Assembly (NCBI GenBank): GCA_035515475.1
Contig: DATJBF010000005.1
Span: forward strand, 41,420 to 105,419
Origin: Verrucomicrobiia bacterium
GTDB lineage: Bacteria; Verrucomicrobiota; Verrucomicrobiia; Palsa-1439
Direction of reading: 5' to 3'
Length of the DNA stretch: 64,000 nt
The notes beneath the pieces were generated by a model. The model saw nothing but the letters and a program-made list of their open reading frames with translations, had not been told where the DNA came from and made no database searches. Every line of letters begins with the position of its first letter. The first letter of the stretch is position 1. Shown here one piece after another: positions 1 through 64,000 of this stretch. The translations under genes and the position numbers were made by a program.

Positions 1-622
1 GGTGCGGCGTAGCGATGGTCACCAAACGTCGCACACCATGATCCGTGGGCTTGTTCAAGAGGTAGTAGTGCGACAGCAGTCCGCCCAGCGAGTGGGCAAC
101 AAGGATAACGTTTGGGCTGTCAGCGCCAGCGCTGGCACGATAGGCCACGCGAATTGCCGCAATGCGTTCGTCCAGCGTTTGCCGCCCGTCGGCGGGCGCA
201 TTCTGCGTGGTTCCTTTATACGGATTTGGAAGCGGCCAGCCGTCTCGATCCGCTGCCCAGGCGTTCCAGCGAATCGTGTCGAAGGATTGCCGGTCGCGCG
301 TGCTCACTCCCGGCCTGTCGCCGTAGTTGAAGGTGTGGAGAAATGCGTACTGGGTGGCACGTTGTGCGGATGTGTCGATAGGCAACGTGTTCGGAGCTTG
401 ATATGCGCCGAAGCTCGTATGCAACGCGTCTATCGCATTCTGCCAACCGGAGTCGTTTGCGTTAATCCCATGGACAAACAGAATGGGTTCAGGACGGTAG
501 ACACGCGGATCTTGTTGGGGCGGCGGGAGCCTCCATTCAAGCACCTTGGAAGTCTGCGACAGAGCCGAGAACTGCATGCCGCAGAGAAAGCAGATGCCCA
601 AGGAGAAGATACGCTTCACCAT
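1..622 (-). CDS. alpha/beta hydrolase, lipase-like (partial; 3' end lies before window start)
   Basis: Manual minus-strand translation from ATG 622..620 gives MVKRIFSLGICFLCG... (signal-peptide-like) and a nucleophile elbow VILVAHSLGGLLSHYY (G-H-S-L-G). There is no stop in the window, so it is absent from the ORF track. The start overlaps the stop of the upstream TolB-like gene (ATGGTGA). Confidence 0.6.
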   Translation of the reverse strand, partial: MVKRIFSLGICFLCGMQFSALSQTSKVLEWRLPPPQQDPRVYRPEPILFVHGINANDSGWQNAIDALHTSFGAYQAPNTLPIDTSAQRATQYAFLHTFNYGDRPGVSTRDRQSFDTIRWNAWAADRDGWPLPNPYKGTTQNAPADGRQTLDERIAAIRVAYRASAGADSPNVILVAHSLGGLLSHYYLLNKPTDHGVRRLVTIATPH

Positions 623-1845
623 TTGCTTTCCCTTTGAATGTCGCTGGATGCGAGAATCCACATCTTTTCCATCGCCTCATCAGAAAGCTGAATTCCTCCA
701 CCCCAGCCGCTGCAAAGAAATCCGAGTTTGCCCCAATGAGGCATCACGATGTTTGCAGGTTGGCCATTCAACTTCGGCCAGTTCTGAACCTTTGGCGCTC
801 CATATCCGACCTTCTTGCCCGTGGATACGTCAACGATTCCTGCACTGACGGCAAAAATCCTCTTCCCGTCCGGGCTCCACGCCGGGTAGGTGCCAACGAT
901 TCCCTTGGTTTGCCAAGTTGGTTTGGCCTGTGGGTTGCCAATCTCACGTTTGTTCAAACCATCGAGATCCACCAGCCACAACGTTGCTCCTACCCAAGCG
1001 TCGCCAAAGCTGTTACGGCCAAGGTGAATCCACGGATTATGTACATATAGAACGCTCTTCCCATCAGGGGACACGCGGGGTTGAGTATCCACAGGACCAT
1101 CGGTTAAATAGGTGGGCTTCTCTCCATGCTCATCGCACTTAACTATTCTGGAGGAATTGGTTCCACGCCACGATTCGGCGAACACGATCCACCGACCGTC
1201 TGGCGTCCAGTTGGGGCTGTCAATTGCCTGCAGGCCGTTTTCTCTTTGCTCCGGCGTGATGATTCGTTTCAGTTCCCTACCGTCGAGATTGACCGTCCAA
1301 AGACCGGTGAGGTCACTACCTGCAAACGTGACCGACAAAGCTATCTTGCGAGTCTTCTCGTTCACGTCCATCCAGGTGGACTGCGCCTGGGTGTCAATCG
1401 GATACCGCACGTCATGCCACAACTCCTTGAGTTCGGTCTTTTCGCTGCCGTCCGGCTTCATCTTGCAGAGATAAATGCTGATGCCGTGGCCGACGTCCTC
1501 GGTCGTGCTGCCAGAAAGCGGATCGGGCACAAGGCGCTTCTTGCGGGTGAACCGCCCCACCTGTTTGAGAAAGTAGACTTCTTCTTCAGTATTGCTGAAT
1601 TGTGGCGGTTCGTTGGTCTTGGCCGACAGCCTCATCGCGGGTCCCCAATCGGCGCAGAGATACTCGATGTTCGCGAATTCTTGAGCGGATGCGGTGCTTA
1701 CGATAAGCGCGATGGCAAGAAGAGACCCCACGTGAAACGTGGCAAGCTTCGACAGGCTCAGGGTGACATTGTTAGGAGGGCTCGATTTCATCAATCTACT
1801 GCGATGGGAATTCGAAAGAAACGGCTGAGAATCAGGTCTGTTCAT
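616..1845 (-). CDS. TolB-like periplasmic WD40/PD40 beta-propeller protein
   Basis: 409-aa ORF with N-terminal signal/TM (probable start at MKSSPP, about 1791) and repeated PD40-like motifs (WTPDGRWIVF, SPDGKSVLYV, WSPDGKRIFAVS). Confidence 0.7.
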   Translation of the reverse strand: MNRPDSQPFLSNSHRSRLMKSSPPNNVTLSLSKLATFHVGSLLAIALIVSTASAQEFANIEYLCADWGPAMRLSAKTNEPPQFSNTEEEVYFLKQVGRFTRKKRLVPDPLSGSTTEDVGHGISIYLCKMKPDGSEKTELKELWHDVRYPIDTQAQSTWMDVNEKTRKIALSVTFAGSDLTGLWTVNLDGRELKRIITPEQRENGLQAIDSPNWTPDGRWIVFAESWRGTNSSRIVKCDEHGEKPTYLTDGPVDTQPRVSPDGKSVLYVHNPWIHLGRNSFGDAWVGATLWLVDLDGLNKREIGNPQAKPTWQTKGIVGTYPAWSPDGKRIFAVSAGIVDVSTGKKVGYGAPKVQNWPKLNGQPANIVMPHWGKLGFLCSGWGGGIQLSDEAMEKMWILASSDIQRESKW

Positions 1846-2087
1846 TATTCAGTGTCTCCCTCTCGGCTCATCCGAAGAAAAGAACCGCATCTCAACCCTT
1901 CCAACCAGCACGGATTCTTTCGCTTTCGGCCGAAAGTTCAAGACAAAGTGATCTCATGTGTGACCCGTTTCCATGCAAGCCGAGCGGGGGGCGTAGAACT
2001 CTGTCACGACGGATCGGCGCTTCCACGTACGGATACGTGGGGACGCCTGTGGAGGAGGCCTTGAGACTACGAACGGAGATTCACCGC

Positions 2088-4943
2088 CTATTTCCGGTCG
2101 ATCGCTTTCTGCAGGAACTGGCCGGTGTAGGACTGCGGGACCTGGCAGATCCGTTCGGGCGGACCTTCGGCGACGATGCGGCCACCCGCGTCGCCACCTT
2201 CAGGGCCGAGATCGATAATCCAGTCGGCACACTTGATGACGTCGAGGTTGTGTTCGATAACGAGCACGGTGTTGCCGGCATCGCGTAATTTGGTCAGCAC
2301 CTCGAGCAGTTTGGCGATGTCGGCAAAATGCAGACCCGTCGTCGGCTCGTCCAAGATGTACAGCGTCCGACCCGTGGCTTTCTTGGCCAGTTCGGTGGAA
2401 AGTTTCACGCGCTGCGCCTCGCCCCCGCTGAGCGTGGTCGCCTGCTGGCCGATCTTGAGATAGCCCAGCCCGACGTCCTGCAGCGTTTGCAGAATGTCGC
2501 GGACCTTCGGCACGGCGCGGAAGAACTCCTCGGCTTCATCAACAGTCATGTCGAGCACGTCGGCGATGTTGCGGCCTTTGTAGGTGATTTCGAGTGTTTC
2601 GCGGCTGTAGCGTTTCCCGCCGCATTGCTCGCACGTCACATACACATCGGGCAGGAAGTGCATTTCGATCTTGATGATCCCGTCACCCTGGCACGTTTCG
2701 CAACGGCCGCCTTTGACGTTGAAACTGAACCGGCCCGGGCCGTAGCCGCGGACGCGGGCGTTGGGCAATTGCGCAAACAGCGTGCGAATGTGGTTGAACA
2801 TTCCGGTGTACGTGGCGGGGTTCGAGCGGGGCGTGCGGCCAATGGGCGATTGATCGATGACGATCACCTTGTCGAGTTCTTCGACGCCAACGATCTCGTC
2901 GTGCGCGCCGGGCCGGTCCTTGGCGCGGTAGAATCTTCGGAACAACGCTTTCCGCAGAATCTCGTCCACCAGCGTGCTCTTCCCGGAGCCGCTCACTCCG
3001 GTGACGCAGATGAGCGTGCCGAACGGAAAACGGACGTCGATGTTCTTGAGGTTGTTCTCGCGTGCGCCGCGAACGGTGAGCCACCCGCGTTTCGGCGGGC
3101 GGCGGGTCTTCGGCACGGGAATCTGCAACTCGCCGCGGAGATACCGGCCGGTAAGTGATTTCGGGCTGTCCAGAATTGCCTGCAGCGGTCCCGCCGCCAC
3201 GAGGTGGCCGCCGTGCAACCCCGCGCCGGGGCCGAGATCGACGACGAAATCCGCGGCGCGAATGGTGTCTTCGTCGTGCTCGACGACGATGACGGTATTG
3301 CCGAGATCGCGCAACCCCTTGAGGGTGTCGAGCAAGCGATGATTGTCGCGCTGGTGGAGACCGATGCTCGGTTCGTCGAGGACATAGAGCACGCCGACGA
3401 GCCCCGCGCCGACCTGTGTGGCCAGGCGAATCCGCTGGGCTTCGCCGCCTGAGAGCGTGTCGCTCTGGCGATCGAGCGTCAGGTAGGAGAGCCCGACGTT
3501 CTTGAGAAAGGTGAGCCGCGAGCGAACCTCCTTGATGATCTCGCCGGCAACTTCCTGTTCGAACTGCGTCAGTTCCAGCGAGGCCAGGAACCCGAGCGTC
3601 TCGTCGATGCTCATGCGGGTGAGATCGATGATCGACTTGCCGGCGACCGTGACCGCCAGGCTCTCGGGACGCAGGCGCGCGCCCTTGCAGTCCGGGCACT
3701 GCATGGCCACCATGAATTGTTGCAGCCGTGCCTTGGTAAACTCGCTGTCCGTCTCGTCGTAGAGTCGTTCGAGGTTGGGGATGACGCCTTCGAACGGCTT
3801 TTCCATTTTGCGCCACGCGCCCTTCCGCCAATAAGTGAACTGGATCTTTTCGTCGCCCGAGCCGTACAACAATCCCTTCTGGGCGTTCTCGGGCAGGTCC
3901 TTGAAGGGGACTTCGATGTCGATGCCATAATGCTTGGCCAGACCGCGCAGCAACATCCGGTAATAGATCAGCAGACGCCGCCCGCCGCGACGCCACGCTG
4001 CGATCGCGCCGTTGGCGACCGATTTGTTCCGGTCGGGCACAATCAGATCGGGATCGAAAAACGGTTTCGTGCCCAGGCCGTGGCAGGTCCGGCATGCGCC
4101 GTCGGGCGAGTTGAACGAGAAATGTCGCGGCGTGAACTCGCCGTAGCTGATGCCGCATTCCGGGCAGGCGTTCTGACTGCTGAACAGACGTTCCGACCAC
4201 GGCGCGGTGACCGGCGTGGTCGCGGTGCGGTACAACGCCAGCAGCAGGCCCGAACCCCACTTGAGCGTCGTTTCGACCGAATCGGCGAGCCGCGCCCGGG
4301 TTCGAGGGAAGGCAGTCAACCTGTCGACGACCAGTTCGATGTCGTGGTTGCGGCGTTTGTCGAGCTTGACTCCGTCGGACAGGTCGAGAATCTCACCGTC
4401 GACGCGCGCCCGCACGAACCCCTCGCGTTTGATGCGGGCAACCACGTCGCGGAATTCTCCCTTCCGCTTGCGCACCAGGGGCGCCAGCAGCATGAGTTGC
4501 GTGCCGTCGCCAAGGTCCAGGATCTGGTCGACGATCTGGCTGGTGGTCTGGGTGGTGATGGGACGCCCACAGCGGTAGCAATGCGGTTTGCCGATGTTGG
4601 CGAAGAGCAGGCGCAGGTACTCGTAAATCTCGGTGGTGGTCGCGATGGTCGAACGCGGGTTGCTGCCGCCAAACCGTTGTTCGATGGCAATCGCCGGGGA
4701 GAGCCCCTCGATGTAGTCGACGTCGGGCTTCTGCAGGTGCTCCAGGAATTGTCGCGCGTAAGCCGACAAGCTCTCGACGTACTTCCGCTGGCCCTCGGCA
4801 TAGATGGTATCGAATGCGAGACTCGATTTGCCCGAGCCGCTCAATCCCGTGACGACGATGAGCTTCTCACGCGGGAGGTTGAGATGGATGTTCTTGAGGT
4901 TGTGCTCCCGGGCGCCGGCAATAATGATGGAGTCTTTGGGCAT
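2088..4943 (-). CDS. uvrA: excinuclease ABC subunit A (UvrA)
   Basis: Two ABC ATPase modules ([35 protein letters not shown]; second Walker [11 protein letters not shown]), zinc-finger cysteines, about 950 aa. True start is probably [19 protein letters not shown] at 4943; the ORF-track start at 5087 is an upstream extension. Confidence 0.95.
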
Positions 4944-5110
4944 CGCGTTCGCCGCCAAATCCCGAATGATTTCAAAGTTCCCATTATAACCATGGTCTTT
5001 CCTTATCCCAGCGAAATTCGCCGGAAAGCGCTGGCATATCACCTGCTCAAAGGAATTGGCGTGGCAATAGCCACGAGAAAGCAACAACCTAACAGGGAAC
5101 CAAGGGACTC

Positions 5111-5434
5111 ATGGAAGCGACCGCAACGGAATTCGAACAAGGCGCTATCAAGCATGGCGACAAGCAGTTGGAGCAATTGCACAAGCAGATGGAAGCGCTG
5201 TACCAGAATCTGCGCACGGTTCGCCATGCCGTCAATAACAACGTCGCCGTGATTATGGCGATGGCCGAGTTGACCCAACGCAATCCGGCCCAATGCCAGA
5301 AACTCAGCCAACTCTGCCTCGACAAGGCACCGCAGATCGCCGCGGCCATCGGAGGGTTCACGGAACTCTTTGAGGGCGCCGTCAGTTTGCAGGAAGAACT
5401 GGACAGTCACACACCCGTCAGCCCGCGATCGTAG
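5111..5434 (+). CDS. hypothetical small protein (107 aa)
   Basis: Non-overlapped ORF in the intergenic space between uvrA and the histidine kinase, with good coding-like composition. No recognisable family. Confidence 0.3.
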   Translation: MEATATEFEQGAIKHGDKQLEQLHKQMEALYQNLRTVRHAVNNNVAVIMAMAELTQRNPAQCQKLSQLCLDKAPQIAAAIGGFTELFEGAVSLQEELDSHTPVSPRS

Positions 5435-5453
5435 GTGAATCACTGCGGTTCCG

Positions 5454-7094
5454 ATGTTGGCGCCCCCTCATGAATCGGGGCGTTCGCGCCGGCATCGGCC
5501 GCCCGTTCAACCAGAGACGACGGTGAGCGCCGACGATACATCTGAGGGATTGACCTTTGAGCAGGTTCGCCATCTCGAAAACGTGAATCGGCTCAAAGCC
5601 GAGTTTCTCGCCAACTGCAGCCACGAACTCCGCACACCGATTCACGCCATCATTGGCTATGCCGAACTGCTGCTCGACAGCGTCTACGGGCCGATGACCG
5701 ACGAGCAGGAACAAACGGTCCGGTTCATCCACGAAAGTGCGCAAGACCTGCTGGACCTCGTCAACAACCTGCTCGACCTCTCCCGCATTGAAAGTGGCCG
5801 CGCCGACCTGGTCCTCCACTCGTTTGACCTGCGCGATCTCATCAGCGAGTTGATCGGCCAGCTCAAACCGATCGCCGATGGCAAGCACGTCGAGCTCACC
5901 TCCTCGGTTCTCGTGAATCAACCCCTCATTCGGACCGACCGGGGCAAGCTCAAGCAGATCCTCATCAACCTCGTCGGCAACGCGATCAAGTTCACCGACC
6001 GCGGTGGGGTGACCATTGCCGTCTCCGTGGTGTCGCAACCTGGTGCCGGCGGCCGCGCCAACCCGCGATTTGCCATCGACGTGCGGGACACCGGCGTCGG
6101 CATTCCGCCCGACCAACTCGACCGCGTCTTCGAGAAGTTCTACCAAGTGGACGGTTCCGCGCACCGGGCGCACGAGGGCACCGGCCTTGGCCTGTATATC
6201 ACCAAGCAACTGGTCGATATGCTGGGAGGCGACATCGCAATCCAGAGCACGCCGGGCCAAGGGACCACCGCGACGGTATCTCTTCCCCAAAATTATGAGG
6301 AGATCGAAGGGATCCACCGGTTGCGGTCGCACATTGCCGCGGCGGGTAACACGGCGCGCGGCCCGGACGGCGACGGTCAACGCGTCGTCCTGGTGGTCAG
6401 TGAACGCCCCGACATCGCGCGCATTCTCGCCGACGGTCTGGGTTCCCACGAGTACGACGTTCGGACGGCGGGCGACGCCGAAAGAGCAGTGACGCTCGCG
6501 TGCAAGCTGCAGCCGCTGGTGATCCTGCTCGACGCGCAGGATTCCTCCTCGGATTTGTGGTCGACGTTTCAGGAATTGAAGATCAAACCGGAAACGAAGA
6601 ACATCCCGACCATCTTTCTTTCCAACAGCAGCGCCCACGGACTGGGCATGCCGTTGGCCGTCGCCGCACCACTCAGCCCGCGCGACGTTTTGCGCAGCGT
6701 CCGCGCCGCCACGTCCGCCGGCAAGAAGAACATCCTCATCGTCGACGACGAAGAAAGCTTCCGCGACGTGCTCAAGTGTGCGCTCAAGGATGAGGGCTAT
6801 CACCTCGCCGAGGCGACCACGGGCACGGAGGCCATCGCCAAGCTTGAAGAAGGCAAGCCCGATTTGTTGCTGTTGGATCTGAATCTCCCCGAACTCGATG
6901 GGTGGGGCGTGATCCGCTACATCACGCAGCAGGAGAAACTCAAGGACATGCAAGTCCTGGTCATCACGGGCGTGATGCTGGACGAACACGAGTCCGCCAC
7001 AATTCAGACGCACCAGTACGCGTTCATCAACAAGGAAGATTTCAAAGTCAACCGGGTGGTGAAGACGGTCGCCAGCCTGTTGGACATGAGGTGA
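5454..7094 (+). CDS. hybrid sensor histidine kinase/response regulator
   Basis: HisKA H-box FLANCSHELRTPIHAIIGYAELL, HATPase_c N/G boxes (NLVGNAIKFT, DTGVGIP, GTGLGLYI), then a degenerate and a canonical receiver (ILIVDDEESF...LLLLDLNLPELDGW). No TM or sensor domain. Confidence 0.85.
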   Translation: MLAPPHESGRSRRHRPPVQPETTVSADDTSEGLTFEQVRHLENVNRLKAEFLANCSHELRTPIHAIIGYAELLLDSVYGPMTDEQEQTVRFIHESAQDLLDLVNNLLDLSRIESGRADLVLHSFDLRDLISELIGQLKPIADGKHVELTSSVLVNQPLIRTDRGKLKQILINLVGNAIKFTDRGGVTIAVSVVSQPGAGGRANPRFAIDVRDTGVGIPPDQLDRVFEKFYQVDGSAHRAHEGTGLGLYITKQLVDMLGGDIAIQSTPGQGTTATVSLPQNYEEIEGIHRLRSHIAAAGNTARGPDGDGQRVVLVVSERPDIARILADGLGSHEYDVRTAGDAERAVTLACKLQPLVILLDAQDSSSDLWSTFQELKIKPETKNIPTIFLSNSSAHGLGMPLAVAAPLSPRDVLRSVRAATSAGKKNILIVDDEESFRDVLKCALKDEGYHLAEATTGTEAIAKLEEGKPDLLLLDLNLPELDGWGVIRYITQQEKLKDMQVLVITGVMLDEHESATIQTHQYAFINKEDFKVNRVVKTVASLLDMR

Positions 7095-7097
7095 TTC

Positions 7098-7844
7098 ATG
7101 CCACACCTGTTATTGATCGAGGACAATCAACACATCCAGCGAATCTTCCGCGAACGGTTGCAGCGCGAGGGGTTTCAAGTGGCCACGGCTGACGACGGCG
7201 AACAGGGTCTGCAGCGGGCCCGGGACCTTCGGCCCGACATTATTCTGCTCGACATCATGTTGCCGAAAATGGATGGGCTCGAGGTCTTGAAACATTTGCG
7301 GGAGGACGCCGCCCTGGCCAACATCCCCGTCTTCATGCTCTCCAACCGCAGCACGAGCAACGACATCCAGCACGCCCGCACGCTGGGGGCCCGCCGGTTC
7401 TTCGCCAAGGGCACCTCCGCGCTCCACGACGTCATGTGGCACATTCGTCACGAATGCGATTTCAAAAAGGTGCTGGTATGTGCCCCCAACGCCGAGGCTG
7501 CTGCGCCGATCGTTGGCGCGCTCGAACATCCCCAGGTGCTGTGCTCCGTGGTAACCGTGTTTGCCGACGCCATTGGCACCGCCTCGCGCGGGTCGCCCGA
7601 CCTAGTCGTTCTCGATGCCCGTCCACCGGCGGCGAACGCGTGTACGGCCCTGCAACAACTCAAGTCCAGTGCAGCGACGAAATCCCTGACTGTCGTCGCT
7701 GTGGGCGTGGACGAACCAGCGACCCACCGGGCCGATGCGTTGGTGGACGGCGCGCGCCTCGCCACCGACCTGCGCCCCATCGTGATGAAATCCCTCGGCG
7801 TGGAGCCGGCGGAGGTACCGGCGTTGGCCGCCGTGTCCGGTTAG
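7098..7844 (+). CDS. response regulator (CheY-like receiver plus C-terminal domain of unknown function)
   Basis: LLLIEDNQHIQRIF...DIILLDIMLPKMDGLEVLKHLRE receiver motifs. The start overlaps the kinase stop by 4 nt, suggesting an operon. Confidence 0.8.
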   Translation: MPHLLLIEDNQHIQRIFRERLQREGFQVATADDGEQGLQRARDLRPDIILLDIMLPKMDGLEVLKHLREDAALANIPVFMLSNRSTSNDIQHARTLGARRFFAKGTSALHDVMWHIRHECDFKKVLVCAPNAEAAAPIVGALEHPQVLCSVVTVFADAIGTASRGSPDLVVLDARPPAANACTALQQLKSSAATKSLTVVAVGVDEPATHRADALVDGARLATDLRPIVMKSLGVEPAEVPALAAVSG

Positions 7845-7846
7845 CC

Positions 7847-9679
7847 TCAACGCGGCGCCGCGTCCGCTTCCAATTCCTCGAGGCGCTCCTCGATCGTCAC
7901 CGCCGTCGATTGCACGCGGCACAGGTGCGCGTACAAGCCGTCCTGGGCCATCAACTCCTCGTGGGTGCCGCGCTCGATGATCCGGCCCGACCGCACCACG
8001 ATGATCTGATCGGCGTTGCGCACGGTCGAGAGCCGGTGGGCGATCACGAAACTCGTGCGATGCGCCATGAGTCGCTCGAGCGCTTCCTGGATCAGTTTCT
8101 CCGTTGCCGTGTCCACGCTCGCAGTCGCTTCGTCGAGAATGAGTATCGGCGGATCTTTCAGCAGCGCCCGGGCAATGCTCACCCGCTGTTTCTCGCCCAC
8201 GCTGAGTTTCACCCCGCGCTCGCCGACGCGGGAGTCGTACCTCTCGGGCAAGCGCATGATGAACTCGTGGCAGTTGCCCGCCCGGGCCGCCTCGATCATC
8301 TCCGCCTCCGAGGCTCCGAGTCGTCCGTAGAGAATGTTTTCGCGAATGGTGCCGTTGAACAAAAACGCTTCCTGCGACACGATGCCGATCTGGTCGCGCA
8401 GCGATTTGAGCGTCACCTCACGAACGTCGTGGCCGTCGATCAGGATTTGTCCGCCCGTCACGTCGTAAAACCGCGGGAGCAGATTCACAATCGTCGTCTT
8501 GCCGGCCCCGGTTGGTCCGACCAGCGCGATGGTCTCGCCCGGGCGGGCGTGGATCGTGACCTCCTGCAACACCGGCAGGGCCGCGCGGTATTGGAAGCTC
8601 ACGCCGCGATATTCGACGGCGCCGCGCGCGCGGCCGCTGAATTCCGCCGCTCCGCCTGTCTCGGCCACCTCGATCGGCGCGTCGAGGATGTCGAACACGC
8701 GTTCGCCCGCGGCCCGTCCCGCCTGGAACATCTGGTTCAGCCCGTGCAGCGAGCGCACCGGCTGATACAGCATTCCGAGATAGGCGAGGAAGCCGACGAG
8801 TTTGCCGAGGCTGAGTTGATCGGCAATGACCGCCCGGCCACCGAGCCAAAACACGATGACGTAGCCGAGCCACGCGCTGAATTCCATCGCCGGCGAGTAC
8901 ATCGACCAGGCCCCCATCACCCGCAGGGTCGAGCGCCGCAGGGTCTGGGCCCGCGACTGGAACCGGCCGAGTTCGTGCGGTTCGCGTCCGAAGCCCTTGA
9001 TCTGGCGGATGCCCTGCAGGTTGTCGTGCAGCAGGGCGTTCAGCGCCGAAGTCGCCTGGCGCACTGCGCGGTAACGCTTGTGCGCGGTCATCGTGTAAAT
9101 CAGCGCGCCGGCGGTCAGCAGGGGAATCGGGAGCAGCGACCAAAACGTCAGCCGCGCGTCGAAGTTGATCATCATGAACACAACGCCCACCAACCCCAGC
9201 AGAGCGGTCGTGCCCTGTTCGATACCGTCGATCAGCACTCGCTCGACGGCGTTCACGTCGTCGATGACGCGGGTCATCAAATCGCCCGTGGCCCGTTGGT
9301 CGTAGTAGTTGACCGACAAGCGCTGCAGTTTGTCGTAGAGATCGCAACGCATGTCGAAAATCACGCGTTGTTCGAACCGGTTGTTGAGCTGGATCCGGAG
9401 AAAGTTGAACAGATCGCGCAGGAAACACGCGAGCAGCAGCAGTCCGGCCATCACGAGCACGAGATCCATCCGCCGATGGGCAATGACATTGTCGATCATC
9501 ACCTGCGTCAGCTTGGGAAACGCCAGGCCGGCGACCGTGGAAATGACCGCACAAACGACTGTGCCGACGCCAAACCATGGGTAACGCCGCAGGTACGCCG
9601 ACACGCGCACGAAGATTTCGCGGGCGCTGCGCCGCCGCGCCACCATCGTCTCGTCGTTCACGGTGTCGTGGTGAACCAT
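7847..9679 (-). CDS. ABC transporter permease/ATP-binding protein (MsbA-like exporter)
   Basis: Six-TM N-terminal domain plus C-terminal NBD with Walker A GPTGAGKTT, signature LSVGEKQRVSIARAL and Walker B ILILDEATASVD. The ORF-track start at 9778 is probably an extension; likely start is MVHHD/MVARRR near 9679-9646. Confidence 0.9.
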   Translation of the reverse strand: MVHHDTVNDETMVARRRSAREIFVRVSAYLRRYPWFGVGTVVCAVISTVAGLAFPKLTQVMIDNVIAHRRMDLVLVMAGLLLLACFLRDLFNFLRIQLNNRFEQRVIFDMRCDLYDKLQRLSVNYYDQRATGDLMTRVIDDVNAVERVLIDGIEQGTTALLGLVGVVFMMINFDARLTFWSLLPIPLLTAGALIYTMTAHKRYRAVRQATSALNALLHDNLQGIRQIKGFGREPHELGRFQSRAQTLRRSTLRVMGAWSMYSPAMEFSAWLGYVIVFWLGGRAVIADQLSLGKLVGFLAYLGMLYQPVRSLHGLNQMFQAGRAAGERVFDILDAPIEVAETGGAAEFSGRARGAVEYRGVSFQYRAALPVLQEVTIHARPGETIALVGPTGAGKTTIVNLLPRFYDVTGGQILIDGHDVREVTLKSLRDQIGIVSQEAFLFNGTIRENILYGRLGASEAEMIEAARAGNCHEFIMRLPERYDSRVGERGVKLSVGEKQRVSIARALLKDPPILILDEATASVDTATEKLIQEALERLMAHRTSFVIAHRLSTVRNADQIIVVRSGRIIERGTHEELMAQDGLYAHLCRVQSTAVTIEERLEELEADAAPR

Positions 9680-9770
9680 GCGAAACCATAGGCTGGGCGG
9701 CGCCCGGATGCACGTCCAAAAAATATCTTGCAATGATAAGGTGCTTTGGTAAAGGCTTGCGTCAGGTGAG

Positions 9771-10550
9771 GTGGCCATGCGATTTGGTGGAACTCAATCG
9801 ACGGGTCGGTTTCGGATTGTCTCGTGGGCGGTGGCCGGGTACGTGACTGTCGCGTCCGCACAGGCGGGCTGGCTCGATTTCCTGAAGCAAGGAGCAGGGT
9901 CTACCAACTCCAGCGCTGCGTCCCCCACGGTACATCTCTCGGCGGACGAGATTGCCAGCGGACTGAAGGACGCACTGGCCAAGGGTGCTGAGACGGCCAT
10001 TGGCAATCTGAGCAAGACGGACGGTTTCCTGAAGAACCTTGAGGTGAGGATTCCGCTGCCCGATTCGCTGGTGGAGATCGAGAAGGGCTTGCGGCTCGTG
10101 GGCCAGCAGAAGTACGCCGACGAGTTTGTCGCCGCGCTGAATCACGCCGCCGAGACGGCGGTGACCGAGGCCGGACCGATTTTCAGCGAGGGGATCCGGC
10201 AGATGACCGTGGCGGATGCGGAGCAGATCCTCAACGGAGGGGACGACGCGGCCACACAGTATTTTCGGAAAGTGGGCGAGTCCCGCATCCAGGAGAAGAT
10301 GTTGCCGGTTGTGAAAGCCGCCACTGAAAAAACCGGGGTGACGGCCGCCTACAAGAATTTCATCGGCAAGGCGGGCTTCGCGGTCGTGCTTTCAAACAAG
10401 AAGGACTTGGACATCGATGCCTACGTTACGCAGAAGGCCACGGACGGGCTGTTCAAGATGATCGCTGTTGAGGAGAAGGAGATTCGGAAGAATCCGATGG
10501 CGCGCACCACGGATTTGTTGAAGAAAGTGTTTGGCTCAGCCGTCAAGTGA
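9771..10550 (+). CDS. secreted hypothetical protein (DUF4197-like by recollection)
   Basis: 259 aa, N-terminal signal peptide (FRIVSWAVAGYVTVASAQA), no TM. Confidence 0.5.
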   Translation: MAMRFGGTQSTGRFRIVSWAVAGYVTVASAQAGWLDFLKQGAGSTNSSAASPTVHLSADEIASGLKDALAKGAETAIGNLSKTDGFLKNLEVRIPLPDSLVEIEKGLRLVGQQKYADEFVAALNHAAETAVTEAGPIFSEGIRQMTVADAEQILNGGDDAATQYFRKVGESRIQEKMLPVVKAATEKTGVTAAYKNFIGKAGFAVVLSNKKDLDIDAYVTQKATDGLFKMIAVEEKEIRKNPMARTTDLLKKVFGSAVK

Positions 10551-10616
10551 GTTTGCCGTGGGCGCAGGTGCGTTCGCGGAGTTGTTGTTCTAAACCAGCA
10601 TTCAATCGGAGGCGAC

Positions 10617-11414
10617 ATGCATCGAATCAAATTGTATATCGCAGCAACGTTCGTGGTCACAGGACTACTGGCGGGCGTCGTTACCGGCCGGGCCGACGGC
10701 GTGCCCGCCGCTTCAGCGCCGCCCGACAGCGACGTGGTCAAGGATTGGCATGGGAGCATCGCGTTGGGTTTGTCGGTCACGCAGGGCAACAGCAAGACGC
10801 TCACGGGCAACGGGGCGTTTGACCTGGCGAAATTTTGGAAGATGGACGAGTGGCGGCTTGGTGCCGACGGCCAGTACGGAGTGAACAACTTCGGGTCGAG
10901 AACCAACGAGGTGACCAACGCCGAGAACATTCACGGATTCGCGGACTACAAACACTTGTTTACCGAGCGATGGTACGGCAGCGGACGCGTCGACGCCTGG
11001 CACGACGATGTGGCCGATTTGCAGAACCGGGAAGTCGTCGGTCCGGCCGTCGGTTACTTTTTCATCAAGAGCGATGCCTCCCGCCTCCACGGCGAAGTCG
11101 GCGCCGACTACGAACACCAGCGTCAGGGAGGCGACGACAGCAACTTCTTCACTCTCCATCTCAATGAGCGCGCCGAGCACAACTGGGGCAAACAGGCGAA
11201 AGTCTGGGAAGAAGTCACCTACCTGCCCAAGGTGGATGACTTCAGCACCTATCTGCTCATCAGCGAACTGGGCGCGGAAGCATCCATGACCGCTCAATTC
11301 AACCTGCGCATCGTGTTCCAGGATCGCTATAACAGCGACCCGGCCCCAGGCCGGGTCCCCAACGATCTGGCGATTTTGGCGTCACTGGTTTATAAGTTCG
11401 GACCGGCAGAATAG
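10617..11414 (+). CDS. DUF481 (YdiY-like) outer-membrane beta-barrel protein
   Basis: Signal peptide; WHGSIALGLSVTQGNSKTLTGNGAFDLAKFWKMDEWRLGADGQY pattern and alternating-hydrophobic strands typical of DUF481; C-terminal aromatic-rich end (LVYKF...). Confidence 0.6.
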   Translation: MHRIKLYIAATFVVTGLLAGVVTGRADGVPAASAPPDSDVVKDWHGSIALGLSVTQGNSKTLTGNGAFDLAKFWKMDEWRLGADGQYGVNNFGSRTNEVTNAENIHGFADYKHLFTERWYGSGRVDAWHDDVADLQNREVVGPAVGYFFIKSDASRLHGEVGADYEHQRQGGDDSNFFTLHLNERAEHNWGKQAKVWEEVTYLPKVDDFSTYLLISELGAEASMTAQFNLRIVFQDRYNSDPAPGRVPNDLAILASLVYKFGPAE

Positions 11415-11443
11415 AAACCATCGGAATAAGTTAGGAGGCCACG

Positions 11444-11872
11444 ATGAGAATCATTCGATTGCTCGCCGTCATCACCTTGTGCACCGGATTGCTGAGCGCT
11501 TGCAGCAAGCAGGAACGCGCGCCCGCGGCACGGTCCGCTCCGCCGTCCGCCGTCGAAGCGCCCCAGACCGCCCCCGAAGTCCAGAAGCAGGCTGAAGCGG
11601 CCAAACCGGCAGCGGAACAAGCCGCCCAATCGGCCGCGTCGACTGCGGACAGCATGATCGACAAGGCCAAAGCGCTCGTTGCCAGCAGCAAGTACTCAGA
11701 AGCGATGGATGTGTTGAACAAACTGTCCGCGATGAAGCTCACGCCCGAGCAGCAGGAGATGGTGAACGACCTGATGGCCCAGGTGAAGCAGGCGATGGCC
11801 GGCACCGCGGCTACGGAGGCAACCCAGAAAGCCAAGAACGCGGTTGGCGGCATGCTGGGCGGCAGCCAGTAG
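11444..11872 (+). CDS. Ala/Gln-rich lipoprotein, hypothetical
   Basis: Signal peptide with lipobox-like LLSAC; low-complexity A/Q/E-rich body; RBS AGGAGG upstream. Confidence 0.5.
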
Positions 11873-11919
11873 ACTGGTCTCAAACCCCGCAACCCGATTC
11901 ACCCGAGAGGAGAAACGCC

Positions 11920-12366
11920 ATGGGAATGATCAAGGAATTCAAAGAGTTTGCCATGCGGGGCAATGTCGTCGACATGGCCGTCGGCATCATCATCGGCGGC
12001 GCGTTCGGCAAGATCGTAACGTCGATGGTCAACGACGTGCTGATGCCGCCCATCGGGGTGCTGTTGGGTGGTGTCGATTTCGCCAGCCTGGCGATCAAAG
12101 TCAAAGACGCCACGGTGGACGCCGCCGGCAAAACGACGCCGGCCGTGATCATCAGCTACGGGAAGTTCATCAACACAGTGCTCGACTTCGTCATTGTCGC
12201 GTTTTGCATATTCATCGTGATCAAGGCCATGAACGCGATGAAACACAGGCTGGAGCACGCGCCGGCGGCGCCTTCCGCGCCGACGACGAAGGAATGTCCC
12301 CGGTGTTTCTCGACCATCCCGATCAGGGCCACCCGTTGCCCGCAGTGTACGTCGGATATCAAGTGA
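11920..12366 (+). CDS. mscL: large-conductance mechanosensitive channel MscL with C-terminal zinc-ribbon extension
   Basis: [31 protein letters not shown]...MPPIG is near-identical to E. coli MscL TM1. Two TM helices; extra C-terminal CPRC-x12-CPQC. Confidence 0.9.
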
Positions 12367-12523
12367 GCCGGTTGCAGCCGCGCTTTCGCGAGGCGCGGTG
12401 GTGGCAGTTCGGTGTGAACGGCCGGCGGTGGGTTTGCCGCCCCGGCCCGCCGGCTTGACCGCTGCCCGTGTTCGCCGCTAGTATGCGTCGCGGGCCACGA
12501 GCCGTCTGTCCCGGAAAGCATTC

Positions 12524-14491
12524 ATGTCGCAGACTGACATCACTTCGCTGCAAAGGGAAGGCCGCAAGTTCAAGCCGCCGGCCGCATTCGTCCGGCAAGC
12601 CCACATCCGATCGCTGGCCGAGTACCGCAGGCTATACCGGGAATCCCTGCGTACCCCCCGGAAGTTCTGGGCGCGCATGGCGAAGGAACTCCATTGGTTC
12701 AAGCCGTGGAAGAAGCTGCTCGAATGGCGTGAGCCGTTCGCCAAATGGTTCGTCGGCGGCCAGATCAATCTCAGTTACAACTGCCTCGACCGGCACCTCG
12801 CAGGGCCGCGGCGCAACAAAGCCGCCCTCATTTGGGAAGGCGAACCTGCCGGCTTCGGCAATCCCGGCGAGACCCGCGTGCTCACCTACACCGATCTGCA
12901 TCGCGAGACGTGTCGATTCGCCAACGTGCTGAAGCGGAACGGCATTGTCAAAGGCGACCGCATCATCATTTACATGCCGATGGTTCCCGAAGCGGCCATC
13001 GCCATGCTCGCGTGCGCCCGCATCGGCGCGACGCACTCGGTCGTGTTCGGCGGGTTCAGCGCCCAGGCGCTCATCGATCGCATCCATGATTGTCAGGCGA
13101 ACATGGTCATCACCGCCGACGGCGGGTTTCGGCGCGGGCAGATCGTTCACTTGAAGAAGAACGTGGACGAAGCACTCGAGCAATGCCCGAGCGTCCGGCG
13201 CGTCATTGTATTGCGGCGCACCCACAACGAGATTCACATCCAGGAAGGCCGCGACGTGTGGTGGCACCGTGAACTGGAGTACGTCGGTGCCGATTGTCCG
13301 GCGGAAAGACTCGATAGCGAACATCCGTTGTTCATTCTCTACACCAGCGGCAGCACGGGCAAACCGAAAGGCGTGTTGCACACCACGGCCGGCTACCTGC
13401 TCGGCGTGTATCTGACGACGAAATACGTGTTCGACCTGAAGGAAGACGACACGTACTGGTGCACCGCCGACATCGGCTGGGTTACGGGCCACAGTTATAC
13501 GGTGTACGGCGCGCTCGCCAACGGCGCGACCACCGTCCTGTACGAAGGCGCGCCCAACTGGCCCGAGCCGGACCGGTTCTGGCGCCTCGTTGACAAATAC
13601 AAAGTCACCATTTTCTACACGGCGCCGACCGCCATCCGGGCGTTCATGCGCTGGGGCGACGAATGGCCGCGCAAACACGACCTCCGTTCGCTGCGCCTGC
13701 TCGGCACCGTCGGCGAACCGATTAATCCCGAGGCGTGGATGTGGTATCACAACGTCATCGGCCGGAAACGCTGCCCGATCGTGGACACGTGGTGGCAGAC
13801 CGAAACGGGCGCGATCATGATTACGCCGCTGCCCGGCGCGACGCCGACCAAGCCCGGCAGCGGCACGTTACCCTTCTTTGGGGTCGACGCGGCGGTCGTC
13901 AACCGGGAAGGCAAGGAACTCCCACCCAACGTCGGCGGCTACCTCGTCATCCGGCGTCCGTGGCCGTCGATGCTGCGCACGATCTACGGCGACCCGGAAC
14001 GGTTCAAACACCAGTATTGGAGCGAGATCCCGCACGTGTATTTCACCGGCGACGGCAGCCGCCGCGATCCGGACGGCTATTTCTGGATCGTGGGTCGCAT
14101 CGACGACGTGCTCAACGTTGCCGGCCATCGCATCGGCACCGCGGAGGTCGAAAGCGCGCTCGTCTCCCACCCGAAAGTCGCCGAAGCCGCCGTGGTGGGC
14201 CGGTCCGACAGCTTGAAGGGCCAGGCGCTGGTCGCGTTCGTCACCCCGCGCAGCGGCGTGCAAGTCACGCCCGAATTGAAGGACGAACTACGCGACCACG
14301 TCGCCAAGCAGATCGGGTCGCTCGCCAAGCCCGACGACATCCGGTTCACCGACGCGTTGCCCAAGACGCGCTCGGGTAAAATCATGCGGCGACTGTTGAA
14401 AGAGATCGCTGCGGGTGGCGACGTCAAGGGCGACACCACCACGCTGGAAGATTTCTCCGTCATCGCCAAGCTGCGGGCGGAGGAAGAATAA
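12524..14491 (+). CDS. acs: acetyl-CoA synthetase (acetate--CoA ligase)
   Basis: 655 aa; AMP-binding motif [19 protein letters not shown], catalytic-Lys region [13 protein letters not shown]; full-length match to Acs architecture. Confidence 0.95.
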
Positions 14492-14577
14492 TCCCTTCAA
14501 CTCTCGCGCCGGGGTTTGCCGCCGGCAGCCGTTGGCTTCCGACGGCGCCGACGGGGGCCGTGGCGCGTTCTGCCGGG

Positions 14578-15357
14578 TCACTTGTTCTGCTCGTGGCTGG
14601 GGAGGGCTTTCTCGAGCGAGTTGAAGAATCCCTTGGTCGATTTCTCGAGTTCTTGAGAAGCGCCCTCCAACGCTTTGCCGGTCGAATCGGTCACGCCACT
14701 GAGGTTCTTCTTCAAGTCGTTGACGTTGACGCCGATATCGGGCAGACGCACCTGGCTCATCATGGTCATGAGCACCAAGCGGGTGATGTCGGTGGAATCC
14801 GTGATGTCTTTGTACGTGGCGTCGACGTTCAACGGGATGGTGCGCTCGGAAAGTTTGCCTTTGCTGTAATCCTCGATGGTTACCGTACCGATATGAATCC
14901 GCAGTTGGTCCACGCGATACGACGTCTTCTTGCCGGTCTCGGTCTTGGCGGAGTCGGATCCCGTGCCGCTGGAGGATGAGGTGACGCCTTTCAATCGTTG
15001 CACGTTGGATTCGCCCTTGGCGTTTTTGACGACGACAATCTGTTTGAGGTTCACCAGCATGTCGTTGATGTGCGGCGCGCCGGCCAGCATCGAGCCGAGC
15101 CGGTAATCCATGCGGAACTCCGGGAGATCGACGAACATCTTCTCTTCGAAGTCGGGCGGGTTCATCAATTTCAAGTTGCGTACGTCGAGCTTGCCATTGA
15201 GCAGGCCGACGTTGACGGAGCCGATTTCCAAGGGGAACCCCGTCAGTTTTTTGGTGCCCACCTCGACGGACAAGCGGGCGATGACGTTGCGCCCGAGGAT
15301 CAACACGACCGCCAGTACCAACAACCCGATGCCGAGCCACCGAAGGAATTTTTTCAT
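14578..15357 (-). CDS. hypothetical membrane-anchored protein
   Basis: 259 aa, N-terminal TM (LGIGLLVLAVVLILG), Ser/Thr/Lys-rich soluble domain; family not recognised. Confidence 0.5.
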   Translation of the reverse strand: MKKFLRWLGIGLLVLAVVLILGRNVIARLSVEVGTKKLTGFPLEIGSVNVGLLNGKLDVRNLKLMNPPDFEEKMFVDLPEFRMDYRLGSMLAGAPHINDMLVNLKQIVVVKNAKGESNVQRLKGVTSSSSGTGSDSAKTETGKKTSYRVDQLRIHIGTVTIEDYSKGKLSERTIPLNVDATYKDITDSTDITRLVLMTMMSQVRLPDIGVNVNDLKKNLSGVTDSTGKALEGASQELEKSTKGFFNSLEKALPSHEQNK

Positions 15358-15433
15358 GTTTTGCTTTTAGCCTCCATCCTCTGCACAATCAACCCGGAAG
15401 GCGTTTGGGTCAAATCGGGGCCACGAGATACCC

Positions 15434-16303
15434 ATGATTCGATTGGGGGCACACATGTCGATTGCCGGCGGGGTCGATCGCGCGTTGGAGCGCGGGGCGT
15501 CGATCGGCTGCGACACCATCCAGGTTTTTCTGAAGAGTAACCGGCAGTGGCGGGGAAAGAAGTTGACGGCGGCGGAAACGCAGCGGTTTCACGTACAGCA
15601 GCAGGCGACGAAGATCGCGCCGGTGTTCGCGCATGCGTGCTATCTCATCAATCTCGCGGCGGCAGCGGGACTCACGCGGCGCCGGTCCATCGCGGCGATG
15701 ATTGACGAGATCCAGCGGGCGACACAACTCGGCGTGCCGTTTATCGTGATGCACCCCGGCGCGCACCTGGGCGCGGGCGAGCGGCTGGGGTTGCGCCGCG
15801 TCGCGCGCAGCTTGGATGAGGTGTTCCGGGCGACGCGGAACAGCCCGGTGAAAATCGCGCTCGAGACGACGGCAGGGCAGGGGAGCAATCTCGGTTATCG
15901 GTTCGAGCATCTCGCGGAGATCATGGGGTCGGTCGCCGCCCCGGAGCGTGTGGCCGTCTGCATCGACACGTGTCATTTGTTGGCGGCGGGTTACGACATT
16001 CGCACGCCACAGGGTTATCGAGAAACGATGCGGAAGTTCGACCGGGTCGTCGGTTCGAACCACGTAGTCGGGGTCCACCTCAACGACTCGAAGGCGCCGC
16101 TCGGTTCGCGGGTTGACCGGCACGCGCACATCGGCCAAGGGCACATCGGGTTGTCGGGATTCCGCAGCGTGCTCGGCGACGGGCGCTGGCGCGGGTTGCC
16201 GATGGTACTCGAAACGCCGAAGAGCGACGATTTGCACGAAGACGTGGAAAACCTGCGGGTCCTGCGCCGGCTGTCTCGACAAAAAAGTCTCCCCCGTGGC
16301 TAG
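15434..16303 (+). CDS. nfo: endonuclease IV (deoxyribonuclease IV, AP endonuclease family 2)
   Basis: GAHMSIAGG, ETTAGQGSNLGYRFEHL, CIDTCHLLAAGYD and VHLNDSKAPLGSRVDRH motifs align with E. coli Nfo along the full length. Confidence 0.9.
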   Translation: MIRLGAHMSIAGGVDRALERGASIGCDTIQVFLKSNRQWRGKKLTAAETQRFHVQQQATKIAPVFAHACYLINLAAAAGLTRRRSIAAMIDEIQRATQLGVPFIVMHPGAHLGAGERLGLRRVARSLDEVFRATRNSPVKIALETTAGQGSNLGYRFEHLAEIMGSVAAPERVAVCIDTCHLLAAGYDIRTPQGYRETMRKFDRVVGSNHVVGVHLNDSKAPLGSRVDRHAHIGQGHIGLSGFRSVLGDGRWRGLPMVLETPKSDDLHEDVENLRVLRRLSRQKSLPRG

Positions 16304-16313
16304 GCGGGGGAGA
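16281..16313 (-). terminator. putative rho-independent terminator for htrA (hairpin plus U-tract on minus strand)
   Basis: Inverted repeat TCTCCCCCG-N8-CGGGGGAGA at 16288..16313, preceded on the plus strand by AAAAAAG (a T-run on the minus strand). It lies in the last codons of convergent nfo, just downstream of the htrA stop (16340). Confidence 0.45.
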
Positions 16314-16339
16314 CCCTTCGCGCGTGGAGGACGCCAATG

Positions 16340-17835
16340 TTACTTGGTGCCCTTCAGCACGACGAAAGTGGACGTGCCATCGCGTTGAACGTACAGTAAC
16401 CCGCCTTTGTCGCGGTCGATCTTGGCGATGGCGGCCCGGAAATCTTCAGCGGAACGAACGGGCGCGCGGTCGATCTCGGTAATCACGTCGCCGCGTTGCA
16501 ACCCCTTGTCCTGGGCAACGCTGCCGTCAGCAACGTCGGTGACGACGACGCCCGCGGTGCTGCCGATATTGAGGCGGTCCGCGAGCTCCTTCGTCAAGGA
16601 CTGGACCGTCAGACCGAACGCGCTTTCGGCCTTCGGTTTGCCGGTCTGCTGGTGGGACGCCAACTGGAGACGGTCCGGCATCTCGCCGGTTTGCAGCGCG
16701 ACCTGGATTTTCTTCCCGCCGCGCCAGACGTCGAGGACGACCTTCTGGCCGATTTGTTTGCGGAGAATCTGCTGCTGCAGTTCCTTCGGCGTCTTCACCG
16801 CCACGCCATCCACTGCGACGACGATGTCGGCCGGCTTCAGATCGCTGCTGGCGGCGGGCGTGTCGGCGTGGATTTCCTGCACGACGACGCCGTCCTTCAC
16901 GCCGTTGGCGAATTCGGCGAGTTCCTTGTTGTCGGACAGGGACTGGATGCCGATGCCGATCCACGGCCGGACGATCTTGCCCTTCTCGATCAGCTGGTCG
17001 GCAATCTCCCGGGCCATGTTGATGGGGATGGCGAACCCGATGCCACGATTCAGTCCGCGAATGGCCGTGTTGATGCCGATGACGCGGCCTTCGATGTCGC
17101 AAAGCGGTCCGCCCGAATTGCCGGGGTTGATGGACGCGTCGGTCTGGATGTAATCCTCGTAGGCGCTGCCGCTCTGGCTCCAGAGCGCGGACCGCCCTTT
17201 GGCGCTGACGAAACCGACGGTGAAACTGTAATCGAGTTCGTAGGGGGCGCCGATCGCGATGGCCCACTGGCCCACTTTGACTTCATCGCTGTTGCCGAGC
17301 TTGGCCGCCGTCAAATCCTTCGCGTCGATCTTGACCACGGCGATGTCGGTCCGGTCGTCCGCGCCGACGACTTTGCCGGAATACTCCGTGCCGTCTTCGA
17401 GATGCACGGTAATCGTGTCGGCGCCATCAACCACGTGCTGGTTGGTGAGAATATAGCCATCGCGACGAAAGATGATTCCCGAGCCCTGAGCGTCGATGTC
17501 GCGCGGATGCCCCGGCGGCAGTTGCCGGAAGAAAAACTCGAACGGTGTGCCCTTAAACTGCTGACCGTTGTCGTCGCCGTTATCGTCCTGTGATTCGACC
17601 GATACGCCAATCTTGCGCTCGGTCTTGATGACGACGACTGCAGGGCTGGCCTGATCGGCGACTCTCTCGAAAGCGCTTTCCAGGCGCCGGGCCAATTCGA
17701 GGTCGCTGTTCGATGCTTGAGACCGTGCCGTCGCCGCCGACAAGCAGACGGGAGAGAATGCCGTCAAACAGAAGGCCAGCCCGATGGTCCACCACCGGGC
17801 TGTTCGGAGACCGCCACGCGAAATTGACTTGTCCA
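16340..17835 (-). CDS. Do/HtrA-family periplasmic serine protease with PDZ domains
   Basis: Trypsin-like core with GNSGGPL and catalytic His/Asp context, followed by PDZ domains. Signal peptide after probable start MDKSISRGG (about 17835); the ORF-track start at 17968 is an extension. Confidence 0.9.
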
Positions 17836-18098
17836 TAAAATTCAACCCATTGACCCGGCTCGTACGGGTCCGTTCAAGATTGCCGACGCGACTGACCTGG
17901 GGCGCCATGCCACAGCGAATATGGACGAAAACGCGCGACTCGGCAAGTGCTGAGGAAGCGGTGGCCATACGTCCGTCTGTGGCGGCGCTTTGCGAGCGGC
18001 GAGGGTCGTCGGCGGCGTGGACGACCGGGACAGGCCCACCTCAAGCCTGCGTTGACAAGGCGGGCGATTCCGATAACCTTGGTTCGCGGGTCAATTCC

Positions 18099-19037
18099 AT
18101 GATTGCCACGGCTGAGACCACCGAACTTCAGGAACGCGTGCGCGAGCTGAAAACGCAGCGCAACGCCGTCGTCCTCGCGCACAACTACCAGGTGCCCGAG
18201 TTGCAGGACGTCGCCGATTTCGTTGGGGATTCGCTCGGCCTGTCGTTCAAGGCGAAGGAAACCGACGCCGCCGTGATCCTGTTCTGCGGTGTGCATTTCA
18301 TGGCCGAGACGGCAAAGATCGTCAACCCGAAGAAGACCGTGTTGCTGCCCGATCTCGAAGCGGGCTGTTCGCTGGCCGATTCCTGCGACGCGCGGTCGTT
18401 GGCCAGATGGAAGGAAGCGCATCCCGACGTCGTCATCGTCGCCTACATCAACTGCACCGCCGCCGTCAAAGCGCTCGTGGACATCATCTGCACGTCGAGC
18501 AACGCCGTCAAAGTGGTCGACTCGATCCCGGCCGACAAGAAGATCCTGTTCGTGCCCGACCAGAACCTCGGTCAATGGGTCGGGGCGCAGACGGGCCGGC
18601 AAATGATTTTGTGGCCGGGCGCGTGTTCGACTCACGTGCTGTTCACGCACAAAGCTCTCTTCCGGTTGAAACAGGAGTATTCCGACGCGAAGATCGTGGC
18701 GCATCCCGAGTGTCTGCCGGCAGTCCGCCTGATGGCCGACGAAGTGTGTTCGACCGAGAAAATGGTCGGCTATTGTCGGAACTCGGTCGCGCACGAGTTC
18801 ATCATTGCGACCGAGTCGGGCATGTTGCACCGGCTGAAGAAGGAATTGCCCGACAAAGTGTTCATTCCCGGTCCGACCGACACCTGCCACTGCAACGAGT
18901 GCAGTTTCATGAAAAAGAACACGCTGGAAAAAGCGGTGGCCGCGTTGGAGAATCTCGGGCCCGAGGTCACCCTCGACGAAGACACCCGCCGCCGCGCCCT
19001 CGTACCAATCGAACGAATGCTGGCGTTGGGAAAATAG
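18099..19037 (+). CDS. nadA: quinolinate synthase NadA
   Basis: VVLAHNYQVPELQDVADFVGDS, ILFCGVHFMAET and cysteine ligands for the [4Fe-4S] cluster. Probable start MIATAETTE at 18099 (313 aa); the ORF-track start at 17784 is an extension. Confidence 0.9.
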   Translation: MIATAETTELQERVRELKTQRNAVVLAHNYQVPELQDVADFVGDSLGLSFKAKETDAAVILFCGVHFMAETAKIVNPKKTVLLPDLEAGCSLADSCDARSLARWKEAHPDVVIVAYINCTAAVKALVDIICTSSNAVKVVDSIPADKKILFVPDQNLGQWVGAQTGRQMILWPGACSTHVLFTHKALFRLKQEYSDAKIVAHPECLPAVRLMADEVCSTEKMVGYCRNSVAHEFIIATESGMLHRLKKELPDKVFIPGPTDTCHCNECSFMKKNTLEKAVAALENLGPEVTLDEDTRRRALVPIERMLALGK

Positions 19038-19207
19038 CTGTCGGTGTTCGGCGATCGGCTTTCCGCCCGGAGATGTCATCCGAAGAACTGGACGATTCAG
19101 TCTGAAGCAGCTACAGTCTTAGCCTCGGGCAGAACCCACGACAACCGGCCGACGTCGTACGGCGTGGGCGGTGGACATTTTATGATGATCGGAAGGAGAA
19201 TCCGCAA

Positions 19208-19660
19208 ATGATAACCAGAAGAGACGTAGTGATCGCAGTTGTTGCCGCCTGTGCGACGCTGGCCGCCGTGGCCTTGGCCCAGTCGTCCGGCAAGACGGTG
19301 ATGAAATCGACGGTGTTCGACTGGAACGGCGTCAAGGCCGAGCCGACGAAGGTGGGGGCGCGGCGGCAATTCTTCGAGGCGCCCACCGCCACGCTCGACC
19401 AACTGTCGTGTCATGTCACCACGCTGAATCCGGGTGAGATGCCGCACGCGGGGCATCAGCATCCGGCGGAGGAATTGATCATCGTCAAGGAAGGGATGAT
19501 CGAAGCGGTACAGAACAGCGTGACGAATCGCGTCGGGCCGGGTTCGATCGTGTTCGAAGCATCGAACGAGTATCACAGCCTGCGGAATGTGGGGCAGACG
19601 CAGGCGAGTTACTACGTGATCAAATGGTTCTCTCCCGGGATGTTGAAGGACAAGAAGTAG
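19208..19660 (+). CDS. secreted cupin-domain protein
   Basis: Signal peptide; cupin motifs (HQHPAEELIIVKEG...VGPGSIVFEASNEYHSLRNVG). Confidence 0.6.
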   Translation: MITRRDVVIAVVAACATLAAVALAQSSGKTVMKSTVFDWNGVKAEPTKVGARRQFFEAPTATLDQLSCHVTTLNPGEMPHAGHQHPAEELIIVKEGMIEAVQNSVTNRVGPGSIVFEASNEYHSLRNVGQTQASYYVIKWFSPGMLKDKK

Positions 19661-19784
19661 GAATCGAACCTGTCGTTCAGGCGTAGGTTCGGCCGAAGCT
19701 CACGCTTCGGCTACAGGGCGCAAACAACTTCCAGCGCACCATTCGCAGGTCGCGCTGCGGCTAGGGTTTCTGAGCCGCCCGATG

Positions 19785-20264
19785 TTACGGGCTGATTTTC
19801 AGGCGTTCGAGATCTTCTTCGCCTTCCATGAGGACGCCCTGTTCCTTGTACGTTTTGAGCATGAAATGCGTGGCGGTGCCGGTGACGCCATCGATGGTGG
19901 CGAGTTTTTCGGCGACAAACTGGGCGACCTCGCGCAGAGAATGGCCCTCGGCAAAGATCAACAGGTCGTACGCCCCGCTCATGAGAAACAGCGAGGTGAC
20001 CTCGTCGAACTTGGCGATGCGCGTGGCGATGCGGTCGAACCCGCCTTCGCGTTCGGGCTGGATCTTCACTTCGATGGCGGCCTTGACGAGGTTGGTGTCG
20101 ATCTTGTCGTCGTTGATGACGGCTTTGTAGCCCAGGATGATCTTGTCGTCTTCGTACTGCTTGATGCGGCGTTCGACTTCGTCAGCGGGCAGGTCCAGCA
20201 TTTTCGCCAGATCGACGGGTGTTCGCAACGCGTGTTCTTCGAGGAGTTTGAGGAGCGGATCCAT
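19785..20264 (-). CDS. Lrp/AsnC-family transcriptional regulator
   Basis: N-terminal HTH (DPLLKLLEEHALRTPVDLAKMLDLPADEVERRIKQY) plus C-terminal RAM domain; probable start MDPLLK at 20264. Confidence 0.85.
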   Translation of the reverse strand: MDPLLKLLEEHALRTPVDLAKMLDLPADEVERRIKQYEDDKIILGYKAVINDDKIDTNLVKAAIEVKIQPEREGGFDRIATRIAKFDEVTSLFLMSGAYDLLIFAEGHSLREVAQFVAEKLATIDGVTGTATHFMLKTYKEQGVLMEGEEDLERLKISP

Positions 20265-20378
20265 GGGGACAGTGTAGGGTTCGCGGTTCAAAGTTCAAGG
20301 TTTATCCCCGGCCACGGGTCCCAAGTTCGCCGTTGCCGTCGGCCGATGGCGTGTGCTAGAGTGCGCGGGTCAGCCGGT

Positions 20379-20455
20379 CGGGACGTAGCGCAGTCTGGTA
20401 GCGCACTTGCATGGGGTGCAAGGGGTCGCGAGTTCGAATCTCGCCGTCCCGACCA
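20379..20455 (+). tRNA. tRNA-Pro (anticodon GGG)
   Basis: Cloverleaf folded by hand: acceptor CGGGACG/CGTCCCG, D-arm GCGC-AGTCTGGTA-GCGC, anticodon stem CTTGC/GCAAG with loop ATGGGGT (anticodon GGG), T-arm GCGAG-TTCGAATC-CTCGC, discriminator A, encoded CCA. Confidence 0.85.
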
Positions 20456-20470
20456 TCTACCGTCTTCGGC

Positions 20471-21265
20471 TCAGATCGTCAGGTACGCGGCAAAGAGCTC
20501 GCCGAACAGCACGCTGATCTCCATGACATAGAGCAATCCCGTTGCGGGCTGATTGGCTTTCCGTTGCACGCAGTCGAGGACCATGAATCCCAGCACCAGC
20601 GGCAAGGCGAGCCCCCACAGCAGCCGCATCAGGAAGAAGAACAGGTTGCCATGGATCGACCACAGCGACGGGATGAACGTGCGGGCGAGATTGGGGTCGT
20701 AATCTCTCAGGAGCACCACGGTGGCCAGCACGACCAGGCAGCGCAAGCCAACGGCTCCCAAAACGATCTGTGTGAACCGGAGCAGGTGCTCGAACGAGAG
20801 CCGGCGCATCAGGAGATACCAGTGGCCGAGGATCATGCCCACCGTCGCGGCCCCCAGCAGCAGGGCGCCGGACAATACGCTCGCGTCGAAAAACCCCGGT
20901 GCGGTGGTCACGATGCCCCGGGCGGCCAAGGTTTGTTCCGCCAATGGCAGTAATCCAAAGATGAAACCGACAAAGCCCGACGTAATGAGGAGCACGCGGC
21001 CAAGGTCCGGCCTGCTGAGCCGGAACGCTCCGTAAGCCGCCGTGGCACCGATGACCGTCAGGCCGAGGAACCGCACGGCCATCCAGTCCGACTGCAGGGA
21101 GATTTTCGCCAGCAGAAGTGCCGCGGCAGTCACCACCGCACTGAGCAGGCTGGTGAACGTGAAGAAGCTCGAACGGATTTCGCGGGGCGGTACCAGACAG
21201 AGCATCAGCAAGGTACCGATGCTCAGTTCGGTCAGGACAATGGAAAGGACCTGAATCAGTTTCAT
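20471..21265 (-). CDS. polytopic inner-membrane protein, hypothetical
   Basis: 264 aa with about 8 predicted TM helices; no recognisable motifs. Confidence 0.5.
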   Translation of the reverse strand: MKLIQVLSIVLTELSIGTLLMLCLVPPREIRSSFFTFTSLLSAVVTAAALLLAKISLQSDWMAVRFLGLTVIGATAAYGAFRLSRPDLGRVLLITSGFVGFIFGLLPLAEQTLAARGIVTTAPGFFDASVLSGALLLGAATVGMILGHWYLLMRRLSFEHLLRFTQIVLGAVGLRCLVVLATVVLLRDYDPNLARTFIPSLWSIHGNLFFFLMRLLWGLALPLVLGFMVLDCVQRKANQPATGLLYVMEISVLFGELFAAYLTI

Positions 21266-21338
21266 TCGTCAAGCAGCCTTGGTTGGCGCGGCGCTGGATA
21301 TCGTCCCCGGTGTCCCGTGGCCCACTGCACAGCGCACA

Positions 21339-22709
21339 CTACTGGCCCACGACGACGACCGAGTTCGAGCTACCGTAGCCGTCGGGCACCAGTGAGGGAT
21401 TCTCCGGGTCGGCCATCCATTTGCCGTCCACGATCAGTTTGTACACGTAGCGGCCTGCCGGGAGTCGCACAGTCGCGGCCCATTCGCCGTTCGGTTTCTT
21501 GTGCATGGGCGTCTCCGTCGGGCTCCAATTGTTGAAGTCACCGGCTACCGCCACGGTATTCGCTGTGGGAGCGGTCAGCGTGAACTCGATGTTCCAGAGC
21601 TTCGGCGGTGGTGGCGGCGGTGGTGGCGGCGGCGTTGCCGGTGGCGTCGGTTTTGGAGGTTTCACGACTGCCGTCGTCGTGGGTGTCGGTTTCGAAACCG
21701 TCGTCTTCTTTTGTGGTCGCGTGGCGGCCGGCTTGTGGAGGAACCAATACGCCAGGGCCAGTACGCCGATGGCCGCCAAGATGCCCACGATGAGATTGAT
21801 GATCAGCGGCACCGGGGACTTTCTCGGCGGCGGAGGAAGCGGTTCTGGCGGTTTCGGTTCCGGATGCAGGTCGACGCCCAGCCGCTTGGCGGTGGCCTCG
21901 GTCTTGGCCTCCTTGAGGTCCTCCAGCAGCGCGTCGTAATCGCGGTAGCGGAGGAGAATGCTCTTGTTAAGCATTTTGTCCACGACTTCTTCCGTCTTGC
22001 GGGTGACGTCCGCGCCGAAATCGCGGAGCAGCGGAGGTTTCTCGTTGAGCCGTTTCTCGGCAAGTTCCTCGGGCGTGTCGGCTTCAAAAGGTGGGTGGCC
22101 CGTCAGCATCTGGAACAACGTGGCCCCGAGGCTGTACACGTCGCTGCGGAAATCTTCCGCGCGTCGTCCGACCCGCTCGGGGGAGATATAGTACGGCGAA
22201 CCCCAGATGCCTTCGCCGGGCGCGACCTCGACGTTGGCCAGTTTGGCCAGCCCGAAGTCGAGGATCTTGGCTCCGGTGTCGTTGGTAACGAAGATATTCG
22301 CCGGCTTGATGTCGCCGTGGATCATTTGGTTCTTGTAGGCGGCGCGCAGCCCCTCGACAACGTCGGTCGCCAGGTCGAGGGCGCGCTCCTCGTTCATCGG
22401 CCCGTCCTTTTCGATGATCTCGCGCACGGTGCGGCCCTTGAGCAACTCCATCACGATGTAGTACTGCGCCGATTCCTCGCCGACGAAATAGATCTGGACG
22501 ATGTGGGGGTGGCTGATGGCGGCTGCACTGCGGGCTTCTTCCAGGAAATCGTTGAGGAACTTCGGATCGCGCGCCAGGTTTTCGCGCAGGACCTTGATGG
22601 CCACTTCACGATTGAGCGTCGGATCGAACGCGCGGAAAACTGTGCCCATGCCTCCGTGCGCGATTTCCTCGAGCAAGTTGAAATGACCCAGCTTTGACGA
22701 AAGCGCCAT
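21339..22709 (-). CDS. Ser/Thr protein kinase with Pro-rich linker, TM segment and C-terminal CBM48/AMPK-beta glycogen-binding-like domain
   Basis: Hanks kinase motifs (VAIK, HGDIKPANIFV, DFGLAKL, GSPYYISPE). PPPPPPPPPP linker and TM (LIINLIVGILAAIGVLALAYWFL). C-terminal FTLTAPTANTVAVAGDFNNWSPTE...YVYKLIVDGKWMADPENP resembles AMPK1_CBM. Confidence 0.85.
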   Translation of the reverse strand: MALSSKLGHFNLLEEIAHGGMGTVFRAFDPTLNREVAIKVLRENLARDPKFLNDFLEEARSAAAISHPHIVQIYFVGEESAQYYIVMELLKGRTVREIIEKDGPMNEERALDLATDVVEGLRAAYKNQMIHGDIKPANIFVTNDTGAKILDFGLAKLANVEVAPGEGIWGSPYYISPERVGRRAEDFRSDVYSLGATLFQMLTGHPPFEADTPEELAEKRLNEKPPLLRDFGADVTRKTEEVVDKMLNKSILLRYRDYDALLEDLKEAKTEATAKRLGVDLHPEPKPPEPLPPPPRKSPVPLIINLIVGILAAIGVLALAYWFLHKPAATRPQKKTTVSKPTPTTTAVVKPPKPTPPATPPPPPPPPPPKLWNIEFTLTAPTANTVAVAGDFNNWSPTETPMHKKPNGEWAATVRLPAGRYVYKLIVDGKWMADPENPSLVPDGYGSSNSVVVVGQ

Positions 22710-22726
22710 GAACCTTACGCATTCTA

Positions 22727-23530
22727 GTGATTCTTATCTCGGGCGCAAGCTTTGTTGTCAGTTTCCGGCAGGGCCGATTTTCGGGCCTCCGGCAGGGGTC
22801 CAGCCCCGCCTTGCGGTCCGTCGGGGTTTCCGAATACAATGGCGCTGTGGACGAGGTCGCCCATAACCTCGATCGCGTTCGGGGACGAATGCGAGCCGCG
22901 GCGGCGCGCGCGGGGCGCCGATCCGAGGACGTGACCTTGGTCGCCGTCAGCAAGACGGTGGAGCCCGAGCGGCTCGAGGCCGCACTGGCGGCGGGCCAGA
23001 TGTTGTTTGGCGAAAGCCGGCTGCAGGAGGCCAAGGCCAAGATCCCATTGGTATCGGGCCGCGCGCACTGGCACATGGTGGGCCACCTGCAGTCGAACAA
23101 GGCCCGCGACGCCGTGGCGTTGTTTGAGTTGATTCATTCCGTCGATAGCGTGAGACTGGCGGTTGAATTGAACAAATGGGCCGAGCGCGCCGGCAAGACA
23201 CAGGTGATCCTGCTCGAAGTAAACGCGTCGGGCGAGGCCAGCAAGTTCGGGTTGGAGCCCGAAGACGTCGAGGCCGCGCTGCGCGAGATCAACCGACTGC
23301 CGCGTTTGGAGGTGCAGGGACTGATGACCATCGCGCCCTTGAGGGACAACGTCGACGAAGTCCGGCCCTGCTTTCGCCGGCTGCGCGAACTCCGCGATCG
23401 CGCCGGGCTGCGGGAGTTGTCGATGGGCATGACCCACGACTTCGAGGTCGCGATCGAGGAAGGGGCCACGATGGTACGGATCGGCACGGCGGTTTTTGGA
23501 GAACGACAACGACATGAGCCTACAGAATAA
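22727..23530 (+). CDS. yggS: YggS-family pyridoxal-phosphate homeostasis protein
   Basis: Aligns with E. coli YggS ([12 protein letters not shown]..., [44 protein letters not shown]). True start probably GTG near 22847 (about 228 aa). Confidence 0.85.
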
Positions 23531-24332
23531 GACCATCGCGTTCATCGGTGCGGGCAACATGGGCGAAGCGCTGATTCGTGGGCTGCTGTCGGCAAAAACT
23601 GTCCAGCCGTCCCAAGTGATTGCCACGGACGTGCGCCCCGAGCGGCGTGAATTCCTGGCCCGGACGTTCGGCGTCCGGACCGGCCACGACAACGCCGACG
23701 CGGCCCGGGCCGCCGACATCATCCTGCTCGGCGTCAAACCCCAGCAGATGAGCGAGGCGTTGGCCGGCGTCAAGTCCGTTATGGCCAGGTCCAAGTTGTG
23801 TATCAGTATCGCCGCCGGTGTTACCACCGCCCGCATCGAACGCGAACTGGGAGGCCAGGCGCGCGTCATCCGCGTGATGCCAAACACGCCGGCGCTGGTG
23901 GGCGCCGGGGCGGCGGCGTTGGCGAAGGGAGCGCACGCGACCGACGCGGACGTGCGAACAGCCGAGACGATTCTGGGCGCGGTGGGCATCACGGTCCGTG
24001 TTGAAGAGAACCTCCTCGATGCCGTGACAGCGCTCAGCGGCAGCGGGCCCGCGTATGTTTTCCGCGTGACGGAAGCAATGATCGACGGGGGTATCGCCGC
24101 CGGGCTTGATGAAACCCTGGCGAGAAAACTGGCGATCCAGACGGTCTGGGGCGCAGCGAAGTTGATGGCCGACAGCGGCCGGGCGCCGGAGGAGTTGCGT
24201 CGACAGGTCACTTCACCCGGTGGTACGACGGAGGCGGCGCTGAGAGTGATGAACGATCGCCGGCTGGCGGAAACTTTCGCCGAGGCGATCAAGGCGGCGG
24301 AAAATCGCTCGCGGGAACTTTCTGGCGCTTGA
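23514..24332 (+). CDS. proC: pyrroline-5-carboxylate reductase
   Basis: N-terminal Rossmann [18 protein letters not shown] and ProC C-terminal dimerisation domain ([13 protein letters not shown]); 17-nt overlap with yggS. Confidence 0.9.
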
Positions 24333-24468
24333 CCGGGCGCTCCCGTGACCGTTCGTGTCCGCCGATGAGAAAATGATGCGCCAACCGCCTCCCTAGGGTC
24401 CACCACCCGGGTGTTGCACCCGGATCAAGCGAGTCGGTTGGCGCGAGGCTGTTTCCATTGTGTTCCAC

Positions 24469-25833
24469 CTAATAGACGAACGTCTCGAGTTCGTACCGGG
24501 CGACGTAGGGACGTCCCCGTTGCGGGTCGAATCGCAGTGCGGCACGGATCGCCTGCTCCTGCTCGCGCATTTCTTGGGGCGTAAGCGGCTCGACGCCCAA
24601 GGCGCGGGACTCCTCATCGTAACGGCTACCGCAGTAAATCACCAGGGGCGAAAAATAAATGTAATCGCCCGTCGACAACGAAAGCTCGTTCAGTACCTCC
24701 GCGGTTTGCTGCCGGTGCGCCGCATCGAACGCCCGGCCACCCGCGCCCAGAAGCACGATCACGCCGACGGCGATGCGTGCTTCCTTGAGCGCGTGAACGC
24801 AGCGCTGCATCCGCTCGGCAGTCGCCGGTTTGCAGAGCCAGCGGAGCAGATCGTTGCTGCCGGTTTCCAGCCCGATGTACACCCGGCGCAGTCCGTGTTC
24901 GCGCAGCCGGTGGAACTCGGGCGCCGTGTGGGACTTGCCCGTGAACACGTCGAGGAACGAACTCACCCCGTCGAAGCGCGTCTTGCTGCCGTACCACCAG
25001 TGCACGGGAACGGAATTCTGTTCGGCCGGGGGGAACTCAAAGTGTTCGTGCAGCACGCCGAAGAACTCGCGGAGCGTGTCTTCGGGCAGCGCCAGCGCGT
25101 TGGCTTGGCCCAGCAGAATCGAGCGTCGGGCCCGCAATCCCTCGCCGTGGAACGCCACGGCGTCACGCACGTGCTGGCGGAATTGCTCGGTCGTCTTGCA
25201 GTCGTAAAACACACCCCGATACAACTCGCAGAAGAGACAGCCGCCATACGCGCAGCCTTCCGTGGCCTGCAGCACGAGCGCGTTGTATTGGTCGGGGGGC
25301 AGAATGGCGACCCGCCCGTACATTTGATTGAACCGCTGGGCATCGGCCCGGGCCGCTTCGACGCCGAACTTCGTGGCGCGCTCCAAGAGCGGCGTGAGCG
25401 TTTCGACGGCCTGATGAACGGACGGTTTCCCAAACTCAATCGCGAGCGCGCCATCGTTCAGCCGTGCCAGAACCTTCACGGCCTGCGACTGGGCTTGGTC
25501 AACAACCGCGTCGGCGCTATCGGCGAGCAGTCCGCGCTCCACGCCGCCGCCCTCGTCTTTCGGGCGTTTCCGCGTGACGAGCACCCGATGAGACAGGCCG
25601 CGACGGTGATACACGTTCGGCTCGGCGACCTTCAACAGCCGGCCATCGAGGTCATAGTGCAACGCGTGTTCGGGCTGGTCGAAGTACAGCGACAATTCCG
25701 CAGGCGAGAGCGCCACGTAAACATGTCCGCCACCCGACAACCGCACTTGGATTCCCGCCGTCAGTCCGGGCACCTCGCCGAGCGTCCGGTTGCGCTGGTA
25801 GCGCAGAACCGATTGTGCGGCGGTCGCCGTCAC
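24469..25833 (-). CDS. radical-SAM-like protein with non-canonical CX4CX2C motif and about 230-aa N-terminal domain of unknown function
   Basis: CAYGGCLFC cluster motif followed by aromatic residue, then GLETGSNDLL and C-terminal half-barrel resembling Elp3/B12-type radical SAM. Probable GTG start at 25833 overlapping the stop of the upstream AhbD-like gene (GTGA). Confidence 0.5.
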   Translation of the reverse strand: MTATAAQSVLRYQRNRTLGEVPGLTAGIQVRLSGGGHVYVALSPAELSLYFDQPEHALHYDLDGRLLKVAEPNVYHRRGLSHRVLVTRKRPKDEGGGVERGLLADSADAVVDQAQSQAVKVLARLNDGALAIEFGKPSVHQAVETLTPLLERATKFGVEAARADAQRFNQMYGRVAILPPDQYNALVLQATEGCAYGGCLFCELYRGVFYDCKTTEQFRQHVRDAVAFHGEGLRARRSILLGQANALALPEDTLREFFGVLHEHFEFPPAEQNSVPVHWWYGSKTRFDGVSSFLDVFTGKSHTAPEFHRLREHGLRRVYIGLETGSNDLLRWLCKPATAERMQRCVHALKEARIAVGVIVLLGAGGRAFDAAHRQQTAEVLNELSLSTGDYIYFSPLVIYCGSRYDEESRALGVEPLTPQEMREQEQAIRAALRFDPQRGRPYVARYELETFVY

Positions 25834-27035
25834 GTCCGTAAGGCCTCGCTGTAGGCCGGCTCGACCGGGGCCGGGCTGATTTCCTCGTCGGTCAGGTAAC
25901 ACGCAGGATCGGACGCCCACGGGTCGCCGTGCACCTGGAGAGCGCGCACGCGGAAGCTGCCCCCGCAGATGTCCTTGAACCGGCACTCGCGGCAGCGGCC
26001 CTTGAGAAGCGGGAGCCGGTTGCGGAGTTGGGCGAGCAGCGGAATCGAATTATCGCTCCACGTCGCGCTGAACGGGCGTTCCTTCACGTTGCCCAGCGTC
26101 GCGCTTTGCCAGAACTGGTCGGGATGAATGTTGCCCTGGGTGTCGATGTTGGCGATGCCGATGCCCGAGGAGTTGGCGCCCCCCCCGTTCCACTTCATCC
26201 ATTCATGGACCTGCTTCGCGCGGGCCGGGTTGACGGTCTGGAGCTTCAAATAGACGTACGCGTTGTCGGCATGATTGTCGACCGTGAGGATCTCCTTGCG
26301 CATGCCGCGTTCGTGAAACACGCGGGTCCGCGCCAGAATGATCTCCATCGCCCGGCGGATCTCGGTGGGCGTCAGTTCGTCCGCCCGATTTCCGCGGCCC
26401 GTGTACACGAGGTGATAAAAACAGGCGCGCTGGATTCCTTCGGCTTCGATGAAATTGAAAATGTCGTGCAGATCCATGCAGTTGCGGCGGGTGAGCGTGA
26501 GGCGGAGGCCGACTTTCTGTCCGACCAGTTGGCAGGCGCGGATGCCGCGTACCGCGGCGTCGAACGCGCCTTTCTTTCCGCGGAACAGGTCGTTGGTCTC
26601 GCCGATGCCATCGAGGGAGATGCCGACGTAGGCAAGTCGGATCGCTTTGAGCTGCGCTGCGATGGCCTCGTCGATGAGCGTGCCGTTGGTCGACAGTGTG
26701 ACGCGCAGGCCCCTGGCCGCCGCGTAAGCCATCAACTCCATCAGGTCGGGCCGCGTCAGCGGTTCCCCACCCGAGAACAGGACGGCGGGGATGCCGAATC
26801 CGGCCAGATCATCGAGCACGGCTTTGGCGTGGGCGTTGGTCAGTTCGCCGGGATACTTCTGGGCGTAGCTGTCCGAGTAACAGTGCACACACCGGAGGTT
26901 GCAGGTGCGGGTAACGTTCCAGACGACGATGGGTTTACGTTCAGCGGCGGTCTTGGGGGCGTCGGGACCGTGGCCATAACGGAGGTGATCCGCCGGTTGT
27001 TCTGCTCCACAATAGAGCTTGGTGATATTGACCAT
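25830..27035 (-). CDS. radical SAM/SPASM enzyme, AhbD/NirJ-like (putative heme synthase of the siroheme-dependent pathway)
   Basis: KPIVVWNVTRTCNLRCVHCY canonical CX3CX2C, GGEPL, and C-terminal SPASM cysteines (CRECRFKDICGG...DPACY). Fused AhbA/B and hemA are present elsewhere in the window. Confidence 0.75.
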   Translation of the reverse strand: MVNITKLYCGAEQPADHLRYGHGPDAPKTAAERKPIVVWNVTRTCNLRCVHCYSDSYAQKYPGELTNAHAKAVLDDLAGFGIPAVLFSGGEPLTRPDLMELMAYAAARGLRVTLSTNGTLIDEAIAAQLKAIRLAYVGISLDGIGETNDLFRGKKGAFDAAVRGIRACQLVGQKVGLRLTLTRRNCMDLHDIFNFIEAEGIQRACFYHLVYTGRGNRADELTPTEIRRAMEIILARTRVFHERGMRKEILTVDNHADNAYVYLKLQTVNPARAKQVHEWMKWNGGGANSSGIGIANIDTQGNIHPDQFWQSATLGNVKERPFSATWSDNSIPLLAQLRNRLPLLKGRCRECRFKDICGGSFRVRALQVHGDPWASDPACYLTDEEISPAPVEPAYSEALRT

Positions 27036-27556
27036 TGTTCACCTCATTCAGTGCGAACCCGTAAACTGCGGCAACAGCGTTAGCACCGGCTATGCCCCGT
27101 CAAAATCGGACTCGGGGAATACTTGCGCAACTCATTGATTGGAGGAAGGATGAAAAGGGTTTTCTGGTAGGACGCCGTGTAGACTGGCCACTGGCGAGCC
27201 CGCCAAGTTGTCAGTGCCCGGTATGAGCCGGGACAATTTGTCGGTCGGTCCCACGGGGCCCACGGCCCTGTGCAACCGTCCTTGACGGAGCGCGGTTGGA
27301 CCCTCTATACAGGCTTCAGAATCCGATGTCGACAGGAGGCTCCTCCTGATGCGCCGGGCAGGTCTGTTCGGGACGGCGCCGCGTCGATTACGAATGCGGC
27401 GGTGCGTGGCTCATCAACCGGGAGCACAGGCCGAGTTTGGGGGAGATGGTCATCCAGTGAGACAACTATGGTTCAAGAAATTCCGTCCAACAATTAAGCG
27501 GAACACCGGTTGGGCGGCCACTGAGACATGACGTCGATATCCCGCAGGGTGACATT

Positions 27557-28264
27557 ATGCCGAAACTGGACACCGAACTGCATGTGAAGATGTTTCGGGC
27601 CGGGAAACGGCGACGAAGCCTCACTTCACGGATCCGGAAAGCGATCAAGGTGTTACTCGGCAAGGACGACGTGTACGGACTCGAATGGGGTGACCCGGAC
27701 GTGTTCCCTCCCTTGCGGCACGTTCGAGATCATTTCGTCATGCCGTATCTCGCGCCTGACAAAACGGTTGTGGAGATAGGTCCTGGTGGCGGGCGGTGGA
27801 CGCGCTATATGCTCTGCGCCAAACAGATTTATGCGGTTGATTACCATCAAGAAATCCTGAACGAACTCAAATCGAACTTCGACGCTGCGAACATCGCCTG
27901 CGTCAAGAACCACGGGGACGATTTTCCGAACATACCAGATGGGTCGGTTGACTTCTTGTTTTCTTTTGGAACGTTCGTGCACCTCGACGTCGATCTCATT
28001 GATCGCTATCTTCGAAACATGAAACCGTTGCTGAAGCCCGGGAGTCAGGTCGTCATTCAGTATTCGGACAAGACCAAGCCTCGGGGCCGGAGCAACGAAG
28101 GGTTTTCGGAGAATGACCCCGATAACATGCGAAAGCTTGTCCTGTCTCACGGCTATTCGATCCACGAAGAAGATTTGGAAACGCTGGCGCACAGTTCGAT
28201 TGTTCGGTTTGGGCCTCCCAAGGTCGGCACGGGCCCGGAGGCGACGGCGAGAGCCGGTAAGTAA
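27557..28264 (+). CDS. class I SAM-dependent methyltransferase
   Basis: Motif I VVEIGPGGGRWTRYM, motif post-I AVDYH, Rossmann-like pattern; 235 aa. Confidence 0.7.
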   Translation: MPKLDTELHVKMFRAGKRRRSLTSRIRKAIKVLLGKDDVYGLEWGDPDVFPPLRHVRDHFVMPYLAPDKTVVEIGPGGGRWTRYMLCAKQIYAVDYHQEILNELKSNFDAANIACVKNHGDDFPNIPDGSVDFLFSFGTFVHLDVDLIDRYLRNMKPLLKPGSQVVIQYSDKTKPRGRSNEGFSENDPDNMRKLVLSHGYSIHEEDLETLAHSSIVRFGPPKVGTGPEATARAGK

Positions 28265-28692
28265 CCCGCCTCAGTTCTCTTTCGCAGGCTCGCGGCGCTC
28301 ATGCCGCATCGGTTATTCCGGGCTTGGTGGCTGGCTAAGCGTCTGCTCTCCGGTGGGATGCCAACGGCGGTGATTCTGATCGTGATTCTGCGGGAACACC
28401 GGACAAGTTCGGGAGGGGCGCGAATCGGTCGACGCGGGAGGGTGTTGGCTGGGCATTGGTTGCCGGCAGCGCTCCCTAAGCATTCCACTGCGCTGCCGGC
28501 CCCAAGCTTGAGCCCGCCTGACCGTCTATCGCGACCCACGATGCCGGGGAGGGAGACGCCCCGGCGAAATTGCCTGGCCACACCGCAAAAGAACAAACGG
28601 GGTGAAACGTGAAAGCTGACCGGACTCAGCAAAACCGTTTCGCTAGGGTGGAATCTAGCACTTCGACGGGGAAGGAGCTACGCTTGGCTTGT

Positions 28693-29577
28693 CTACTTCT
28701 TAACCCGGATTGACAAGCCCCGACGGGCGCGGAACTCCGATGGCGAGCAGCCAACCTGGCGACGAAAAGCCCGGTTGAAATACGGAATGGAATCGAACCC
28801 GGCCTCGAACGCGACTTCGCTGACCCGCAGATGGCGGTTCAGCAACAGCTTCTTGGCCGCCTCGATGCGCAACTGCGTTCGGTACTCGGTGAAGGTCAAC
28901 CCGGTCTGTCTCTTGAACAGCTTGCAGAAGTGGCAGGGACTGATGTGCAAACGATCGGCCAATTCGCGCACGGTCGTGGCGCGGTCGCCCTGTTCGGCGA
29001 AATAGGCCTCGATCTTCTGCAGCAGCGGCGACCGTTGGCCGGCTTCTTCCAGCAACAGACGCTGGCCGCACTCGGCGAGATACTGCGCGAACATCTCCAA
29101 CAGCGTTTCGACGGCGTGCAATTTCTTGGTGTCCAGCGACGGGCTTGCGTGCCAACTGGCCTGCAGGGCGTTGACCCGAGATTGCAGTCCCCATTTCTTG
29201 AGTTGGCCCGTCAGCCGCCGCAACTGCACGGCGTCCAGCGTCCCGAGGGAGAAAGGCCCGGCCAGCAGATTCCCCACGTGACGGCCCCCGATCACGACCG
29301 GCGTTACCAGCTTGATCAGCCCGGCGGGACATTGGCAATGCGCGGCCCGGCCCGTGCCCGCGGCCTTGCGCTCGGCGGTCAAGAGTCTTTGCTGGCACAA
29401 CTCCCCGCTGCCCGGGCCCATGCAGCCGTCGATACAGAACAGTGACGAGAGCGGCGTGCCGGGTTTTCCGCTGCCGCTGGCCGGCAACAACGTCAACGGC
29501 AGCCCGGTCGCGCAGCTAAACGCGACCTGTTGCCGCCGGACCGCGTCCGACTTCACGAGTTGCTGCCAGATATCCAT
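28693..29577 (-). CDS. AraC-family transcriptional regulator with Cys-rich N-terminal sensor domain
   Basis: C-terminal dual HTH (VRELADRLHISPCHFCKLFKRQTGLTFTEYRTQLRIEAAKKLLLNRHLRVSEVAFEAGFDSIPYFNRAFRRQVGCSPSEFR). N-terminal domain carries C-x3-C and C-x-C pairs (CIDGCMGPGSGELC, HCQCPAGL). Confidence 0.8.
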   Translation of the reverse strand: MDIWQQLVKSDAVRRQQVAFSCATGLPLTLLPASGSGKPGTPLSSLFCIDGCMGPGSGELCQQRLLTAERKAAGTGRAAHCQCPAGLIKLVTPVVIGGRHVGNLLAGPFSLGTLDAVQLRRLTGQLKKWGLQSRVNALQASWHASPSLDTKKLHAVETLLEMFAQYLAECGQRLLLEEAGQRSPLLQKIEAYFAEQGDRATTVRELADRLHISPCHFCKLFKRQTGLTFTEYRTQLRIEAAKKLLLNRHLRVSEVAFEAGFDSIPYFNRAFRRQVGCSPSEFRARRGLSIRVKK

Positions 29578-30813
29578 TCAGATTCCCCCGAACAGATGGG
29601 CCGGTTCGTGCATCCGTTTCGGCTCGTACACGCAAAACGGCTCTTCGGCCATGTAATCGCCTGCGGCGTGAAATGCCCGAGCCCGACAGCCGAGGCAGAT
29701 TCTCTTGAACTCGCACAGACCACACTTGCCTTCGAGTTGGTCGACGTCGCGCAAGCGGGCGAACACTTCCGAATCGTTCCAAATGTCGCGAAGGTTTTTC
29801 CGCTTCACGTTGCCCGCGCTGACCGGCAGATAGCCGCAGGGGAACACCTCGCCGGTATGCGACACGAAACAGACGGCACTGCCCGCCAAACAACCCTTGG
29901 TCATCGCCGCCATGGCCCCGGAAGAAGAGGGAGGATGGGGTATGGTTGATGGTTGATGGTTGCCGGTGGAGGCAGGCGATCGTTCCGCTCGCCTCTGGAA
30001 CGAGGCTCCGGCGCGCCCGTCGGTCTTCGCCCGTTGCCCGTCGTTCCTCTCCCTACGTTCTTCCGCGAGGCGCTGCCGCATCACGCGGAAGTAGTGCGGT
30101 GCGCAGGTGGCCTTGAGATGGACCTCACCCAGTTTGGTCTTGTCGTACATCCAATTCAACACGCGCTCGTATTGCTCGGCGGGAAGCATGTTCGATTGCG
30201 CGATTTGCACGCCACACCCGACCGGCACGAGCATGAACAGGTGCAACGCGTCGGCGCCCAGTTCCAATGCCAGCGAATAGAGTTGCTCGATCTGGTGAAC
30301 GTTGTGGTTGGTAATGGTGCAATTGATCTGCATGCTCATCCCGAGCCGACGCAGGTTGCGGAACCCGCGCAACGCGGCGGCGAGCGAGCCGGATTGACGG
30401 CGGAACTCGTCATGCGTCGTTTCGTCGGCGCCGTCGATGCTGATGGCCACGCGGCGGATACCACAGTCCACAATGGCGTGGGCCAGATGCTCGTCGATGA
30501 GCGTGCCGTTGGTAGCAAGCGCCACAGGCAGGCCGGCGTCACGCGCGCAAGCCGCGATCTGAAAGATGTCGGGTCGGAACAGCGGTTCGCCACCAGAAAG
30601 TACGAGGATCGGCTTGGCGAACTCGGCGAGGTGACGAACGAACTGGAACGCCTCGACCGTCGTCAGATCGTTCTTCATCAGGTCCTTGCTGACGTCGAGG
30701 CGCCGACAGTGAATACATTCGAGGTTGCAGCCAGCGGTGGTCTCCCAGAAGAGGAGCCTCAACTCATGATTGTCCAGTCCCGCGCCCATTGCCGCACAAT
30801 GGGGGTTTAGCAC
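29578..30813 (-). CDS. radical SAM/SPASM enzyme, AhbC-like (putative Fe-coproporphyrin III synthase)
   Basis: LLFWETTAGCNLECIHC CX3CX2C motif, GGEPL, and C-terminal SPASM cysteines (CFVSHTGEVFPCGY...CGLCEFKRICLGCRARAF). Low-complexity linker before the SPASM domain. Confidence 0.7.
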   Translation of the reverse strand: MLNPHCAAMGAGLDNHELRLLFWETTAGCNLECIHCRRLDVSKDLMKNDLTTVEAFQFVRHLAEFAKPILVLSGGEPLFRPDIFQIAACARDAGLPVALATNGTLIDEHLAHAIVDCGIRRVAISIDGADETTHDEFRRQSGSLAAALRGFRNLRRLGMSMQINCTITNHNVHQIEQLYSLALELGADALHLFMLVPVGCGVQIAQSNMLPAEQYERVLNWMYDKTKLGEVHLKATCAPHYFRVMRQRLAEERRERNDGQRAKTDGRAGASFQRRAERSPASTGNHQPSTIPHPPSSSGAMAAMTKGCLAGSAVCFVSHTGEVFPCGYLPVSAGNVKRKNLRDIWNDSEVFARLRDVDQLEGKCGLCEFKRICLGCRARAFHAAGDYMAEEPFCVYEPKRMHEPAHLFGGI

Positions 30814-31303
30814 TGTCGATGCCAGAGAGGGTGCCAGTTTGACAATAACTTGTCGTACAACGGCTTTCGAGGGCTGGTTCGTGGTCGCTAGAACGCCACA
30901 AAGCTGACAATTTGGCGGCGTGTGGGGGACGCCTCGACAACTTGTCTCGGTCGTCGATGGTGGGTATACGATGCTGGATGCTGGACGGTGGTGACAGGGT
31001 CTGCGACCGATGACGCTGGAACTTCAATCAGGTTTCGGTCGTCTCCCGTCGCCGATCCTCTCATCGCCGATTTCTTATCTTCTCCCCTTGCGCTTGCGAG
31101 GTTCGGGCGTAAGTTCTAGCGAGAGAGCCGAGCGGACACCTCTCAGCACTCAATGGGAAAGGCCTTCGGGCTTACCTCGACAAAGATCGGGGATTTAGGA
31201 ATCGGGGAGTGCGACACTCGGCTCTCTTTTTTTGTGAGTTTCGGACATTGCTCGAGCCGGTGCCGTGAGCGACCGGGACTCGATCATCTTGGAGGCCGAC
31301 CGC

Positions 31304-33322
31304 CTAGAACCGCACGGTGCAGCTGGCGCTGGCGAGGTGGGCGATGTAGTTGTCGACGCCGCCGCTACTGCGGTCGTCGTAGGCATAGTATCCGTAGCGG
31401 AGGCGGGCGATGATATGATTGGAAATCCGGTGGGTGAGACCGACGAGCAGCCCGTGGCGTTGGTAGTCCAATCCCAACGGGAGACCGGCGGCTGAGTTGT
31501 CGGTGAAATTGTCCGAGCGGGAGTAGGTGTACTCGACGTTCACGTCGGTCTTCTTGTCGAGCGCGTAGCCGGCGGTGCCCATGATGGTGTACACGTTGCC
31601 GACGTAATCAACCACGGCCGGGTTTCCATTGGCGAACGACGAGGTGCGCGTGTCGTCAAGCGAGAAGAGGCCGGTCACGTACAGGCGCGCGATCGGCGTG
31701 ACCGTGGCGCTGACGCTGTAGATATTGGCGTCGAAATTGCCCGAGGTCAGTTCGCCACCCGGCGCCAGCATGGGAACGGAGTCGGTGGTGGTCTTGATGT
31801 CGGTGGCCAGCTTCTGGTAGCGGAACGCCACGTTGAAGTAGCGGCAAGGGCGCAGCGTCAACTTGGCGGTTACCTCGTCCTCGATAAAGTTCTGTCCCGT
31901 AATGAACGCGGGATAGCCCGCGATCGTGTCGAGAGTGTGGTCGTAGTCGTTGTCGTAGATGCTGTGGCGGTACCGGCCGGCGAGGGTGACCCGGGGAAGC
32001 GGCGCGGTGTTGAAGCCGACGGTGTAATCCTGGCGCCAGATGTCGGTATCGGTCTTGCGGGCGAAATCCAGCGCGGCGTCTTGGGTCTCGCGTTCTTCGA
32101 GGTCGATCGACTGTTCGTTCCACCGTCCTTCGGCGTAGAGCGTGGTGAACGGAATCTTGGTGTAGCGCAGCCCGACGGTCTCTTCGAGGCTGCGCTTGTT
32201 GTTGCTGCTATGAATGAGCGCTTCGGGGCTGTTGGTCGCGCCGCCGCCCGCGAGCTGGGTCAGGAACGCGTCGGTGAATCCATGGGTGTCCGTCTTCTCG
32301 GCCTCGGCTCCGGCGGCGATGGTCAAGCCGGCGAACGGGCCGAACATGGTGTTGAAGTTGACGACGTGGGAGTCCACATCGACGGCAATCACACTCGTGA
32401 CCCAATCCCGGTCAAACGGAGCACTGAACGGCTCGGTGTTGATGGACAGGCCGCCGCCACCGTTGAGGCTGGTGAACAAATACCCGAGCGACCAATACAC
32501 CTTGTCGTTTACATGCTGGTCCATGCGGAACGCATTGGAGAACTCGTCGTGATGGTAGTGCTCGGTGACGGTGACGGTCTGGCCGGCGGCGGAGACCAGG
32601 TTGGTGGAGGCATCGTGCCGTTGGTCGACGTTGCGAGGATGTTCGTAACGGAATTGATCGGCCAGATGCAGGCTGTTGATGTCGTGTTCCACGTCGGCCT
32701 TGATGATGTCGACCGTCTCATTGACGTGCTCGTAGGACGGGAAGATGTTACGGGTGGTGATGCCCTGGGTGGTGGCGCCCCATTCCAACAACGATTCTTG
32801 GCCCTGGCGGATCTGTCGCTCCACACCCAAGGTAAGCTTCGGCAGGTTCGGCAGCGTCAGCCCCACCTCGGCGAAGGCGTCGCCGTGGCGGACAAACAGA
32901 TCCTGCGCGGTCCCGAACGCAGGTGGAACCAGACCCCGGAAAAACCCACCGGCGCTGTCGTAATACGACTGGAATTCGGTGAAACCTCCGCGGACGAAAC
33001 CCACGTCGGGGTTCACGATTTCCAGCCGCAACTTGTAGTCTTCGTCGTCGAAGAGTGCCCGGCCTTGGACATTCAACTGCCAATTCTTGTTGAGCTTCTG
33101 ACTATAGGTCGCGTCTTCGATCCCGCCCGACCAGCCGTTCTTGATCCACCAGTCCTGACGGAACTTGTTCGCGTCGCCCTTCACGGTAACGTACTGGCCC
33201 CCGGATGTGACGCTCACTTCGGGAGGCGACGTCGAGTTGGTTTCCGCCGTCGTGGCCGGGGGAGACACGAGCGCGAGCGCGGGAAGGCCGATCATGAACA
33301 TTATCAGGATCGATCGTTTCAT
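31304..33322 (-). CDS. large outer-membrane beta-barrel protein (MtrB/PioB-like porin of a porin-cytochrome conduit)
   Basis: Signal peptide (MKRSILIMFMIGLPALALVS), about 670 aa of alternating amphipathic beta-strand pattern rich in Y/G/T/N, and terminal residue Phe (…CTVRF). Immediately downstream of two multiheme cytochrome genes in the same orientation. Confidence 0.6.
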   Translation of the reverse strand: MKRSILIMFMIGLPALALVSPPATTAETNSTSPPEVSVTSGGQYVTVKGDANKFRQDWWIKNGWSGGIEDATYSQKLNKNWQLNVQGRALFDDEDYKLRLEIVNPDVGFVRGGFTEFQSYYDSAGGFFRGLVPPAFGTAQDLFVRHGDAFAEVGLTLPNLPKLTLGVERQIRQGQESLLEWGATTQGITTRNIFPSYEHVNETVDIIKADVEHDINSLHLADQFRYEHPRNVDQRHDASTNLVSAAGQTVTVTEHYHHDEFSNAFRMDQHVNDKVYWSLGYLFTSLNGGGGLSINTEPFSAPFDRDWVTSVIAVDVDSHVVNFNTMFGPFAGLTIAAGAEAEKTDTHGFTDAFLTQLAGGGATNSPEALIHSSNNKRSLEETVGLRYTKIPFTTLYAEGRWNEQSIDLEERETQDAALDFARKTDTDIWRQDYTVGFNTAPLPRVTLAGRYRHSIYDNDYDHTLDTIAGYPAFITGQNFIEDEVTAKLTLRPCRYFNVAFRYQKLATDIKTTTDSVPMLAPGGELTSGNFDANIYSVSATVTPIARLYVTGLFSLDDTRTSSFANGNPAVVDYVGNVYTIMGTAGYALDKKTDVNVEYTYSRSDNFTDNSAAGLPLGLDYQRHGLLVGLTHRISNHIIARLRYGYYAYDDRSSGGVDNYIAHLASASCTVRF

Positions 33323-33332
33323 GAGCGCATCC

Positions 33333-34199
33333 CTAGTACCGCAAGTGGGAGTTGACATCCGAACCATGCACCGCGGTGTGACAGCCGGCGCTGAAACAGG
33401 TGCCGCGGCTCAGGAACGGCGTGTGATCGAACTGGCCGATGATGGTCATGCCCCCCGAGCCGGGCAGCGCGACCTGGGCGTGGCATTTCAGGCACAGATT
33501 ATTGTCCTGCTCGGTAAGCAATTTGTCGTTGATGGAGCCGTGCACGTTGTGGCAGGTGGTGCAGCCCTCGCGCAGTGCTTCGTGTTCGAACACGTGCGGC
33601 CGGGCCTGCTCGCGGTGGCATCGGGCGCAGGTCTCATTGGCGCGGGTGAGAAACGTGCCTTTGGCCTGCATGATGTTTTCGCCGTGCGGATCGTGGCAAT
33701 CGGTGCAACTCATTCGGCCTTCTTTGACCGGATGATGGTGGGGAAGGCTGAACTCCGCGTTCTTGTCGAGATGGCATTGAAAACACATGTCGGGGCCCTT
33801 GCCGGAGATGATAAATCGATCCTTGGGCGTGCCGCCGCCGGCATCAACGTGCAGGCTGCCCGGCCCGTGGCAGGATTCGCAGCCCTGGCCCTCGACCCGC
33901 TCCCCCTCGCCGGGAATCTGGATGCGGGCATGCGCGGTGAGTTTGAAGTTCTGGACTTCCTTCTCGTGGCAGAGCGCGCATTGGTCCATGCCGACGTACT
34001 TCGCCCCGGGAATCATCGGCGGCGCCACGACAACCCGGTCCACCGTCGCACAAGAGATCAAGAGTCCGACGATGGCGATGCCGCCGATGATGCTTCCCAG
34101 GTACAGCTTCCTGGAAGTAGCCGTGCTCAAGGCCTGTCCTCGTTCAGCGGAGGTCCGCGCTCGGGAAATCGCCGGTAACACCGCCGTAGGGATTGCCAA
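33333..34199 (-). CDS. periplasmic octaheme c-type cytochrome (MtrA/OmaB-like)
   Basis: 7 CxxCH plus one CX4CH (CALCH, CESCH, CFQCH, CTDCH, CARCH, CTTCH, CLKCH, CFSAGCH) in about 260 aa; N-terminal signal/anchor. True start probably slightly downstream of 34199 (the ORF overlaps the upstream stop). Confidence 0.85.
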   Translation of the reverse strand: MAIPTAVLPAISRARTSAERGQALSTATSRKLYLGSIIGGIAIVGLLISCATVDRVVVAPPMIPGAKYVGMDQCALCHEKEVQNFKLTAHARIQIPGEGERVEGQGCESCHGPGSLHVDAGGGTPKDRFIISGKGPDMCFQCHLDKNAEFSLPHHHPVKEGRMSCTDCHDPHGENIMQAKGTFLTRANETCARCHREQARPHVFEHEALREGCTTCHNVHGSINDKLLTEQDNNLCLKCHAQVALPGSGGMTIIGQFDHTPFLSRGTCFSAGCHTAVHGSDVNSHLRY

Positions 34200-36732
34200 C
34201 GGTGGTCGTCCGCCTGTCGAACGTGTTCGTACTGAGCATCGTGTAGGTCCACTGCAGGAGGCGGACAGTGTAAGCGGTATTATGCACGCCGTGGCTCAAC
34301 TCGCGGGCGATCATCTGGTAGTTCCAGACGGCGGCATGCTGAGCGGTCGCCACAACCGTGTTGGTGGAGTACCCACTCCAGAACGGGTAACCGGCGCTAT
34401 GCTTGAGGGAGTTTGTCGCCGTCGAGCTGTCCACGCAATTCGTCATCTTGTCTTCCAGATTGGCCAGCAGGCCATCGACTTCCGTCTGCACGCCGCTGAC
34501 CGTGCCGTCACCGTTGTAGTCGGCCGCGCCGGGGAACCCGCTTCGGACAATCGAGACGTGATCGAAACCTTCGGCTTCCGTAACCGGATCCACGCCGGCG
34601 TGGCACTGGTTGCACGCGGCAATGTCATCTTCCCCCGTCAATCGGTCGCTCATGCTGAACGTGTGATCGCCGACCGTGTTCACGCCGGCGTTATACATGT
34701 GGCAATCGATGCACTTGGCCACACCGGAGTGCGCCGAGTTTTCGAGGGTGACGCTAGCCACCGGCACGAGATTGGTCACTCCGCCGGTGACCACCGTCGC
34801 CACCACATTGGTGACGGTGTCGAACCCGAGGAGGATGTCGGTTGCCGTGCTTTCGTGGGGTAAGCTACTCATGTAATACGGCTTGCCGCTGCTGACTTGG
34901 TACGGATTCGCGCGGGCGTTGTGGCATTGCATGCACAACGCGGAAGCGCCCTGACCAGTCAGGACGGCATTGGTGCCGGTCGAAGTATCAATGCTGTCGA
35001 GCGTGACCGTGTCATACACCCGGACCTGATGAGCATCCGCCGGGAACATCGCGACGTTGTGTGGATCGTGGCAGGCCTGGCAGGTGAGCCGGCCGGCTTC
35101 CAAGCGCGTGAGCGCCTTGCCCTTCAGGTAATCGACGAAGCTCGTCGGCGAATGGCACTTGGCGCACGAAGGGTTGGGGGCTTCGCCGATCGACACGGAA
35201 AGATATTCATCATCGGCGCCGTGCGGTCCCAATCTCCATTGCTTGGGCCGGTTATGGAAATGGCCATCCTGATGGCAAGTGGCGCACACGGCGACGTCCA
35301 GGTTGGCCGACTCGGCACCGGGGTGCTGGCTACCAGGGCCGTGGCAGCTTTCGCACTGGATGTTGGCCTTGTTCTGCAACGCCGCCGGCATCGCCGCATA
35401 GTTGCCGTACTGCAGCACGGTGGGGAACGTCCAGCCGACTTCCTGCTGGACCGCGTAAAAGTTTCCATTAGTTGCCGAAGGTGACTGGTTGTAGCCCACG
35501 GTATGGCAGGCCAGACAGCTGGCATTGTACGAGGAGCCCAGCAGCCCGTCGATGCCCCGCTGGGCCATCGTGGCGTGCAGCGTCTGGCTCCACGGCGTGT
35601 AGTAATCTTCCAATCCGACCAGCGGGCTGGTTCCGTGACACGACGCGCAGGTGGCGACCCCGACATACGTGGCTCCCCGCACGGTCACGAACGAAGAGTT
35701 TGTCTTCCCGCCGCCGCTCACTGTCAGTTGCAGGACATAATCACCTTCCGCGTCCGGTTCCAGGGACGGCGTGCGTGTCTTGGAGCCCACCAACACCGCG
35801 GTCGAACCGGTCGGCTTGGCCGTGATACTCCAACTGTAGGTCGAGGCGTTTGTTCCGTTGGGTGCCCCGGTCAAGTACTGTCGCTCGCCGAGCGGGATGG
35901 ACGGCTGTCCCGGTGAAACACTGGTCGAAATCACCGTGACGGTACCCGTCGCGGCATGCGCCGCATCCGAAACGATGACTTGAAGATGGTAGGTGGTCGC
36001 CGTTACCTGCTCTGAGGTGAAGTGGACGAGGTTCGAGTTCGTCGCCAGATCGTACGAGTTCTCCAGATCGACGGGATCCAGGACGTTGGTGACGCCGCCG
36101 CTCGTGACGTCCAGCAAATTAGTGAAGCTGGTGAGCGGCAGTGTGTTAAATGTCGGCGCATTTGTGGTCGTGGAACTGAACGTCGCGTTTGTCCGCACGT
36201 CGGTGTCGGTCAGGCTCCAGGCGTACGTGAGGGGCGGAGTGAATCCGTTGGTCGAGACCGCGTCCGCGTTGACGGCGACGTTCGTGTTAAATCCGACATC
36301 GTAAAGAGTCGTTTGCGGCGTGGTGGGCGCGGCGGCTGCGCTGATCGTAATCAGAACCGACTTCTGGCCGATGTTCCGGCGACCGAGCTTCGCTTTCACG
36401 CGCAGCACGGCTGTGCCCAGGAAATTGGTCGGGATCGCCACCGAGTCGCTCGTTACCGACATGACACCGGCGACGACTGAGTTTGTGAGGGCGGGGAAGA
36501 GCACCCGTAATTTCTTACCCGTGAGCCGGCCTTTGGTAACGAGAACACCCGGGCTCGTCACGGTCAGATTGAGTTGATACGTGAGCGTGCCGCCGGATGT
36601 CGGGCTCCCGCCGATCTGGAGCGTTCCCAGTTGGGCTGGTGGAGGTTTGGCCGCGCAAACGGGCTGCAAAACCGAAGTCACCAGCGCGCCGACCAACAAG
36701 CTGGTGCCAACAAACAAGGCGTGTCGAGACAT
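34144..36732 (-). CDS. large secreted/cell-surface 9-heme c-type cytochrome with N-terminal beta-rich (Ig-like) repeats
   Basis: Start MSRHALFVGTSLLVGALVTSVLQPVCA (signal) with GGAGGA RBS. About 380 aa of Thr/Ser/Val-rich strand-like repeats, then 9 CxxCH (CASCH, CLACH, CESCH, CATCH, CAKCH, CQACH, CMQCH, CIDCH, CNQCH). Confidence 0.85.
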   Translation of the reverse strand: MSRHALFVGTSLLVGALVTSVLQPVCAAKPPPAQLGTLQIGGSPTSGGTLTYQLNLTVTSPGVLVTKGRLTGKKLRVLFPALTNSVVAGVMSVTSDSVAIPTNFLGTAVLRVKAKLGRRNIGQKSVLITISAAAAPTTPQTTLYDVGFNTNVAVNADAVSTNGFTPPLTYAWSLTDTDVRTNATFSSTTTNAPTFNTLPLTSFTNLLDVTSGGVTNVLDPVDLENSYDLATNSNLVHFTSEQVTATTYHLQVIVSDAAHAATGTVTVISTSVSPGQPSIPLGERQYLTGAPNGTNASTYSWSITAKPTGSTAVLVGSKTRTPSLEPDAEGDYVLQLTVSGGGKTNSSFVTVRGATYVGVATCASCHGTSPLVGLEDYYTPWSQTLHATMAQRGIDGLLGSSYNASCLACHTVGYNQSPSATNGNFYAVQQEVGWTFPTVLQYGNYAAMPAALQNKANIQCESCHGPGSQHPGAESANLDVAVCATCHQDGHFHNRPKQWRLGPHGADDEYLSVSIGEAPNPSCAKCHSPTSFVDYLKGKALTRLEAGRLTCQACHDPHNVAMFPADAHQVRVYDTVTLDSIDTSTGTNAVLTGQGASALCMQCHNARANPYQVSSGKPYYMSSLPHESTATDILLGFDTVTNVVATVVTGGVTNLVPVASVTLENSAHSGVAKCIDCHMYNAGVNTVGDHTFSMSDRLTGEDDIAACNQCHAGVDPVTEAEGFDHVSIVRSGFPGAADYNGDGTVSGVQTEVDGLLANLEDKMTNCVDSSTATNSLKHSAGYPFWSGYSTNTVVATAQHAAVWNYQMIARELSHGVHNTAYTVRLLQWTYTMLSTNTFDRRTTTVGNPYGGVTGDFPSADLR

Positions 36733-36757
36733 GTCTTTTGTCCTCCAGCCAACCATC

Positions 36758-36777
36758 TTGGCAGGGCACGTGCCAGC
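36758..36777 (-). promoter_or_regulatory. candidate sigma-54 (-24/-12) promoter upstream of the 9-heme cytochrome gene
   Basis: Minus-strand sequence CTGGCAC-GTGCC-CTGCC matches TGGCAC-N5-TTGCW except for one position, about 25-45 nt upstream of ATG 36732. The adjacent gene encodes an NtrC-type sigma-54 activator. Confidence 0.35.
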
Positions 36778-37078
36778 CCGCCTCTCGGGCTCCACAAGGA
36801 CCTAGCCATCAAACGCTTAATAAGCCTTTAGCTCTTTCGTCGGTCGAGGTAAAGCTAATTCTAGCGCGACTTCGCTCGGTCGATTGCGTGATTCCGCGCG
36901 GACTCCGCGATGGGTGTCGTCGCGCCGGCGCCATTTCATGCGGGTTTCAGGGAAGGCGAGCGCCCGTGGCACAACCACTGCTGGGCCGAGACGCGCATGT
37001 TATCGGCCAAAGTACTCTGGTCTGTCGTCGCCTTGATTGGGCTCGCGGTTCTGGCTCTTTCGGCCATCGTGATTGTCA

Positions 37079-38476
37079 TCAGCACGTCGCCGCGCTAGGC
37101 TCGCCCGCCGCGTCCAGCAAACCGTACTTCACCAGCCGCCGTCGCAACGCGTCGCGTTCGATGCCCAACAATTCCGCCGCGCGGGTTTGGTTGCCGCCGG
37201 CGCGCTCCATCGCCTGCAGGACGAGTTCGCGTTCGACTTCGGCCAGCGCCACGCCCCGGCCGGGCAGTTCGACCACCCATTTCCCGTTCTTCTTCACGCC
37301 GGCCCGGATTTCAGGAGGGAGATGCTTGGGCTGAATGACGTCGTCGGATTCCAGGATGACCAACCGTTCGACGGCGTTGCGCAACTCGCGGACGTTCCCC
37401 GGCCAATCGTAACACCGCAGCGCGTCCCCGGCCTCGGGGGACAATTGTTTCGGCGACTTCTTGAATTCTTCGGCAAAGTGCTTGAGAAAATGTTCGGCCA
37501 ATTGGGGAATGTCCTCGCGTCGTTCTCGCAACGGCGGGATGTCGACCGAGATCACCTTCAGTCGATAGAGCAAGTCTTGGCGGAACTCACCACGCGCCAC
37601 GGTTTCGGTGAGGTTCTTGTTGGTGCAGGCGATGACGCGGACATCCACCGCGATGTCCTGCGTACCGCCGACCCGGCGAAATTGCCGGGTCTCGAGTACG
37701 CGCAGCAACTTGGCCTGCATCGCCGGTTTGAGGTCGCCGATTTCATCGAGCAGCAACGTGCCGCCGTCGGCCAACTCGAATAACCCTTTCCGGGACGTCT
37801 TCGCGTCGGTGAACGCGCCGCGCTCGTGGCCGAACAATTCGCTTTCGAACAGGTTTTCCGGCACGGCCGAGCAATTGATGTCGAGGAACGGATGTTCGGC
37901 GCGTCGGCCGCCGAAATGGATCGCCCGCGCGGCCAGTTCCTTGCCCGTCCCGTTCTCGCCTTCGATCAGCACCGTGGTCGCGTCGCTTTCGGCAATCTTG
38001 GCGAGCAACTCGCGCGCAGCACGCATCGGGGGGCTTTGGCCGACGAGATTCTCCAGACCAAACTTCCGCGCCTGTTGGCGTTGCAGGCGGGCGACTTCAC
38101 GGCGCAGCTTTAATTCCCCGCGCGCCTTGTCCAGCGCCACGCGGACCTCATCGAAGTCGAACGGCTTGCACAGATAATTGTGGGCGCCGAGCCGGACGCA
38201 TTCCACCGCGCGGGCGATGCCCGTATCGGCGGTCAACATGATGACGGCGATTTCCTTTCCGAGATTCTTGATTTCCTGCAGCACCTGGACGCCGTCCATG
38301 CCGGGCAGGCGCAGATCGAGCAGCACCAGATCGTACCCATCGTTGCGGATCAGGTTGAGTCCTTCCTCGCCGCTGGGGGAGGTCTCCACCTCGTAGCCTT
38401 CGCGCATCAGCTTTTGCTGAAGCGACCAGCGCACCAGCTTCTCATCGTCAATGACCAATACTTTGGCTCTAGCCAT
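37079..38476 (-). CDS. sigma-54-dependent response regulator (NtrC family)
   Basis: Receiver (KVLVIDDEKLVRWSL...LVLLDLRLPGMDG), AAA+ sigma-54 interaction domain (GENGTGKELAARAIH, ESELFGHERGAFT GAFTGA motif) and C-terminal Fis-type HTH. Confidence 0.9.
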   Translation of the reverse strand: MARAKVLVIDDEKLVRWSLQQKLMREGYEVETSPSGEEGLNLIRNDGYDLVLLDLRLPGMDGVQVLQEIKNLGKEIAVIMLTADTGIARAVECVRLGAHNYLCKPFDFDEVRVALDKARGELKLRREVARLQRQQARKFGLENLVGQSPPMRAARELLAKIAESDATTVLIEGENGTGKELAARAIHFGGRRAEHPFLDINCSAVPENLFESELFGHERGAFTDAKTSRKGLFELADGGTLLLDEIGDLKPAMQAKLLRVLETRQFRRVGGTQDIAVDVRVIACTNKNLTETVARGEFRQDLLYRLKVISVDIPPLRERREDIPQLAEHFLKHFAEEFKKSPKQLSPEAGDALRCYDWPGNVRELRNAVERLVILESDDVIQPKHLPPEIRAGVKKNGKWVVELPGRGVALAEVERELVLQAMERAGGNQTRAAELLGIERDALRRRLVKYGLLDAAGEPSAATC

Positions 38477-39983
38477 GGCTGAATACCTCCTCCCGTACGT
38501 CCGCTTCGGACGGAGCCCAGGCGGCAAATTCCAGGGTGAACGTGCTTCCCCGGCCGACGTCGCTGGTCACTTCAATCACGCCCCGGTGTTTTTCCACGAT
38601 GGTCCGGGTAATGGCCAATCCCAGTCCTGTGCCGCGGTGTTTCGTCGTGAAGAACGGCGAGAAAATCTTCCGCAGGTTCTCCGGCGCGATGCCGTTGCCC
38701 GTGTCGCAGATGCTGACGCGGACGGACCGATCGTGACCGGGCCGCAACACTTTGTTCAACGTTTCCGCGCGCACCGTCAACGTACCGCCGTCGGGCATCG
38801 CTTGAACGGCGTTCAGGAGGACGTTCAGGACCGCCTGTTGAACTTGGGAACTATCGGCGCAGATCGGTGGCAGGTCGGCCGGACACTGCTCGACAATTCG
38901 CACGTGCTGCTTCTGAGCGTCGGGCCGAATCAGCCCGAGCATGGGCTTGATGATATCGCTCACGGCGCAGGCCGCGATCTCCGGGTCGCGCTGGCGCGAG
39001 AAATCCAGCAACTCCCGCAAGGTGGCGTTCAAGCGCGCGATCTGCCGCCGGATTTCGGCGACAATCTCGCCCTGCTGTCCGTTGCCGCCGTTTTCCGACA
39101 GCACTTCCACTGCCGCGCCGATGCCGGCCAACGGATTGCGGATCTCGTGGGCGATGCCCGCGGCCAGTTCGCCAATCGAGGCGAGCTTGCCCGCTTGTTG
39201 GATCTGCTTCTCGTGCGACTCGTGCAATTCGCGTTTGGCGGCATCGAGGCTCTGCAGCATCCGGTTGAAACCGGTGGCGAGCTCGCCGATTTCATCTTTG
39301 GTCTGCGCGGCGACCCGAACGTTGAGGTCGCCGGCCTGGACCTTGCGCATTTGTTCCAAGACCTGACTGACGGGTTGAGTGACCAGCCGGACGATGAGCA
39401 GCCACAACACAACGCCGACCAGCACGAAGATCACCACGCCGTAGGCGATGAGCAGATTGCGGTTGCTGGCCACGCTGGCTTCGGCGGGCGCGAGGGACCG
39501 TTCCAGGACAATCGCGCCGTTGTATCGCTGCCGGGGATCGTGACATTTCTGGCAGCTGTCGACGTTGGTGACCGGGCGCATGGCGACGGCGAGACGTTCG
39601 CCGTTTTCGGTCCGCTCCCCCTGCAGCACACGGCCTTCGCCGAACAATTCCGGCGGCACGGTCATTACGGCGTGCTCGATCTCCTGGGTTTCGGTCGAGA
39701 ACGCCACCGTGCCGTCGACGCGGATCACGCGGCCCCGGCGGATTTCGTCGCTGGCCTGCATCCGCATGAGGAATCCCTGCAACTCCAGATGGCGATCGCT
39801 GAGCATCACGCCGTTGAGGTACTCGTGCACCATCGAGGCCGCGATGAGATTCTGCGCCTGGGTGCGCTCGTGCCACCATTCGCTTTGGACGCGAATCACG
39901 AAATACGTGTAGATCCCGATTACCATGGCAACCGTTACGCCGACGGCCACGAGAACTTTCGCCGTGAGATTACGTCGCAGCAT
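38469..39983 (-). CDS. sensor histidine kinase with periplasmic heme-c-binding (CxxCH) sensor domain
   Basis: Two TM segments flank a periplasmic domain of about 150 aa containing CQKCH. HAMP, HisKA (IAHEIRNPLAGI) and HATPase_c (DTGNGI, GTGLGL) follow. Overlaps the downstream regulator start by 8 nt. Confidence 0.85.
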   Translation of the reverse strand: MLRRNLTAKVLVAVGVTVAMVIGIYTYFVIRVQSEWWHERTQAQNLIAASMVHEYLNGVMLSDRHLELQGFLMRMQASDEIRRGRVIRVDGTVAFSTETQEIEHAVMTVPPELFGEGRVLQGERTENGERLAVAMRPVTNVDSCQKCHDPRQRYNGAIVLERSLAPAEASVASNRNLLIAYGVVIFVLVGVVLWLLIVRLVTQPVSQVLEQMRKVQAGDLNVRVAAQTKDEIGELATGFNRMLQSLDAAKRELHESHEKQIQQAGKLASIGELAAGIAHEIRNPLAGIGAAVEVLSENGGNGQQGEIVAEIRRQIARLNATLRELLDFSRQRDPEIAACAVSDIIKPMLGLIRPDAQKQHVRIVEQCPADLPPICADSSQVQQAVLNVLLNAVQAMPDGGTLTVRAETLNKVLRPGHDRSVRVSICDTGNGIAPENLRKIFSPFFTTKHRGTGLGLAITRTIVEKHRGVIEVTSDVGRGSTFTLEFAAWAPSEADVREEVFSHG

Positions 39984-41247
39984 GCCGGGCCTCCCGGGCC
40001 ACCCCGACGGATGTTGGCGAAACCGGCGCACCGGCCGCCGGGTGCTCAAACAGCGGCAGGTAGCGGGCGGCCAGGCCAAAAATGACCAGGCCAAACGAGA
40101 GCAGATTCAACGTGATCACGATCTCGATCCACGAGGGAAAATAATGCGAGCCGGTGGCGGGCAACAGGCCGATCCAGGCCACGTTGAGCCGGTTGAGAAT
40201 TACTCCGACGATCACCGGGATCGCGGCGGCAAACGCCCAGCGCCGGCGGCCCGACCACCGGGTCTTCAGCAGCACGAACAACGGCAGCGTCAGCAGCACC
40301 ATCTCCACCGTGAACGTGAATCCTTGGAGCGGATAGGCGAACACGTCCACCCACGCGTTCCGCGCCGTGAGATCGGCAATGCGCAGGAACAAATACAACA
40401 TCAGGAACGGGGTCATGCTCTTCGCCAGCACCGTCAGCACCTTCGGATCCAGTGGCCGCCGGAACATCCAAAACGACAACGCCGAAACGAAAATCGCCAT
40501 CGCGAAACCGGAGACCAATGCGCTGATGAAGAAAAACACGGGAATGAACGGCGAATACCACAACGGCAGCAGCTTCTCGGGCACGATCAGAAACAACGAG
40601 CCGAGCGACGATTGATGCACGGTCGACAGCACCACGCCGCAGATCACAGCAGGAACGGTCACGGCGTGGACGAAATGCTCCAGGCGATGCCAGCCGAGCT
40701 TCTGGAGAACAATCGGCGCAAACTCCACGGTCAACACGCACGTGTACAGGATCACGCACCACGAGACCTCGAAGAGCACGGACCGATGCTGCCAGCTCAC
40801 AATGGGCATCCAGATTTTGTAGTAGCGTCCGAGATCGACGATCAAGGCTCCCGACGCCGACAGCGTGTAGCAGAGATAAGCGGCCAGGACGATGGGACGC
40901 AGGATCGGGTAGAAGGTCCGAATGCGAAACACGTACGCCATGCACGCGGTCAGAAACCCGCCGGCGGCAAAGGCGATTCCGCACAGAACCATCGCCTTCC
41001 ACAAGCCCCACGGAAAAGCGTTTGTGAGGTTCGTGACGGCTCCCAACCCGAGCGTGTAGCGCGTCGCAAACGCATATCCGCCGAGACCCCACAGCGCAAT
41101 CAGGAACGCCCACCCGACGACGGCGGCGGAGAACGATCGCGGACGTTGCCGGCCTTCGAGGAACCAGCACGCGACCACCGCCAGACCCGCCATGACCAGC
41201 GCGGCGAAAATGCGAAACAGAATGAGCAGGAAATCCATTTCAGCCAT
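39970..41247 (-). CDS. NrfD/PsrC-family integral membrane quinol-interacting subunit
   Basis: 425 aa, about 10 TM helices, NrfD-like size and hydropathy; follows an NrfC-like Fe-S protein with an 8-nt overlap. Confidence 0.7.
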   Translation of the reverse strand: MAEMDFLLILFRIFAALVMAGLAVVACWFLEGRQRPRSFSAAVVGWAFLIALWGLGGYAFATRYTLGLGAVTNLTNAFPWGLWKAMVLCGIAFAAGGFLTACMAYVFRIRTFYPILRPIVLAAYLCYTLSASGALIVDLGRYYKIWMPIVSWQHRSVLFEVSWCVILYTCVLTVEFAPIVLQKLGWHRLEHFVHAVTVPAVICGVVLSTVHQSSLGSLFLIVPEKLLPLWYSPFIPVFFFISALVSGFAMAIFVSALSFWMFRRPLDPKVLTVLAKSMTPFLMLYLFLRIADLTARNAWVDVFAYPLQGFTFTVEMVLLTLPLFVLLKTRWSGRRRWAFAAAIPVIVGVILNRLNVAWIGLLPATGSHYFPSWIEIVITLNLLSFGLVIFGLAARYLPLFEHPAAGAPVSPTSVGVAREARHAAT

Positions 41248-42145
41248 GCGTTTCCTTCCGGCTGCGCAGACGGGACACGGCGCTGAGGATCAATCCCAGC
41301 CCGATCACAATGTAGGGAACCTTTGCCAGCCAGTTCCAGGTCAAGGCGGGCAGGGGCGTCGTCGGCAGGCCCGTGGGCAGACCGAGTTGCTCCACGGGGA
41401 TATCCGACAGGTACAACCACGAGGTTCCTCCCACCACGCGGTCGCCAAATAACGTGACGTACCGTTTGGGTTGCGCGGCGACGCGGGCCCGGGCTTCCTG
41501 CAAGATGTCCCGGTGTTTTCCATACTTCAACGCGCCCGTCGGACAGGCGGCCACGCAGGCGGGCAAAAGCCCGGCGGCCGTTCGGTCGTCACAGAAATCG
41601 CACTTGTTCACGCGAGGAGTCAACGCGTTGTCCCACTCGTATTTCGGCACGTTGAACGGGCACGCCAGAAGACAGTAGCGGCAACCGATGCATCGGTCGT
41701 CCCGCCAGACAACGGAACCGCGAGCCGTCTTCTCCAGCGCGGCGACGGGACAGACCGAAACGCAGGCGGGCTCCAGACAATGCATGCATTGCCGTTTCAC
41801 GGGGACCTGACGCATCGATCCCTCGGACGTGGGAACGTCGCGGAAATCCACAAACGTCCGCGATTTGAACGTCAGCTTGCCGTCGCCGGGCCCGTACCCG
41901 AACGTTGCGGGCGCCAACCCCGGATAGCCCTGCCGCACCAAGCAAGCGTTCTCGCAAGCCCGGCATCCAATGCACCGCGTGAGATCGACCAGCACCGCGC
42001 CGTCCCGGCTCGCGTCGTGGGACCCGCTTTCGGCTGACGACGCGGTCGCACCGGCCGCCAGCAGCGACAGCCCGGCCATGCCCCGGCGACAAAACGTGCG
42101 CCGCGAGATGCGCTGGGCAAACAGATGATGGCGTGGCTCCGTCAT
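41240..42145 (-). CDS. Tat-exported 4x[4Fe-4S] ferredoxin subunit (NrfC/PsrB/HybA-like)
   Basis: Twin-arginine signal (RRTFCRRGMAGLSLLAAGATA) and four Cys clusters (CIGCRACENAC, CMHCLEPACVSVCP, CIGCRYCLLACP, CDFC...CVAACP). Confidence 0.85.
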   Translation of the reverse strand: MTEPRHHLFAQRISRRTFCRRGMAGLSLLAAGATASSAESGSHDASRDGAVLVDLTRCIGCRACENACLVRQGYPGLAPATFGYGPGDGKLTFKSRTFVDFRDVPTSEGSMRQVPVKRQCMHCLEPACVSVCPVAALEKTARGSVVWRDDRCIGCRYCLLACPFNVPKYEWDNALTPRVNKCDFCDDRTAAGLLPACVAACPTGALKYGKHRDILQEARARVAAQPKRYVTLFGDRVVGGTSWLYLSDIPVEQLGLPTGLPTTPLPALTWNWLAKVPYIVIGLGLILSAVSRLRSRKETHG

Positions 42146-43152
42146 GGTTCCTTCGCGTCGGGAGGTTGGTTGTGCGCGGACGGATCCCGCGCCGGACCCG
42201 AATCACGGTCCTGTTTGCGGGCCCGGAAATGGGGCACGGCATACCCGCAGAATACTCCCAAGAGAAACGCCAGGGCGATCAACGGGACAAACACACGTTG
42301 GTTTGCCTGCAAGTCGGCGCGCAGCTTGGCAGCCTGTTCCTCCAGGGAGCCAACCTTGTTCTCCAAGGCCTCGGGGTTGGCCGCTTTGAGCCGGGCCACT
42401 TCCTGTTCGAGCGTAGCCGTCTCATGGCTTTGGTGGACCATTTCCCGATGGCATCGGATGCAGGTCTCCGCGCCGACCGTGAAGGTGTGGCCGCGGACGC
42501 CCGTTCCGCGGATTTTCGGCGTGCCCGTCGCCAACTCAGGCATGTGGCAGGTAATACAGTGCAGTCCTTGGGAGTGATGCGTCGCGTGGGTGAAATCCTT
42601 GAGTTGTTCGGCGTGACAGGTGCCGCACATCTGGTCGGGATCGTCTTTGCGCAACGCCATGCTATGCATTTTATGACAATCAAAACAGCGGACGTTTTTC
42701 TGGCCGTGGGCGCTGACGCGCCATTCCCCATAGGTGATGCTGTGGCACGCCTGGCAGACGTCCGAGGTCACCGGCAACGCCATCTTCTCCTTGTCGGGAT
42801 GATCGTCCTTCGCCGGGCCGTGACAGGATTCACAACTCACGCCGTCGTGAGAGAATTGCCCGGTTTTCCGGTCGTACTGGCTGGTGTGGCAGACGAGGCA
42901 TTCCCACTTGTTTCCCTGCTGCTCGCGGATCGCCAGGAACTCGGGATTGACCGCCCGTGCGTGGGCCGAGGCCGCCCAATCCTTGGTGTCCTGTTCGTGG
43001 CAGAGCGCGCACCGGTCAGACGCTTTCTCCTCGTCCGCCCACGTCGTCATTACGCCCCAAATGACCAATGCCGAAATCCCAATGACCAGATACCGGCAAA
43101 ATCCGAATGGCAGAAACAGGGGCGCGCGACGTGTTTTTTTGGTGATCGTCAT
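42142..43152 (-). CDS. membrane-anchored octaheme c-type cytochrome
   Basis: 8 CxxCH (CALCH, CLVCH, CESCH, CQACH, CFDCH, CGTCH, CITCH, CIRCH) with N-terminal signal anchor and C-terminal TM (PLIALAFLLGVFCGYAV). Confidence 0.85.
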   Translation of the reverse strand: MTITKKTRRAPLFLPFGFCRYLVIGISALVIWGVMTTWADEEKASDRCALCHEQDTKDWAASAHARAVNPEFLAIREQQGNKWECLVCHTSQYDRKTGQFSHDGVSCESCHGPAKDDHPDKEKMALPVTSDVCQACHSITYGEWRVSAHGQKNVRCFDCHKMHSMALRKDDPDQMCGTCHAEQLKDFTHATHHSQGLHCITCHMPELATGTPKIRGTGVRGHTFTVGAETCIRCHREMVHQSHETATLEQEVARLKAANPEALENKVGSLEEQAAKLRADLQANQRVFVPLIALAFLLGVFCGYAVPHFRARKQDRDSGPARDPSAHNQPPDAKEP

Positions 43153-45248
43153 TTGGTTGTTCCTTGGTCCTTCGGTGCTTGGTCATTGGTCGTTTCCGCC
43201 AATCCCTGCGGTTCATCCCGCCGTTTCTTCCCGATGAGCCACGACGGATTCATCGGGTATTCCTTCGGGTCGAAAATGACCCAGTAGAAGTGCCACACCA
43301 GGATCGCCAGCGTTGCCAGTAGCGCCTCGTAGAAGTGGATCACCTGGGCCACGTCGTGCCACACTTTTGGCAGGAGCCGCAACACCGTGTTGGTGAAAAT
43401 CAACATCGCGCCGGTGATGATCATGACCACCGAACCCCAGACCAGCGCCCAGTACTCCGCTTTCTCGACATAGTTCCAGCGCCGGTGCGGCGGTGGCGTC
43501 TTGCGCAAGCCGAGGTTGTACGCCAGTTGGGCGACGGCGTCCCGCAGATCATGCGGCACCATCCACAACGCCCACAAGTAGCTGCGGCCCCGGCGGGTAC
43601 CGACCAGTGTGAACAAATGGGCCACGAACAATACCGCGAAGGTCCAACCGCAGACGCGGTGGATCATCCCGCGGACGTAGGCCCCCGTTTCTCCGAACGC
43701 TCGGAACGGCCAGCTCCACACCGCGTCGGGGAATTTGTGCGCGAACCCGGTATAGGCCAACAGGACGAACAGTACCAGCAGCAACCAATGTTGGGCGCGG
43801 GCCAGCCGGGTCAATCGCAGTTCCGCGTGCGCATCGGCGTTTACCGCACGGATATGGGCGCGAGTTTTCCGCAGATAGTCGAGCGAATTAAACGCCACCA
43901 TCCCGCCGATGGTCACAACGATCAGCACGATGTAGAGCCGCGAAATGAAATTCACGAGGAACGGTTTGCCCTCCGCCGCGCCGGGCGGGGCATGAATTTT
44001 GAAGAACTCCGCGCTTAACCGCGTGCCGATGCCCGGATGACACTTGCCACACGTTTGCGGCAGATTCTTCGGATTGATGGTGGAAAGCGGGTCGCTGGCG
44101 GGGAGGATGTCGTGCACGCCGTGGCAGGAAGCGCAATTGGCCGCGGTGAGATCGCCGCCCTGCAATGCCAAACCGTGAAAGCTTTGGATGTAGGTCGTGA
44201 ACACGTTCGGGGGCAAGCGGTACTGCGTGATGATCCGCTGCGCCGCGTGACACTGCCCGCAGGTCTCGGGAATATTGGCCGGGGAAACCCGGGACGTCGC
44301 CAGTTTGACGGCCTGGATGGTGTGCTCGCCGTGGCAATCGGTGCACACGGGCGCATCGCGCACGCCCCGCTTGACCGCCTGGCCGTGAACGCTGCGCAAA
44401 TAGGTCTCTTCGACGTTCTCATGGCATTTCCCGCAGGTGTTGGGCACGTTCTGCCAGTACAACTTCGACTGCGGGTTGGTCGATTTGTGCAGGTCGTGCG
44501 AGCCATGGCAATCCGTGCAGACCGCTGCGTTCAGTTCGTGTTTCTTCAACAGCGCGATGCCGTGGACGCTCTCTTCGTAGCTCACGATCGGGCTGCGCTG
44601 GCGCAAATGAAATTTCTCCATCTCCGCCGTGTTGCCGTGGCATCGGCCACAGGTGTTGGGGATGTTGGTTCGATACACGGGCGAGGCGGGGTCGCGGTAA
44701 TTCAGCAACTCGTGGGGATTGCCGTGGCAATCCCGGCACGACGCCGCTTCCGAAACGCCCTTGTGAACGGCCTGGCCGTGATCGCTGTTCAGATAGATCT
44801 GCGTCTCCACCCGATGGCACTGGCCGCAACTGACGGGCTTGAGATGTTCCGCGTGCGGCACGTCCGTGATATCGGTATGGCAACTCGTGCACAGGTTTTT
44901 CCCGTGAATCGAGCGCGAGAATTTCTCTTCATCGATGAACAGCGAGACCACCTTACCTGCGGCGTTCGTTTCGACGAGCGTCTGATCAGAATGGCAGAGG
45001 AAACAGTCGGAATTTTCAATGGCCCGAGCGCTGGCGGCAACCGATAGAGCAGCGATGAGGAAGGCGCATCCCTGCGCCCTGATCCTCTTCGCCGACCAGC
45101 GGGGGCGAGGAGATGCTTGGGGCGCGTTCTCTCTCCCCGGGACGCACGGGAGCGGGTTCGCCGCCAACGTTAACTCATGCCGTCGCATAACTGTGCAGTC
45201 CACTGAGCAGGTAGTTGACGCCGAAGTAGGTGAAGATGACCGAGGCAA
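43149..45248 (-). CDS. CbcL-like fusion: 11-heme c-type cytochrome plus C-terminal diheme cytochrome b (HydC/FdnI-type) membrane domain
   Basis: 11 CxxCH in the N-terminal 420 aa. The C-terminal 250 aa has 4-5 TM helices with conserved His pairs (HWLLLVLFVLLAYTGFAHKF, HRVCGWTFAVLFVAHLF, HDVAQVIHFYEALLATLAILVWHFYW). The true start is probably a non-ATG codon downstream of 45175, since the ORF-track 5' end overlaps the ccsA-like gene. Confidence 0.8.
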   Translation of the reverse strand: MPRSSSPTSASTTCSVDCTVMRRHELTLAANPLPCVPGRENAPQASPRPRWSAKRIRAQGCAFLIAALSVAASARAIENSDCFLCHSDQTLVETNAAGKVVSLFIDEEKFSRSIHGKNLCTSCHTDITDVPHAEHLKPVSCGQCHRVETQIYLNSDHGQAVHKGVSEAASCRDCHGNPHELLNYRDPASPVYRTNIPNTCGRCHGNTAEMEKFHLRQRSPIVSYEESVHGIALLKKHELNAAVCTDCHGSHDLHKSTNPQSKLYWQNVPNTCGKCHENVEETYLRSVHGQAVKRGVRDAPVCTDCHGEHTIQAVKLATSRVSPANIPETCGQCHAAQRIITQYRLPPNVFTTYIQSFHGLALQGGDLTAANCASCHGVHDILPASDPLSTINPKNLPQTCGKCHPGIGTRLSAEFFKIHAPPGAAEGKPFLVNFISRLYIVLIVVTIGGMVAFNSLDYLRKTRAHIRAVNADAHAELRLTRLARAQHWLLLVLFVLLAYTGFAHKFPDAVWSWPFRAFGETGAYVRGMIHRVCGWTFAVLFVAHLFTLVGTRRGRSYLWALWMVPHDLRDAVAQLAYNLGLRKTPPPHRRWNYVEKAEYWALVWGSVVMIITGAMLIFTNTVLRLLPKVWHDVAQVIHFYEALLATLAILVWHFYWVIFDPKEYPMNPSWLIGKKRRDEPQGLAETTNDQAPKDQGTTK

Positions 45249-46017
45249 ACCCGATGACCGAGATCCACGCCGCGCGCTGGCCTTTCCAGCCGCGCATGAA
45301 CCGGCAGTGCAAGAACACGGCGTAGATCAACCACGTGATCAGCGACCAGGTTTCCTTCGGGTCCCAACTCCAGTAGGTGCCCCACGCGGAATTCGCCCAC
45401 ACCGCGCCGCTGATGATGCCGACCGTCAGGAACAGGAACCCGAACGAAATCGTCTTGGCCGTGGCCGCGTCGAACGCATCCACGTAGTCAATGGTGGCAC
45501 GGGCTTCCGTGCCTGTGCGTCCACGGACCGGTACGCCCGTGCCACCTCGGATTCGGACCGCCACGAGATATCCGACGCTCGCCGCAAACGCGACCGCGAA
45601 CGCACCGTAGCCGAGGAAGCAGGTGAACACGTGCACCGTCAGCCAGTTCGACCGCAAGGCGGGCATCAACGGCTTGATCGTCGAATCCTGATACGTGCTC
45701 GCATACGCCAGCGTCAGCACCGCCAGCAACGCCGTCGCCGCTCCCAACGCGGGAATCTCGCGGCGGACCCGCAACGCCAGGTAGACGACCACGACCGCCC
45801 ACGCGAACAACACGAGCGATTCGAACATGTTGCTGAACGGCGCCCGGCCCGCGCTGATCCAACGCAGGACGAGATAAACCGTCTGCGCGATCAGCCCGGC
45901 CGACAGCAGCCCGGTCGCCGCGGTCGCAAAGCGGCGTTTACTGGAAAACAGGTTCGCCGCCGCAAGCAGCAGCGCCGTCAGATAGCCAGCCAGGCTGAGA
46001 TTGAATGCGAACGTCAT
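45175..46017 (-). CDS. CcsA/ResC-family cytochrome c assembly protein (HemX-like, downstream of hemA)
   Basis: WWD-type motif WGTYWSWDPKETWSL with conserved His residues in TM helices. Probable start MTFAFNLSLAGYL; the ORF-track start at 46146 is an extension overlapping hemA. Confidence 0.75.
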   Translation of the reverse strand: MTFAFNLSLAGYLTALLLAAANLFSSKRRFATAATGLLSAGLIAQTVYLVLRWISAGRAPFSNMFESLVLFAWAVVVVYLALRVRREIPALGAATALLAVLTLAYASTYQDSTIKPLMPALRSNWLTVHVFTCFLGYGAFAVAFAASVGYLVAVRIRGGTGVPVRGRTGTEARATIDYVDAFDAATAKTISFGFLFLTVGIISGAVWANSAWGTYWSWDPKETWSLITWLIYAVFLHCRFMRGWKGQRAAWISVIGFASVIFTYFGVNYLLSGLHSYATA

Positions 46018-47101
46018 GGTCGTCCTTTCCGTCGCCTGGAGGGCGAGCCTCCCGGCGAGCCGTCGTCCCCTGCGGTTCGGCAGGAGCCTCACCCTCCACG
46101 TGCAGTTTGGGGAGCAACGCGGCGGTGTGTTTGTCGATGATGGCACGGCACAGCGCCAACTCCTGTTCGCGATGGTGCACGTTGTGGCGCACGATCGCTT
46201 CCAAATCGTCGATGTTGTAAAGGTAAACGTTGTCGATCCGCTGCGCGTCGGGATCGATGTCGCGCGGCACGGCGATGTCGATCAGGAACAGCGGACGGTT
46301 GCGCCGCGTCTGCATCAGCTTCTCCACGTCGGCCCGATGCAGAATCGTCTGGGGACAACCCGTCGAGCTGACCACGATGTCCACGTCGGCCATTCGCTGG
46401 AGACAGTCGTCGAACCGGATCGCCTGACCGTTGAATTCCGTCGCCAGGGCTTGCGCGCGGTCGAACGAGCGGTTGGAGACGAGGATCGATGGGGCGCCCT
46501 TCTTGGCGAGGTGGCGCACGCAGGCTTCGCCCATCTTGCCGGCGCCGATGATCATCACCGTGTGCTTCGACAAATCGTGACGGAAAATCTTCTCGGCCAA
46601 CTCCACCGCCACGCTCCCGACCGACGTGGCGCCGCGGCCAATCGCCGTGCGGGTGCGGATTTCCTTCACCGCTTGAAACGCTTTCTGGAACACGCGGTTA
46701 AGCGTCGCGCCGGTCAACCGCGCGGCATGGGCCGATTCATACGCGTGCTTGACCTGGCCCGTGATTTCGGTCTCGCCAAGCACCATCGAGTCGAGCCCGC
46801 TGGCGACCGAGAACAGGTGGGCGATGGCGTCGGCGCCATCGCGCAGATAGAGATGCTCCCGCACGTCGCAAACGTACTTCGAGAGCAACTGAAACAGCGA
46901 TTTCACGTTGCCGTTGACGGCCGGCGCGACGCCGTAGATTTCGACGCGATTGCAGGTCGAGAGCAGCACGACTTCGTCGAGGCCGCCGACGACCCTGAGC
47001 CGGCAACCGTGGCAGCCGAGCTGCGATGGTGCGATGGCGAGTTGCTCGCGCAATTCGACCGGCGCGGTCTTGTAGCTCAGCCCGGCGACAAAGAGGGTCA
47101 T
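45938..47101 (-). CDS. hemA: glutamyl-tRNA reductase
   Basis: MTLFVAGLSYKTAPVELREQL, catalytic LSTCNRVEIYGV, NADPH-binding IIGAGKMGE; GGAGGA RBS. The C-terminus may be shorter than the ORF-track end. Confidence 0.9.
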   Translation of the reverse strand: MTLFVAGLSYKTAPVELREQLAIAPSQLGCHGCRLRVVGGLDEVVLLSTCNRVEIYGVAPAVNGNVKSLFQLLSKYVCDVREHLYLRDGADAIAHLFSVASGLDSMVLGETEITGQVKHAYESAHAARLTGATLNRVFQKAFQAVKEIRTRTAIGRGATSVGSVAVELAEKIFRHDLSKHTVMIIGAGKMGEACVRHLAKKGAPSILVSNRSFDRAQALATEFNGQAIRFDDCLQRMADVDIVVSSTGCPQTILHRADVEKLMQTRRNRPLFLIDIAVPRDIDPDAQRIDNVYLYNIDDLEAIVRHNVHHREQELALCRAIIDKHTAALLPKLHVEGEAPAEPQGTTARREARPPGDGKDDHDVRIQSQPGWLSDGAAACGGEPVFQ

Positions 47102-47115
47102 GGGCCCCGTCCTCC

Positions 47116-47250
47116 CAAATCCGAAATCCGAAATCCGAAGCCGAGCCGCAGGCGAGACCTGCGCAGCAAATCCGAAACAATTTCCAAACTCAAATTTGGG
47201 AAATTCGGATTTGGCTCGTATTTCGAGATTCGAATTTCGGATTTCATTTG
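47116..47250. repeat. AT-rich array of direct and inverted AAATCCGAA/TTCGGATTT motifs between resB stop and hemA start
   Basis: aaatccgaaatccgaaatccgaag (three or more direct copies), aaatccgaaacaatttcc...gggaaattcggattt (imperfect 18-20-bp inverted repeat), ttcgaatttcggattt. Local GC is far below the flanks. Confidence 0.7.
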
Positions 47251-48446
47251 TGCAGCCATGGATTCAGGTAGAACACGATGAACAAGCCGGCGATCATCAG
47301 GCTGAATCCCGCATAAACGACGGGCACGCCGGGATCTTTCACGACCTGCAACGACGTGTAGCTGAGGTCGTTGGGGTCGTAGCCCGATTGATAGAACGTG
47401 TAGCCTTTGTACGAGAACGGGCTATTGACCTCGACCTGGCGCTCACCCACGACCGTTCCTCCATCGATCACATCCACCGTGCTGCGAAATGACTTGATTG
47501 GCCCGCGGGGCATCGGCTCGCGCGGTGTTGCCCCGTCGTCCTGATAGACCATCTGCAGGGGACTCGAGGCGGTCGTCTGCCCGCCGGGACCGTGCATCGT
47601 GAAATCGGGGAACTTCGCGAACAACCAGCGGTGGTTGGAATACGATGGCCCGGCGACGGCTACAAGGATCGCGGGGTTGCGCGGTTCGTTGGACCGGCTC
47701 GTCACCTCTTTCGTGTTCGTATCGATCACGAAATCGGGGACGTATTTCAGGATCGTGATCTTGAATTCGCCGAGCGTCTGTTCGACGCCAAGCTTGATCG
47801 GCAGGCTCGCCTGAAGCTTCTTTTCAGGCCACGCCACCAGCAACGCGGGGCCGCAATCGGTGTGCGACAACGCGCCGTTCTCCGATCCGTCGCCGGACTT
47901 CTTCTGGTCATACGTTTCGATCTCGAACTTTGTCAGGTGAATCGCAAACGGGAGCGGCTTGACGCCGCGGTCGTCCACAAACTGCGCGGCGGTCTGGCCT
48001 TCGCGGAATTCGAGGTAACCCTTCTGTCCCCACACGCCGCGGATCACGCCGCCCGCCAGAATCATCAGGATGCTCAGGTGCGTGAGCATCGAGCCGAATG
48101 CCCGGCCGCGCGCATAGCCCGTTGTCCGTCGGACGGTGGCGAAGCGCCGCGTGCTGCATACGGCGACGGTCGACGACAGCACGCACAGCAACGCGATAAA
48201 CCACCACGAGGAGAACGTGTGTGTCAGCCCGGCCTTGCCGAGCCAGTCCATGCGTGCCGTTGCTTCGGGGTGCCTCGCAAGGTAACGCGCGACGTCCGCG
48301 CCTTGCGGCAACAGCGTACCGAGAACGCAGGCAGCGGCGATGATAACGACGACGCCAACCGCGAATTTCACGGAGGAGAGCTGGTCGAAGATGCGCGAGG
48401 TCAGCGATTTCCTGGATGTAACCTGTGTGGAATGACCTTGCCCCAT
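47244..48446 (-). CDS. ResB/Ccs1-family cytochrome c biogenesis protein (System II)
   Basis: N-terminal TM (FAVGVVVIIAAACVLGTLLPQ), large periplasmic domain, C-terminal TM; size and topology match ResB. Probable start MGQGHST at about 48446. Confidence 0.65.
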   Translation of the reverse strand: MGQGHSTQVTSRKSLTSRIFDQLSSVKFAVGVVVIIAAACVLGTLLPQGADVARYLARHPEATARMDWLGKAGLTHTFSSWWFIALLCVLSSTVAVCSTRRFATVRRTTGYARGRAFGSMLTHLSILMILAGGVIRGVWGQKGYLEFREGQTAAQFVDDRGVKPLPFAIHLTKFEIETYDQKKSGDGSENGALSHTDCGPALLVAWPEKKLQASLPIKLGVEQTLGEFKITILKYVPDFVIDTNTKEVTSRSNEPRNPAILVAVAGPSYSNHRWLFAKFPDFTMHGPGGQTTASSPLQMVYQDDGATPREPMPRGPIKSFRSTVDVIDGGTVVGERQVEVNSPFSYKGYTFYQSGYDPNDLSYTSLQVVKDPGVPVVYAGFSLMIAGLFIVFYLNPWLHK

Positions 48447-48727
48447 GGCCACCTTTCGTGTGACGGGCGGTGGCTTAGCAGTGGCCTTGCCAGTGGATGC
48501 CGCAGGTTGGGGCGACGGTCTGTAAGCGCTTGGCCTACAGTCGATTGCCGTGCGCGAAATCGCGCAGGCGACGAATCGGCTGCGCCGATCGTCGACCGAC
48601 AGATTGGCGGCGGGCTCCCGTTTCATGACAGCTTGTCATCAGTCGCCAAGCCAAGAGGCGATAGGGGGACGCGCTGCGTTGCAACCGAATCTTTGACTCG
48701 GCTCCGCTATTCGTCGCGGTGTCAACC

Positions 48728-49381
48728 CTACGGAGGTGTCGTGCGTGTGAGGTAGCTCCTTCGCGATTCCCTCACTTGGAAGCCGATCCGTTTCTTCGGC
48801 GGCGGTTCTGGCAGCGCAGGTAGGTCGATGATGTCCATGACGCGTTGGAGGATGGTGACGATGGCCGCTTCGTGCACATCGAGCCGGTCCTTGAGTTCCT
48901 TTTCCAGCGCGGCGAGTTTGCGGGCTTGTTCGCGGGTCGCGGTCAGCGTGGCGCGCATCTTCACGAAGGCGCGTACGACAAACACGCTCATGTCGACGGC
49001 ACGTGGACTGTTGAGGACGTTTGCTGCCATAATGGCGCCGTGCTCCGTGAAGGCAAAGGGGAGATAGCGGCGGCCGCCCCTGCGTTTTGAGGTCACAATC
49101 TGTGACCTCAAAGCTCCTTCGGAACCGGTCACAAATTGTGATCGGTTCGATGCGGTCACAAATTGTGACCGCATGGCTTCAAAGTCCTCAGCGTTCAATT
49201 GGAACATGAAATCCGATGGAAATTTCCTCGAGTTGCGTTTGACTGCCTGATTCAAAGCCTTTGTTGTCACGCCGTAAACCGCTGCCAAGTCGGCATCGAG
49301 CATGACCTTCTGACCGCGAATCTCGTAAATCAGCCGGTCAAGATATTCCACCCGAATTACTGAGGGCTTCTCCTGAGCCAT
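48728..49381 (-). CDS. ORF6N-domain protein (phage/mobile-element-associated DNA-binding family) with internal triplicated RSQ(F/I)VT repeat
   Basis: IRGQKVMLDADLAAVYGVTTKALNQAVKRNSRKFPSDFMFQL ... RRYLPFAFTEHGAIMAANVLNS is the ORF6N signature. The canonical LRSQIVTS segment is preceded by two extra RSQFVT copies. Confidence 0.7.
   Translation of the reverse strand: MAQEKPSVIRVEYLDRLIYEIRGQKVMLDADLAAVYGVTTKALNQAVKRNSRKFPSDFMFQLNAEDFEAMRSQFVTASNRSQFVTGSEGALRSQIVTSKRRGGRRYLPFAFTEHGAIMAANVLNSPRAVDMSVFVVRAFVKMRATLTATREQARKLAALEKELKDRLDVHEAAIVTILQRVMDIIDLPALPEPPPKKRIGFQVRESRRSYLTRTTPP
49091..49170. repeat. three in-frame copies of a 17-bp perfect/near-perfect palindrome GGTCACAA(A/T)TTGTGACC with extended compensated arms, inside the ORF6N coding sequence
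   Basis: Copies at 49091-49107 (ggtcacaatctgtgacc, arms extend to ttgaggtcaca/tgtgacctcaa), 49127-49143 (ggtcacaaattgtgatc) and 49154-49170 (ggtcacaaattgtgacc, arms tgcggtcacaa/ttgtgaccgca). Spacings of 36 and 27 bp keep the reading frame. Confidence 0.8.
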
Positions 49382-49582
49382 CGCCGGGTAGTATGCCAAT
49401 GCGAGTCAGTGGCGGCAAGTCTCTCGTGACAGGTGTCAGCAACCGGACGAGGAACGCTCACGGCGCGCTCAGCGAGCACGCCCTACCAACGACCGTCAGG
49501 CGGAAACACTCGCGCCACTGCAAAAAAACGCCGGCCCGGTTGGTGACCGCGCCCGGCGTCGGCAGACAGGTCTCGGGAAAAC

Positions 49583-50176
49583 CTAGTGTTTGACCTTGGG
49601 ATCGGGATGCGCGATCAGCGCGAACGCCTGCTCGTAATCGAACCCGACTTTCTTGCCGTCCTTCGTCGTGTAGCGGTCGGGCTTCCAGGTTGGGTTCTGG
49701 CTGTTGTGGCACATCTCGCAGCTCTTCGACGCCGGATAAACCAGACCGCCCTCGATGGCTTTCGCGCGGTCTTCCATCGTGCTCTTCGCCATGTATTTCT
49801 TTCCGGGACCGTGACAGGATTCGCAGGTCACGCCATCTTCGGGTTTGATTTTTTCCGTCGCGACGCTCTCGGTGAAATTGTAGGCAGTCGAATGGCACCG
49901 GAGGCATTTGCCGCTGGTCTGGGGATTGTCAACGCCGACTTTGGCGCCCGCCGCTTTGGCCTCGGGCGTCCCGAGCAACTCGAACGCCTTGGCGTGTGGA
50001 CTAGCCTGCCACTTGGCCAGGGCGTTGCCGCTGTCTTCCGACTTGTGACAGAGGCCGCAGGTTCTGGCGCCGACGTAACTGGCGGCGTCGCGGTCAGCCG
50101 CGCTGCTGCTGAGTGAGATTAGCATTCCGGCTGCGAGAGTCACGCAAAGGGTCGATATCGGTGTCCGGTTCTTCAT
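49583..50176 (-). CDS. periplasmic tetraheme c-type cytochrome
   Basis: 197 aa from MKNRTPISTLCVTLAAGMLISLSSSAA (signal) with CGLCH, CLRCH, CESCH, CEMCH. The 533-aa ORF-track entry is an artefactual 5' extension. Confidence 0.8.
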   Translation of the reverse strand: MKNRTPISTLCVTLAAGMLISLSSSAADRDAASYVGARTCGLCHKSEDSGNALAKWQASPHAKAFELLGTPEAKAAGAKVGVDNPQTSGKCLRCHSTAYNFTESVATEKIKPEDGVTCESCHGPGKKYMAKSTMEDRAKAIEGGLVYPASKSCEMCHNSQNPTWKPDRYTTKDGKKVGFDYEQAFALIAHPDPKVKH

Positions 50177-50289
50177 CGTCAAGGCTCCTTGAATGACTGG
50201 TTCGTGTTCTGACCGGCTACTCCTCTGCCGGGCGATCATACCGACATCCCAGATTTTTTCCACACAAAAATGTTCGTCGTCAAACGTCC

Positions 50290-51486
50290 TTACCGTTCGC
50301 TCGCTGTGCGCGATTTCGCACCGACCGTCCCCGGATTTGGCGCGGCCTCGTCGGTTGGCGGCAGACGATGCGGCACGCCGTAGATGTCGAAGTGGTACCG
50401 GACGCCGACGATGCGGACGTTGGTTTCCGAAAGATGGCCGACAACACCGAACGCCACGGCCAAGACGACCGCCACGATGCCCACCGTCACCGCGATGGGG
50501 CGTTTCTTCGGATGCCGTTCCCGGCTGCGGTCCAGGAACGGCCAGAACAACAGCAGCAGCGGTGGGATCATCGAGACGAACAAACCGAGCGTCTTCGGGA
50601 AATACTTCAGCAACTGATACGTCGACAGGAAATACCATTCGGGTTTGATGCCTTCGGGCGTCACAAACGGATCGGCTTTCTCTCCCAACTCGACCGGCCA
50701 CAGCATGATCAGCGTCACGAGCACGCCGATGAGCACGCAGAACACCACGCCTTCCTTCAGCACGTGCTCCGGGAAAAAAGGGACCGCGTGCTTTTTGTCG
50801 ATGGGTTTCTCTTCGCCGACGCGTTCCATCGTGGCCAGCCCTTGTACGCGCATCAGGAACAGGTGTGTGGCGATGAGCATCGTCAGCACCCACGGCAGCA
50901 CCACCACGTGCAACACGTAGAACCGGGCCAGCGTCTCGCCGGTCACGCCTTCGCCGCCGCGCAACAGCAGTTGAATGTAGTTGCCGACCAGCGGGATTGC
51001 CCCCGTGATCTCGGTGCCAACAGTCGTCGCCCAGTAGCTGAGTTGGTTCCACGGCAGCAGATAACCCGTGAACCCGAAGGTGACGGTGCAACCAAGGATG
51101 AACACGCCCAGTACCCAGGTCAGTTCCCGCGGCTTCTTGTAGGCGCCCATGAAAAACGTCCGCATCATGTGGATCAGCACGCACAGGATCATCAGCGTCG
51201 CGCCCCAGGCGTGCAGCCCGCGAATCAGCCAGCCGAAATGCGCCTTGGTCATGATGAACCGCACGCTCTCGAACGCCGTGTTGGTCGTCGGCCGATAATA
51301 GATCATCAGCAGGATGCCCGTGACGACCTGGTTGACGAACAGGAACAGCGACAAACTGCCGAACGTGTGCCAGAAACCCGTGGCCTGCGGCAGCGGCTTG
51401 TGCAGTTGGTCGTCGGCGAACTTCTCGGCCACGCCGATGTCGAAGCGCTGCGCCAGCCAGTCGTGGATTCGCGGAGGCAATTTCAC
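50290..51486 (-). CDS. cytochrome b of a Rieske/cytb (bc1/b6f-type) complex, with fused subunit-IV-like C-terminus
   Basis: FGSLSLFLFVNQVVTGILLMIYYRPT, conserved heme-ligand His pairs (HFGWLIRGLHAWGATLMI...VLHVVVLPW), PEWY-like region (PEWYFL), 398 aa. Confidence 0.9.
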   Translation of the reverse strand: MKLPPRIHDWLAQRFDIGVAEKFADDQLHKPLPQATGFWHTFGSLSLFLFVNQVVTGILLMIYYRPTTNTAFESVRFIMTKAHFGWLIRGLHAWGATLMILCVLIHMMRTFFMGAYKKPRELTWVLGVFILGCTVTFGFTGYLLPWNQLSYWATTVGTEITGAIPLVGNYIQLLLRGGEGVTGETLARFYVLHVVVLPWVLTMLIATHLFLMRVQGLATMERVGEEKPIDKKHAVPFFPEHVLKEGVVFCVLIGVLVTLIMLWPVELGEKADPFVTPEGIKPEWYFLSTYQLLKYFPKTLGLFVSMIPPLLLLFWPFLDRSRERHPKKRPIAVTVGIVAVVLAVAFGVVGHLSETNVRIVGVRYHFDIYGVPHRLPPTDEAAPNPGTVGAKSRTASER

Positions 51487-51920
51487 GCCGGTTTCACCAT
51501 GACTTCGCCGTTGATCACCACCACGCCCTGCTCGGGCAACGGCCGCGGCGGCGGACCCGCCACGGGGCGTCCATCAAGGTCGAAGAATCCCCCATGACAC
51601 GGGCAGGCGATCTCCCGTCGCTGCGGATCCCAGCCGACGACGCAGCCGAGGTGCGTGCAAATGGCCGAGAACGCGCGAAACCCTTGCGGAGTATGGACGA
51701 CGATGACGGGGTGGCCGCTTACCGCCACGATTTTCGCCTGCCACTCGGGAAAATCGGCGGCCTGGCCGGCCGACACCGTCTGGGTACTGGGACCCCGGCG
51801 CTGGGCCGGCCACACGTAGCTGAGCACCGGCGCGACGAACCCGACGGCCCACGCGACCAGACCGCCGGTCAACACCCAGTCCAGAAACGACCGGCGTGAG
51901 ATTCTCTTTTCGTCACTCAT
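51483..51920 (-). CDS. Rieske [2Fe-2S] iron-sulfur subunit
   Basis: Tat-like RRSFLDW, TM anchor, and boxes CTHLGC ... CPCHGG; 4-nt overlap with cyt b. Confidence 0.9.
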   Translation of the reverse strand: MSDEKRISRRSFLDWVLTGGLVAWAVGFVAPVLSYVWPAQRRGPSTQTVSAGQAADFPEWQAKIVAVSGHPVIVVHTPQGFRAFSAICTHLGCVVGWDPQRREIACPCHGGFFDLDGRPVAGPPPRPLPEQGVVVINGEVMVKPA

Positions 51921-53136
51921 CCTTGTCCCTATGTTCGATTTGCCGGCGTTTGGCCCAGAACAACACCGCCATCAAGAGCAGGAACACCCAGATCGGCACC
52001 AGCGCGCCGCGTTTCCAGCGTTCGAACCGCTCCAGGCCCGCGACGTCCGCCAGCGTCTGGTGAACGATTTCCTGGGCTTGGCCAGCCACGGGCTGCAGTT
52101 CTTTGACCGACAACGTGTGTTGGAGCGCCTCGAGTTGCGTTACCTGCGTCTTGGCTTCCTGCAACAGCAACTGATCGTCCTCGGTCGCCAGCCCGCGCAC
52201 GGTGGCGTCGTGAACGGCCGCGTCGGCCCGTTCGTAGCCGGCCTGTTCTTTGCGAATCAGCCCCGCCACCGCGTCGCGCACCGCCAGTTGCTTGGGATCG
52301 TTGGCGTGACATTGGATACAGGCCTTGGCGAATAATTCCACCGACGCCTTCTGGATGGCATGGTGGCCGTGGCAACTGATGCATTCGTTGAACAATCCGA
52401 CGGACACAAGTTCGGCGTGGGGACTCTTGTCGAACAACTCGCGCTGGCGAACGTGACATTTCCCGCAGACCTCGCCCACTTCCTTCGTTCCCGGCGGCGT
52501 CGCCCCGTGGCTGCCGTGGCAGGTAACGCAGGTCGGGGCGCTCAGGTCGCCTTTCTCGAACAGCATGTACGCGTGGTAACTGGATTTGTATTGGGTGATG
52601 ATGTCGGTCGGCAGCTTGTATCCTTCCATCAACCTCGCGTTGCCGTGACAGTGGCCACAGGTGTCGGGAATGTTCGTCGGATACACGTGGGCGTCGGGCG
52701 ATTTCACTTTGAGGATATCGTGGACGCCGTGGCAGTCGACGCAGACGGCGACGTTCTGGTCGTTGTGCCCGAACAGTTGCTCGCCGTGCTTGCTGGTCTT
52801 GTAGCGGTCGAGTTGATCCGTGGGCAGGCCGTAGGGATTCATCTTCCGCACGTCGCTGTGGCAACTGGCGCACAACTCGGCGATCGCCTGCTTGGTGTCG
52901 GGCCGCTTGAAATTGTTCGTCGCGTGCGCGGTCTCGTCGGTCGCGTTCGGGTCGCCGCCGTGACAATCCACACACGTCAGCCCGGCCTGCGCATGGGCGC
53001 TGGGGGCGAACAACGTCTTCTCCTTGACGTGGCACTTGAGACAGGAGATCTCGGCAGCCGACGCCGGGACGGCGACGGCCAGGGACACCAGTGCCCAGCC
53101 GATTACATCGAGGTGCCGTTGTGGCAATCGCTGCAT
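51913..53136 (-). CDS. 9-heme c-type cytochrome subunit with C-terminal TM anchor (cytochrome c component of the Rieske/cytb complex)
   Basis: Signal MQRLPQRHLDVIGWALVSLAVAVPASA; CLKCH, CVDCH, CASCH, CVDCH, CGHCH, CVTCH, CGKCH, CISCH, CIQCH; C-terminal TM ALVPIWVFLLLMAVLFW; 8-nt overlap with Rieske. Confidence 0.85.
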   Translation of the reverse strand: MQRLPQRHLDVIGWALVSLAVAVPASAAEISCLKCHVKEKTLFAPSAHAQAGLTCVDCHGGDPNATDETAHATNNFKRPDTKQAIAELCASCHSDVRKMNPYGLPTDQLDRYKTSKHGEQLFGHNDQNVAVCVDCHGVHDILKVKSPDAHVYPTNIPDTCGHCHGNARLMEGYKLPTDIITQYKSSYHAYMLFEKGDLSAPTCVTCHGSHGATPPGTKEVGEVCGKCHVRQRELFDKSPHAELVSVGLFNECISCHGHHAIQKASVELFAKACIQCHANDPKQLAVRDAVAGLIRKEQAGYERADAAVHDATVRGLATEDDQLLLQEAKTQVTQLEALQHTLSVKELQPVAGQAQEIVHQTLADVAGLERFERWKRGALVPIWVFLLLMAVLFWAKRRQIEHRDKDE

Positions 53137-54689
53137 CTCTGGCCTTTCCAGGCGTCGCCCAGATCTTCGGACGGATGCTGAAACTCGAAACCTTGGGCGC
53201 TCAACGTTTTCAAGTCCGTTCCCGGTCCTTGCGCGATGATTGTATGACAACTATTGCAGTCTGCCGAGATCGTTTTGCGTTCGGCTTGTGGTGAGCCTGC
53301 CGAACCCGCTTGTGGTGAGCCTGTCGAATCCACCTGTGGTGAGCCTGTCGAATCCACGGCGGCGTGCTCGCCGTCGTGACAGCGGAAACAGCCGGGCCAT
53401 TGGAAGTGGCCGATGTTGTTCGGATACACTTTCCAGGAGGATCTCATCTCGGGGAAGAAATTTTCGCGATAGATCTTCTGCACCTCGATGATGGCGCGGT
53501 GGATGGTCGCGGGGTCGGACGAGGCATATTTCTTGGAGAGTGAGTCGGCAATCTTTTGCAGGGCTTCCGGCGTCGTCTGGTAGTCGGCGGCGAGTGCGTC
53601 GACCGCATTTTTCTTGATCGAGGGCAATGCCGGATCGATCCGCCCCAGCGACAGCGCAATGTCCACCGCCTCGTCGGGCGAGAGGAAGATATGCGTGGGC
53701 CGGTTGTGGCAATCGATGCAATCCATCCGCCGGATCGCCGCGCTGGTGATCTGGTCCGGTTTCAGTTTGCTGTCCTTCGCCTCGTAAACGGTCACGTGAC
53801 CCTGGCGGTCGGTGATCCGCACCCAGGGAATCACCTGGCGCGCTTCATCGGTGGCGATGTACTCGACTTTGTTGGCCACGTTCATATGCCAGTGGATGCC
53901 GCCGACGGGGCCGTGGGTCGGGTCGCCGCCGCCGACCTTGAGCAACATCTGGATCGTCCACGGGCTGTTCTTTTCGTCGTACTTGAAATGCGTGCGCACC
54001 TTCTCGATCGCACCGTAGAACTTCTGCGGCCAATGGCATTGCTCGCAGGTCTCCTGGGCCGGCCGCAGGTTCTTGACCGGGGTCGGAATCGGGCGCGGAT
54101 ATTTGTCGAACAACGTGGCGTAGACCTGGTAGCTCCCCGATAATTTCGATTTCACAAACCAGGTCGCGCCCGGGCCGATGTGGCACTGCACGCATTCGAC
54201 CCGCGCGTGCGACGAGTTGTGGTAGGCCGTGAACTCCGGTTTCATCACTGCGTGACAGGTCTGCCCGCAGAACTGGACGGACTCGGTGAACTCATACGTC
54301 CGATAACTGCCGAGGGCCGTGAACAGCAGGAACACGAACGTGACCACCACCACGATGATGAAGGCCCGGCGCTGGCGCGGGATGTTGAGATCGATGCGCG
54401 GGAGACGCGGGATTTGGCCCGGCAAGACCCGCCGCCGCTGGCGCCGTTCCAAAAGCACGCCGATCAGAATGAGCAGCAAACCCGCGAACAAAAATCCCGG
54501 CGCAATCAGATACGTCAGGATACCCATGTACGGATTGCTGAACCCCGCGAAGAAATCGATGGCAATGAGACACACGACCGCGAAGAAACTGCAGGCGGCG
54601 AGAATGATGCCGGACAGACTGATCCAATTCTGAATCAGCGGCGGAACCTTGCCTGCTCCCGGATTCGGTTGCGTGCTCTCCTCGGGCAT
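53103..54689 (-). CDS. ImcH-like inner-membrane 7-heme c-type cytochrome (NapC/NirT-family quinol dehydrogenase)
   Basis: 2-3 N-terminal TM helices, then NapC/NirT-like heme 1 (FCGQTCH, CVQCH), CEQCH, CIDCH, CFRCH, CNSCH, CSDCH. 528 aa matches the ImcH description (7 hemes, NapC/NirT homology, N-terminal TMs). Confidence 0.75.
   Translation of the reverse strand: MPEESTQPNPGAGKVPPLIQNWISLSGIILAACSFFAVVCLIAIDFFAGFSNPYMGILTYLIAPGFLFAGLLLILIGVLLERRQRRRVLPGQIPRLPRIDLNIPRQRRAFIIVVVVTFVFLLFTALGSYRTYEFTESVQFCGQTCHAVMKPEFTAYHNSSHARVECVQCHIGPGATWFVKSKLSGSYQVYATLFDKYPRPIPTPVKNLRPAQETCEQCHWPQKFYGAIEKVRTHFKYDEKNSPWTIQMLLKVGGGDPTHGPVGGIHWHMNVANKVEYIATDEARQVIPWVRITDRQGHVTVYEAKDSKLKPDQITSAAIRRMDCIDCHNRPTHIFLSPDEAVDIALSLGRIDPALPSIKKNAVDALAADYQTTPEALQKIADSLSKKYASSDPATIHRAIIEVQKIYRENFFPEMRSSWKVYPNNIGHFQWPGCFRCHDGEHAAVDSTGSPQVDSTGSPQAGSAGSPQAERKTISADCNSCHTIIAQGPGTDLKTLSAQGFEFQHPSEDLGDAWKGQRCSDCHNGTSM
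53286..53357. repeat. 24-bp tandem direct repeat x3 inside the ImcH-like coding sequence (encodes VDSTGSPQ x3)
   Basis: ttgtggtgagcctgccgaacccgc / ttgtggtgagcctgtcgaatccac / ctgtggtgagcctgtcgaatccac; in frame, located between hemes 5 and 6. Confidence 0.85.
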
Positions 54690-54901
54690 GTTGCGCCGGC
54701 GATTATTAGCGTTGTCGCGCGGGTTGCGTCAAGCGTTCCATCGACTGATGAAGGTAGGGACGCGCTCCGGCGCGTCCACGGGTCATTGGGACGCGGTGCC
54801 CCGCGTCCGTGGCCGCGCCGCAGCGCAGCCCTACCAAGGCTGTTCCTTGATGCCTCCCCAATCTCGACTCGACAAACTGTCCGTGATAAAAGGCGCCCAA
54901 G

Positions 54902-55939
54902 ATGAAATCCGCTGGCGACACGGTAGAAGTCGCATTGCTGAATCAAATCCAGACCGAGGTTCCGGTCGCGGAACATCCGTTTGCCGAACTCGGTCGCAAG
55001 ATCGGCGCGACCGAAGAACAGGTGATTCAGCGGCTGGAATCGCTCAAATCGGCCGGCATCATCCGCCAGATCAGCGCCATTTTCGACACGCGCAGCCTAG
55101 GCTACGCGTCCAGCCTCGTGGGGGCGCGCGTCGACCCGGCGCGCGTGGACGAGGCCGCCGCCGTCATCAGCCAACATCCCGGCGTCAGCCACAATTATCT
55201 CCGGAACCACACGTTCAATCTCTGGTACACCATCGCCGTCTCGCCGTTGAGTAAGCTGGGATTGGAGAAAACCGTCGAGATTCTGCACCGCGAATCCGGC
55301 GCCGAATCGACCCGGCTGTTGCCTACGCTCAAGCTCTACAAGATCGGAGTGAAATTCGACGTCGGCGGAGACGAATCGCGTCCCGACGATCAGGACGCGC
55401 CGCCGTACACCGAAACCAACCGCGCCGCCGACACGGCGCTCACGCCGGCCGAGATCGAGTTTGTTCGCGTCATGCAGCGGGATTTGCTGCTGAAACCGAC
55501 GCCGTTCGTCGATTACGCGCGCGAACTCGGTATCTCGTTTGCCGAATTGCAGGCGATGCACCGGCGGTTCCTCGACACCGGCAAAATGCGGCGGTTCGCC
55601 GCGGTGCTGCACCATCGCCAAGCCGGGTTTAAGGCCAACGCCATGGGCGTCTGGGCCGTGCCCGGTGCTGACGCGGAAGTGGACAGGGTGGGGGAGACGA
55701 TGGCCGGTTTCCGGGTTGTCAGTCATTGTTACAAGCGTCCGATTTATCCCGACTGGCCGTACAACATTTTCACGATGGTCCACGGCAAGACTCGGGAGGC
55801 ATGCGAGCAAACGTTGCGTGCCATCGCCGAAAAGACCGGCATACGAGATCGCTCCGCTCTTTACAGCGCCAAGGAATACAAGAAGGTCCGCGTCCGGTAT
55901 TTCACGACCGAAGAAGAAACGTGGGAACGACAACACTGA
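54902..55939 (+). CDS. fused siroheme decarboxylase AhbA/AhbB (NirD/NirL-like, two tandem Lrp/AsnC-type modules)
   Basis: 345 aa made of two roughly 160-aa AsnC-like halves, each with an HTH and an HNYLRNHTFNLWYT-type motif (second half VVSHCYKRPIYPDWPYNIFTMVHG), as in NirDL/AhbAB fusions. Confidence 0.75.
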   Translation: MKSAGDTVEVALLNQIQTEVPVAEHPFAELGRKIGATEEQVIQRLESLKSAGIIRQISAIFDTRSLGYASSLVGARVDPARVDEAAAVISQHPGVSHNYLRNHTFNLWYTIAVSPLSKLGLEKTVEILHRESGAESTRLLPTLKLYKIGVKFDVGGDESRPDDQDAPPYTETNRAADTALTPAEIEFVRVMQRDLLLKPTPFVDYARELGISFAELQAMHRRFLDTGKMRRFAAVLHHRQAGFKANAMGVWAVPGADAEVDRVGETMAGFRVVSHCYKRPIYPDWPYNIFTMVHGKTREACEQTLRAIAEKTGIRDRSALYSAKEYKKVRVRYFTTEEETWERQH

Positions 55940-56083
55940 GTAGAACACGCTCCTCACGATTTGTCATTTTGAGCGAAGCGAAGAATCTCTCTTTTTTTCG
56001 CGATCTCTCAAACGACTGAGACCCTTCGCTGCGCTCAGGGTGACACCCCATCGTCGTTCCCGGAGCGGTTGCCCTAGAAGAGT

Positions 56084-56461
56084 TTGTGTTACAATACCGA
56101 CCGGAGAATCATCATGGCGCGCAAACAATCAACCGCATCCCGGAAGAGTTTCACCACACAACCCACCCGCCCCGCCGCTCTCGTGGATTACCAATCCGAC
56201 GCCATCGTCAGCCGCGAAGTGCTGAAGAAGAAAACCGGTTCGGTCACGCTGTTCGCGTTCGACGCCGGGCAGGGGCTGAGCGAGCACACCGCGCCGTTCG
56301 ACGCGTTGGTACAGGTGCTGGACGGCGAAGCCGAGATCACCATCGCCGGCAAACGTCACCGGGTGTCAGCGGGCGAATTGATCCTGATGCCCGCGAACCG
56401 TCCCCACGCCCTGAAAGCCGTCCACCGCTTCAAAATGATGCTTGTTATGATCCGGTCGTGA
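56084..56461 (+). CDS. small cupin-domain protein
   Basis: 125 aa; conserved cupin beta-strands (TLFAFDAGQGLSEHTAPFDALVQVLDGEAEITIAGKRHRVSAGELILMPANRPHAL). Confidence 0.7.
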   Translation: MCYNTDRRIIMARKQSTASRKSFTTQPTRPAALVDYQSDAIVSREVLKKKTGSVTLFAFDAGQGLSEHTAPFDALVQVLDGEAEITIAGKRHRVSAGELILMPANRPHALKAVHRFKMMLVMIRS

Positions 56462-56493
56462 GAGCTTTGCTCACGGATTGTAGATCCAACGAT

Positions 56494-58011
56494 TCATTGG
56501 TCGCGGTTGTTGCCTGTTTCAGACTCTCTCCTGATTCGGACCAGAATCTGATCTGTGCCGCTCACGGGGACATCGTCTGATATCAGGTTGACCGCCAGCT
56601 TTGAATCGACAGCGTCGCCCAGGCCCTCGCGCAGTATGACAACAGTCGCTTTTCCAGAACTGCTGCCCTGCGGAATCGTCAGGGGATTGGGCATCACAAA
56701 AACGTTTCGCCCCGGAACGAGGTCGCCCTGTTCGGGTAGTGCCAGCACTACGGACAGATCTCGTGGCGCAACACTATTCAACTTCACTGCAAGATCGATT
56801 GCCCGAGTGCGTTCATTCGATCTGAGAACCACATCCTTCGCCGGCGGCTCCTGAAAGGATACGGAAAGACCTTTCGTTTCCTCCGGGTTGTGCCTGCCGG
56901 TTAACCGAGAATCAGGTCGCGCACCCGAATTGCCCGGCAGGCATCTGGATCTGGTTGGGGCGTCAACGATGCTTTCGAGCACTTTATTGGGGAGATACTC
57001 GAACGTGTTTTTGTTGAACGCAATGAGCGCGTCAAAGGCTCGCCGTCTGTCGTACGGGACAAAGTCGTCCTTCAAGTTCCCAGCGCGCGCCGACTGGATC
57101 TCAGCCATCAGGACGTCAGTCCCCGAATCAAAACTGAAGTCGGCGAACGACACCGTTTTCCGCAGGCCGGAATTCAGTGCTCGATAATGAATCCGGTGAT
57201 TGCGAGGATCGTAGACCACCTGATACTGTGAATTGCTCTGTCGTACGTCGTCCAGAATGTTGAAGCCGTAGTCCACGAGCGAATCACCCGACACATTCAA
57301 GCGGTCGGTTTTCTCGGCCACGTGGAGAAACCTGCAACAGGAACTGGTCACGCGGTAGGGAGCCCGTTTCTCCACCGGCAGTCGCTTCTGCTCCGTCAGA
57401 TAAGCCAACAGATGCTCGTAGGTATCGTTTGTCAGGACAGCATAGGGCAACGCATCGCCCGTGTAGGTTTTGCAGTGGCTATCGACGTACTCAACAACCA
57501 TCGACGCACCAGAGCTGTCGCATAACAAAAAGTGGCTGTCGCCAATACTTCGGCTGGAAATGCGTATGTGCTTCATGCTCTCCAGCACGTCATGGAGCGT
57601 CGCCGAGTTGTCCAATTGGTACTGAATCCATCCGTTCTCGTCGATGGGGAGGCGGTCGTCGGGTTTCGGAAACCTGGTCTCATCCAAACCGAGCGAAAGG
57701 ACGACCAGGCCGGCTTCGTTCATCCCGTCATGGGGCCAGTCCCGCCCCACCAGATTGAAGGTGATACTGCCGTATTTCGACACCCACCGAGCAGGCTTCT
57801 CGGCATAGAGGAGAAACCGCTCGCGCTCGACATTCCGCTTGTTCACGTAGATGTGTCCGGCTCCGAACTGAAAATCAAAGCTAAAGCACACGACGTGACC
57901 ATTCGTTCCGACCATGGAGAATGCCGTGCAAGCAAATGTGCTCTGTCGAGCTGAGGCGATCAGGACAGCGAAGCCCAATAATTTAGCGAAGGTTCTCATC
58001 CTGGTCCGCAT
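56494..58011 (-). CDS. Ntn-hydrolase of the choloylglycine hydrolase/penicillin V acylase (linear amide C-N hydrolase) family with C-terminal extension
   Basis: Signal peptide ending ...QSTFA followed by nucleophile Cys (CTAFSMVG) and conserved MNEAGL motif; about 170-aa extra C-terminal domain; GC lower than background. Confidence 0.7.
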   Translation of the reverse strand: MRTRMRTFAKLLGFAVLIASARQSTFACTAFSMVGTNGHVVCFSFDFQFGAGHIYVNKRNVERERFLLYAEKPARWVSKYGSITFNLVGRDWPHDGMNEAGLVVLSLGLDETRFPKPDDRLPIDENGWIQYQLDNSATLHDVLESMKHIRISSRSIGDSHFLLCDSSGASMVVEYVDSHCKTYTGDALPYAVLTNDTYEHLLAYLTEQKRLPVEKRAPYRVTSSCCRFLHVAEKTDRLNVSGDSLVDYGFNILDDVRQSNSQYQVVYDPRNHRIHYRALNSGLRKTVSFADFSFDSGTDVLMAEIQSARAGNLKDDFVPYDRRRAFDALIAFNKNTFEYLPNKVLESIVDAPTRSRCLPGNSGARPDSRLTGRHNPEETKGLSVSFQEPPAKDVVLRSNERTRAIDLAVKLNSVAPRDLSVVLALPEQGDLVPGRNVFVMPNPLTIPQGSSSGKATVVILREGLGDAVDSKLAVNLISDDVPVSGTDQILVRIRRESETGNNRDQ

Positions 58012-58171
58012 CACCAAATCGTCTTGTCCCATCGCGCCCATTGCAGCATAAAGACGAACCAGCGGCTGGAACGGATACTGGCAAAGTGCGCGGACATGGG
58101 CAAGGGAATTGGAGTTGTCAGCGGTCAGCTATCAGCTTTCGGCGGTCAGCCACCAACGATCGAGTCCGGCC

Positions 58172-58313
58172 GGCGAAGCCGAGATCACCATCGCCGGCAA
58201 ACGGCACCGCGTTCCGACGGGAGAGCTGATCGTGATGCCCGCGAACCGTCCCCACGCCCTGAAAGCCGTCCACCGCTTCAAAATGATGCTCATCATGTTC
58301 CGGTCGTGAGGAG
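58172..58313 (+). pseudogene. 5'-truncated paralogous copy of the cupin gene 3' end
   Basis: 142 bp about 90% identical to 56322..56463. It encodes EAEITIAGKRHRVPTGELIVMPANRPHALKAVHRFKMMLIMFRS versus EAEITIAGKRHRVSAGELILMPANRPHALKAVHRFKMMLVMIRS. Upstream sequence is unrelated, and similarity ends exactly at the stop codon. Confidence 0.6.
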
Positions 58314-58439
58314 ACGGTAGTCCACGAAAACCTTCGGGGTGGACACTGGGTTGCCGGCTAACAGAAGATTGTGTCAAACGCGAGTTCGCGCTGTAACGCG
58401 GGTGGTTCGCGGATGCGTAAGCGAGACCCTAAAGCTGCG

Positions 58440-60200
58440 TTACCGGCCCCAAGGCAGATTGGTCCTCCACGCATCAGTTTTTCTCAAGGATGCGCGCCTA
58501 CTGATTACGCGTTGCCAATCGCTGTTGTCTTGTTTCGAGGCGTAGATGATGTCCACTGCGTTCGGTGCGTCCACTGATTCAACTTGGGCCATCGTGACCG
58601 CCTGCTTCTGGCCTTGAGCCGTTTCGGCGATTACTTTGGCCGCAAATGGTTGTATCGTCATACCTACATCGGCAGGGAGCACGGGGAGACCGAGTTCCTT
58701 TGACAGAGACGCTGCCAGTACAATCCTTTTGCTTTTTAGCTCGTACCCCATCTCAGATATAAGTATCCCACTCGGCGAGAGTTCTTTCGCTAAGTAACCA
58801 ACCCCCAATATGCCGAGGTGATTTCCATATCGACATTCCCGAGGCGGAAGATCCGCGGGGATCTTCCCGAGGATTCTACGGAAATACAGAAGCGCATCTA
58901 ACTCGCTTTCTGTTGTGCCACCAACGTTGCATAGGGCGACAAGTCGGGCGGGATGGTCTCGCTTGACCACACTCCTGTAAGCATCGAGAACCCCTTCGTC
59001 TAGCGCCGTATCAGAAGTATACAGCAGAGCCCCCTTCTGTCTCCCGCTGCGCCGCACAAAGAAAAGGCCAAACCCCATGTTCCTGCCAATGCAGTCACGA
59101 TGAACAGTGGGCAACGCTGTCACGACAATGCCGTTTGAAAGTGGCCACTTGTCACCAGGACGCACAATCTTCAGCTCAAGATAATCCGAACTTGCACCCA
59201 AGTTGATCACTCCCGATAGATAGGTGTAGGCAGACAAGCTCAGGGTCAGTCGTACTCGCCTCTGTCCGTCTCCACGCCCAGGCTCGGCCCGTAAAGTGAA
59301 AGCGGAGCGGGAATGTGAAGTGCGCGGACCGACGTGGCGCTGCTCATAAACGGCGGTTAGCAGGTTAGGGCAGTCGGCCAAGTGGTCCGGATGCGCATGA
59401 GTAATGATGATTTCTTGGATCATATCCAATGATAGATCTGACTTCAGGAATGTTCTTGTGAAGTCGAAACCTGGATCGACAACTACGCCCTCTGTGCCCG
59501 TCCAGAGAAACAGGCCTCCTCCGTAATCCGATTCCACATTGAATATTGGGGAGAATGAATTGAACCGCTTCAGATGGAAAAGGGTCGGAGCTGTCGGCCT
59601 AATCTCCTTGGGGGTCGGCTTGTTTGCACTGAGTAGTTGATTCTCCTCTTCGTTTCTTGCCTCTACAATGCCAAGCCCCAATTCGGTCAATACCTCAAAA
59701 CCGTATGTGTCTCCTCGGTACACCTTCAGCGCATCACGCCAAAATGGGGGCGGCTGTAGATTTTCGAAGTCGGACGGCCGCAACTGGCAGTGTCTGCAAC
59801 CGTTCTGTCCAAGAGCGTAATACACGTTAGCAGCCAATGGATTGTCAAAACGGGTATCCAGTAGGCTGGCGACTTTCAGGCTGACGGCACGGCATGTACT
59901 AATCGACTCTCGGAACTCGCGCACCAAAGCGAGAAAGGTAGATTCTTCCCCCTTTTCCCCGGCTTCGATCAATGCAGTGAGTTTGAGCAGAGGAACAACG
60001 GCAGCCCCAAGGGGTGGCAGATGTACTGGATGCTTCGCACTCGACCCGGTGTGTAGTTGAAGGCAAGTGTTATATGCCCATTCGAAACGATCATCGGCCT
60101 TGGTCACGCCGTCAACGAAGGCATGGTACTGCTCACGTGAGACGAGTCCTTGCTTGTGCAGATGTTCGATTGTCTCCAAGTACTGCTGTGCGGTTAACAT
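58440..60200 (-). CDS. metallo-beta-lactamase-fold hydrolase with about 250-aa N-terminal domain of unknown function
   Basis: MBL motifs (GGGLFLWTGTEGVVVDPG, IIITHAHPDHLADCP HxHxDH, later His/Asp ligands). Probable start MLTAQQYLETIEHL at about 60200, giving a 58-bp spacer to the upstream gene; GC about 50%. Confidence 0.7.
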   Translation of the reverse strand: MLTAQQYLETIEHLHKQGLVSREQYHAFVDGVTKADDRFEWAYNTCLQLHTGSSAKHPVHLPPLGAAVVPLLKLTALIEAGEKGEESTFLALVREFRESISTCRAVSLKVASLLDTRFDNPLAANVYYALGQNGCRHCQLRPSDFENLQPPPFWRDALKVYRGDTYGFEVLTELGLGIVEARNEEENQLLSANKPTPKEIRPTAPTLFHLKRFNSFSPIFNVESDYGGGLFLWTGTEGVVVDPGFDFTRTFLKSDLSLDMIQEIIITHAHPDHLADCPNLLTAVYEQRHVGPRTSHSRSAFTLRAEPGRGDGQRRVRLTLSLSAYTYLSGVINLGASSDYLELKIVRPGDKWPLSNGIVVTALPTVHRDCIGRNMGFGLFFVRRSGRQKGALLYTSDTALDEGVLDAYRSVVKRDHPARLVALCNVGGTTESELDALLYFRRILGKIPADLPPRECRYGNHLGILGVGYLAKELSPSGILISEMGYELKSKRIVLAASLSKELGLPVLPADVGMTIQPFAAKVIAETAQGQKQAVTMAQVESVDAPNAVDIIYASKQDNSDWQRVISRRASLRKTDAWRTNLPWGR

Positions 60201-60258
60201 ACCGCATATATACCGGACTAAGGCACACTCCAGTAAATCGCACGGGCTATCTTCCACC

Positions 60259-62907
60259 TTACGGTCCCTCGATATCTTGAAGTTCAAAATAGACACGACA
60301 AAGCTCTTCGTGGATCTGTTCCAATGGACATATCTTGCTGTAGTGGAGGATGCCTTCCTCGCTAGCGTTTGCGCGTTCCAGCGCCAAATCGCCTTGAACA
60401 TACTGTAGGAACCGAGACACGATTTCCGTGAGTTCCGATTTCGTTGGATCAGGGACGCGCGGATAGCACACCGGGTCAGAAAAAGGAGCAGGGACAAAAC
60501 ACATGAAGTACATTAGTTCCACATAACTGATACGGCTGCTCAGTTCTGTCAGATAGAAAGTCCCGCGGTGCCTAATCGATATCGCTGCCTGGCTTCCTTC
60601 TGTCAACTCGTCGCTTTCCGGCGTTACCTGCGTGAGTCGCGCGGCATTGAGATGCGCAATGGCCGTCCTGATGTCTGTCTTAATGTAACCGAGCCCGAAC
60701 AGATAATCATAAACTTCTGAAACGGACGTGCGCCGCACCTTCCTAAGAATCTCTAGGATCCTAATGGATAGCAACGTGGTCGCGTACCCTTGTACGCCTG
60801 GGACGTGAAACAAATTGACCAAGCTTTGAGGCAGCCGTTGCGGACTCTCCCGGGACAGGAAGAGAGCACGGAAAAGCATATGTTCCGCGATGAAGTTGTG
60901 GCGGAAGGTCTTCGATCGCCAAACTAAACTCTCTGGTGTTCGCTTCATCATGTCCACATAGGGGGAAGATATCAAGTGCGAGAACAATTCAAGGCCAGCA
61001 CGGATGTTGGTGCCTGTGAATCCATCAATGAGGCTGGCTAGGGTAGTTACGGGTCGTTTGCTCTTGGAAGTGCCTACCGGCAGTGAGAGCAGCGAGCGAA
61101 GCTTTGCGAAAGTGGGCATGTATTTCCGACCTCCGCACTCTGCTTGGATGACGTCAATCCTCTTTTCGACTATGCTGCGCAAACTAACCTTCTTCAGCCA
61201 CGTCCGGCTGAACGTATTGTATTCACCATTATCCTGTATGAACAGGGACCTCTCAGGATGTAGACCAATCTTGTCCGCAAAGAGGTCGAACGACGAAGGC
61301 CGACAGGCAACGACGAATTTCAGTCTCTCGTATTGCGTTGCAAACGCACGATGCAGGGCCTCAAGTAGAAGACGCTCGGAATTCCGACTCGCAAGCCGGT
61401 CGATGTTATCAAGGCAGAGAACGAGCCTGCCGTATTTCTCAATACATGCATCAACGAAGCTTCTAACAAAAGTCACCACTTCCGAGTCGAGCATGGCATG
61501 TCGTCGACTGAGGTAGCGACTAAGGTAGACGGACTTCCAGTCCTGCAACCCTTCACGAATGAGATCACCATCCAAATAGGGTACTGCGGGCTCGGTGGAC
61601 GGAAAGGCGCGTTCAGCTATCCAGTCAGCCACGTATCGAATTGGTTTGCCCGGCTGATCTGAGTTGATTTGCAGCCACACGTGGCGAAACCATTCCCAAG
61701 GTCTCTCTCGGAGGCACTGCTCACAGGCGTCAAACGCCATTCTCTCGTTCTCGCAGACACGCCGACTAATCGACTCGGCTAGCTTCAACAATCCAGGCTC
61801 TCCGAGCCTCAACATTATCTCGCGGCGCAACTCATTAGAGACCACATCCTCAAACAGAATGTTTCGCTGCTGTTCAAAATACCACATGGCGCTTCGGAAG
61901 TATCCATGTGGATTCAGATCGCAATATTTCTGAGAAAGTTCTGTCGGCAGTGGACCGGTGTAATGAGCGTCGATATACAACCGAAGGTTTCTCAGTATCC
62001 TTGAGTGTAAGTTGCTGCTGTCTTCGATATAGCCATAGCGCAGAAAATCGACGATGATGTATGGGATATGGCGTTTTCTGAAAGGATCATAGCTACGGCA
62101 GTAGTAATGGAGAAACGAACTCTTCCCGCAACCCCTGCGACCGACTACAAGGTATGTCATCCTAGCATCGTCGGCGTTTAACTCCTTATCGAACACGTTA
62201 ATACTGTCCAGATACCGGTGCGCTGGATCGACGACTCTGTCTGCCTCATCCTCAAAGTTTTCAAGGTAAGCGGGCTCATACGGAACATGCGCGGCTTCAA
62301 ACTTCTTGGTGTTCTCGAGCAGTGCGGCCGTAGGCAACTTGTTTGCAGTGAGAACCAGAATCTGGTCGATATCCCTTCTGACGACCCCATGGTCATACAA
62401 TTCGCAGATTTGTGTTCGCGGGGCTTTTGCAAAGCGAGTTATGTCCAGCAGTTCCTCAACGAGTCTACGGAAGTTAACTTCACTCGATACGACGTACTGA
62501 AGAGTTGTTAGACGGAAACGACTCGACCTCTTGAGCCCGAGATTCCAATCTTCCTTCGCAGATGAAATCAGAAGTACCTTGCGAACGTTACTACCCGACG
62601 ACTCGATTGCACCAGCCCACTCATCGGCGGAATCAATCTGTGCAATCGGACACCCCTGCACCAGCAAGAGGTCGTAGGTCCCTAGCGACAACGTCCGTTC
62701 AAACTGGCCGAGATGTCGCAACCATGTGAGAAAAATATCCCCTGTGTTCATTTCGGCTTGCTGCTTTGCGACAACAGCCGTTTGGACGTCGCGGGTACCA
62801 AGCCATTGGAATCGGAGGGCGGTCATTTGCAGCGCCTCATGTTCAAGGCCTGCTACGAGTATCCTCTTTGTTAAGGTGGGACGATCAGGGTCAGTCTTCA
62901 CACTCAT
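60259..62907 (-). CDS. large P-loop NTPase (882 aa) with N-terminal Rossmann/receiver-like domain and long helical insert; STAND/KAP-like, family unassigned
   Basis: Walker A LVVGRRGCGKSSFL. Candidate Walker B LVLCLDNIDRL lies about 220 aa downstream (alternative NILFEDVV). N-terminal about 200 aa have beta-alpha-beta pattern (RILVAG, DLLLVQG, KVLLISSAKED) without receiver Asp pocket. Low GC (about 48-50%). Confidence 0.7.
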   Translation of the reverse strand: MSVKTDPDRPTLTKRILVAGLEHEALQMTALRFQWLGTRDVQTAVVAKQQAEMNTGDIFLTWLRHLGQFERTLSLGTYDLLLVQGCPIAQIDSADEWAGAIESSGSNVRKVLLISSAKEDWNLGLKRSSRFRLTTLQYVVSSEVNFRRLVEELLDITRFAKAPRTQICELYDHGVVRRDIDQILVLTANKLPTAALLENTKKFEAAHVPYEPAYLENFEDEADRVVDPAHRYLDSINVFDKELNADDARMTYLVVGRRGCGKSSFLHYYCRSYDPFRKRHIPYIIVDFLRYGYIEDSSNLHSRILRNLRLYIDAHYTGPLPTELSQKYCDLNPHGYFRSAMWYFEQQRNILFEDVVSNELRREIMLRLGEPGLLKLAESISRRVCENERMAFDACEQCLRERPWEWFRHVWLQINSDQPGKPIRYVADWIAERAFPSTEPAVPYLDGDLIREGLQDWKSVYLSRYLSRRHAMLDSEVVTFVRSFVDACIEKYGRLVLCLDNIDRLASRNSERLLLEALHRAFATQYERLKFVVACRPSSFDLFADKIGLHPERSLFIQDNGEYNTFSRTWLKKVSLRSIVEKRIDVIQAECGGRKYMPTFAKLRSLLSLPVGTSKSKRPVTTLASLIDGFTGTNIRAGLELFSHLISSPYVDMMKRTPESLVWRSKTFRHNFIAEHMLFRALFLSRESPQRLPQSLVNLFHVPGVQGYATTLLSIRILEILRKVRRTSVSEVYDYLFGLGYIKTDIRTAIAHLNAARLTQVTPESDELTEGSQAAISIRHRGTFYLTELSSRISYVELMYFMCFVPAPFSDPVCYPRVPDPTKSELTEIVSRFLQYVQGDLALERANASEEGILHYSKICPLEQIHEELCRVYFELQDIEGP

Positions 62908-63207
62908 TTCGCCTCCAAGGCGCTACTTCAACGCCGCATTTAGCTTCGCCCTCTGTAACAGACAGGAGATTGCTTCTCCTCACCTCTGCCAAGTTGCTGA
63001 AGGGAGCATCCGACAGTGCTTCTCGTGAAATGAAACGAGGTCATAGAATGTTGCAGATAAAGTCAAAGTCAAGCTTTAACAGCTGCGAGCTCACAGTCAA
63101 AGCGATTCCGTCTTGCTAGGGTTTCAGAATTCACCGACGGCACTGGCGCCATTCTCGCTGGCGATGCGGGTGGGGAATGTGATACAACATCGGGGCGACG
63201 GGGAAGA

Positions 63208-64000
63208 ATGATGAGCGGGAAGAGAAGGTTGTTTACCACTACTGGTGTCGCTGCAATCGCGGCATTCATGATCCTCGCTGCCCCTTGCGTGGGGCAACAG
63301 TCGCCCGAGAAACAGGCTGCCGCACCGTCGGCGTCAAAGCGCGTCCGCGAGCCGGCGGTCGCCGGGCTGTTCTACCCGAAAGATCCAGCCACGCTGTCGC
63401 ACATGCTCGATGCGTTGCTGGCGAACGCGACGCCCCACACAATCGACGGCGAACTCCGCGCGTTGGTTTGCCCGCATGCCGGGTATCCGTACTCGGGGCC
63501 GGTCGCGGCGACGGCGTACCGGCTGTTGTCGGGTCACAATTTCCAGACCGTCGTGCTCCTGGCGGTGAGCCATTACGCCGGTTTTGCCGGGGCGTCGGTC
63601 GCCAACGCCGATGTGTACCGCACACCGCTCGGGGACGTGCCGGTCTCACCGAAAGCCCGGGAACTGGCGAAGACCAGTCCGTTCATGCTCGAACCGCGCT
63701 GCTTCGTGCAGCGACCGTCTTGGTTCTCACAAGCGTCGCACGCCGTGCCGCCCGATGGCGCGGACACGCCGGAGACGTGGGAACATTCCGGCGAGGTACA
63801 GGTGCCATTTCTCCAAAAGACGCTGAAGAATTTCGAGCTTGTGCCGGTCGTCACCGGCGAGGCCGACCCCGAACTGATGGCGCGCGCGCTTGCCCCGCTG
63901 GTGGACGACAAGACGTTGGTCGTGGCGAGCACGGACCTGAGCCATTACCACCCGTACGACGAGGCACGCGCCAGGGACAAGGTCACCACCGATGCGATCG
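63208..64000 (+). CDS. MEMO1-family protein (AmmeMemoRadiSam system protein B-like), partial, continues past window end
   Basis: ATG 63208 then signal-like N-terminus and GLFYPKDPATLSHMLDALL...LVCPHAGYPYSGPVAATAYRLL...VVLLAVSHY...VVASTDLSHYHPYDEA motifs typical of MEMO1/AmmeMemoRadiSam B. No stop in the window, so it is absent from the ORF track. Confidence 0.75.
   Translation, partial: MMSGKRRLFTTTGVAAIAAFMILAAPCVGQQSPEKQAAAPSASKRVREPAVAGLFYPKDPATLSHMLDALLANATPHTIDGELRALVCPHAGYPYSGPVAATAYRLLSGHNFQTVVLLAVSHYAGFAGASVANADVYRTPLGDVPVSPKARELAKTSPFMLEPRCFVQRPSWFSQASHAVPPDGADTPETWEHSGEVQVPFLQKTLKNFELVPVVTGEADPELMARALAPLVDDKTLVVASTDLSHYHPYDEARARDKVTTDAI

Follow-up and report, generated by a model that had tools for sequence, protein, structure and literature searches.

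Predicted terminal genes of the sirohaem-dependent haem b route in a Verrucomicrobiia bacterium: a split operon with sigma-54 type promoter elements and a cysteine-rich PocR/AraC regulator

Genes and features of the locus

The window, that is, the whole 64-kb stretch of DNA analysed here, comes from a multihaem-cytochrome-rich Verrucomicrobiia bacterium, an uncultured Verrucomicrobium of peat or groundwater. Gene calls in the window recovered all four genes recognized in an earlier sequence-only reading, namely two radical SAM genes, a methyltransferase and an AraC-family regulator, at the same positions; a third radical SAM gene (rSAM3) and the sigma-54 type promoters were missing from that reading (Table 1). 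Judged by their sequences, the two radical SAM genes first recognized appear to encode the last two enzymes of the O2-independent (sirohaem) route to haem b, of the AhbC and AhbD types.

Table 1. Features of the locus (window positions)
Feature	Position	Strand	Size, basis or remark
rSAM3, uncharacterised radical SAM protein	24469..25833	-	454 aa; gene call, synteny, alignment
ahbC-type radical SAM gene	25830..27035	-	401 aa; NCBIfam profiles, Cys motifs, synteny
Sigma-54 type -24/-12 element GGCATAGCCGGTGCT	27082..27096	-	46 nt upstream of ahbC ATG
GACAAnTTGTC palindrome pair, putative upstream activator sites of ahbC promoter	27202..27242	.	30 bp apart
Insertion with methyltransferase	27246..28448	.	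~1.2 kb; break points by blastn against L049 and L003
Class I SAM methyltransferase	27557..28264	+	235 aa; Pfam Methyltransf_25/11/23
Conserved non-coding spacer 3' of regulator gene	28449..28692	-	alignment of 7 related spacers
PocR-domain/AraC-HTH regulator	28693..29577	-	294 aa; PF10114 65.5 bits, HTH_18 94.8 bits
ahbD-type haem b synthase gene	29578..30789	-	403 aa; NCBIfam profile, 8-Cys SPASM motif
Sigma-54 type -24/-12 element GGCATCGACAGTGCT	30809..30823	-	upstream of ahbD
GACAAnTTGTC palindrome pair	30906..30946	.	30 bp apart; ~95-125 nt upstream of ahbD -24/-12
NtrC-type response regulator / sigma-54 activator	37079..38527	-	Pfam Sigma54_activat, Response_reg, HTH_8
HAMP histidine kinase	38469..40094	-	Pfam HisKA/HATPase/HAMP
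hemA (glutamyl-tRNA reductase)	45938..47101	-	between resB and ccsA; Pfam GlutR_N + Shikimate_DH
Fused AhbA/AhbB sirohaem decarboxylase	54902..55939	+	NCBIfam above both cut-offs

The longest open reading frame of the ahbD-type gene reaches 30813; in public gene calls its start codon is the ATG at 30789. The regulator abuts ahbD without a spacer (ahbD stop 29578, regulator ATG 29577), and the ATG of rSAM3 overlaps the ahbC stop by 4 nt (ATGA). rSAM3 is the next gene after ahbC in 26 of 33 Verrucomicrobiia loci, and its motif CX4CX2C (C194/C199/C202) is invariant in a 20-sequence alignment. No NCBIfam family and, by sequence, no PDB entry matched the protein; its AF2 model has a pLDDT of 86, with TM values of ~0.4 at most for the top PDB fold matches.

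The PocR/AraC regulator

An N-terminal PocR sensory domain followed by a C-terminal AraC HTH is the layout that the regulator has in common with Salmonella PocR and Eubacterium limosum MtaR. The NCBIfam PocR model aligns over residues 8-285 but scores only 80 bits (cut-off 500), and the protein is therefore not a PocR orthologue. The known effectors of PocR and MtaR are 1,2-propanediol or methanol, and their targets are the cob/pdu or mta operons, whereas the present family is located in terminal-oxidase or ahb operons and carries four near-invariant cysteines. The six cysteines that the sequence-only reading had counted in the N-domain are exactly C22, C48, C52, C61, C81 and C83, with the pairs C48-X3-C52 and C81-X-C83 as described; C48, C52, C61 and C83 (CX3CX8CX21C) are each kept in 83-85 of 85 homologues, and richness in cysteine may be common to PocR domains as a family. 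It is at the Cys loop, residues 33-56, that the AF2 model of the regulator has its lowest confidence.

The genomic context of the family, like the conservation of its cysteines, is a direct observation. Elsewhere, the four-Cys PocR/AraC family is embedded in cbb3 or aa3 oxidase operons: a homologue sits between ccoI and ccoS-ccoNOP in 43 of 80 metagenome loci and upstream of (ctaB-)coxBAC in nine of the 80, and in two related loci (L015 and L025) the regulator is lodged together with a whole cox operon between ahbD and ahbC. The 64 kb window itself contains no oxidase genes. The four near-invariant cysteines, together with the oxidase-operon setting of the family, suggest a sensor, and we infer that a cofactor bound at C48/C52/C61/C83 most likely lets the regulator respond to haem, O2 or the redox state; its targets are likewise putative, and a haem-sensing role of the regulator by itself, apart from the methyltransferase, may be counted among the alternatives within this explanation. 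FNR, the PAS domain of NreB and the Desulfovibrio sigma-54 activator OrpR offer a functional analogy only, each having a Cys-ligated Fe-S cluster in a sensory domain that controls respiratory genes. In NreB and OrpR the fold is of the PAS type (PMC13478379, PMC8359166). The present regulator differs from all three in that it has no sequence relationship to them, its Cys spacing is different and its cofactor is putative.

A different account would make the four cysteines ligands of Cu(I) or Zn, or partners in regulatory disulfides; for oxidase assembly the family would then sense copper or thiol stress instead of O2 or redox state by way of an Fe-S cluster or haem. Binding of Cu(I) or Zn is common at Cys-rich sites, and the immediate neighbours of the gene in 43 loci are ccoI, which encodes a Cu-exporting P1B ATPase, on one side and ccoS on the other, two factors of cbb3 copper/cofactor assembly. 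We nevertheless consider this account rather unlikely, as the Verrucomicrobiia members go with ahbDC and, in L045, with a cytochrome bd-like gene, systems that contain no copper, and haem and O2 are the features common to all contexts.

Split operon and sigma-54 type promoters

Insertion order and promoter-element conservation could both be observed directly in the related loci. In 22 related Verrucomicrobiia loci or genomes ahbD is directly next to ahbC, and the relatives L049, L003 and L055-L058 have the order ahbD-pocR-spacer-ahbC without a methyltransferase. The comparison identifies the split as secondary: it arose late, by a lineage-specific rearrangement, in an operon whose ancestral form was ahbD-ahbC-rSAM3. 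The methyltransferase that the sequence-only reading noted between the two genes is not part of the haem system; it sits in a ~1.2 kb low-GC insertion missing from the closest relatives. That reading described the methyltransferase and the regulator as divergent; the former is indeed on the opposite strand, but the regulator is co-directional with ahbD. The insertion takes the place of 44 bp of spacer found in the closest relative (blastn), and a search for terminal repeats found none. The GC content of the methyltransferase gene is 54.7% against 61.5-64.7% in its neighbours (GC3 0.66 against 0.76-0.82), and the cassette is present only on contigs encoding the identical protein. The gene is regarded as a passenger. 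The conserved spacer between the insertion and the regulator gene contains a hairpin that resembles a terminator and has a T-run, a perfect inverted repeat of 11 bp (28462-28472 / 28490-28500) and invariant blocks that flank variable loops (RNA fold z = -2.0), and it matches no Rfam family.

Strict -24/-12 matches occur only twice in the 64 kb window, once before each ahb gene. The element of ahbC is kept in all split-operon relatives and is absent where ahbD and ahbC are contiguous. Of 26 related Verrucomicrobiia loci, 23 have a strict or one-position-relaxed element upstream of ahbD (24/27 with the source contig, L001). The ahbD element ends 19 nt before the annotated ATG, and therefore either the mRNA is near-leaderless or the start codon is mis-called. 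GACAAnTTGTC occurs six times in the window (expected, 1.97), and four of these occurrences are at the two ahb promoters. Across 33 relatives (1.2 Mb of related loci, both strands), 28 composite elements of palindrome and -24/-12 sequence were counted; 22 lie directly before ahbD and three before ahbC, the latter only in split operons. The same palindrome and sigma-54 element accompany 16 of 17 free-standing Verrucomicrobiia copies of the regulator. Both operon halves retain the same control region, a sigma-54 type -24/-12 element with paired palindromes upstream.

NtrC-type enhancer-dependent sigma-54 promoters are alike in the GG-N10-GC spacing of -24/-12, in paired palindromes ~100-150 nt upstream and in a neighbouring response-regulator/AAA+ activator with its kinase. 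The NtrC-type activator and kinase of the window (37079..40094) are the candidate activator of the ahb promoters, whose sigma-54 dependence is itself predicted, and the activator probably binds the paired GACAAnTTGTC sites. Its orthologue (71-79% identity) is located upstream of a cytochrome-porin-ahbDC cluster in 16 relatives, in nine of which the kinase is within the flank too. A search of the 64 kb window did not find rpoN. To our knowledge, GACAAnTTGTC matches no characterised activator's motif, and we know of no description of sigma-54 control of haem synthesis genes.

The ancestral unit was probably a single ahbD-ahbC-rSAM3 operon with one sigma-54 promoter and two upstream GACAAnTTGTC sites. 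In a small clade the PocR/AraC gene was then inserted directly behind ahbD, with ahbC-rSAM3 gaining its own copy of the palindrome and sigma-54 control region, and a second split, in this species only, brought the foreign 1.2 kb methyltransferase cassette into the spacer and left the ahbC promoter undisturbed. It is improbable that the methyltransferase and the regulator function in the haem pathway, such as in tetrapyrrole modification or in direct, haem-sensing activation of ahbC. Both genes do lie between ahbD and ahbC, the regulator is co-transcribed with ahbD and its N-domain has a GAF-like fold, which binds tetrapyrroles in other proteins, and the methyltransferase weakly matches the NCBIfam corrinoid-protein-associated methyltransferase (29 bits, cut-off 180). 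However, none of the relatives has the methyltransferase, which lies in its low-GC 1.2 kb insertion, not even one with 86-88% protein identity. Activation at a sigma-54 type promoter such as that of ahbC calls for an AAA+ protein, not one of the AraC type, ahbD is under the same promoter in genomes that carry the regulator elsewhere, and most members of the regulator family are in oxidase rather than haem-synthesis operons.

Assignment to the sirohaem route

The CNLxCxHC motif that the sequence-only reading had noted in both radical SAM proteins is present, as CNLRCVHC (C45/C49/C52) in the AhbC-type and CNLECIHC in the AhbD-type protein. Both had also been called SPASM proteins; radical SAM holds for both, but Pfam recognizes SPASM only in the AhbD-type protein, the other having a shorter C-terminal motif, CX2CX5CX21C at 348-379, besides its CX3CX2C at 45-52. 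NCBIfam ranking shows that the two had been named in reverse order, AhbD-like before AhbC-like. The AhbC-type protein scores 526.8 bits with NirJ1, 494.3 with AhbC and 405.3 with NirJ (527/494 against an equivalog cut-off of 650), and the AhbD-type protein 437 bits with AhbD, or 449 without a linker (residues ~255-300) that is hypervariable across all relatives, against a cut-off of 500. Because these scores are under the equivalog cut-offs, both proteins are best read as divergent members of their families. The AhbD-type protein has the full 8-Cys SPASM motif, C229...C386 (compared with the AhbD motif in PMC10452713).

AhbC and AhbD of Desulfovibrio vulgaris and Methanosarcina barkeri have the radical SAM CX3CX2C in common with the present pair, known AhbD shares the eight-Cys motif and known AhbC and NirJ the C-terminal motif. 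The AhbC and AhbD families are the best profile matches of the pair, and AhbA/B, hemA and cytochrome c biogenesis genes are in the same window. Apart from its lower scores, the present pair differs in a C1-C2 spacer of 70 residues in AhbD (published, 20-33), in a conserved third radical SAM gene after ahbC, in a split operon with sigma-54 type promoters, and in its host, as the cited literature places the pathway in archaea and sulfate reducers.

The fused AhbA/B and hemA, already proposed from the sequence, were confirmed by NCBIfam and Pfam, AhbA reaching 244 bits (cut-off 140) and AhbB 241 bits (cut-off 125). Dehalococcoidia orthologues (50-56% identity) lie inside a complete cluster, sirC-hemA-hemC-cobA/hemD-hemB-ahbD-ahbC-ahbAB. 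Since genes of the ahbC and ahbD types, an AhbA/B passing both cut-offs and hemA occur in one window, the proposal of that reading that haem is made via sirohaem is well supported, also by the Dehalococcoidia haem cluster; with regard to a classical pathway or a cd1 nitrite reductase, the data from this genome cover the 64 kb window. AhbA/B would decarboxylate sirohaem, AhbC would turn 12,18-didecarboxysirohaem into Fe-coproporphyrin III with loss of two acetate side chains, and AhbD would decarboxylate two propionates to yield haem b. As a whole, we regard it as probable that these are terminal genes of sirohaem-dependent haem b synthesis, from an ancestral sigma-54 operon ahbD-ahbC-rSAM3 that was split twice, with the regulator a likely O2, redox or haem sensor; the gene identities rest on profiles, motifs and synteny. 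The pathway is already known and the Ahb enzymes themselves are ordinary, with Verrucomicrobiota as a new phylum-level member; the regulator family, rSAM3 and the promoters are undescribed and provide three regulatory and enzymatic leads.

NirJ, a close AhbC homologue, acts on didecarboxysirohaem as AhbC does and shares its C-terminal cluster motif. Decarboxylation of sirohaem is likewise common to AhbA/B and NirDLGH, and the top NCBIfam model of the AhbC-type protein bears the name 'putative heme d1 biosynthesis radical SAM protein NirJ1'. NirJ1 and NirJ2 are, however, older names of the AhbC/AhbD-like pair in organisms without cd1 reductase, and true NirJ (TIGR04051) scores ~90-120 bits under the AhbC and NirJ1 models (405 against 494-527). 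It is very improbable that the pair serves haem d1 synthesis for a cd1 nitrite reductase instead of haem b, as the partner is AhbD-type, without a role in d1 synthesis, the decarboxylase is above cut-off for both the AhbA and AhbB equivalogs, neither the window nor 33 related 20-kb loci contain nirS, nirF, nirN or nirE, the Dehalococcoidia orthologues are within a haem b cluster, and the window is rich in c-type and b-type cytochromes requiring haem b. That the pair are peptide or cofactor maturases (PQQ, mycofactocin, RiPP), the case named by the sequence-only reading as refuting its own, is scarcely credible: the SPASM/Twitch architecture is in common and the nearest solved structures by sequence are PqqE, SkfB, BlsE and MoaA, but these PDB matches merely mirror the absence of any AhbC/AhbD structure, PqqE (93/131 bits), mycofactocin (138/158) and RiPP models stay at 90-160 bits against 437-527 for the Ahb models, no precursor peptide or pqq/mft genes are nearby, and the synteny with ahbAB and hem genes is kept in another phylum.

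The radical SAM pair and the haem pathway

The core finding is a new, somewhat divergent member of the known Ahb system, the sirohaem-dependent haem b pathway, which together with its enzymes is well characterised and has been described in the literature from archaea and sulfate-reducing bacteria; literature searches yielded nothing on Ahb genes of Verrucomicrobia. Five genes make up 24.4-30.8 kb of the window (GC ~61%), and they are packed closely in places: the regulator ATG directly abuts the stop codon of the ahbD-type gene with zero spacer, and the ahbC-type stop codon is overlapped by the ATG (ATGA) of a third radical SAM gene, rSAM3. Reading from sequence alone had given both the ahbC-type and the ahbD-type gene a CNLxCxHC motif and the regulator N-domain six cysteines, exactly as found here; of the five genes, only the methyltransferase lies on the opposite strand. 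Proteins identical or 77-89% identical to these are confined to metagenome contigs and MAGs that bear the label Verrucomicrobiia or Verrucomicrobiae; the samples came from peat, palsa, bog and groundwater.

Genes and control elements of the ahb region (window coordinates)
Feature	Position	Strand	Remark
rSAM3, uncharacterised radical SAM gene	24469..25833	-	454 aa
ahbC-type radical SAM gene	25830..27035	-	401 aa
-24/-12 match	27082..27096		46 nt upstream of ahbC ATG
Two GACAAnTTGTC copies (ahbC)	27202..27242		30 bp apart
Class I SAM methyltransferase gene	27557..28264	+	235 aa
PocR-domain/AraC-HTH regulator gene	28693..29577	-	294 aa
ahbD-type radical SAM/SPASM gene	29578..30789	-	403 aa; longest ORF up to 30813
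-24/-12 match	30809..30823		19 nt upstream of ahbD ATG
Two GACAAnTTGTC copies (ahbD)	30906..30946		30 bp apart

The sequence-only reading had named the pair as AhbD-like and AhbC-like, in an order that the NCBIfam ranking reverses and with which reversal the motifs agree. The 25830 protein is of AhbC type (NirJ1 526.8 bits, AhbC 494.3, NirJ 405.3, AhbD 210.8, PqqE 93), and the 29578 protein of AhbD type (AhbD 437.1 bits, NirJ2 308.4, AhbC 166.4, mycofactocin maturase 157.6), AhbD being its top family by more than 110 bits. The equivalog cut-offs are 500 bits for AhbD (TIGR04545) and 650 for AhbC (TIGR04546) and NirJ1 (TIGR04054). Because the 25830 protein stays under 650 in both models, and the 29578 protein under 500 even with its linker removed (449.3 bits), we regard the two as divergent AhbC-type and AhbD-type members with predicted enzymatic roles.

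The radical SAM motif CX3CX2C of the 29578 protein is C21-X3-C25-X2-C28 in the 403-aa form (CNLECIHC). For AhbD of methanogens and sulfate reducers a full SPASM motif of CX20-33CX17CX36-37CX2CX5CX2CX17-35C has been published (PMC10452713), and all eight SPASM cysteines are present here, with exact spacing from the second onwards (C300-X17-C318-X37-C356-X2-C359-X5-C365-X2-C368-X17-C386); the first spacer, C229-C300, has 70 residues and is longer than published because the linker is long and hypervariable. An apparent insertion of ~45 residues (~255-300) was considered as a special feature of this AhbD and rejected, as all relatives have a linker of variable length and sequence, and its removal raises the AhbD score only slightly (437 to 449 bits). 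AhbC and NirJ have in common the C-terminal auxiliary-cluster motif CX2CX5CX20-21C (PMC10114771), which the 25830 protein carries as C348-X2-C351-X5-C357-X21-C379 beside its radical SAM motif C45-X3-C49-X2-C52, and both motifs are kept in nine relatives, Dehalococcoidia included. By profile and gene neighbourhood the 25830 protein is separated from NirJ: the NirJ score lies below those of both AhbC-type models, ahbD is adjacent in 22 relatives, orthologues of the 25830 gene adjoin ahbAB and hem genes, and no nir genes were seen around the gene or its orthologues.

The proposal that this organism makes haem via sirohaem was right, as judged from a fused AhbA/AhbB in the window and from a Dehalococcoidia haem cluster. 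The fused protein passes both NCBIfam cut-offs (AhbA 244.2 bits against 140, residues 11-154; AhbB 241 bits against 125, residues 188-333). Dehalococcoidia MAGs encode orthologues of AhbC (48-50% identical) and AhbD (54-56%) in a cluster of the order sirC, hemA, hemC, cobA/hemD, hemB, ahbD, ahbC, ahbAB; this cluster ties the pair to the synthesis of haem b and speaks against a role in making haem d1 or in the maturation of peptides. Also in the window are hemA, flanked by resB and ccsA (genes of system II cytochrome c biogenesis), and a cytochrome bc complex, as well as at least seven genes for multihaem cytochromes, among them a decahaem-porin module directly upstream of ahbD; no other classical haem genes, nir genes or terminal oxidases were found in the window. 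The known chemistry of the Ahb pathway is unchanged by these findings. They show that a widespread peat/groundwater clade of Verrucomicrobiia with porin-cytochrome conduits has all genes of the late pathway, so that anaerobic haem supply for extracellular electron transfer can now be assigned in these uncultured bacteria.

The porin-cytochrome type module (31304..36795, minus strand) comprises an 883-aa multihaem cytochrome, a decahaem DmsE/GSU2203-like cytochrome and a 687-aa beta-barrel, and is kept upstream of ahbD in relatives (decahaem gene in 19, porin in 21). Further respiratory modules at 40.0..45.2 kb and 50.3..54.7 kb, both on the minus strand, contain NrfD-like, 4Fe-4S and multihaem cytochrome genes, a cytochrome b561/multihaem fusion (699 aa), and a Rieske/cytochrome b complex with NapC/NirT-type and multihaem cytochromes.

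Gene order in relatives and the methyltransferase cassette

Among 33 Verrucomicrobiia loci retrieved with the AhbC-type protein, ahbD and ahbC are contiguous in 22 and rSAM3 directly follows ahbC in 26, with the same cytochrome-decahaem-porin genes upstream in most. A regulator stands between ahbD and ahbC only in a small clade consisting of the window and six related metagenome loci (L003, L049 and L055-L058), of which L049 has proteins 84-88% identical to those of the window. Two loci from more distant Verrucomicrobiota MAGs, L015 and L025, have a regulator of the same family together with a complete ctaB/coxBAC-type haem-copper oxidase operon at this position.

The methyltransferase is irrelevant to the haem pathway. 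It is missing from all relatives compared and its protein was found only on contigs of the window's own population; in the alignment with L049, 44 bp of the L049 spacer are replaced by 1,203 bp in the window (27246..28448), which carry the methyltransferase as a lone gene, with a GC of 54.7% against 61.5-64.7% in its neighbours. Because of this confinement, absence and low GC, we contend that this 1.2 kb cassette is a recent passenger and no component of the pathway. No terminal direct or inverted repeats flanking it were found. Judged by these comparisons, the split between the two ahb genes is secondary and is explained by two nested insertions.

These arrangements lie at 2407..12564 in L015, where ctaB (haem o synthase) is also present, and at 1072..12628 in L025, and genes of O2-dependent respiration are there nested within an O2-sensitive haem-synthesis operon. 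A further variation was observed in a Fimbriimonadaceae MAG (L033, 11220..12353), where the gene after ahbC encodes an AhbD-like paralogue (33% identity) that keeps CX3CX2C, has lost most cysteines of the auxiliary-cluster (SPASM) region and looks like a degenerate SPASM protein.

Sigma-54 type control regions

Of more interest than the claim first made are three things found next to it: a putative sigma-54/palindrome regulon, an oxidase-linked family of four-Cys PocR/AraC proteins, and rSAM3. When the regulator-to-ahbC spacers of seven genomes were aligned, invariant blocks emerged, and in one of them, GGGCATAGCCGGTGCT, GG and GC are spaced as in a -24/-12 element of sigma-54 type (GG-N10-GC). 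Putative promoters of this type were recognised by a -24 GG and a -12 GC 10 nt apart in a TGGCAC-N5-TTGCW-like sequence of conserved position, as found in the window for GGCATAGCCGGTGCT and GGCATCGACAGTGCT. The pattern GGCAY-N5-KTGCW has only two matches in the 64 kb of the window, one before each ahb radical SAM gene, that of ahbD being unusually close to the annotated start codon, and paired GACAAnTTGTC palindromes lie ~95-145 nt further upstream of each. A scan of 26900-31400 for sigma-70 promoters and terminators gave no more matches than shuffled sequence.

Of 26 related loci, 23 have a -24/-12 element before ahbD, whereas ahbC is preceded by one only where the two genes are split. When 1.2 Mb of related loci were covered on both strands, 28 composite elements, in which the -24/-12 element is combined with the paired palindromes, were found; 22 stand directly before ahbD, 3 before ahbC (split genomes only) and 1 before a lone ahbC. 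To judge from this conserved sequence, the ancestral ahbD-ahbC-rSAM3 operon would have been enhancer-dependent, and on splitting its distal half would have acquired a copy of the same control region. An NtrC-type sigma-54 activator and its kinase are encoded at 37079..40094 (minus strand), preceding the porin-cytochrome module; 16 relatives have an activator orthologue (71-79% identical) upstream of their cytochrome-porin-ahb cluster, with the kinase within the flank in 9 of these, and rpoN was not found in the window. Since sigma-54 promoters require AAA+ activators, the AraC-type protein is unlikely to be the driver of ahbC. The control region, which would define a small regulon, is a directly testable lead.

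Single palindrome copies with one mismatch were also seen at 48627..48637 (resB start, in the cytochrome c biogenesis/hemA operon) and at 54871..54881 (21 nt upstream of the ahbA/B ATG); chance alone would give about two matches of this kind in the window. In the conserved non-coding spacer after the regulator (28449..28692), a hairpin followed by a T-run resembles a terminator, the block CACGTTTCACCCCGTTT is invariant, and a perfect inverted repeat of 11 bp (GCCGGCAGCGC / GCGCTGCCGGC) encloses a variable loop; the spacer has no Rfam match, the Rfam search of the window having returned one tRNA only, and its fold z-score is only -2.0.

The regulator family and rSAM3

With Pfam gathering scores as threshold, the regulator consists of a PocR domain (PF10114, 65.5 bits against 23.9) followed by an AraC-type HTH (HTH_18, PF12833, 94.8 against 33.6; HTH_AraC, PF00165, 73.9 against 26.6). 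It differs from Salmonella PocR, the cob/pdu activator, in failing the orthologue test (80.1 bits against a cut-off of 500 for NF047788) and in its neighbours, which are ahb or terminal-oxidase genes and never the pdu/cob genes to which Salmonella PocR is linked. In an alignment of 85 members four cysteines are nearly invariant (C48 84/85, C52 83/85, C61 85/85, C83 84/85), while C22 (71/85) and C81 (7/85) are less conserved. The AF2 model (pLDDT 82) has a GAF/IclR-effector-like N-domain, in which the loop with C48 and C52 is the part of lowest confidence, and no structure of a PocR domain exists.

Across 80 metagenome loci the gene lies between ccoI and ccoS-ccoNO-ccoP-ccoG-ccoH in 43, directly upstream of (ctaB-)coxB-coxA-coxC-coxD in 9, as a free-standing Verrucomicrobiia copy in 17, one of these beside a cytochrome bd-like gene, and in the ahbD-regulator-ahbC arrangement in 4. 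The palindrome and the -24/-12 element precede 16 of the 17 free-standing copies, and the Verrucomicrobiia regulator and the ahb genes therefore appear to form one regulon even when non-adjacent. The palindrome was also considered as a general operator of the PocR/AraC family and rejected, being absent at the cbb3- and aa3-linked loci of other phyla.

Haem and oxygen are the features common to all contexts of the regulator, and our preferred reading is that it may act as a cofactor-based sensor of O2, redox state or haem, comparable to NreB and OrpR, which sense through Fe-S PAS domains. The earlier suggestion of an Fe-S or haem sensor is thus plausible; sensing of copper or of the thiol state is a live alternative to it. 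We found no paper on PocR/AraC regulators of oxidases. The four-Cys family in terminal-oxidase operons of several phyla is another directly testable lead and could represent a new type of O2/redox/haem sensor.

The rSAM3 protein has an invariant CX4CX2C and no further invariant cysteine; in its AF2 model, which is of good confidence, the N-terminal domain is all-beta and precedes a radical SAM core. It had no match in the PDB by sequence, neither it nor five distant homologues fell into an NCBIfam family, and Foldseek returned generic radical SAM cores only (MgmA, Elp3, HemN, RimO; TM ~0.4). A profile search gave 518 representative clusters at E < 1e-30, without names or genomic context, which places rSAM3 in what is, on profile similarity, a wider unnamed family. 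Since rSAM3 is translationally coupled to ahbC and is kept after it in 26 of the 33 loci, a role in haem metabolism is suggested, and the gene is a third directly testable lead. Matches from tblastn near the Dehalococcoidia haem cluster were rejected as rSAM3, since they belong to a shorter 308-aa radical SAM protein with similarity in the core only.

These strands can be drawn into a single, speculative picture, which we consider rather improbable as a whole: the four-Cys PocR/AraC proteins might be undescribed cofactor-based (Fe-S or haem) O2/redox transcription factors that replace FNR-type regulators in Verrucomicrobiota and several other phyla and control cbb3, aa3 and bd-like oxidases, joined in Verrucomicrobiia with anaerobic haem synthesis in one sigma-54 regulon, to which rSAM3 might contribute a third radical SAM enzyme of haem metabolism, hitherto undescribed.

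Two other regions of the window deserve mention. An ORF6N-domain (KilA-N-like) gene of low GC3 (48728..49399, minus strand) separates the resB-hemA-ccsA genes from the bc complex and may be a mobile-element remnant. From 58000 to 64000, a part with long ORFs on the minus strand at 58440..60497 and 60259..62907, the GC falls to 52-57%; this stretch may be foreign.

Follow-up and report, generated by a model that had tools for sequence, protein, structure and literature searches.

We analysed a 64,000-nucleotide stretch of DNA from a Verrucomicrobiia bacterium (the window) and propose that three genes at 31304..36795 probably form one sigma-54-driven operon for an MtrAB-type trans-outer-membrane electron conduit with a different surface partner. 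The genes encode a nonahaem cytochrome, an octaheme cytochrome and an outer-membrane beta-barrel. As judged from excerpts of two earlier in-silico studies, the trio is a further member of a Verrucomicrobiota family that has already been published as a prediction from metagenomes of peat and bog.

All three ORFs lie on the minus strand and are read right-to-left in window coordinates (Table 1), with gaps of 13 nt between the nonahaem stop and the octaheme start and 10 nt between the octaheme stop and the barrel start. The first-pass annotation had described three co-oriented, tightly packed genes making up a porin-cytochrome module in mtrC-A-B order, and this description holds. Its sizes (862, about 260 and about 670 aa) and motif counts were also right, as we find 862, 265 and 672 aa, with nine CxxCH in the nonahaem and seven CxxCH plus one Cx4CH in the octaheme. 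Counted from a GTG at 36795, the nonahaem ORF (34144..36795) spans 883 aa. Translation almost certainly begins instead at an ATG, at 36732, because a GGAGGA ribosome-binding site and the sigma-54 element lie just upstream and the deposited length agrees, the 862-aa product being 100% identical to deposited protein P0121. The octaheme ORF (33333..34199) similarly runs to 288 aa from a TTG at 34199; its true start is the TTG at 34130, which has an AGGA ribosome-binding site and gives a 265-aa product identical to deposited P0241. Ribosome-binding sites, promoter position and deposited protein lengths rule out the starts at GTG 36795 and TTG 34199. For the barrel ORF (31304..33367) the most likely start is M16 (33322), giving 672 aa. 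Codon-position GC supports the frames of all three genes (GC3 0.78-0.83).

Table 1. Features of the conduit locus and its surroundings, in window coordinates.
Feature	Position	Strand	Basis
AhbD-like radical SAM/SPASM gene (haem b synthase-like)	29578..30824	-	TIGR04545 5e-131, below cut-off
Second sigma-54-like element	30810..30824	-	Precedes AhbD-like gene; pattern match
Outer-membrane beta-barrel gene, 672 aa	31304..33322	-	26 modelled strands, MtrB-like, terminal Phe
Octaheme c-type cytochrome gene, 265 aa	33333..34130	-	Haem motifs, MtrA/DmsE homology, TTG start
Nonahaem c-type cytochrome gene, 862 aa	34144..36732	-	CxxCH motifs, deposited protein identity, AF2 layout
Sigma-54-type -24/-12 element TGGCACgtgccCTGC	36761..36775	-	29 nt upstream of nonahaem ATG; pattern match
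NtrC-type sigma-54-dependent response regulator	37079..38527	-	Receiver, AAA+ sigma-54 interaction and Fis HTH domains (Pfam)
Sensor histidine kinase, partner of the regulator	38469..40094	-	Periplasmic sensor-like region, HAMP, HisKA, HATPase (Pfam); synteny
NrfD/HmcC-like membrane subunit	39970..41247	-	Pfam, NCBIfam, motif and hydrophobic-segment counts, for 39970..45248 as a whole
4Fe-4S protein	41240..42145	-	As for the NrfD/HmcC-like subunit
8-CxxCH cytochrome	42142..43152	-	8 CxxCH; otherwise as for the NrfD/HmcC-like subunit
11-CxxCH cytochrome fused to cytochrome b domain	43149..45248	-	Pfam, NCBIfam, motif and hydrophobic-segment counts

The non-canonical haem motif of the octaheme reads CFSAGCH. 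In a phmmer comparison the protein matched MtrA (6r2q_A) with an E-value of 6.2e-31, colinear over residues 70-281 of the 288-aa ORF. Its haems 1-2 pair with haems 1-2 of MtrA and its haems 5-8 with haems 7-10, while haems 3-4 fit either 3-4 or 5-6 equally. The match to TIGR03508 (DmsE family decahaem; E 4.2e-46) reached 157.5 bits and thus stayed below the cut-off of 192.2, as did the best NCBIfam match, the GSU2203 family decaheme model (2.9e-51), below its own. The protein has eight haem motifs rather than the ten of the MtrA/DmsE decahaems, and by sequence we consider it a bona fide homologue of that family, shorter by one dihaem unit. A lipobox (LLIS|C) is kept in 45 of the 45 homologues inspected, and the octaheme is predicted to be a lipoprotein; MtrA is not known to be one. 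The GSU2203 family is a Geobacter family distinct from Pcc.

The barrel has a signal-peptide-like N-terminus, ends in ...CTVRF and was modelled with 26 strands at pLDDT 85, in line with the outer-membrane barrel with signal peptide and C-terminal Phe first noted. MtrB was its top and sole full-length structural match in Foldseek (552 residues, TM 0.67, E 1.8e-15) at about 12-13% identity, and the 26 strands are superposable on MtrB. The Pfam family MtrB_PioB (PF11854) gave no match for the window's own barrel; its cut-off of 23 was passed only by distant relatives (P0119 at 32.8 bits, L036 at 29.9, L037 at 24.9), with matches in 2 of 39 and 5 of 64 members of the barrel-family samples. An NCBIfam search of the window's barrel returned no match and reached no MtrB model, and some of its relatives weakly matched a GSU2204-family model. 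Nothing relevant, MtrB included, was found by sequence in the PDB with the barrel alone or as a 39-sequence profile. The link between barrel and MtrB that the model suggests is structural and transitive.

The octaheme gene lies immediately upstream of the barrel gene in 41/41 usable loci, the barrels of which are 31 to 79% identical to that of the window. In the window the two genes share this arrangement and one strand, with the gap of 10 nt between them. The full trio is syntenic in about 26 of these 41 loci, nearly all of them Verrucomicrobiota MAGs from peat and soil, within a wider conserved order NrfD-HK-RR-haem9-haem8-barrel-AhbD-AhbC. Because the nonahaem gene is missing beside the more distant barrel-octaheme pairs, we regard the nonahaem as an accessory part of the module. 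The related loci also include a sister clade of monohaem-cytochrome-barrel fusions.

The nonahaem carries nine CxxCH motifs between residues 383 and 728 (883-aa numbering), all of them invariant in a 34-sequence alignment. In 862-aa numbering, a Sec/SPI-like signal is followed by three Ig-like/PKD-like domains (about 33-354), the 9-CxxCH core (362-711) and a C-terminal three-helix region. The Ig-like beta character first ascribed to the N-terminal part is borne out by the AF2 model, in which the N-terminal ~355 residues form three Ig-like beta domains, and by a PKD-like Pfam match. The same model has long helices at 748-765, 792-811 and 819-835 (pLDDT about 75-92), and its haem core is poorly modelled. 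Because this core was modelled at pLDDT 30-60 and without haems, Foldseek returned Ig-like-domain chains as the sole matches and did not confirm the fold of the core, so the assignment of the nonahaem rests on profile search and not on structure. In that search of the PDB the family profile found OcwA (6i5b_A) first, at E 1.3e-13 over five colinear stretches, followed by MtrA, NrfA (9e-5) and MccA (1e-3). The OcwA alignment takes in the first haem motif and the last C-terminal helix, which aligns to the OcwA helix with the motif SxGVHN. A core of the OcwA/NrfA lineage, and not of Mtr type, is what these profiles point to. A partial match to PF22113 was also seen in the nonahaem (46.8 bits, profile positions 81-168 of 176); the same family is matched by the octaheme, just below cut-off, and by the other cytochromes in the window.

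MtrC itself was ruled out as the identity of this protein. TIGR03507 was not among its NCBIfam matches, none of the MtrC, OmcA, MtrF or UndA chains appeared in the PDB profile search at E<=1, and its layout of three Ig-like domains, haem core and helices differs from the alternating beta-barrel and pentahaem domains of the MtrC/OmcA/MtrF/UndA family. The early view that the surface cytochrome is unlike MtrC was therefore correct. OcwA of Thermincola potens is an experimentally characterised nonahaem cell-surface terminal reductase (6I5B; PMC6703420). The window protein shares with it the nine CxxCH, the five colinear profile stretches, a C-terminal helical region and relatives among NrfA, MccA and c554. 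OcwA differs in its Gram-positive host, the lack of a porin, its length of about 526 aa and the lack of N-terminal Ig-like domains; in the window a core of OcwA kind appears coupled to an MtrAB-type conduit in a diderm. We consider the nonahaem a probable cell-surface terminal reductase. A surface role is suggested because it is OcwA-like, because relatives (P0229, P0230, P0236, P0240) bear type IX secretion sorting domains (PF18962) and because it has an Ig-like chain as in surface proteins. No N-terminal Cys is conserved in the 34-sequence alignment, and the nonahaem showed neither a lipobox nor any other recognisable signal for anchoring or export, so that its surface location stays a prediction.

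The operon appears to be under sigma-54 control. Immediately ahead of the nonahaem gene, 18 related loci besides the window carry the TGGCAY-N5-YTGC element, which in three loci with no nonahaem gene (L029, L030, L033) is found upstream of the octaheme gene instead. Scans for sigma-70 promoters and intrinsic terminators across the operon gave no more than shuffled controls. In most related loci the NtrC-type regulator gene is directly upstream of the cytochrome genes, and this regulator is the probable activator of the conduit operon. In many related loci an NrfD gene stands beside the kinase gene. The genes at 39970..45248, among them an 11-CxxCH/cytochrome b fusion that we liken to CbcL, are candidate inner-membrane and periplasmic electron-input modules with a presumed functional tie to the conduit.

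Gene content, homologies, predicted folds and the conservation of synteny, lipobox and promoter motif were read directly from the data. How the complex assembles and sits in the membrane, whether the nonahaem is exposed at the surface, which way electrons flow and what accepts them are inferred from these. In the mechanism we propose, neighbouring inner-membrane modules would draw electrons from the quinol pool: the 11-haem cytochrome fused to cytochrome b, and the NrfCD-like complex together with an octaheme of its own. The conduit octaheme would be threaded through the 672-aa barrel as an insulated haem wire; with one dihaem unit fewer, this wire should fall about two haems short of MtrA. 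Where the barrel opens to the periplasm, a lipid anchor would hold the N-terminus of the octaheme, plausibly to the inner leaflet of the outer membrane. On the outer side the wire would hand electrons to the 862-aa nonahaem, whose OcwA/NrfA-type haem core and helix bundle would be borne on the three Ig-like domains. This protein would pass them on to acceptors outside the cell, for example Fe(III) or quinones of humic or particulate organic matter. Control would lie with the neighbouring sensor kinase and NtrC-type activator, which together would switch the operon.

The same conduit could be run inward, the direction proposed for the MtrAB homologues PioAB and MtoAB: the nonahaem would be a surface oxidase, and the electrons would come from a partner cell, reduced humics or Fe(II) outside the cell. 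An MtrA-like cytochrome with an MtrB-like barrel is the two-gene architecture of PioAB/MtoAB (PMC6344600), the distant loci have just this pair, and haem wires are reversible in principle. We nevertheless judge inward flow unlikely, as the carriers reported in the excerpts of the literature used here are anaerobic heterotrophs of peat and bog hypolimnion seeking electron acceptors, the neighbouring cytochrome-b/multihaem fusion resembles the quinol-oxidising modules of metal reducers, and OcwA, the nearest characterised relative of the surface partner, is a terminal reductase (PMC6703420).

Less probable still, and in our view a minor prospect, is that the nonahaem stands outside the wire as a periplasmic or surface enzyme of the NrfA/MccA/OcwA lineage, acting on nitrite, hydroxylamine or a sulfur oxyanion and merely co-transcribed. 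NrfA and MccA are its next-best PDB relatives after OcwA and MtrA, it has no lipid anchor, and outside the haem motifs only about 8 His are invariant or near-invariant for 9 haems in the 34-sequence alignment, leaving room for one haem that is not bis-His. OcwA, which has two open-coordination haems, reduces both nitrite and hydroxylamine, but it turns nitrite over very slowly (kcat 1 per min; PMC6703420). The nonahaem sequence moreover has no CxxCK catalytic motif, its three Ig-like domains and type IX-sorted relatives indicate the cell surface, and its gene always heads the sigma-54 operon in the 18 loci besides the window.

A generic role for the barrel, as a large porin or transporter adjacent to cytochromes only because the neighbourhood is rich in them, is extremely improbable: the window's barrel does miss MtrB_PioB and many 22-strand transporters give it significant Foldseek E-values, but these align over only about 330-460 residues at TM ~0.4 as against the full-length MtrB match, a Pfam search found no plug or TonB-box domain, the model has 26 strands and not 22, and the octaheme gene adjoins at every usable locus despite the divergence of the barrels. 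The partial alignments, missing plug and strand number rule out a TonB-dependent transporter or usher identity, and the possibility raised at the outset that a FadL-type, usher or other non-electron-transfer barrel might be at hand has not materialised.

Compared with MtrCAB of Shewanella (6R2Q), then, the proposed outward conduit has a wire of 8 haems and not 10, a predicted lipoprotein as its carrier, a barrel that misses PF11854 and, in place of an MtrC/OmcA decahaem lipoprotein, a nonahaem that is OcwA-like, has Ig-like domains and carries a signal of SPI type. The Geobacter Pcc system (OmbB-OmaB-OmcB) is likewise a porin-cytochrome complex of three components whose periplasmic cytochrome has 8 haems, but its gene order is porin-first, the reverse of the window's, and its outer cytochrome has 12 haems (PMC4245776). 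Pcc proteins are reported to be non-homologous to Mtr (PMC6344600), unlike the octaheme and barrel of the window, which are of Mtr lineage. Judged by description, gene order and Mtr homology disfavour a Pcc identity.

The trio is best placed beside the 'novel porin-MHC' of Trout Bog Verrucomicrobia (He et al. 2017; PMC5615132) and the Verrucomicrobiota 'EET3' cluster (Fiorito et al. 2026; bioRxiv 10.64898/2026.05.27.727921), both considered here from parts of the papers. Matched by description in these parts, they have the same three genes, order and phylum, and an octaheme with seven canonical motifs, one non-canonical motif and a DmsE-family match. The EET3 porin is given there a TM of 0.68 and an E-value of 3.6e-15 to MtrB, statistics nearly equal to those of the window's barrel. 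The same parts of Fiorito et al. report in-situ transcription of EET3 core genes in peat, a predicted periplasmic octaheme and a structural search of the nonahaem that gave an Ig-type match only. Arrived at independently, the general interpretation in this literature agrees with ours. He et al. 2017 also point to a homologous cluster in Opitutus terrae PB90-1. On these descriptions we see no architectural difference, and the window trio is another member. Locus L007, from MAG palsa_1439, has the same synteny with products 58-78% identical to the window's; this MAG presumably gave its name to the order that the excerpt of Fiorito et al. ties to EET3. Two proposals of the first-pass annotation are overturned here. 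A 'non-Mtr composition' does not fit a module in which two of three parts are divergent Mtr-lineage proteins (octaheme E 6e-31 to MtrA; 26-strand MtrB-like barrel with distant relatives passing PF11854). Nor is it a 'distinct porin-cytochrome family', given the Mtr-lineage octaheme and barrel and an architecture already present in the cited parts of He et al. 2017 and Fiorito et al. 2026. The passages of these two papers compared here make no mention of a conserved octaheme lipobox, do not describe a conserved sigma-54 promoter with adjacent sensor kinase and NtrC-type regulator, or flanking system II cytochrome-maturation and Ahb haem-synthesis genes, and contain neither an OcwA assignment of the EET3 nonahaem nor the sister clade of monohaem-cytochrome-barrel fusions.

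That the octaheme is predicted to be a lipoprotein is relevant to the question of how a wire of eight haems would be retained in a 26-strand barrel, and the OcwA-type surface cytochrome links parts of extracellular electron transfer in Gram-positive and diderm bacteria. With its promoter and regulator pair defined, the system becomes more testable, by induction. A large share of soil carbon is stored in peat and humic waters, where respiration to organic or mineral acceptors competes with methanogenesis. Verrucomicrobiota, which are abundant there, do not belong to the classical metal reducers. In a conserved and regulated conduit of Mtr type the phylum has a concrete molecular candidate for such respiration, as already argued by He et al. 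(2017, 2019) and Fiorito et al. (2026). A more speculative reading is that of a natural hybrid, in which a shortened, lipid-anchored eight-haem MtrAB wire would feed a catalytic NrfA/OcwA-type nonahaem on an Ig-like stalk under an acceptor-sensing sigma-54 two-component switch; we hold this as a tentative idea with some chance of being right. In that case the module would present to the outside a substrate-binding enzyme and not a passive electron-spreading decahaem, with quinone moieties of organic matter or oxyanions as example substrates, and the monohaem-cytochrome-barrel fusions would show the 26-strand barrel lineage reused for several trans-membrane electron transfers.

System II cytochrome-maturation and Ahb haem-synthesis genes flank the trio. 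The AhbD-like gene is conserved immediately downstream of the barrel, and the second sigma-54-like element is kept upstream of it in about 10 loci.

The three genes stand out as coding frames in codon-position GC (GC3 0.78–0.83), and all three true starts fall within the maximal ORFs. The nonahaem gene, with nine CxxCH motifs in its ORF, starts at an ATG (36732) that has GGAGGA and a promoter element ahead of it, and its 862-aa product shows 100% identity to P0121, a protein deposited from a Verrucomicrobiae MAG. The octaheme gene, with seven CxxCH motifs plus CFSAGCH, starts at a TTG (34130) with an AGGA ribosome-binding site, 13 nt past the upstream stop, and its 265-aa product is identical to the deposited protein P0241, annotated 'cytochrome c3 family protein'. 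The barrel gene has no CxxCH motif and most likely starts at M16 (33322), 10 nt past the octaheme stop, giving 672 aa with the C-terminus ...CTVRF. The first-pass annotation had described a secreted nine-haem cytochrome, a periplasmic cytochrome with one CX4CH among its eight motifs and an outer-membrane barrel, and the ORFs, motif counts, starts and deposited proteins show this description to be accurate.

Coordinates of the conduit genes, their putative control elements and neighbouring genes (window positions)
Feature	Position	Strand	Remarks
NapC/NrfH-like cytochrome, 6+1 motifs	53103..54689	-	second respiratory cluster (49583..54689)
9-CxxCH cytochrome	51913..53250	-	second respiratory cluster
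Rieske protein	51483..51920	-	second respiratory cluster
Cytochrome b	50290..51486	-	second respiratory cluster
Stop-to-stop ORF, 4 CxxCH	49583..51493	-	other frame, overlaps cytochrome b gene
ResB, system II cytochrome c maturation	47244..48626	-	upstream of cytochrome cluster
HemA	45938..47101	-	between ResB and CcsA
CcsA, system II	45175..46146	-	upstream of cytochrome cluster
NrfD/HmcC-like membrane subunit, 4Fe-4S protein, 8-CxxCH cytochrome, 11-CxxCH/cytochrome b fusion	39970..45248	-	
Sigma-54 -24/-12 element	36775..36761	-	TGGCACgtgccCTGC; 29 nt ahead of nonahaem start
Nonahaem ORF	34144..36795	-	maximal ORF; co-directional with the other two
Octaheme ORF	33333..34199	-	maximal ORF
Barrel ORF	31304..33367	-	maximal ORF
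Second sigma-54-like element	30810..30824		ahead of AhbD-like gene
Three radical SAM genes	24469..30824	-	downstream of barrel; conserved
AraC/PocR regulator	28693..29577		among radical SAM genes
Methyltransferase	27557..28264	+	among radical SAM genes

We consider it likely that the trio forms a porin-cytochrome conduit and, with less confidence, that electrons flow outward through it. Quinol electrons would be collected at the inner membrane by a fusion protein that joins an 11-CxxCH cytochrome to a cytochrome b (FdnI/HydC-type) domain with five hydrophobic segments and that we liken to Geobacter CbcL, and by an NrfCD/HmcC-like pair with an 8-CxxCH cytochrome, these modules being candidate quinol oxidases feeding the conduit. 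Electrons would then pass to a lipid-anchored octaheme cytochrome within a 26-strand barrel, and from there to an OcwA-like nonahaem cytochrome at the surface, which would hand them to humic or particulate quinones or Fe(III). The ecological stakes of such a conduit are real. Inward electron uptake, as in PioAB/MtoAB, is the foremost alternative to this direction of flow; it would use the same three proteins, and the outward reading draws on the candidate quinol oxidases.

The window holds seven c-type cytochrome genes. Parts of its second respiratory cluster adjoin the barrel-octaheme pair in two related loci (L035 and L041), and the ORF overlapping the cytochrome b gene of this cluster suggests a putative tetrahaem cytochrome gene just downstream. 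The radical SAM genes beyond the barrel include AhbD-like (haem b synthase model, 5e-131) and AhbC/NirJ1-like (2e-148 to 2e-158) members, and the third was matched to no family. This neighbourhood suggests joint regulation of the conduit and of siroheme-dependent haem synthesis.

In the AlphaFold2 model of the nonahaem protein, three Ig-like domains (approximately residues 33–354, with a Pfam PKD-like match there) are well modelled and the C-terminal region forms three long helices. Modelling of the haem core was poor, and for this reason Foldseek returned Ig-domain chains only. When a 34-sequence profile was run against PDB sequences, the top match was OcwA of Thermincola potens (6i5b, E 1.3e-13) in five colinear stretches from the first haem motif through the C-terminal SxGVHN helix, followed by MtrA (8.6e-7), NrfA (9e-5) and MccA (1e-3). 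This search found no MtrC, OmcA, MtrF or UndA chain at E<=1, and TIGR03507 (OmcA/MtrC) is absent from the NCBIfam matches of the protein. The OcwA match and the lack of an MtrC-family match thus place another cytochrome lineage in the operon position of MtrC. OcwA itself serves as a terminal reductase at the cell surface; its nine haems are arranged in an NrfA/c554/MccA-like manner, and it has a three-helix bundle (PMC6703420). A second alternative is that the nonahaem protein is catalytic and not merely conductive; NrfA and MccA stand among its profile matches. The Ig-like domains, a signal of SPI type that lacks a conserved Cys, and type IX-sorted relatives suggest a location at the cell surface. 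These relatives (P0229, P0230, P0236 and P0240) are distant homologues, 31–32% identical across two thirds of the query; they have C-terminal sorting domains for type IX secretion (PF18962) as well as FlgD-Ig or fibronectin domains, and therefore the same haem core goes to the surface by another route in their hosts, which we assume to be Bacteroidota-like organisms.

The octaheme protein matches MtrA of the Shewanella MtrCAB complex (6R2Q) at E 6.2e-31 and TIGR03508 (DmsE family decahaem) at 4.2e-46, the latter under the cut-off. We take chain A of 6R2Q as MtrA because the entry is described as an Mtr complex and the available passages of Fiorito et al. 2026 (bioRxiv 10.64898/2026.05.27.727921) cite chain A as such. 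In the alignment, haems 1–2 correspond to MtrA haems 1–2 and haems 5–8 (including the Cx4CH) to MtrA haems 7–10, with haems 3–4 fitting MtrA 3–4 and MtrA 5–6 equally well; the octaheme protein is therefore without one internal dihaem unit. All 45 octaheme homologues inspected, from the related loci and the window, have a positive n-region and a hydrophobic stretch, then [LIVAF][IVAF]-S-C about 20 residues ahead of the first haem, then (A/S)T. This is a lipoprotein signal, so that the cytochrome is predicted to be lipid-anchored at its N-terminus, presumably the periplasmic end of MtrA in the MtrCAB structure. The anchor and the shorter wire suggest, as we infer, that the cytochrome is just long enough to cross the barrel and is held in place at the inner mouth. 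Among NCBIfam models, the octaheme product (33333..34130, minus strand) scores best with 'GSU2203 family decaheme' (2.9e-51), and some barrel relatives (P0119, P0388) weakly match 'GSU2204 family CXXCH-containing (seleno)protein' (8e-10, far under the cut-off). The locus-tag numbers suggest that GSU2203 and GSU2204 are adjoining Geobacter genes, and because of this the pair may be a distant cousin of the octaheme/barrel pair.

Against Pfam and NCBIfam the barrel alone matched no family apart from a sub-threshold generic OMP, and its sequence, singly or as a profile, found nothing in the PDB. A word-indexed search returned 166 homologues (top identity 79%), the named ones all from Verrucomicrobiota MAGs, and the profile reached 1159 clusters at E<=1e-3 in a 1.8-billion-protein representative set. 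The structure search and strand count by which the first-pass annotation had proposed to check its barrel both point to an MtrB-like barrel: the AlphaFold2 model (39 homologues, pLDDT 85.4) has 26 long strands, and Foldseek against the PDB placed MtrB first (6r2q_B, E 1.8e-15, TM 0.67/0.69), all later matches being 22-strand TonB-dependent transporters with TM ~0.4. The Pfam MtrB_PioB gathering score is passed, over a colinear region, by remoter relatives (P0119 and the barrels of loci L036 and L037), and this family was matched by 2 of 39 and 5 of 64 members in two family samples. From the model and these matches we conclude that the predicted barrel belongs to the MtrB/PioB superfamily as a divergent branch; the copy in the window is itself out of reach of the current MtrB_PioB model. 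The weakest alternative, a generic porin, is at odds with the MtrB-first structure search.

A locus scan with one genome per species returned 47 loci, 41 of them usable, nearly all from Verrucomicrobiia or Verrucomicrobiota MAGs of peat (SPRUCE, Stordalen 'palsa'), Danish soils and lakes. A 7+1-motif octaheme gene lies directly upstream of the barrel in 41/41 usable loci, and an 800–950-aa nonahaem gene lies upstream of the octaheme gene in ~26 of the 41 and downstream in one. Closer loci share the order NrfD-like, sensor kinase, sigma-54 response regulator, nonahaem, octaheme, barrel, AhbD-like and AhbC-like radical SAM. Barrel-octaheme loci L023, L028, L036, L037 and L041 carry the MAG labels Desulfobacteraceae, Deltaproteobacteria, Limnocylindrales, 'Klebsiella sp.' and Planctomycetota; horizontal transfer, or errors of binning or labelling, could explain them, and the name Klebsiella looks especially doubtful. 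The sigma-54 element recurs at the same position in 18 related loci and precedes the octaheme gene in L029, L030 and L033, which have no nonahaem gene; the second, sigma-54-like element is kept in ~10 loci. Because an NtrC-type activator and its kinase adjoin the operon, the simplest reading is a putative sigma-54 operon under a dedicated two-component switch. Sigma-70 promoters and terminators scanned for within the operon were no more frequent than in shuffled controls.

The available passages of He et al. 2017 (PMC5615132) describe porins with at least 20 transmembrane segments, eight-haem periplasmic cytochromes and, in some clusters, an extracellular MHC, and state that no homologues of the Shewanella or Geobacter systems were present, as those of He et al. 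2019 (PMC6344600) restate. Opitutus terrae PB90-1 is named in the 2017 paper as carrying a homologous cluster. The passages of Fiorito et al. 2026 describe a DmsE-family MtrA-like octaheme cytochrome with seven canonical and one non-canonical motifs, a porin matching 6r2q_B (TM 0.68, E 3.6e-15) and in situ transcription of the core genes of EET3, a Verrucomicrobiota cluster type. As described there, the window's trio belongs to an EET3-type cluster, and our statistics reproduce theirs. Locus L007, from MAG palsa_1439, which we infer gave the order its name, has the same synteny as the window. The first-pass annotation had proposed a distinct porin-cytochrome family; the conduit stands, with an MtrB-like barrel and an MtrA homologue, and the separation from Mtr gives way to a core of MtrAB lineage, whose wire is shortened and probably lipidated, together with a surface partner of OcwA lineage. 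The conduit type is so far a predicted one; the central claim is already in print, and several details are new and testable. The passages of He et al. and Fiorito et al. contain no mention of OcwA homology of the EET3 nonahaem protein, the conserved octaheme lipobox, the sigma-54 circuit or the adjoining ResB and CcsA genes. Those of Fiorito et al. give an uninformative Ig-type match for the EET3 nonahaem structure search, reserve 'OcwA-like' for a shorter EET4 protein, and find most ccm (system I) genes missing in these Verrucomicrobiota, for which an unknown maturation route is supposed; system II may be the one.

Outside the window, 58 of the best 147 cluster representatives matched by the barrel profile are ~780–915 aa long with one N-terminal CxxCH (two in P0391); these fusion relatives are among P0375–P0499 (example locus L048:5001-7487). 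In 17 of 64 members scanned, the N-terminal extension joined to the MtrB-like barrel matches the Pfam PSCyt1 'Planctomycete cytochrome C' domain, and in one context no multihaem gene lies within 5 kb of the fusion gene. By analogy, the fusions look like a Cyc2-style fused cytochrome-porin on a 26-strand barrel.

AT skew reaches +0.30 at 40001..42000, compared with |0.2| or less elsewhere in the window. This stretch coincides with the minus-strand genes for the NrfD-like membrane protein and the Fe-S protein, and the jump is likely a codon-composition effect of a hydrophobic protein. A Ser/Thr protein kinase with a fused CBM48/AMPK-type glycogen-binding module is encoded at 21339..22709 (minus strand) and appears unrelated to the trio.

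Follow-up and report, generated by a model that had tools for sequence, protein, structure and literature searches.

The only solved structures of periplasmic sensor domains carrying a c-type heme are those of the Geobacter proteins GSU0935 (3B42) and GSU0582 (3B47), representatives of a sensor type that was described in 2006-2008 and again, under the name 'sCache_heme', in a family survey of 2026. In the crystal of GSU0935 and in its reduced form, the distal heme ligand is Met60; in addition, GSU0582 and GSU0935 take up NO whether oxidised or reduced and, once reduced, CO, whereby Met60 is displaced. Both proteins are chemoreceptors with an MCP output. Among two-component proteins, Geobacter sulfurreducens GSU0599 has been listed as containing c-type heme motifs, and GSU0598 (BccR), which comprises a receiver, a sigma-54 and an HTH domain, induces cbcBA from a -24/-12 promoter when the redox potential drops, cbcBA encoding an inner-membrane cytochrome of the bc type; in the literature on BccR and GSU0599 we found no report of a role of GSU0599 in BccR signalling. 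As for the Verrucomicrobia, He et al. (2017, PMC5615132) described a cluster encoding a porin and multiheme cytochromes in bacteria of habitats that are humic or anoxic, and term searches in passages of that article returned no mention of a kinase, of sigma-54 or of a regulator of the cluster.

Here we analyse a locus of an uncultured verrucomicrobial bacterium in which a conduit of this kind adjoins a sensor kinase and its putative partner activator. Judging from published descriptions, GSU0599 together with BccR would be the closest precedent for this pair, even though GSU0599 has two heme motifs where the present kinase has one, the BccR gene is divergent from its target whereas the pair is embedded in a cytochrome operon, and an outer-membrane conduit and genes for cytochrome maturation are among its predicted targets.

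Results

The kinase and its periplasmic domain

The 64-kb stretch of DNA that was analysed (henceforth, the window) contains on its minus strand a gene for a sensor histidine kinase of 504 aa (38469..39983), in which domain searches resolve, in this order, TM1, a periplasmic sCache domain of the heme-c type, TM2, HAMP, HisKA (with H279) and HATPase_c, with intact H, N, G1, F and G2 boxes. The core scores best against the AtoS and ZraS models, in all cases far below the equivalog cutoffs. A preliminary description had extended the gene over 38469-40094, and an open reading frame of that extent (38469..40094, minus strand) is indeed found, its first start being a TTG at 40094; the homologues, however, all begin at the residue that matches the ATG at 39983, where their N-termini share M-[LF]-R-R-x-L-T-A-K, so that the TTG is probably spurious and the gene probably starts at ATG 39983, overlapping the upstream NrfD-like gene through its stop codon by 14 nt. 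Kinase residues are numbered from this ATG throughout. Hydropathy reveals two hydrophobic helices, spanning roughly residues 6-30 and 177-201; the N-terminal end carries basic residues (R3, R4, K9), and HAMP follows directly upon the second helix, from which it follows that residues 31-176 are predicted to lie in the periplasm as a domain of 145 residues between two membrane helices. The CQKCH motif that had originally drawn attention to this protein is thus confirmed at residues 144-148 of a segment predicted to be periplasmic rather than cytoplasmic.

Several lines of comparison assign this domain (39456..39893, minus strand) to the c-heme sCache (PAS-like) fold of the GSU0935/GSU0582 type. 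It matches Pfam PF21563 with 32.6 bits (cutoff 27) and, among PDB sequences, 3b42 (E=3.7e-5, the best match) and 3b47 (E=0.008), and its AlphaFold2 model (pLDDT 91.5) retrieves 3b42 as the top Foldseek result (E=2.5e-8). TM-scores to 3b42 reach just 0.45-0.5 because the model is a closed monomer while the Geobacter crystals contain swapped dimers. Membership of PF21563, the position between two transmembrane helices with HAMP downstream, the CxxCH helix, the proximal His and the distal Met60 are common to the kinase and the two Geobacter chemoreceptors; what sets them apart is the output, a histidine kinase instead of an MCP, a sequence identity of the sensor domains of only about 20%, and the host phylum, here Verrucomicrobiota. 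The domain scores below threshold for the Tll0287/DUF3365 model.

CQKCH (C144, C147 and H148; 39540..39554, minus strand) is the sole CxxCH of the kinase and aligns with CQSCH of GSU0935. Its retention at residue 144 in 18/18 verrucomicrobial orthologues, and at the equivalent position in all remote homologues that cover the region, argues that it is not a chance motif. The predicted distal ligand, Met60 (codon 39804..39806, minus strand), is likewise retained in 18/18 orthologues and aligns exactly with Met60 of GSU0935, so that Met60 and His148 of the kinase coincide with the crystallographic heme ligands Met60 and His144 of that protein. Across alignment A2, i.e. 22 sequences with identities down to 21%, no residues are invariant other than Met60, Cys144, Cys147 and His148, a pattern that points to selection on heme binding and not on the fold alone. 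Taken with the homology in sequence and predicted fold, these observations support the covalent heme attachment proposed at the outset, and we consider it very probable that heme is covalently bound to the periplasmic domain. The same invariance speaks strongly against the notion that CxxCH is a relic, or the heme purely structural, and that the kinase senses something else, such as a periplasmic cytochrome partner or a small membrane peptide; the solved relatives, moreover, carry heme with redox-dependent coordination. A conserved 33-aa membrane peptide encoded beside the locus could act as a modulator of the kinase and lends this notion some substance, yet we regard it as very improbable.

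The partner activator and the surrounding operons

The gene downstream (37079..38476, minus strand) encodes a complete sigma-54 enhancer-binding response regulator of the NtrC type (465 aa), which bears out the regulator assignment of the preliminary description. Domain searches identify Response_reg, Sigma54_activat, AAA_lid_14 and HTH_8 (a Fis-type HTH), with the receiver D54, a Walker A motif and, in the AAA+ domain, GAFTDA, a sequence listed among the functional variants (PMC4641369). Its ATG overlaps the stop codon of the kinase (ATGGCTAG), and the activator is, to judge from the sequence, translationally coupled to it. The activator scores best against AtoC, NtrC and ZraR models, far below their equivalog cutoffs; the pairs NtrB/NtrC, AtoS/AtoC and ZraS/ZraR therefore provide the best-scoring models for kinase core and activator, but differ from the present pair in input domain and regulon.

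Kinase and activator close a long operon on the minus strand, a single transcription unit whose preceding genes span 39970..48446 and were annotated by domain search: resB, the first gene (47244..48446), hemA (45938..47101), ccsA (45175..46146), and genes for a CbcL-like 11-heme c plus b cytochrome (43149..45188), an 8-heme cytochrome (42142..43152), an HmcB-like FeS subunit (41240..42145) and an HmcC/NrfD-like subunit (39970..41247). Start and stop codons overlap at every junction from the CbcL-like gene through the activator. The last four of these products form a module of the quinol-oxidoreductase type, while ResB and CcsA belong to System II cytochrome c maturation, so that the kinase shares its operon with cytochrome maturation genes.

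Beyond the activator, on the same strand, lies the conduit operon. Its first gene (34144..36732) encodes an outer-surface multiheme cytochrome of 862 aa with a PKD-like domain and MtrC/MtrF-like segments; it is followed by a periplasmic 8-heme cytochrome resembling the MtrA/DmsE family (33333..34199, exact start uncertain) and by a porin-like outer-membrane protein of 687 aa (31304..33367), an assignment that combines a weak OMP_b-brl match with synteny of the gene in 12 loci and with the published cluster type. The 8-heme protein matches the 8-heme cytochrome of the verrucomicrobial porin-cytochrome cluster (PMC5615132), and both clusters combine a large porin with an 8-heme cytochrome of the periplasm encoded next to it and a multiheme cytochrome outside the cell. 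Nineteen Verrucomicrobia genomes retain the gene order of the locus, and the location of the pair between inner-membrane quinol module and conduit, as first described, recurs in 11 syntenic genomes. Remote kinases of the family are likewise paired with sigma-54 activators and adjoin cytochromes or ResB/CcsA.

Promoters, palindromes and a small peptide gene

Motif scans combined with conservation point to three sigma-54 -24/-12 elements. The predicted conduit promoter (TGGCACGTGCCCTGC; 36761..36775, minus strand) lies 28 nt upstream of the ATG at 36732, with a GGAGGA ribosome-binding site in between. A divergent element (TGGCACAACCACTGCT; 36967..36982, plus strand), whose core GGCAC..TGCT is kept in 9/9 loci, precedes a small open reading frame, and a third (TGGCAAGGCCACTGCT; 48477..48492, minus strand) precedes resB and is invariant in the 5/5 loci that cover it. 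The pattern TGGCAC-N6-TGC has two matches in the whole 64 kb, both in the spacer between activator and conduit; at -12 the predicted sites read CTGCC or CTGCT and do not conform to the strict sigma-54 consensus TTGCW. The small open reading frame (33 codons; 36997..37098, plus strand) encodes a conserved single-helix membrane peptide, MLSAKVLWSVVALIGLAVLALSAIVIVISTSPR, without a Pfam family match; it is read towards the activator gene, the 3' ends overlapping by 20 nt, and was obtained in 8/9 loci, with tblastn finding the peptide in locus L003 as well.

Putative activator-binding sites emerged as conserved blocks in an intergenic alignment of nine loci, namely two 16-bp palindromes with the consensus TGCGCG-N4-CRCGCA (36863..36900), separated by about 100-125 bp from the conduit promoter, which they precede, and by about 65-100 bp from the divergent one. 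A perfect palindrome of the same motif, TGCGCGAAATCGCGCA (48551..48566), is found some 60 bp ahead of the resB promoter, such that a TGCGCG-N4-CGCGCA palindrome is common to the conduit, resB-operon and divergent peptide-gene promoters. This layout is reminiscent of NtrC, whose upstream sites are palindromic and located about 100 bp from -24/-12 promoters. The conduit promoter and its two upstream palindromes are kept in 8/8 group-A loci covering the region, and in group B, in which the conduit operon has the opposite orientation, the promoter moves along with the conduit, as seen in three rearranged genomes; conservation of the palindromes extends to the conduit promoter, the resB promoter and both group-B promoters. 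These findings lend support to the earlier proposal that the pair controls the conduit.

The conduit or resB promoters might instead be driven by another enhancer-binding protein encoded elsewhere, the pair regulating unlinked targets. A second conserved motif, GACAAnTTGTC, occurs upstream of the resB promoter as well as in the ahbD region, thereby suggesting that another regulator may act there, and within the 64-kb window alone the TGCGCG pattern is no commoner than expected by chance. Nevertheless, the window contains no sigma-54 activator gene other than this one; the palindrome flanks the activator gene in every locus and remains tied to both promoters after rearrangement of the gene order; its sequence differs between groups A and B in step with an activator identity of 70-75%; and the linkage of kinase, activator and cytochromes is repeated among remote homologues. 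We hence deem control by a different activator unlikely, with binding of the local activator to the palindromes being inferred from co-location and conservation.

Discussion

The reading that we favour, to which we assign a probability of about 0.62, is that the heme-c kinase and the NtrC-type activator switch the conduit, their own operon and the peptide gene, with periplasmic redox as the probable input. ResB and CcsA would attach heme to Cys144 and Cys147 of the kinase, with His148 as the proximal ligand. If GSU0935 and GSU0582 are taken as a guide, the heme would be high-spin when oxidised, and upon reduction Met60, on an N-terminal helix continuing from TM1, would bind as the sixth ligand, a ligand that small molecules such as NO or CO could displace. 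The ligand switch may shift the Met60 helix relative to the Cache core and, through TM2 and HAMP, move the kinase core, thereby changing the phosphorylation of Asp54 in the activator. On the comparative evidence, the phosphorylated activator would then bind the TGCGCG-N4-CGCGCA palindromes and open the sigma-54 promoters.

The nature of the signal is where the preliminary description needs qualification, since conduit control finds support whereas redox gating is just one candidate, NO or CO being the other. With the same architecture and regulon, the heme might sense a diatomic gas (NO, possibly CO) that displaces Met60, in which case the electron-export genes would answer nitrosative or denitrification-linked cues. 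The ligand chemistry of GSU0582 and GSU0935 is compatible with this, and according to the 2026 heme-Cache survey, members fused to signalling modules show the spectra and ligand kinetics expected of NO sensors, not of O2 sensors; that survey, however, focused on the Tll0287/DUF3365 model, whose threshold the present domain does not reach. Furthermore, the predicted regulon consists only of heme synthesis, cytochrome maturation, quinol oxidoreductase, conduit and small peptide, the gene content of these operons includes no NO-detoxification or denitrification genes, the invariant distal Met fits a redox-linked spin-state switch, and BccR, the counterpart in Geobacter, responds to a drop in redox potential. 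Gas sensing is therefore a possible but clearly less probable reading, and the redox poise of the periplasmic cytochrome pool is, in our view, the likeliest input.

With such an input, over-reduction of the periplasmic carriers would lead the cell to build an extracellular electron-transfer route, although the sign of this response is our inference. The predicted regulon exceeds the conduit, i.e. the operon for the outer-membrane cytochrome, the MtrA-like cytochrome and the porin: it also takes in the peptide gene for the 33-aa membrane protein and the kinase's own operon, covering heme synthesis, cytochrome maturation, quinol oxidoreductase, kinase and activator, which would amount to positive autoregulation. 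The sensor type is already known from Geobacter, and the kinase is a well-supported further example of it and not a new type of system. What the present locus adds to the known conduit cluster of the Verrucomicrobia is a linked regulatory pair together with its promoters, a pair that appears to switch on the genes by which these bacteria export respiratory electrons.

Results

The kinase and its predicted heme c sensor domain

The minus-strand open reading frame at 38469..40094 is present and its product is a sensor histidine kinase by Pfam, with HAMP (E=6e-15), HisKA (6.5e-16) and HATPase_c (6.6e-26) domains; all the features of a Class I (HisKA) kinase are found, namely HAMP, the phospho-acceptor H279 and the N, G1, F and G2 boxes of HATPase_c, the catalytic motifs being H279 in HEIRNP, the N-box, DTGNG, FSPF and GTGLG. 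The preliminary description had run this frame to 40094, yet that start has to be moved: the N-termini of the homologues correspond to ATG 39983, where the N-terminal residue is equivalent in every homologue, whether from metagenomes or from the 18 Verrucomicrobia genomes, and the TTG at 40094 was rejected, its use being unlikely as judged from sequence comparison. From ATG 39983, which gives a 14-nt overlap with the end of the NrfD-like gene upstream, the kinase has 504 residues, with hydrophobic helices at about residues 6-30 and 177-201. Because the N-terminus is basic and HAMP follows directly on the second helix, residues 31-176 are assigned to the periplasm. The only CxxCH of the kinase, CQKCH at residues 144-148, lies in this segment, and hydropathy and the position of HAMP led us to reject a cytoplasmic loop, so that the periplasmic placement claimed earlier for this motif stands.

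The Pfam model PF21563 ('Mcp40H-20_sensor') scores 30.3 bits on the whole kinase and 32.6 bits on the sensor domain alone, against a cutoff of 27, and profile positions 8-111 of 112 are covered. Compared with PDB sequences, the periplasmic domain matches 3B42 (GSU0935, E=3.7e-5) and 3B47 (GSU0582, E=0.008), the two solved c-type-heme periplasmic sensor domains, both from chemoreceptors of Geobacter sulfurreducens. CQKCH is aligned onto the CQSCH of the two Geobacter proteins, where it would supply the two thioether cysteines and the proximal histidine, and Met60 of the kinase is aligned onto chain residue 26 of 3B42, which is Met60 of GSU0935 because the offset makes His110 of the chain His144 of the protein. 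In the GSU0935 crystal the heme ligands are His144 and Met60, and binding of Met60 goes with reduction. An alignment of 22 sensor domains, down to 21% identity, contains only four invariant columns, and these are Met60, Cys144, Cys147 and His148. The CxxCH at residue 144 and Met60 within VM(L/I) are kept in 18/18 Verrucomicrobia orthologues, and a CxxCH stands at the equivalent place in every remote homologue that covers the region (exhaustive phmmer search), an invariance on which we reject the possibility of a chance motif. Single-sequence phmmer against 1.84 billion representatives returned 33 matches, the sensor family being too divergent for such a search.

The AlphaFold2 model of residues 28-176 (pLDDT 91.5, pTM 0.85) has 3B42 as its best fold match in the PDB (Foldseek, E=2.5e-8), and the sCache/PDC sensor domains of WalK, CitA and DctB come next; the rmsd to 3b42 is high, about 12 Å, the likely cause being that a closed monomer model is compared with a domain-swapped dimer crystal, and it is not counted against homology. 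The family-model score, the position of CxxCH, the distal Met on the N-terminal helix and the periplasmic PDC/Cache fold all place the domain with the GSU0935/GSU0582 type, PF21563. Membership of the Tll0287/DUF3365 family (PF11845) was rejected, since the domain reaches 13.9 bits against a curated cutoff of 24.1 with only the CxxCH segment aligned; a superfamily relationship is still plausible, because a 2026 survey grouped GSU0582 and GSU0935 with Tll0287/DUF3365 by PSI-BLAST. Architecture varies among the remote homologues (P0027, P0028, P0030, P0033, P0037 and P0053): those of about 700 residues carry three heme-c sensor domains in tandem, with one CxxCH in each and about 125-135 residues from one CxxCH to the next, and others carry two CxxCH within one sensor domain, like GSU0591 and GSU0599, for which two heme motifs in one domain have been reported.

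The partner activator and the surrounding operon

The gene at 37079..38476 (minus strand) encodes the sigma-54 enhancer-binding partner that had been proposed for the kinase, complete with Response_reg (E=3e-29), Sigma54_activat (4e-67) and HTH_8 (1.4e-14), and its ATG overlaps the kinase stop codon (ATGGCTAG). The hallmarks of an NtrC-type protein are in place, namely receiver D54, a Walker A motif (GENGTGKE), a GAFTDA loop and a Fis-type HTH; GAFTDA is conserved in 18 orthologues and is among the variants compatible with activation (PMC4641369). No other sigma-54 activator gene occurs in the window, and rpoN is absent from these 64 kb.

Upstream of the kinase lie the genes for ResB, glutamyl-tRNA reductase (HemA) and CcsA, devoted to heme synthesis and System II cytochrome c maturation, and those for a CbcL-like protein with 11 CxxCH fused to a b-type cytochrome, an 8-heme cytochrome, and HmcB-like FeS and HmcC/NrfD-like subunits. 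Start and stop overlap at every junction from the CbcL-like gene through the activator, which indicates a single transcription unit; a sigma-70 and terminator scan of 31000-47500 gave nothing above shuffle expectation and has no bearing on operon structure. Downstream of the activator, on the minus strand, follow a multiheme outer-surface cytochrome of 862 aa (34144..36732), an MtrA/DmsE-like cytochrome of 288 aa (33333..34199) whose seven CxxCH and one Cx4CH make it an 8-heme protein, and a porin-like protein of 687 aa (31304..33367). The adjacency of porin-like, 8-heme and multiheme cytochrome genes is that of a Verrucomicrobia-type conduit, the beta-barrel match of the 687-aa protein being weak, and the set corresponds to the porin-multiheme-cytochrome cluster type of He et al. 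2017 (PMC5615132). Regulators are not mentioned in the searched passages of the Verrucomicrobia conduit papers.

A scan of 185,579 species genomes yielded 19 syntenic loci, all of them in MAGs of Verrucomicrobiota that come from peat, bog, lake and groundwater; their kinases are 60-77% identical to that of the window. Eleven of these loci (group A) have the order of the window, resB-hemA-ccsA-cbcL-like-cytochrome-FeS-nrfD-kinase-activator-conduit-ahbD, and in them the pair keeps the place described for it earlier, with a quinol module (CbcL-like, cytochrome, FeS, NrfD) upstream and the conduit downstream; group B retains the kinase-activator pair and has the conduit on the opposite strand in three loci (L006, L008 and L009). 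The theme of kinase, sigma-54 activator and cytochromes recurs in remote sensor relatives of about 30% sensor identity: P0042 lies with a sigma-54 activator and is flanked by multiheme cytochromes, P0029 stands in a ResB-CcsA-kinase-sigma-54 activator array, and P0048 is preceded by genes for receiver and sigma-54 domains. The order ResB-CcsA-kinase-sigma-54 activator is seen on an unrelated metagenome contig (L026, 1261..6080), where the kinase sensor is only 29% identical; heme-c kinases are thus linked with System II maturation genes outside this lineage as well.

Putative sigma-54 promoters and shared palindromes

The strict consensus TGGCAC-N4-6-TTGCW has no match in the window; sites were found after relaxing the -12 element and were then validated by conservation across genomes. 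TGGCAC-N6-TGC occurs only twice in the 64 kb, both times in the 347-bp spacer between activator and conduit. Upstream of the conduit, the -24/-12 element TGGCACGTGCCCTGC (36775..36761, minus strand) is separated from ATG 36732 by 28 nt that include a GGAGGA ribosome-binding site, and it is present in 8/8 group A relatives covering the region; in L006, L008 and L009 an equivalent element stands directly upstream of the inverted conduit operon, and in the nine-locus spacer alignment the -24 and -12 blocks are islands of invariance. Two 16-bp palindromes (36900..36863; consensus TGCGCG-N4-CRCGCA), some 100-125 bp upstream of this promoter, are likewise conserved in the nine-locus alignment. The resB -24/-12 element TGGCAAGGCCACTGCT (48492..48477) is invariant in 5/5 loci; 30 nt separate it from 48446, where resB probably starts, and the same palindrome in perfect form, TGCGCGAAATCGCGCA (48551..48566), lies about 60 bp upstream of the element. 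In group B the sigma-54 promoters of the kinase-containing operon and of the conduit operon each have a related palindrome TGCGTGAAACTGCGCA at a distance of about 104 bp on their upstream side. Within the window the palindrome pattern is no more frequent than in shuffles, and we therefore rely on positional conservation across loci: conserved TGGCAC-N5-yTGC[CT] elements at three predicted promoters are accompanied by palindromes about 60-125 bp upstream, which are putative activator sites.

Conserved promoters, common palindromes and a sole activator gene make the conduit and the kinase's own operon appear as one predicted sigma-54 regulon with shared upstream sites. The preliminary description had the pair plausibly gating conduit expression, a proposal that may now be extended, as a prediction, to the operon in which the kinase itself resides.

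A chance antisense site was considered as an explanation of the plus-strand TGGCAC at 36967, but the alignment shows a conserved small ORF behind the element. This sigma-54-like element (36967..36982, plus) is conserved and precedes a 33-codon ORF for a single-helix membrane peptide (36997..37098, plus), which is convergent with the activator gene and overlaps its 3' end. The peptide is recovered in 9/9 group A loci, variable sites at codon positions 1, 2 and 3 number 22, 13 and 29, and wherever the ORF is called (eight loci) its ATG follows the -12 GC at a constant 15-16 nt, implying a nearly leaderless transcript. Pfam has no family for it. In group B, L009 (13120-13040) and L010 (6574-6494) have a different small TM ORF at the corresponding position.

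Neighbouring heme and cytochrome genes

The radical-SAM gene at 29578..30813 (minus) encodes an AhbD-like protein (heme b synthase), which reaches 437 bits on TIGR04545, below the cutoff of 500. Some 50 residues of low-complexity sequence, rich in R, S, P and G, are inserted at about residues 255-305 of this protein and divide the family-model match into two stretches. The gene is preceded by a further conserved sigma-54 -24/-12 element, TGGCATCGACAGTGCT, at 30809..30824 (minus). Immediately downstream is a PocR-sensor/AraC-type regulator gene (28693..29577, minus); stop and start abut, so the two genes may be co-transcribed from the sigma-54 promoter. The conserved motif upstream of the AhbD-like gene (in the stretch up to about 31000), GACAAnTTGTC in two to three copies, differs from the palindrome, and similar motifs (TGACAAGCTGTC and GCCAATCTGTCG) are found upstream of the resB palindrome, at about 48590..48640, suggesting a second, putative regulator acting on heme and cytochrome genes.

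With further genes at 24469..27035 (minus), 49583..50180 (minus), 51913..54689 (minus) and 54902..55939 (plus), the wider window looks like an island for heme and cytochromes. Among these genes are two other radical-SAM genes and one for a NirDL/AhbAB-like siroheme decarboxylase, which point to the siroheme-dependent heme pathway, as well as genes for a small 4-heme cytochrome, a multiheme cytochrome and a NapC/NirT-family cytochrome. A gene for an ORF6N-domain protein (48728..49399, minus) separates the resB promoter region from the cytochrome gene that comes next; the domain is typical of phage and antirepressor-like genes, and the gene may mark a past insertion.

Discussion

By analogy with GSU0935 and GSU0582, ResB and CcsA would attach heme to the kinase sensor, and the heme would be high-spin when oxidised and low-spin, with His148 and Met60 as ligands, when reduced. 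Met60 would sit on a helix continuous with TM1, and its ligation would move this helix against the Cache core, a displacement that could be passed through TM2 and HAMP to the kinase; the phosphorylated activator would then bind the palindromes and open the sigma-54 promoters.

As for the signal, the main rival to a redox cue is that the heme detects NO or CO: signalling-fused heme-Cache domains behave as NO sensors in the 2026 survey, and the Geobacter sensor domains GSU0935 and GSU0582 also bind NO and CO. We nonetheless regard periplasmic redox poise as the most likely signal, because the predicted regulon consists purely of electron-transfer machinery, because the distal Met is invariant and because BccR (GSU0598), a Geobacter sigma-54 regulator, induces the cbcBA cytochrome as the redox potential falls. 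GSU0599, whose gene number is adjacent to that of BccR, is a heme-motif two-component protein.

Both the heme-c type of sensor and sigma-54 control of cytochromes are already known. Periplasmic sensors that carry heme c have been known since 2006-2008; for G. sulfurreducens there is a list of twelve signal transducers with c-heme motifs, eight of them two-component proteins; homologous kinases were noted in Anaeromyxobacter; and a 2026 preprint describes about 20,000 members of the heme-Cache family, kinase fusions included. BccR is an established case of respiratory cytochromes under the control of sigma-54. The present locus adds a new host lineage, a setting inside an electron-export operon and a regulon, with its promoters and binding site, predicted by comparison.

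MgrB acts in feedback on PhoQ, and by analogy one may speculate that the 33-aa peptide feeds back on the kinase. The most complete reading of the locus, to which we give about one chance in five, is a self-amplifying sigma-54 circuit: the heme-c kinase and its activator would read the redox poise of the periplasmic cytochrome pool and co-induce all parts of an electron-export route, from heme synthesis and cytochrome maturation to the quinol oxidoreductase and the outer-membrane conduit, together with the near-leaderless 33-aa peptide exerting an MgrB-PhoQ-like feedback on the kinase. If true, extracellular electron transfer outside the Proteobacteria/Desulfobacterota would have its first defined regulatory circuit, and a heme-c Cache kinase its first assigned output.

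Peat, bog and groundwater metagenomes commonly contain Verrucomicrobia with porin-cytochrome clusters, uncultured bacteria for which respiration of humic substances or iron has been proposed. The locus offers a testable model of how such a cluster may be regulated. Its elements are a sensor in which four residues are predicted to ligate heme, the partner activator, three conserved, putative sigma-54 promoters and a candidate 16-bp binding site. Studies of the heme-c Cache family have been structural and spectroscopic, with no transcriptional output assigned in the literature examined, and one sensor kinase of the family is now given a predicted regulon, whose promoter and palindrome signatures could serve in metagenome searches for co-regulated electron-transfer genes.
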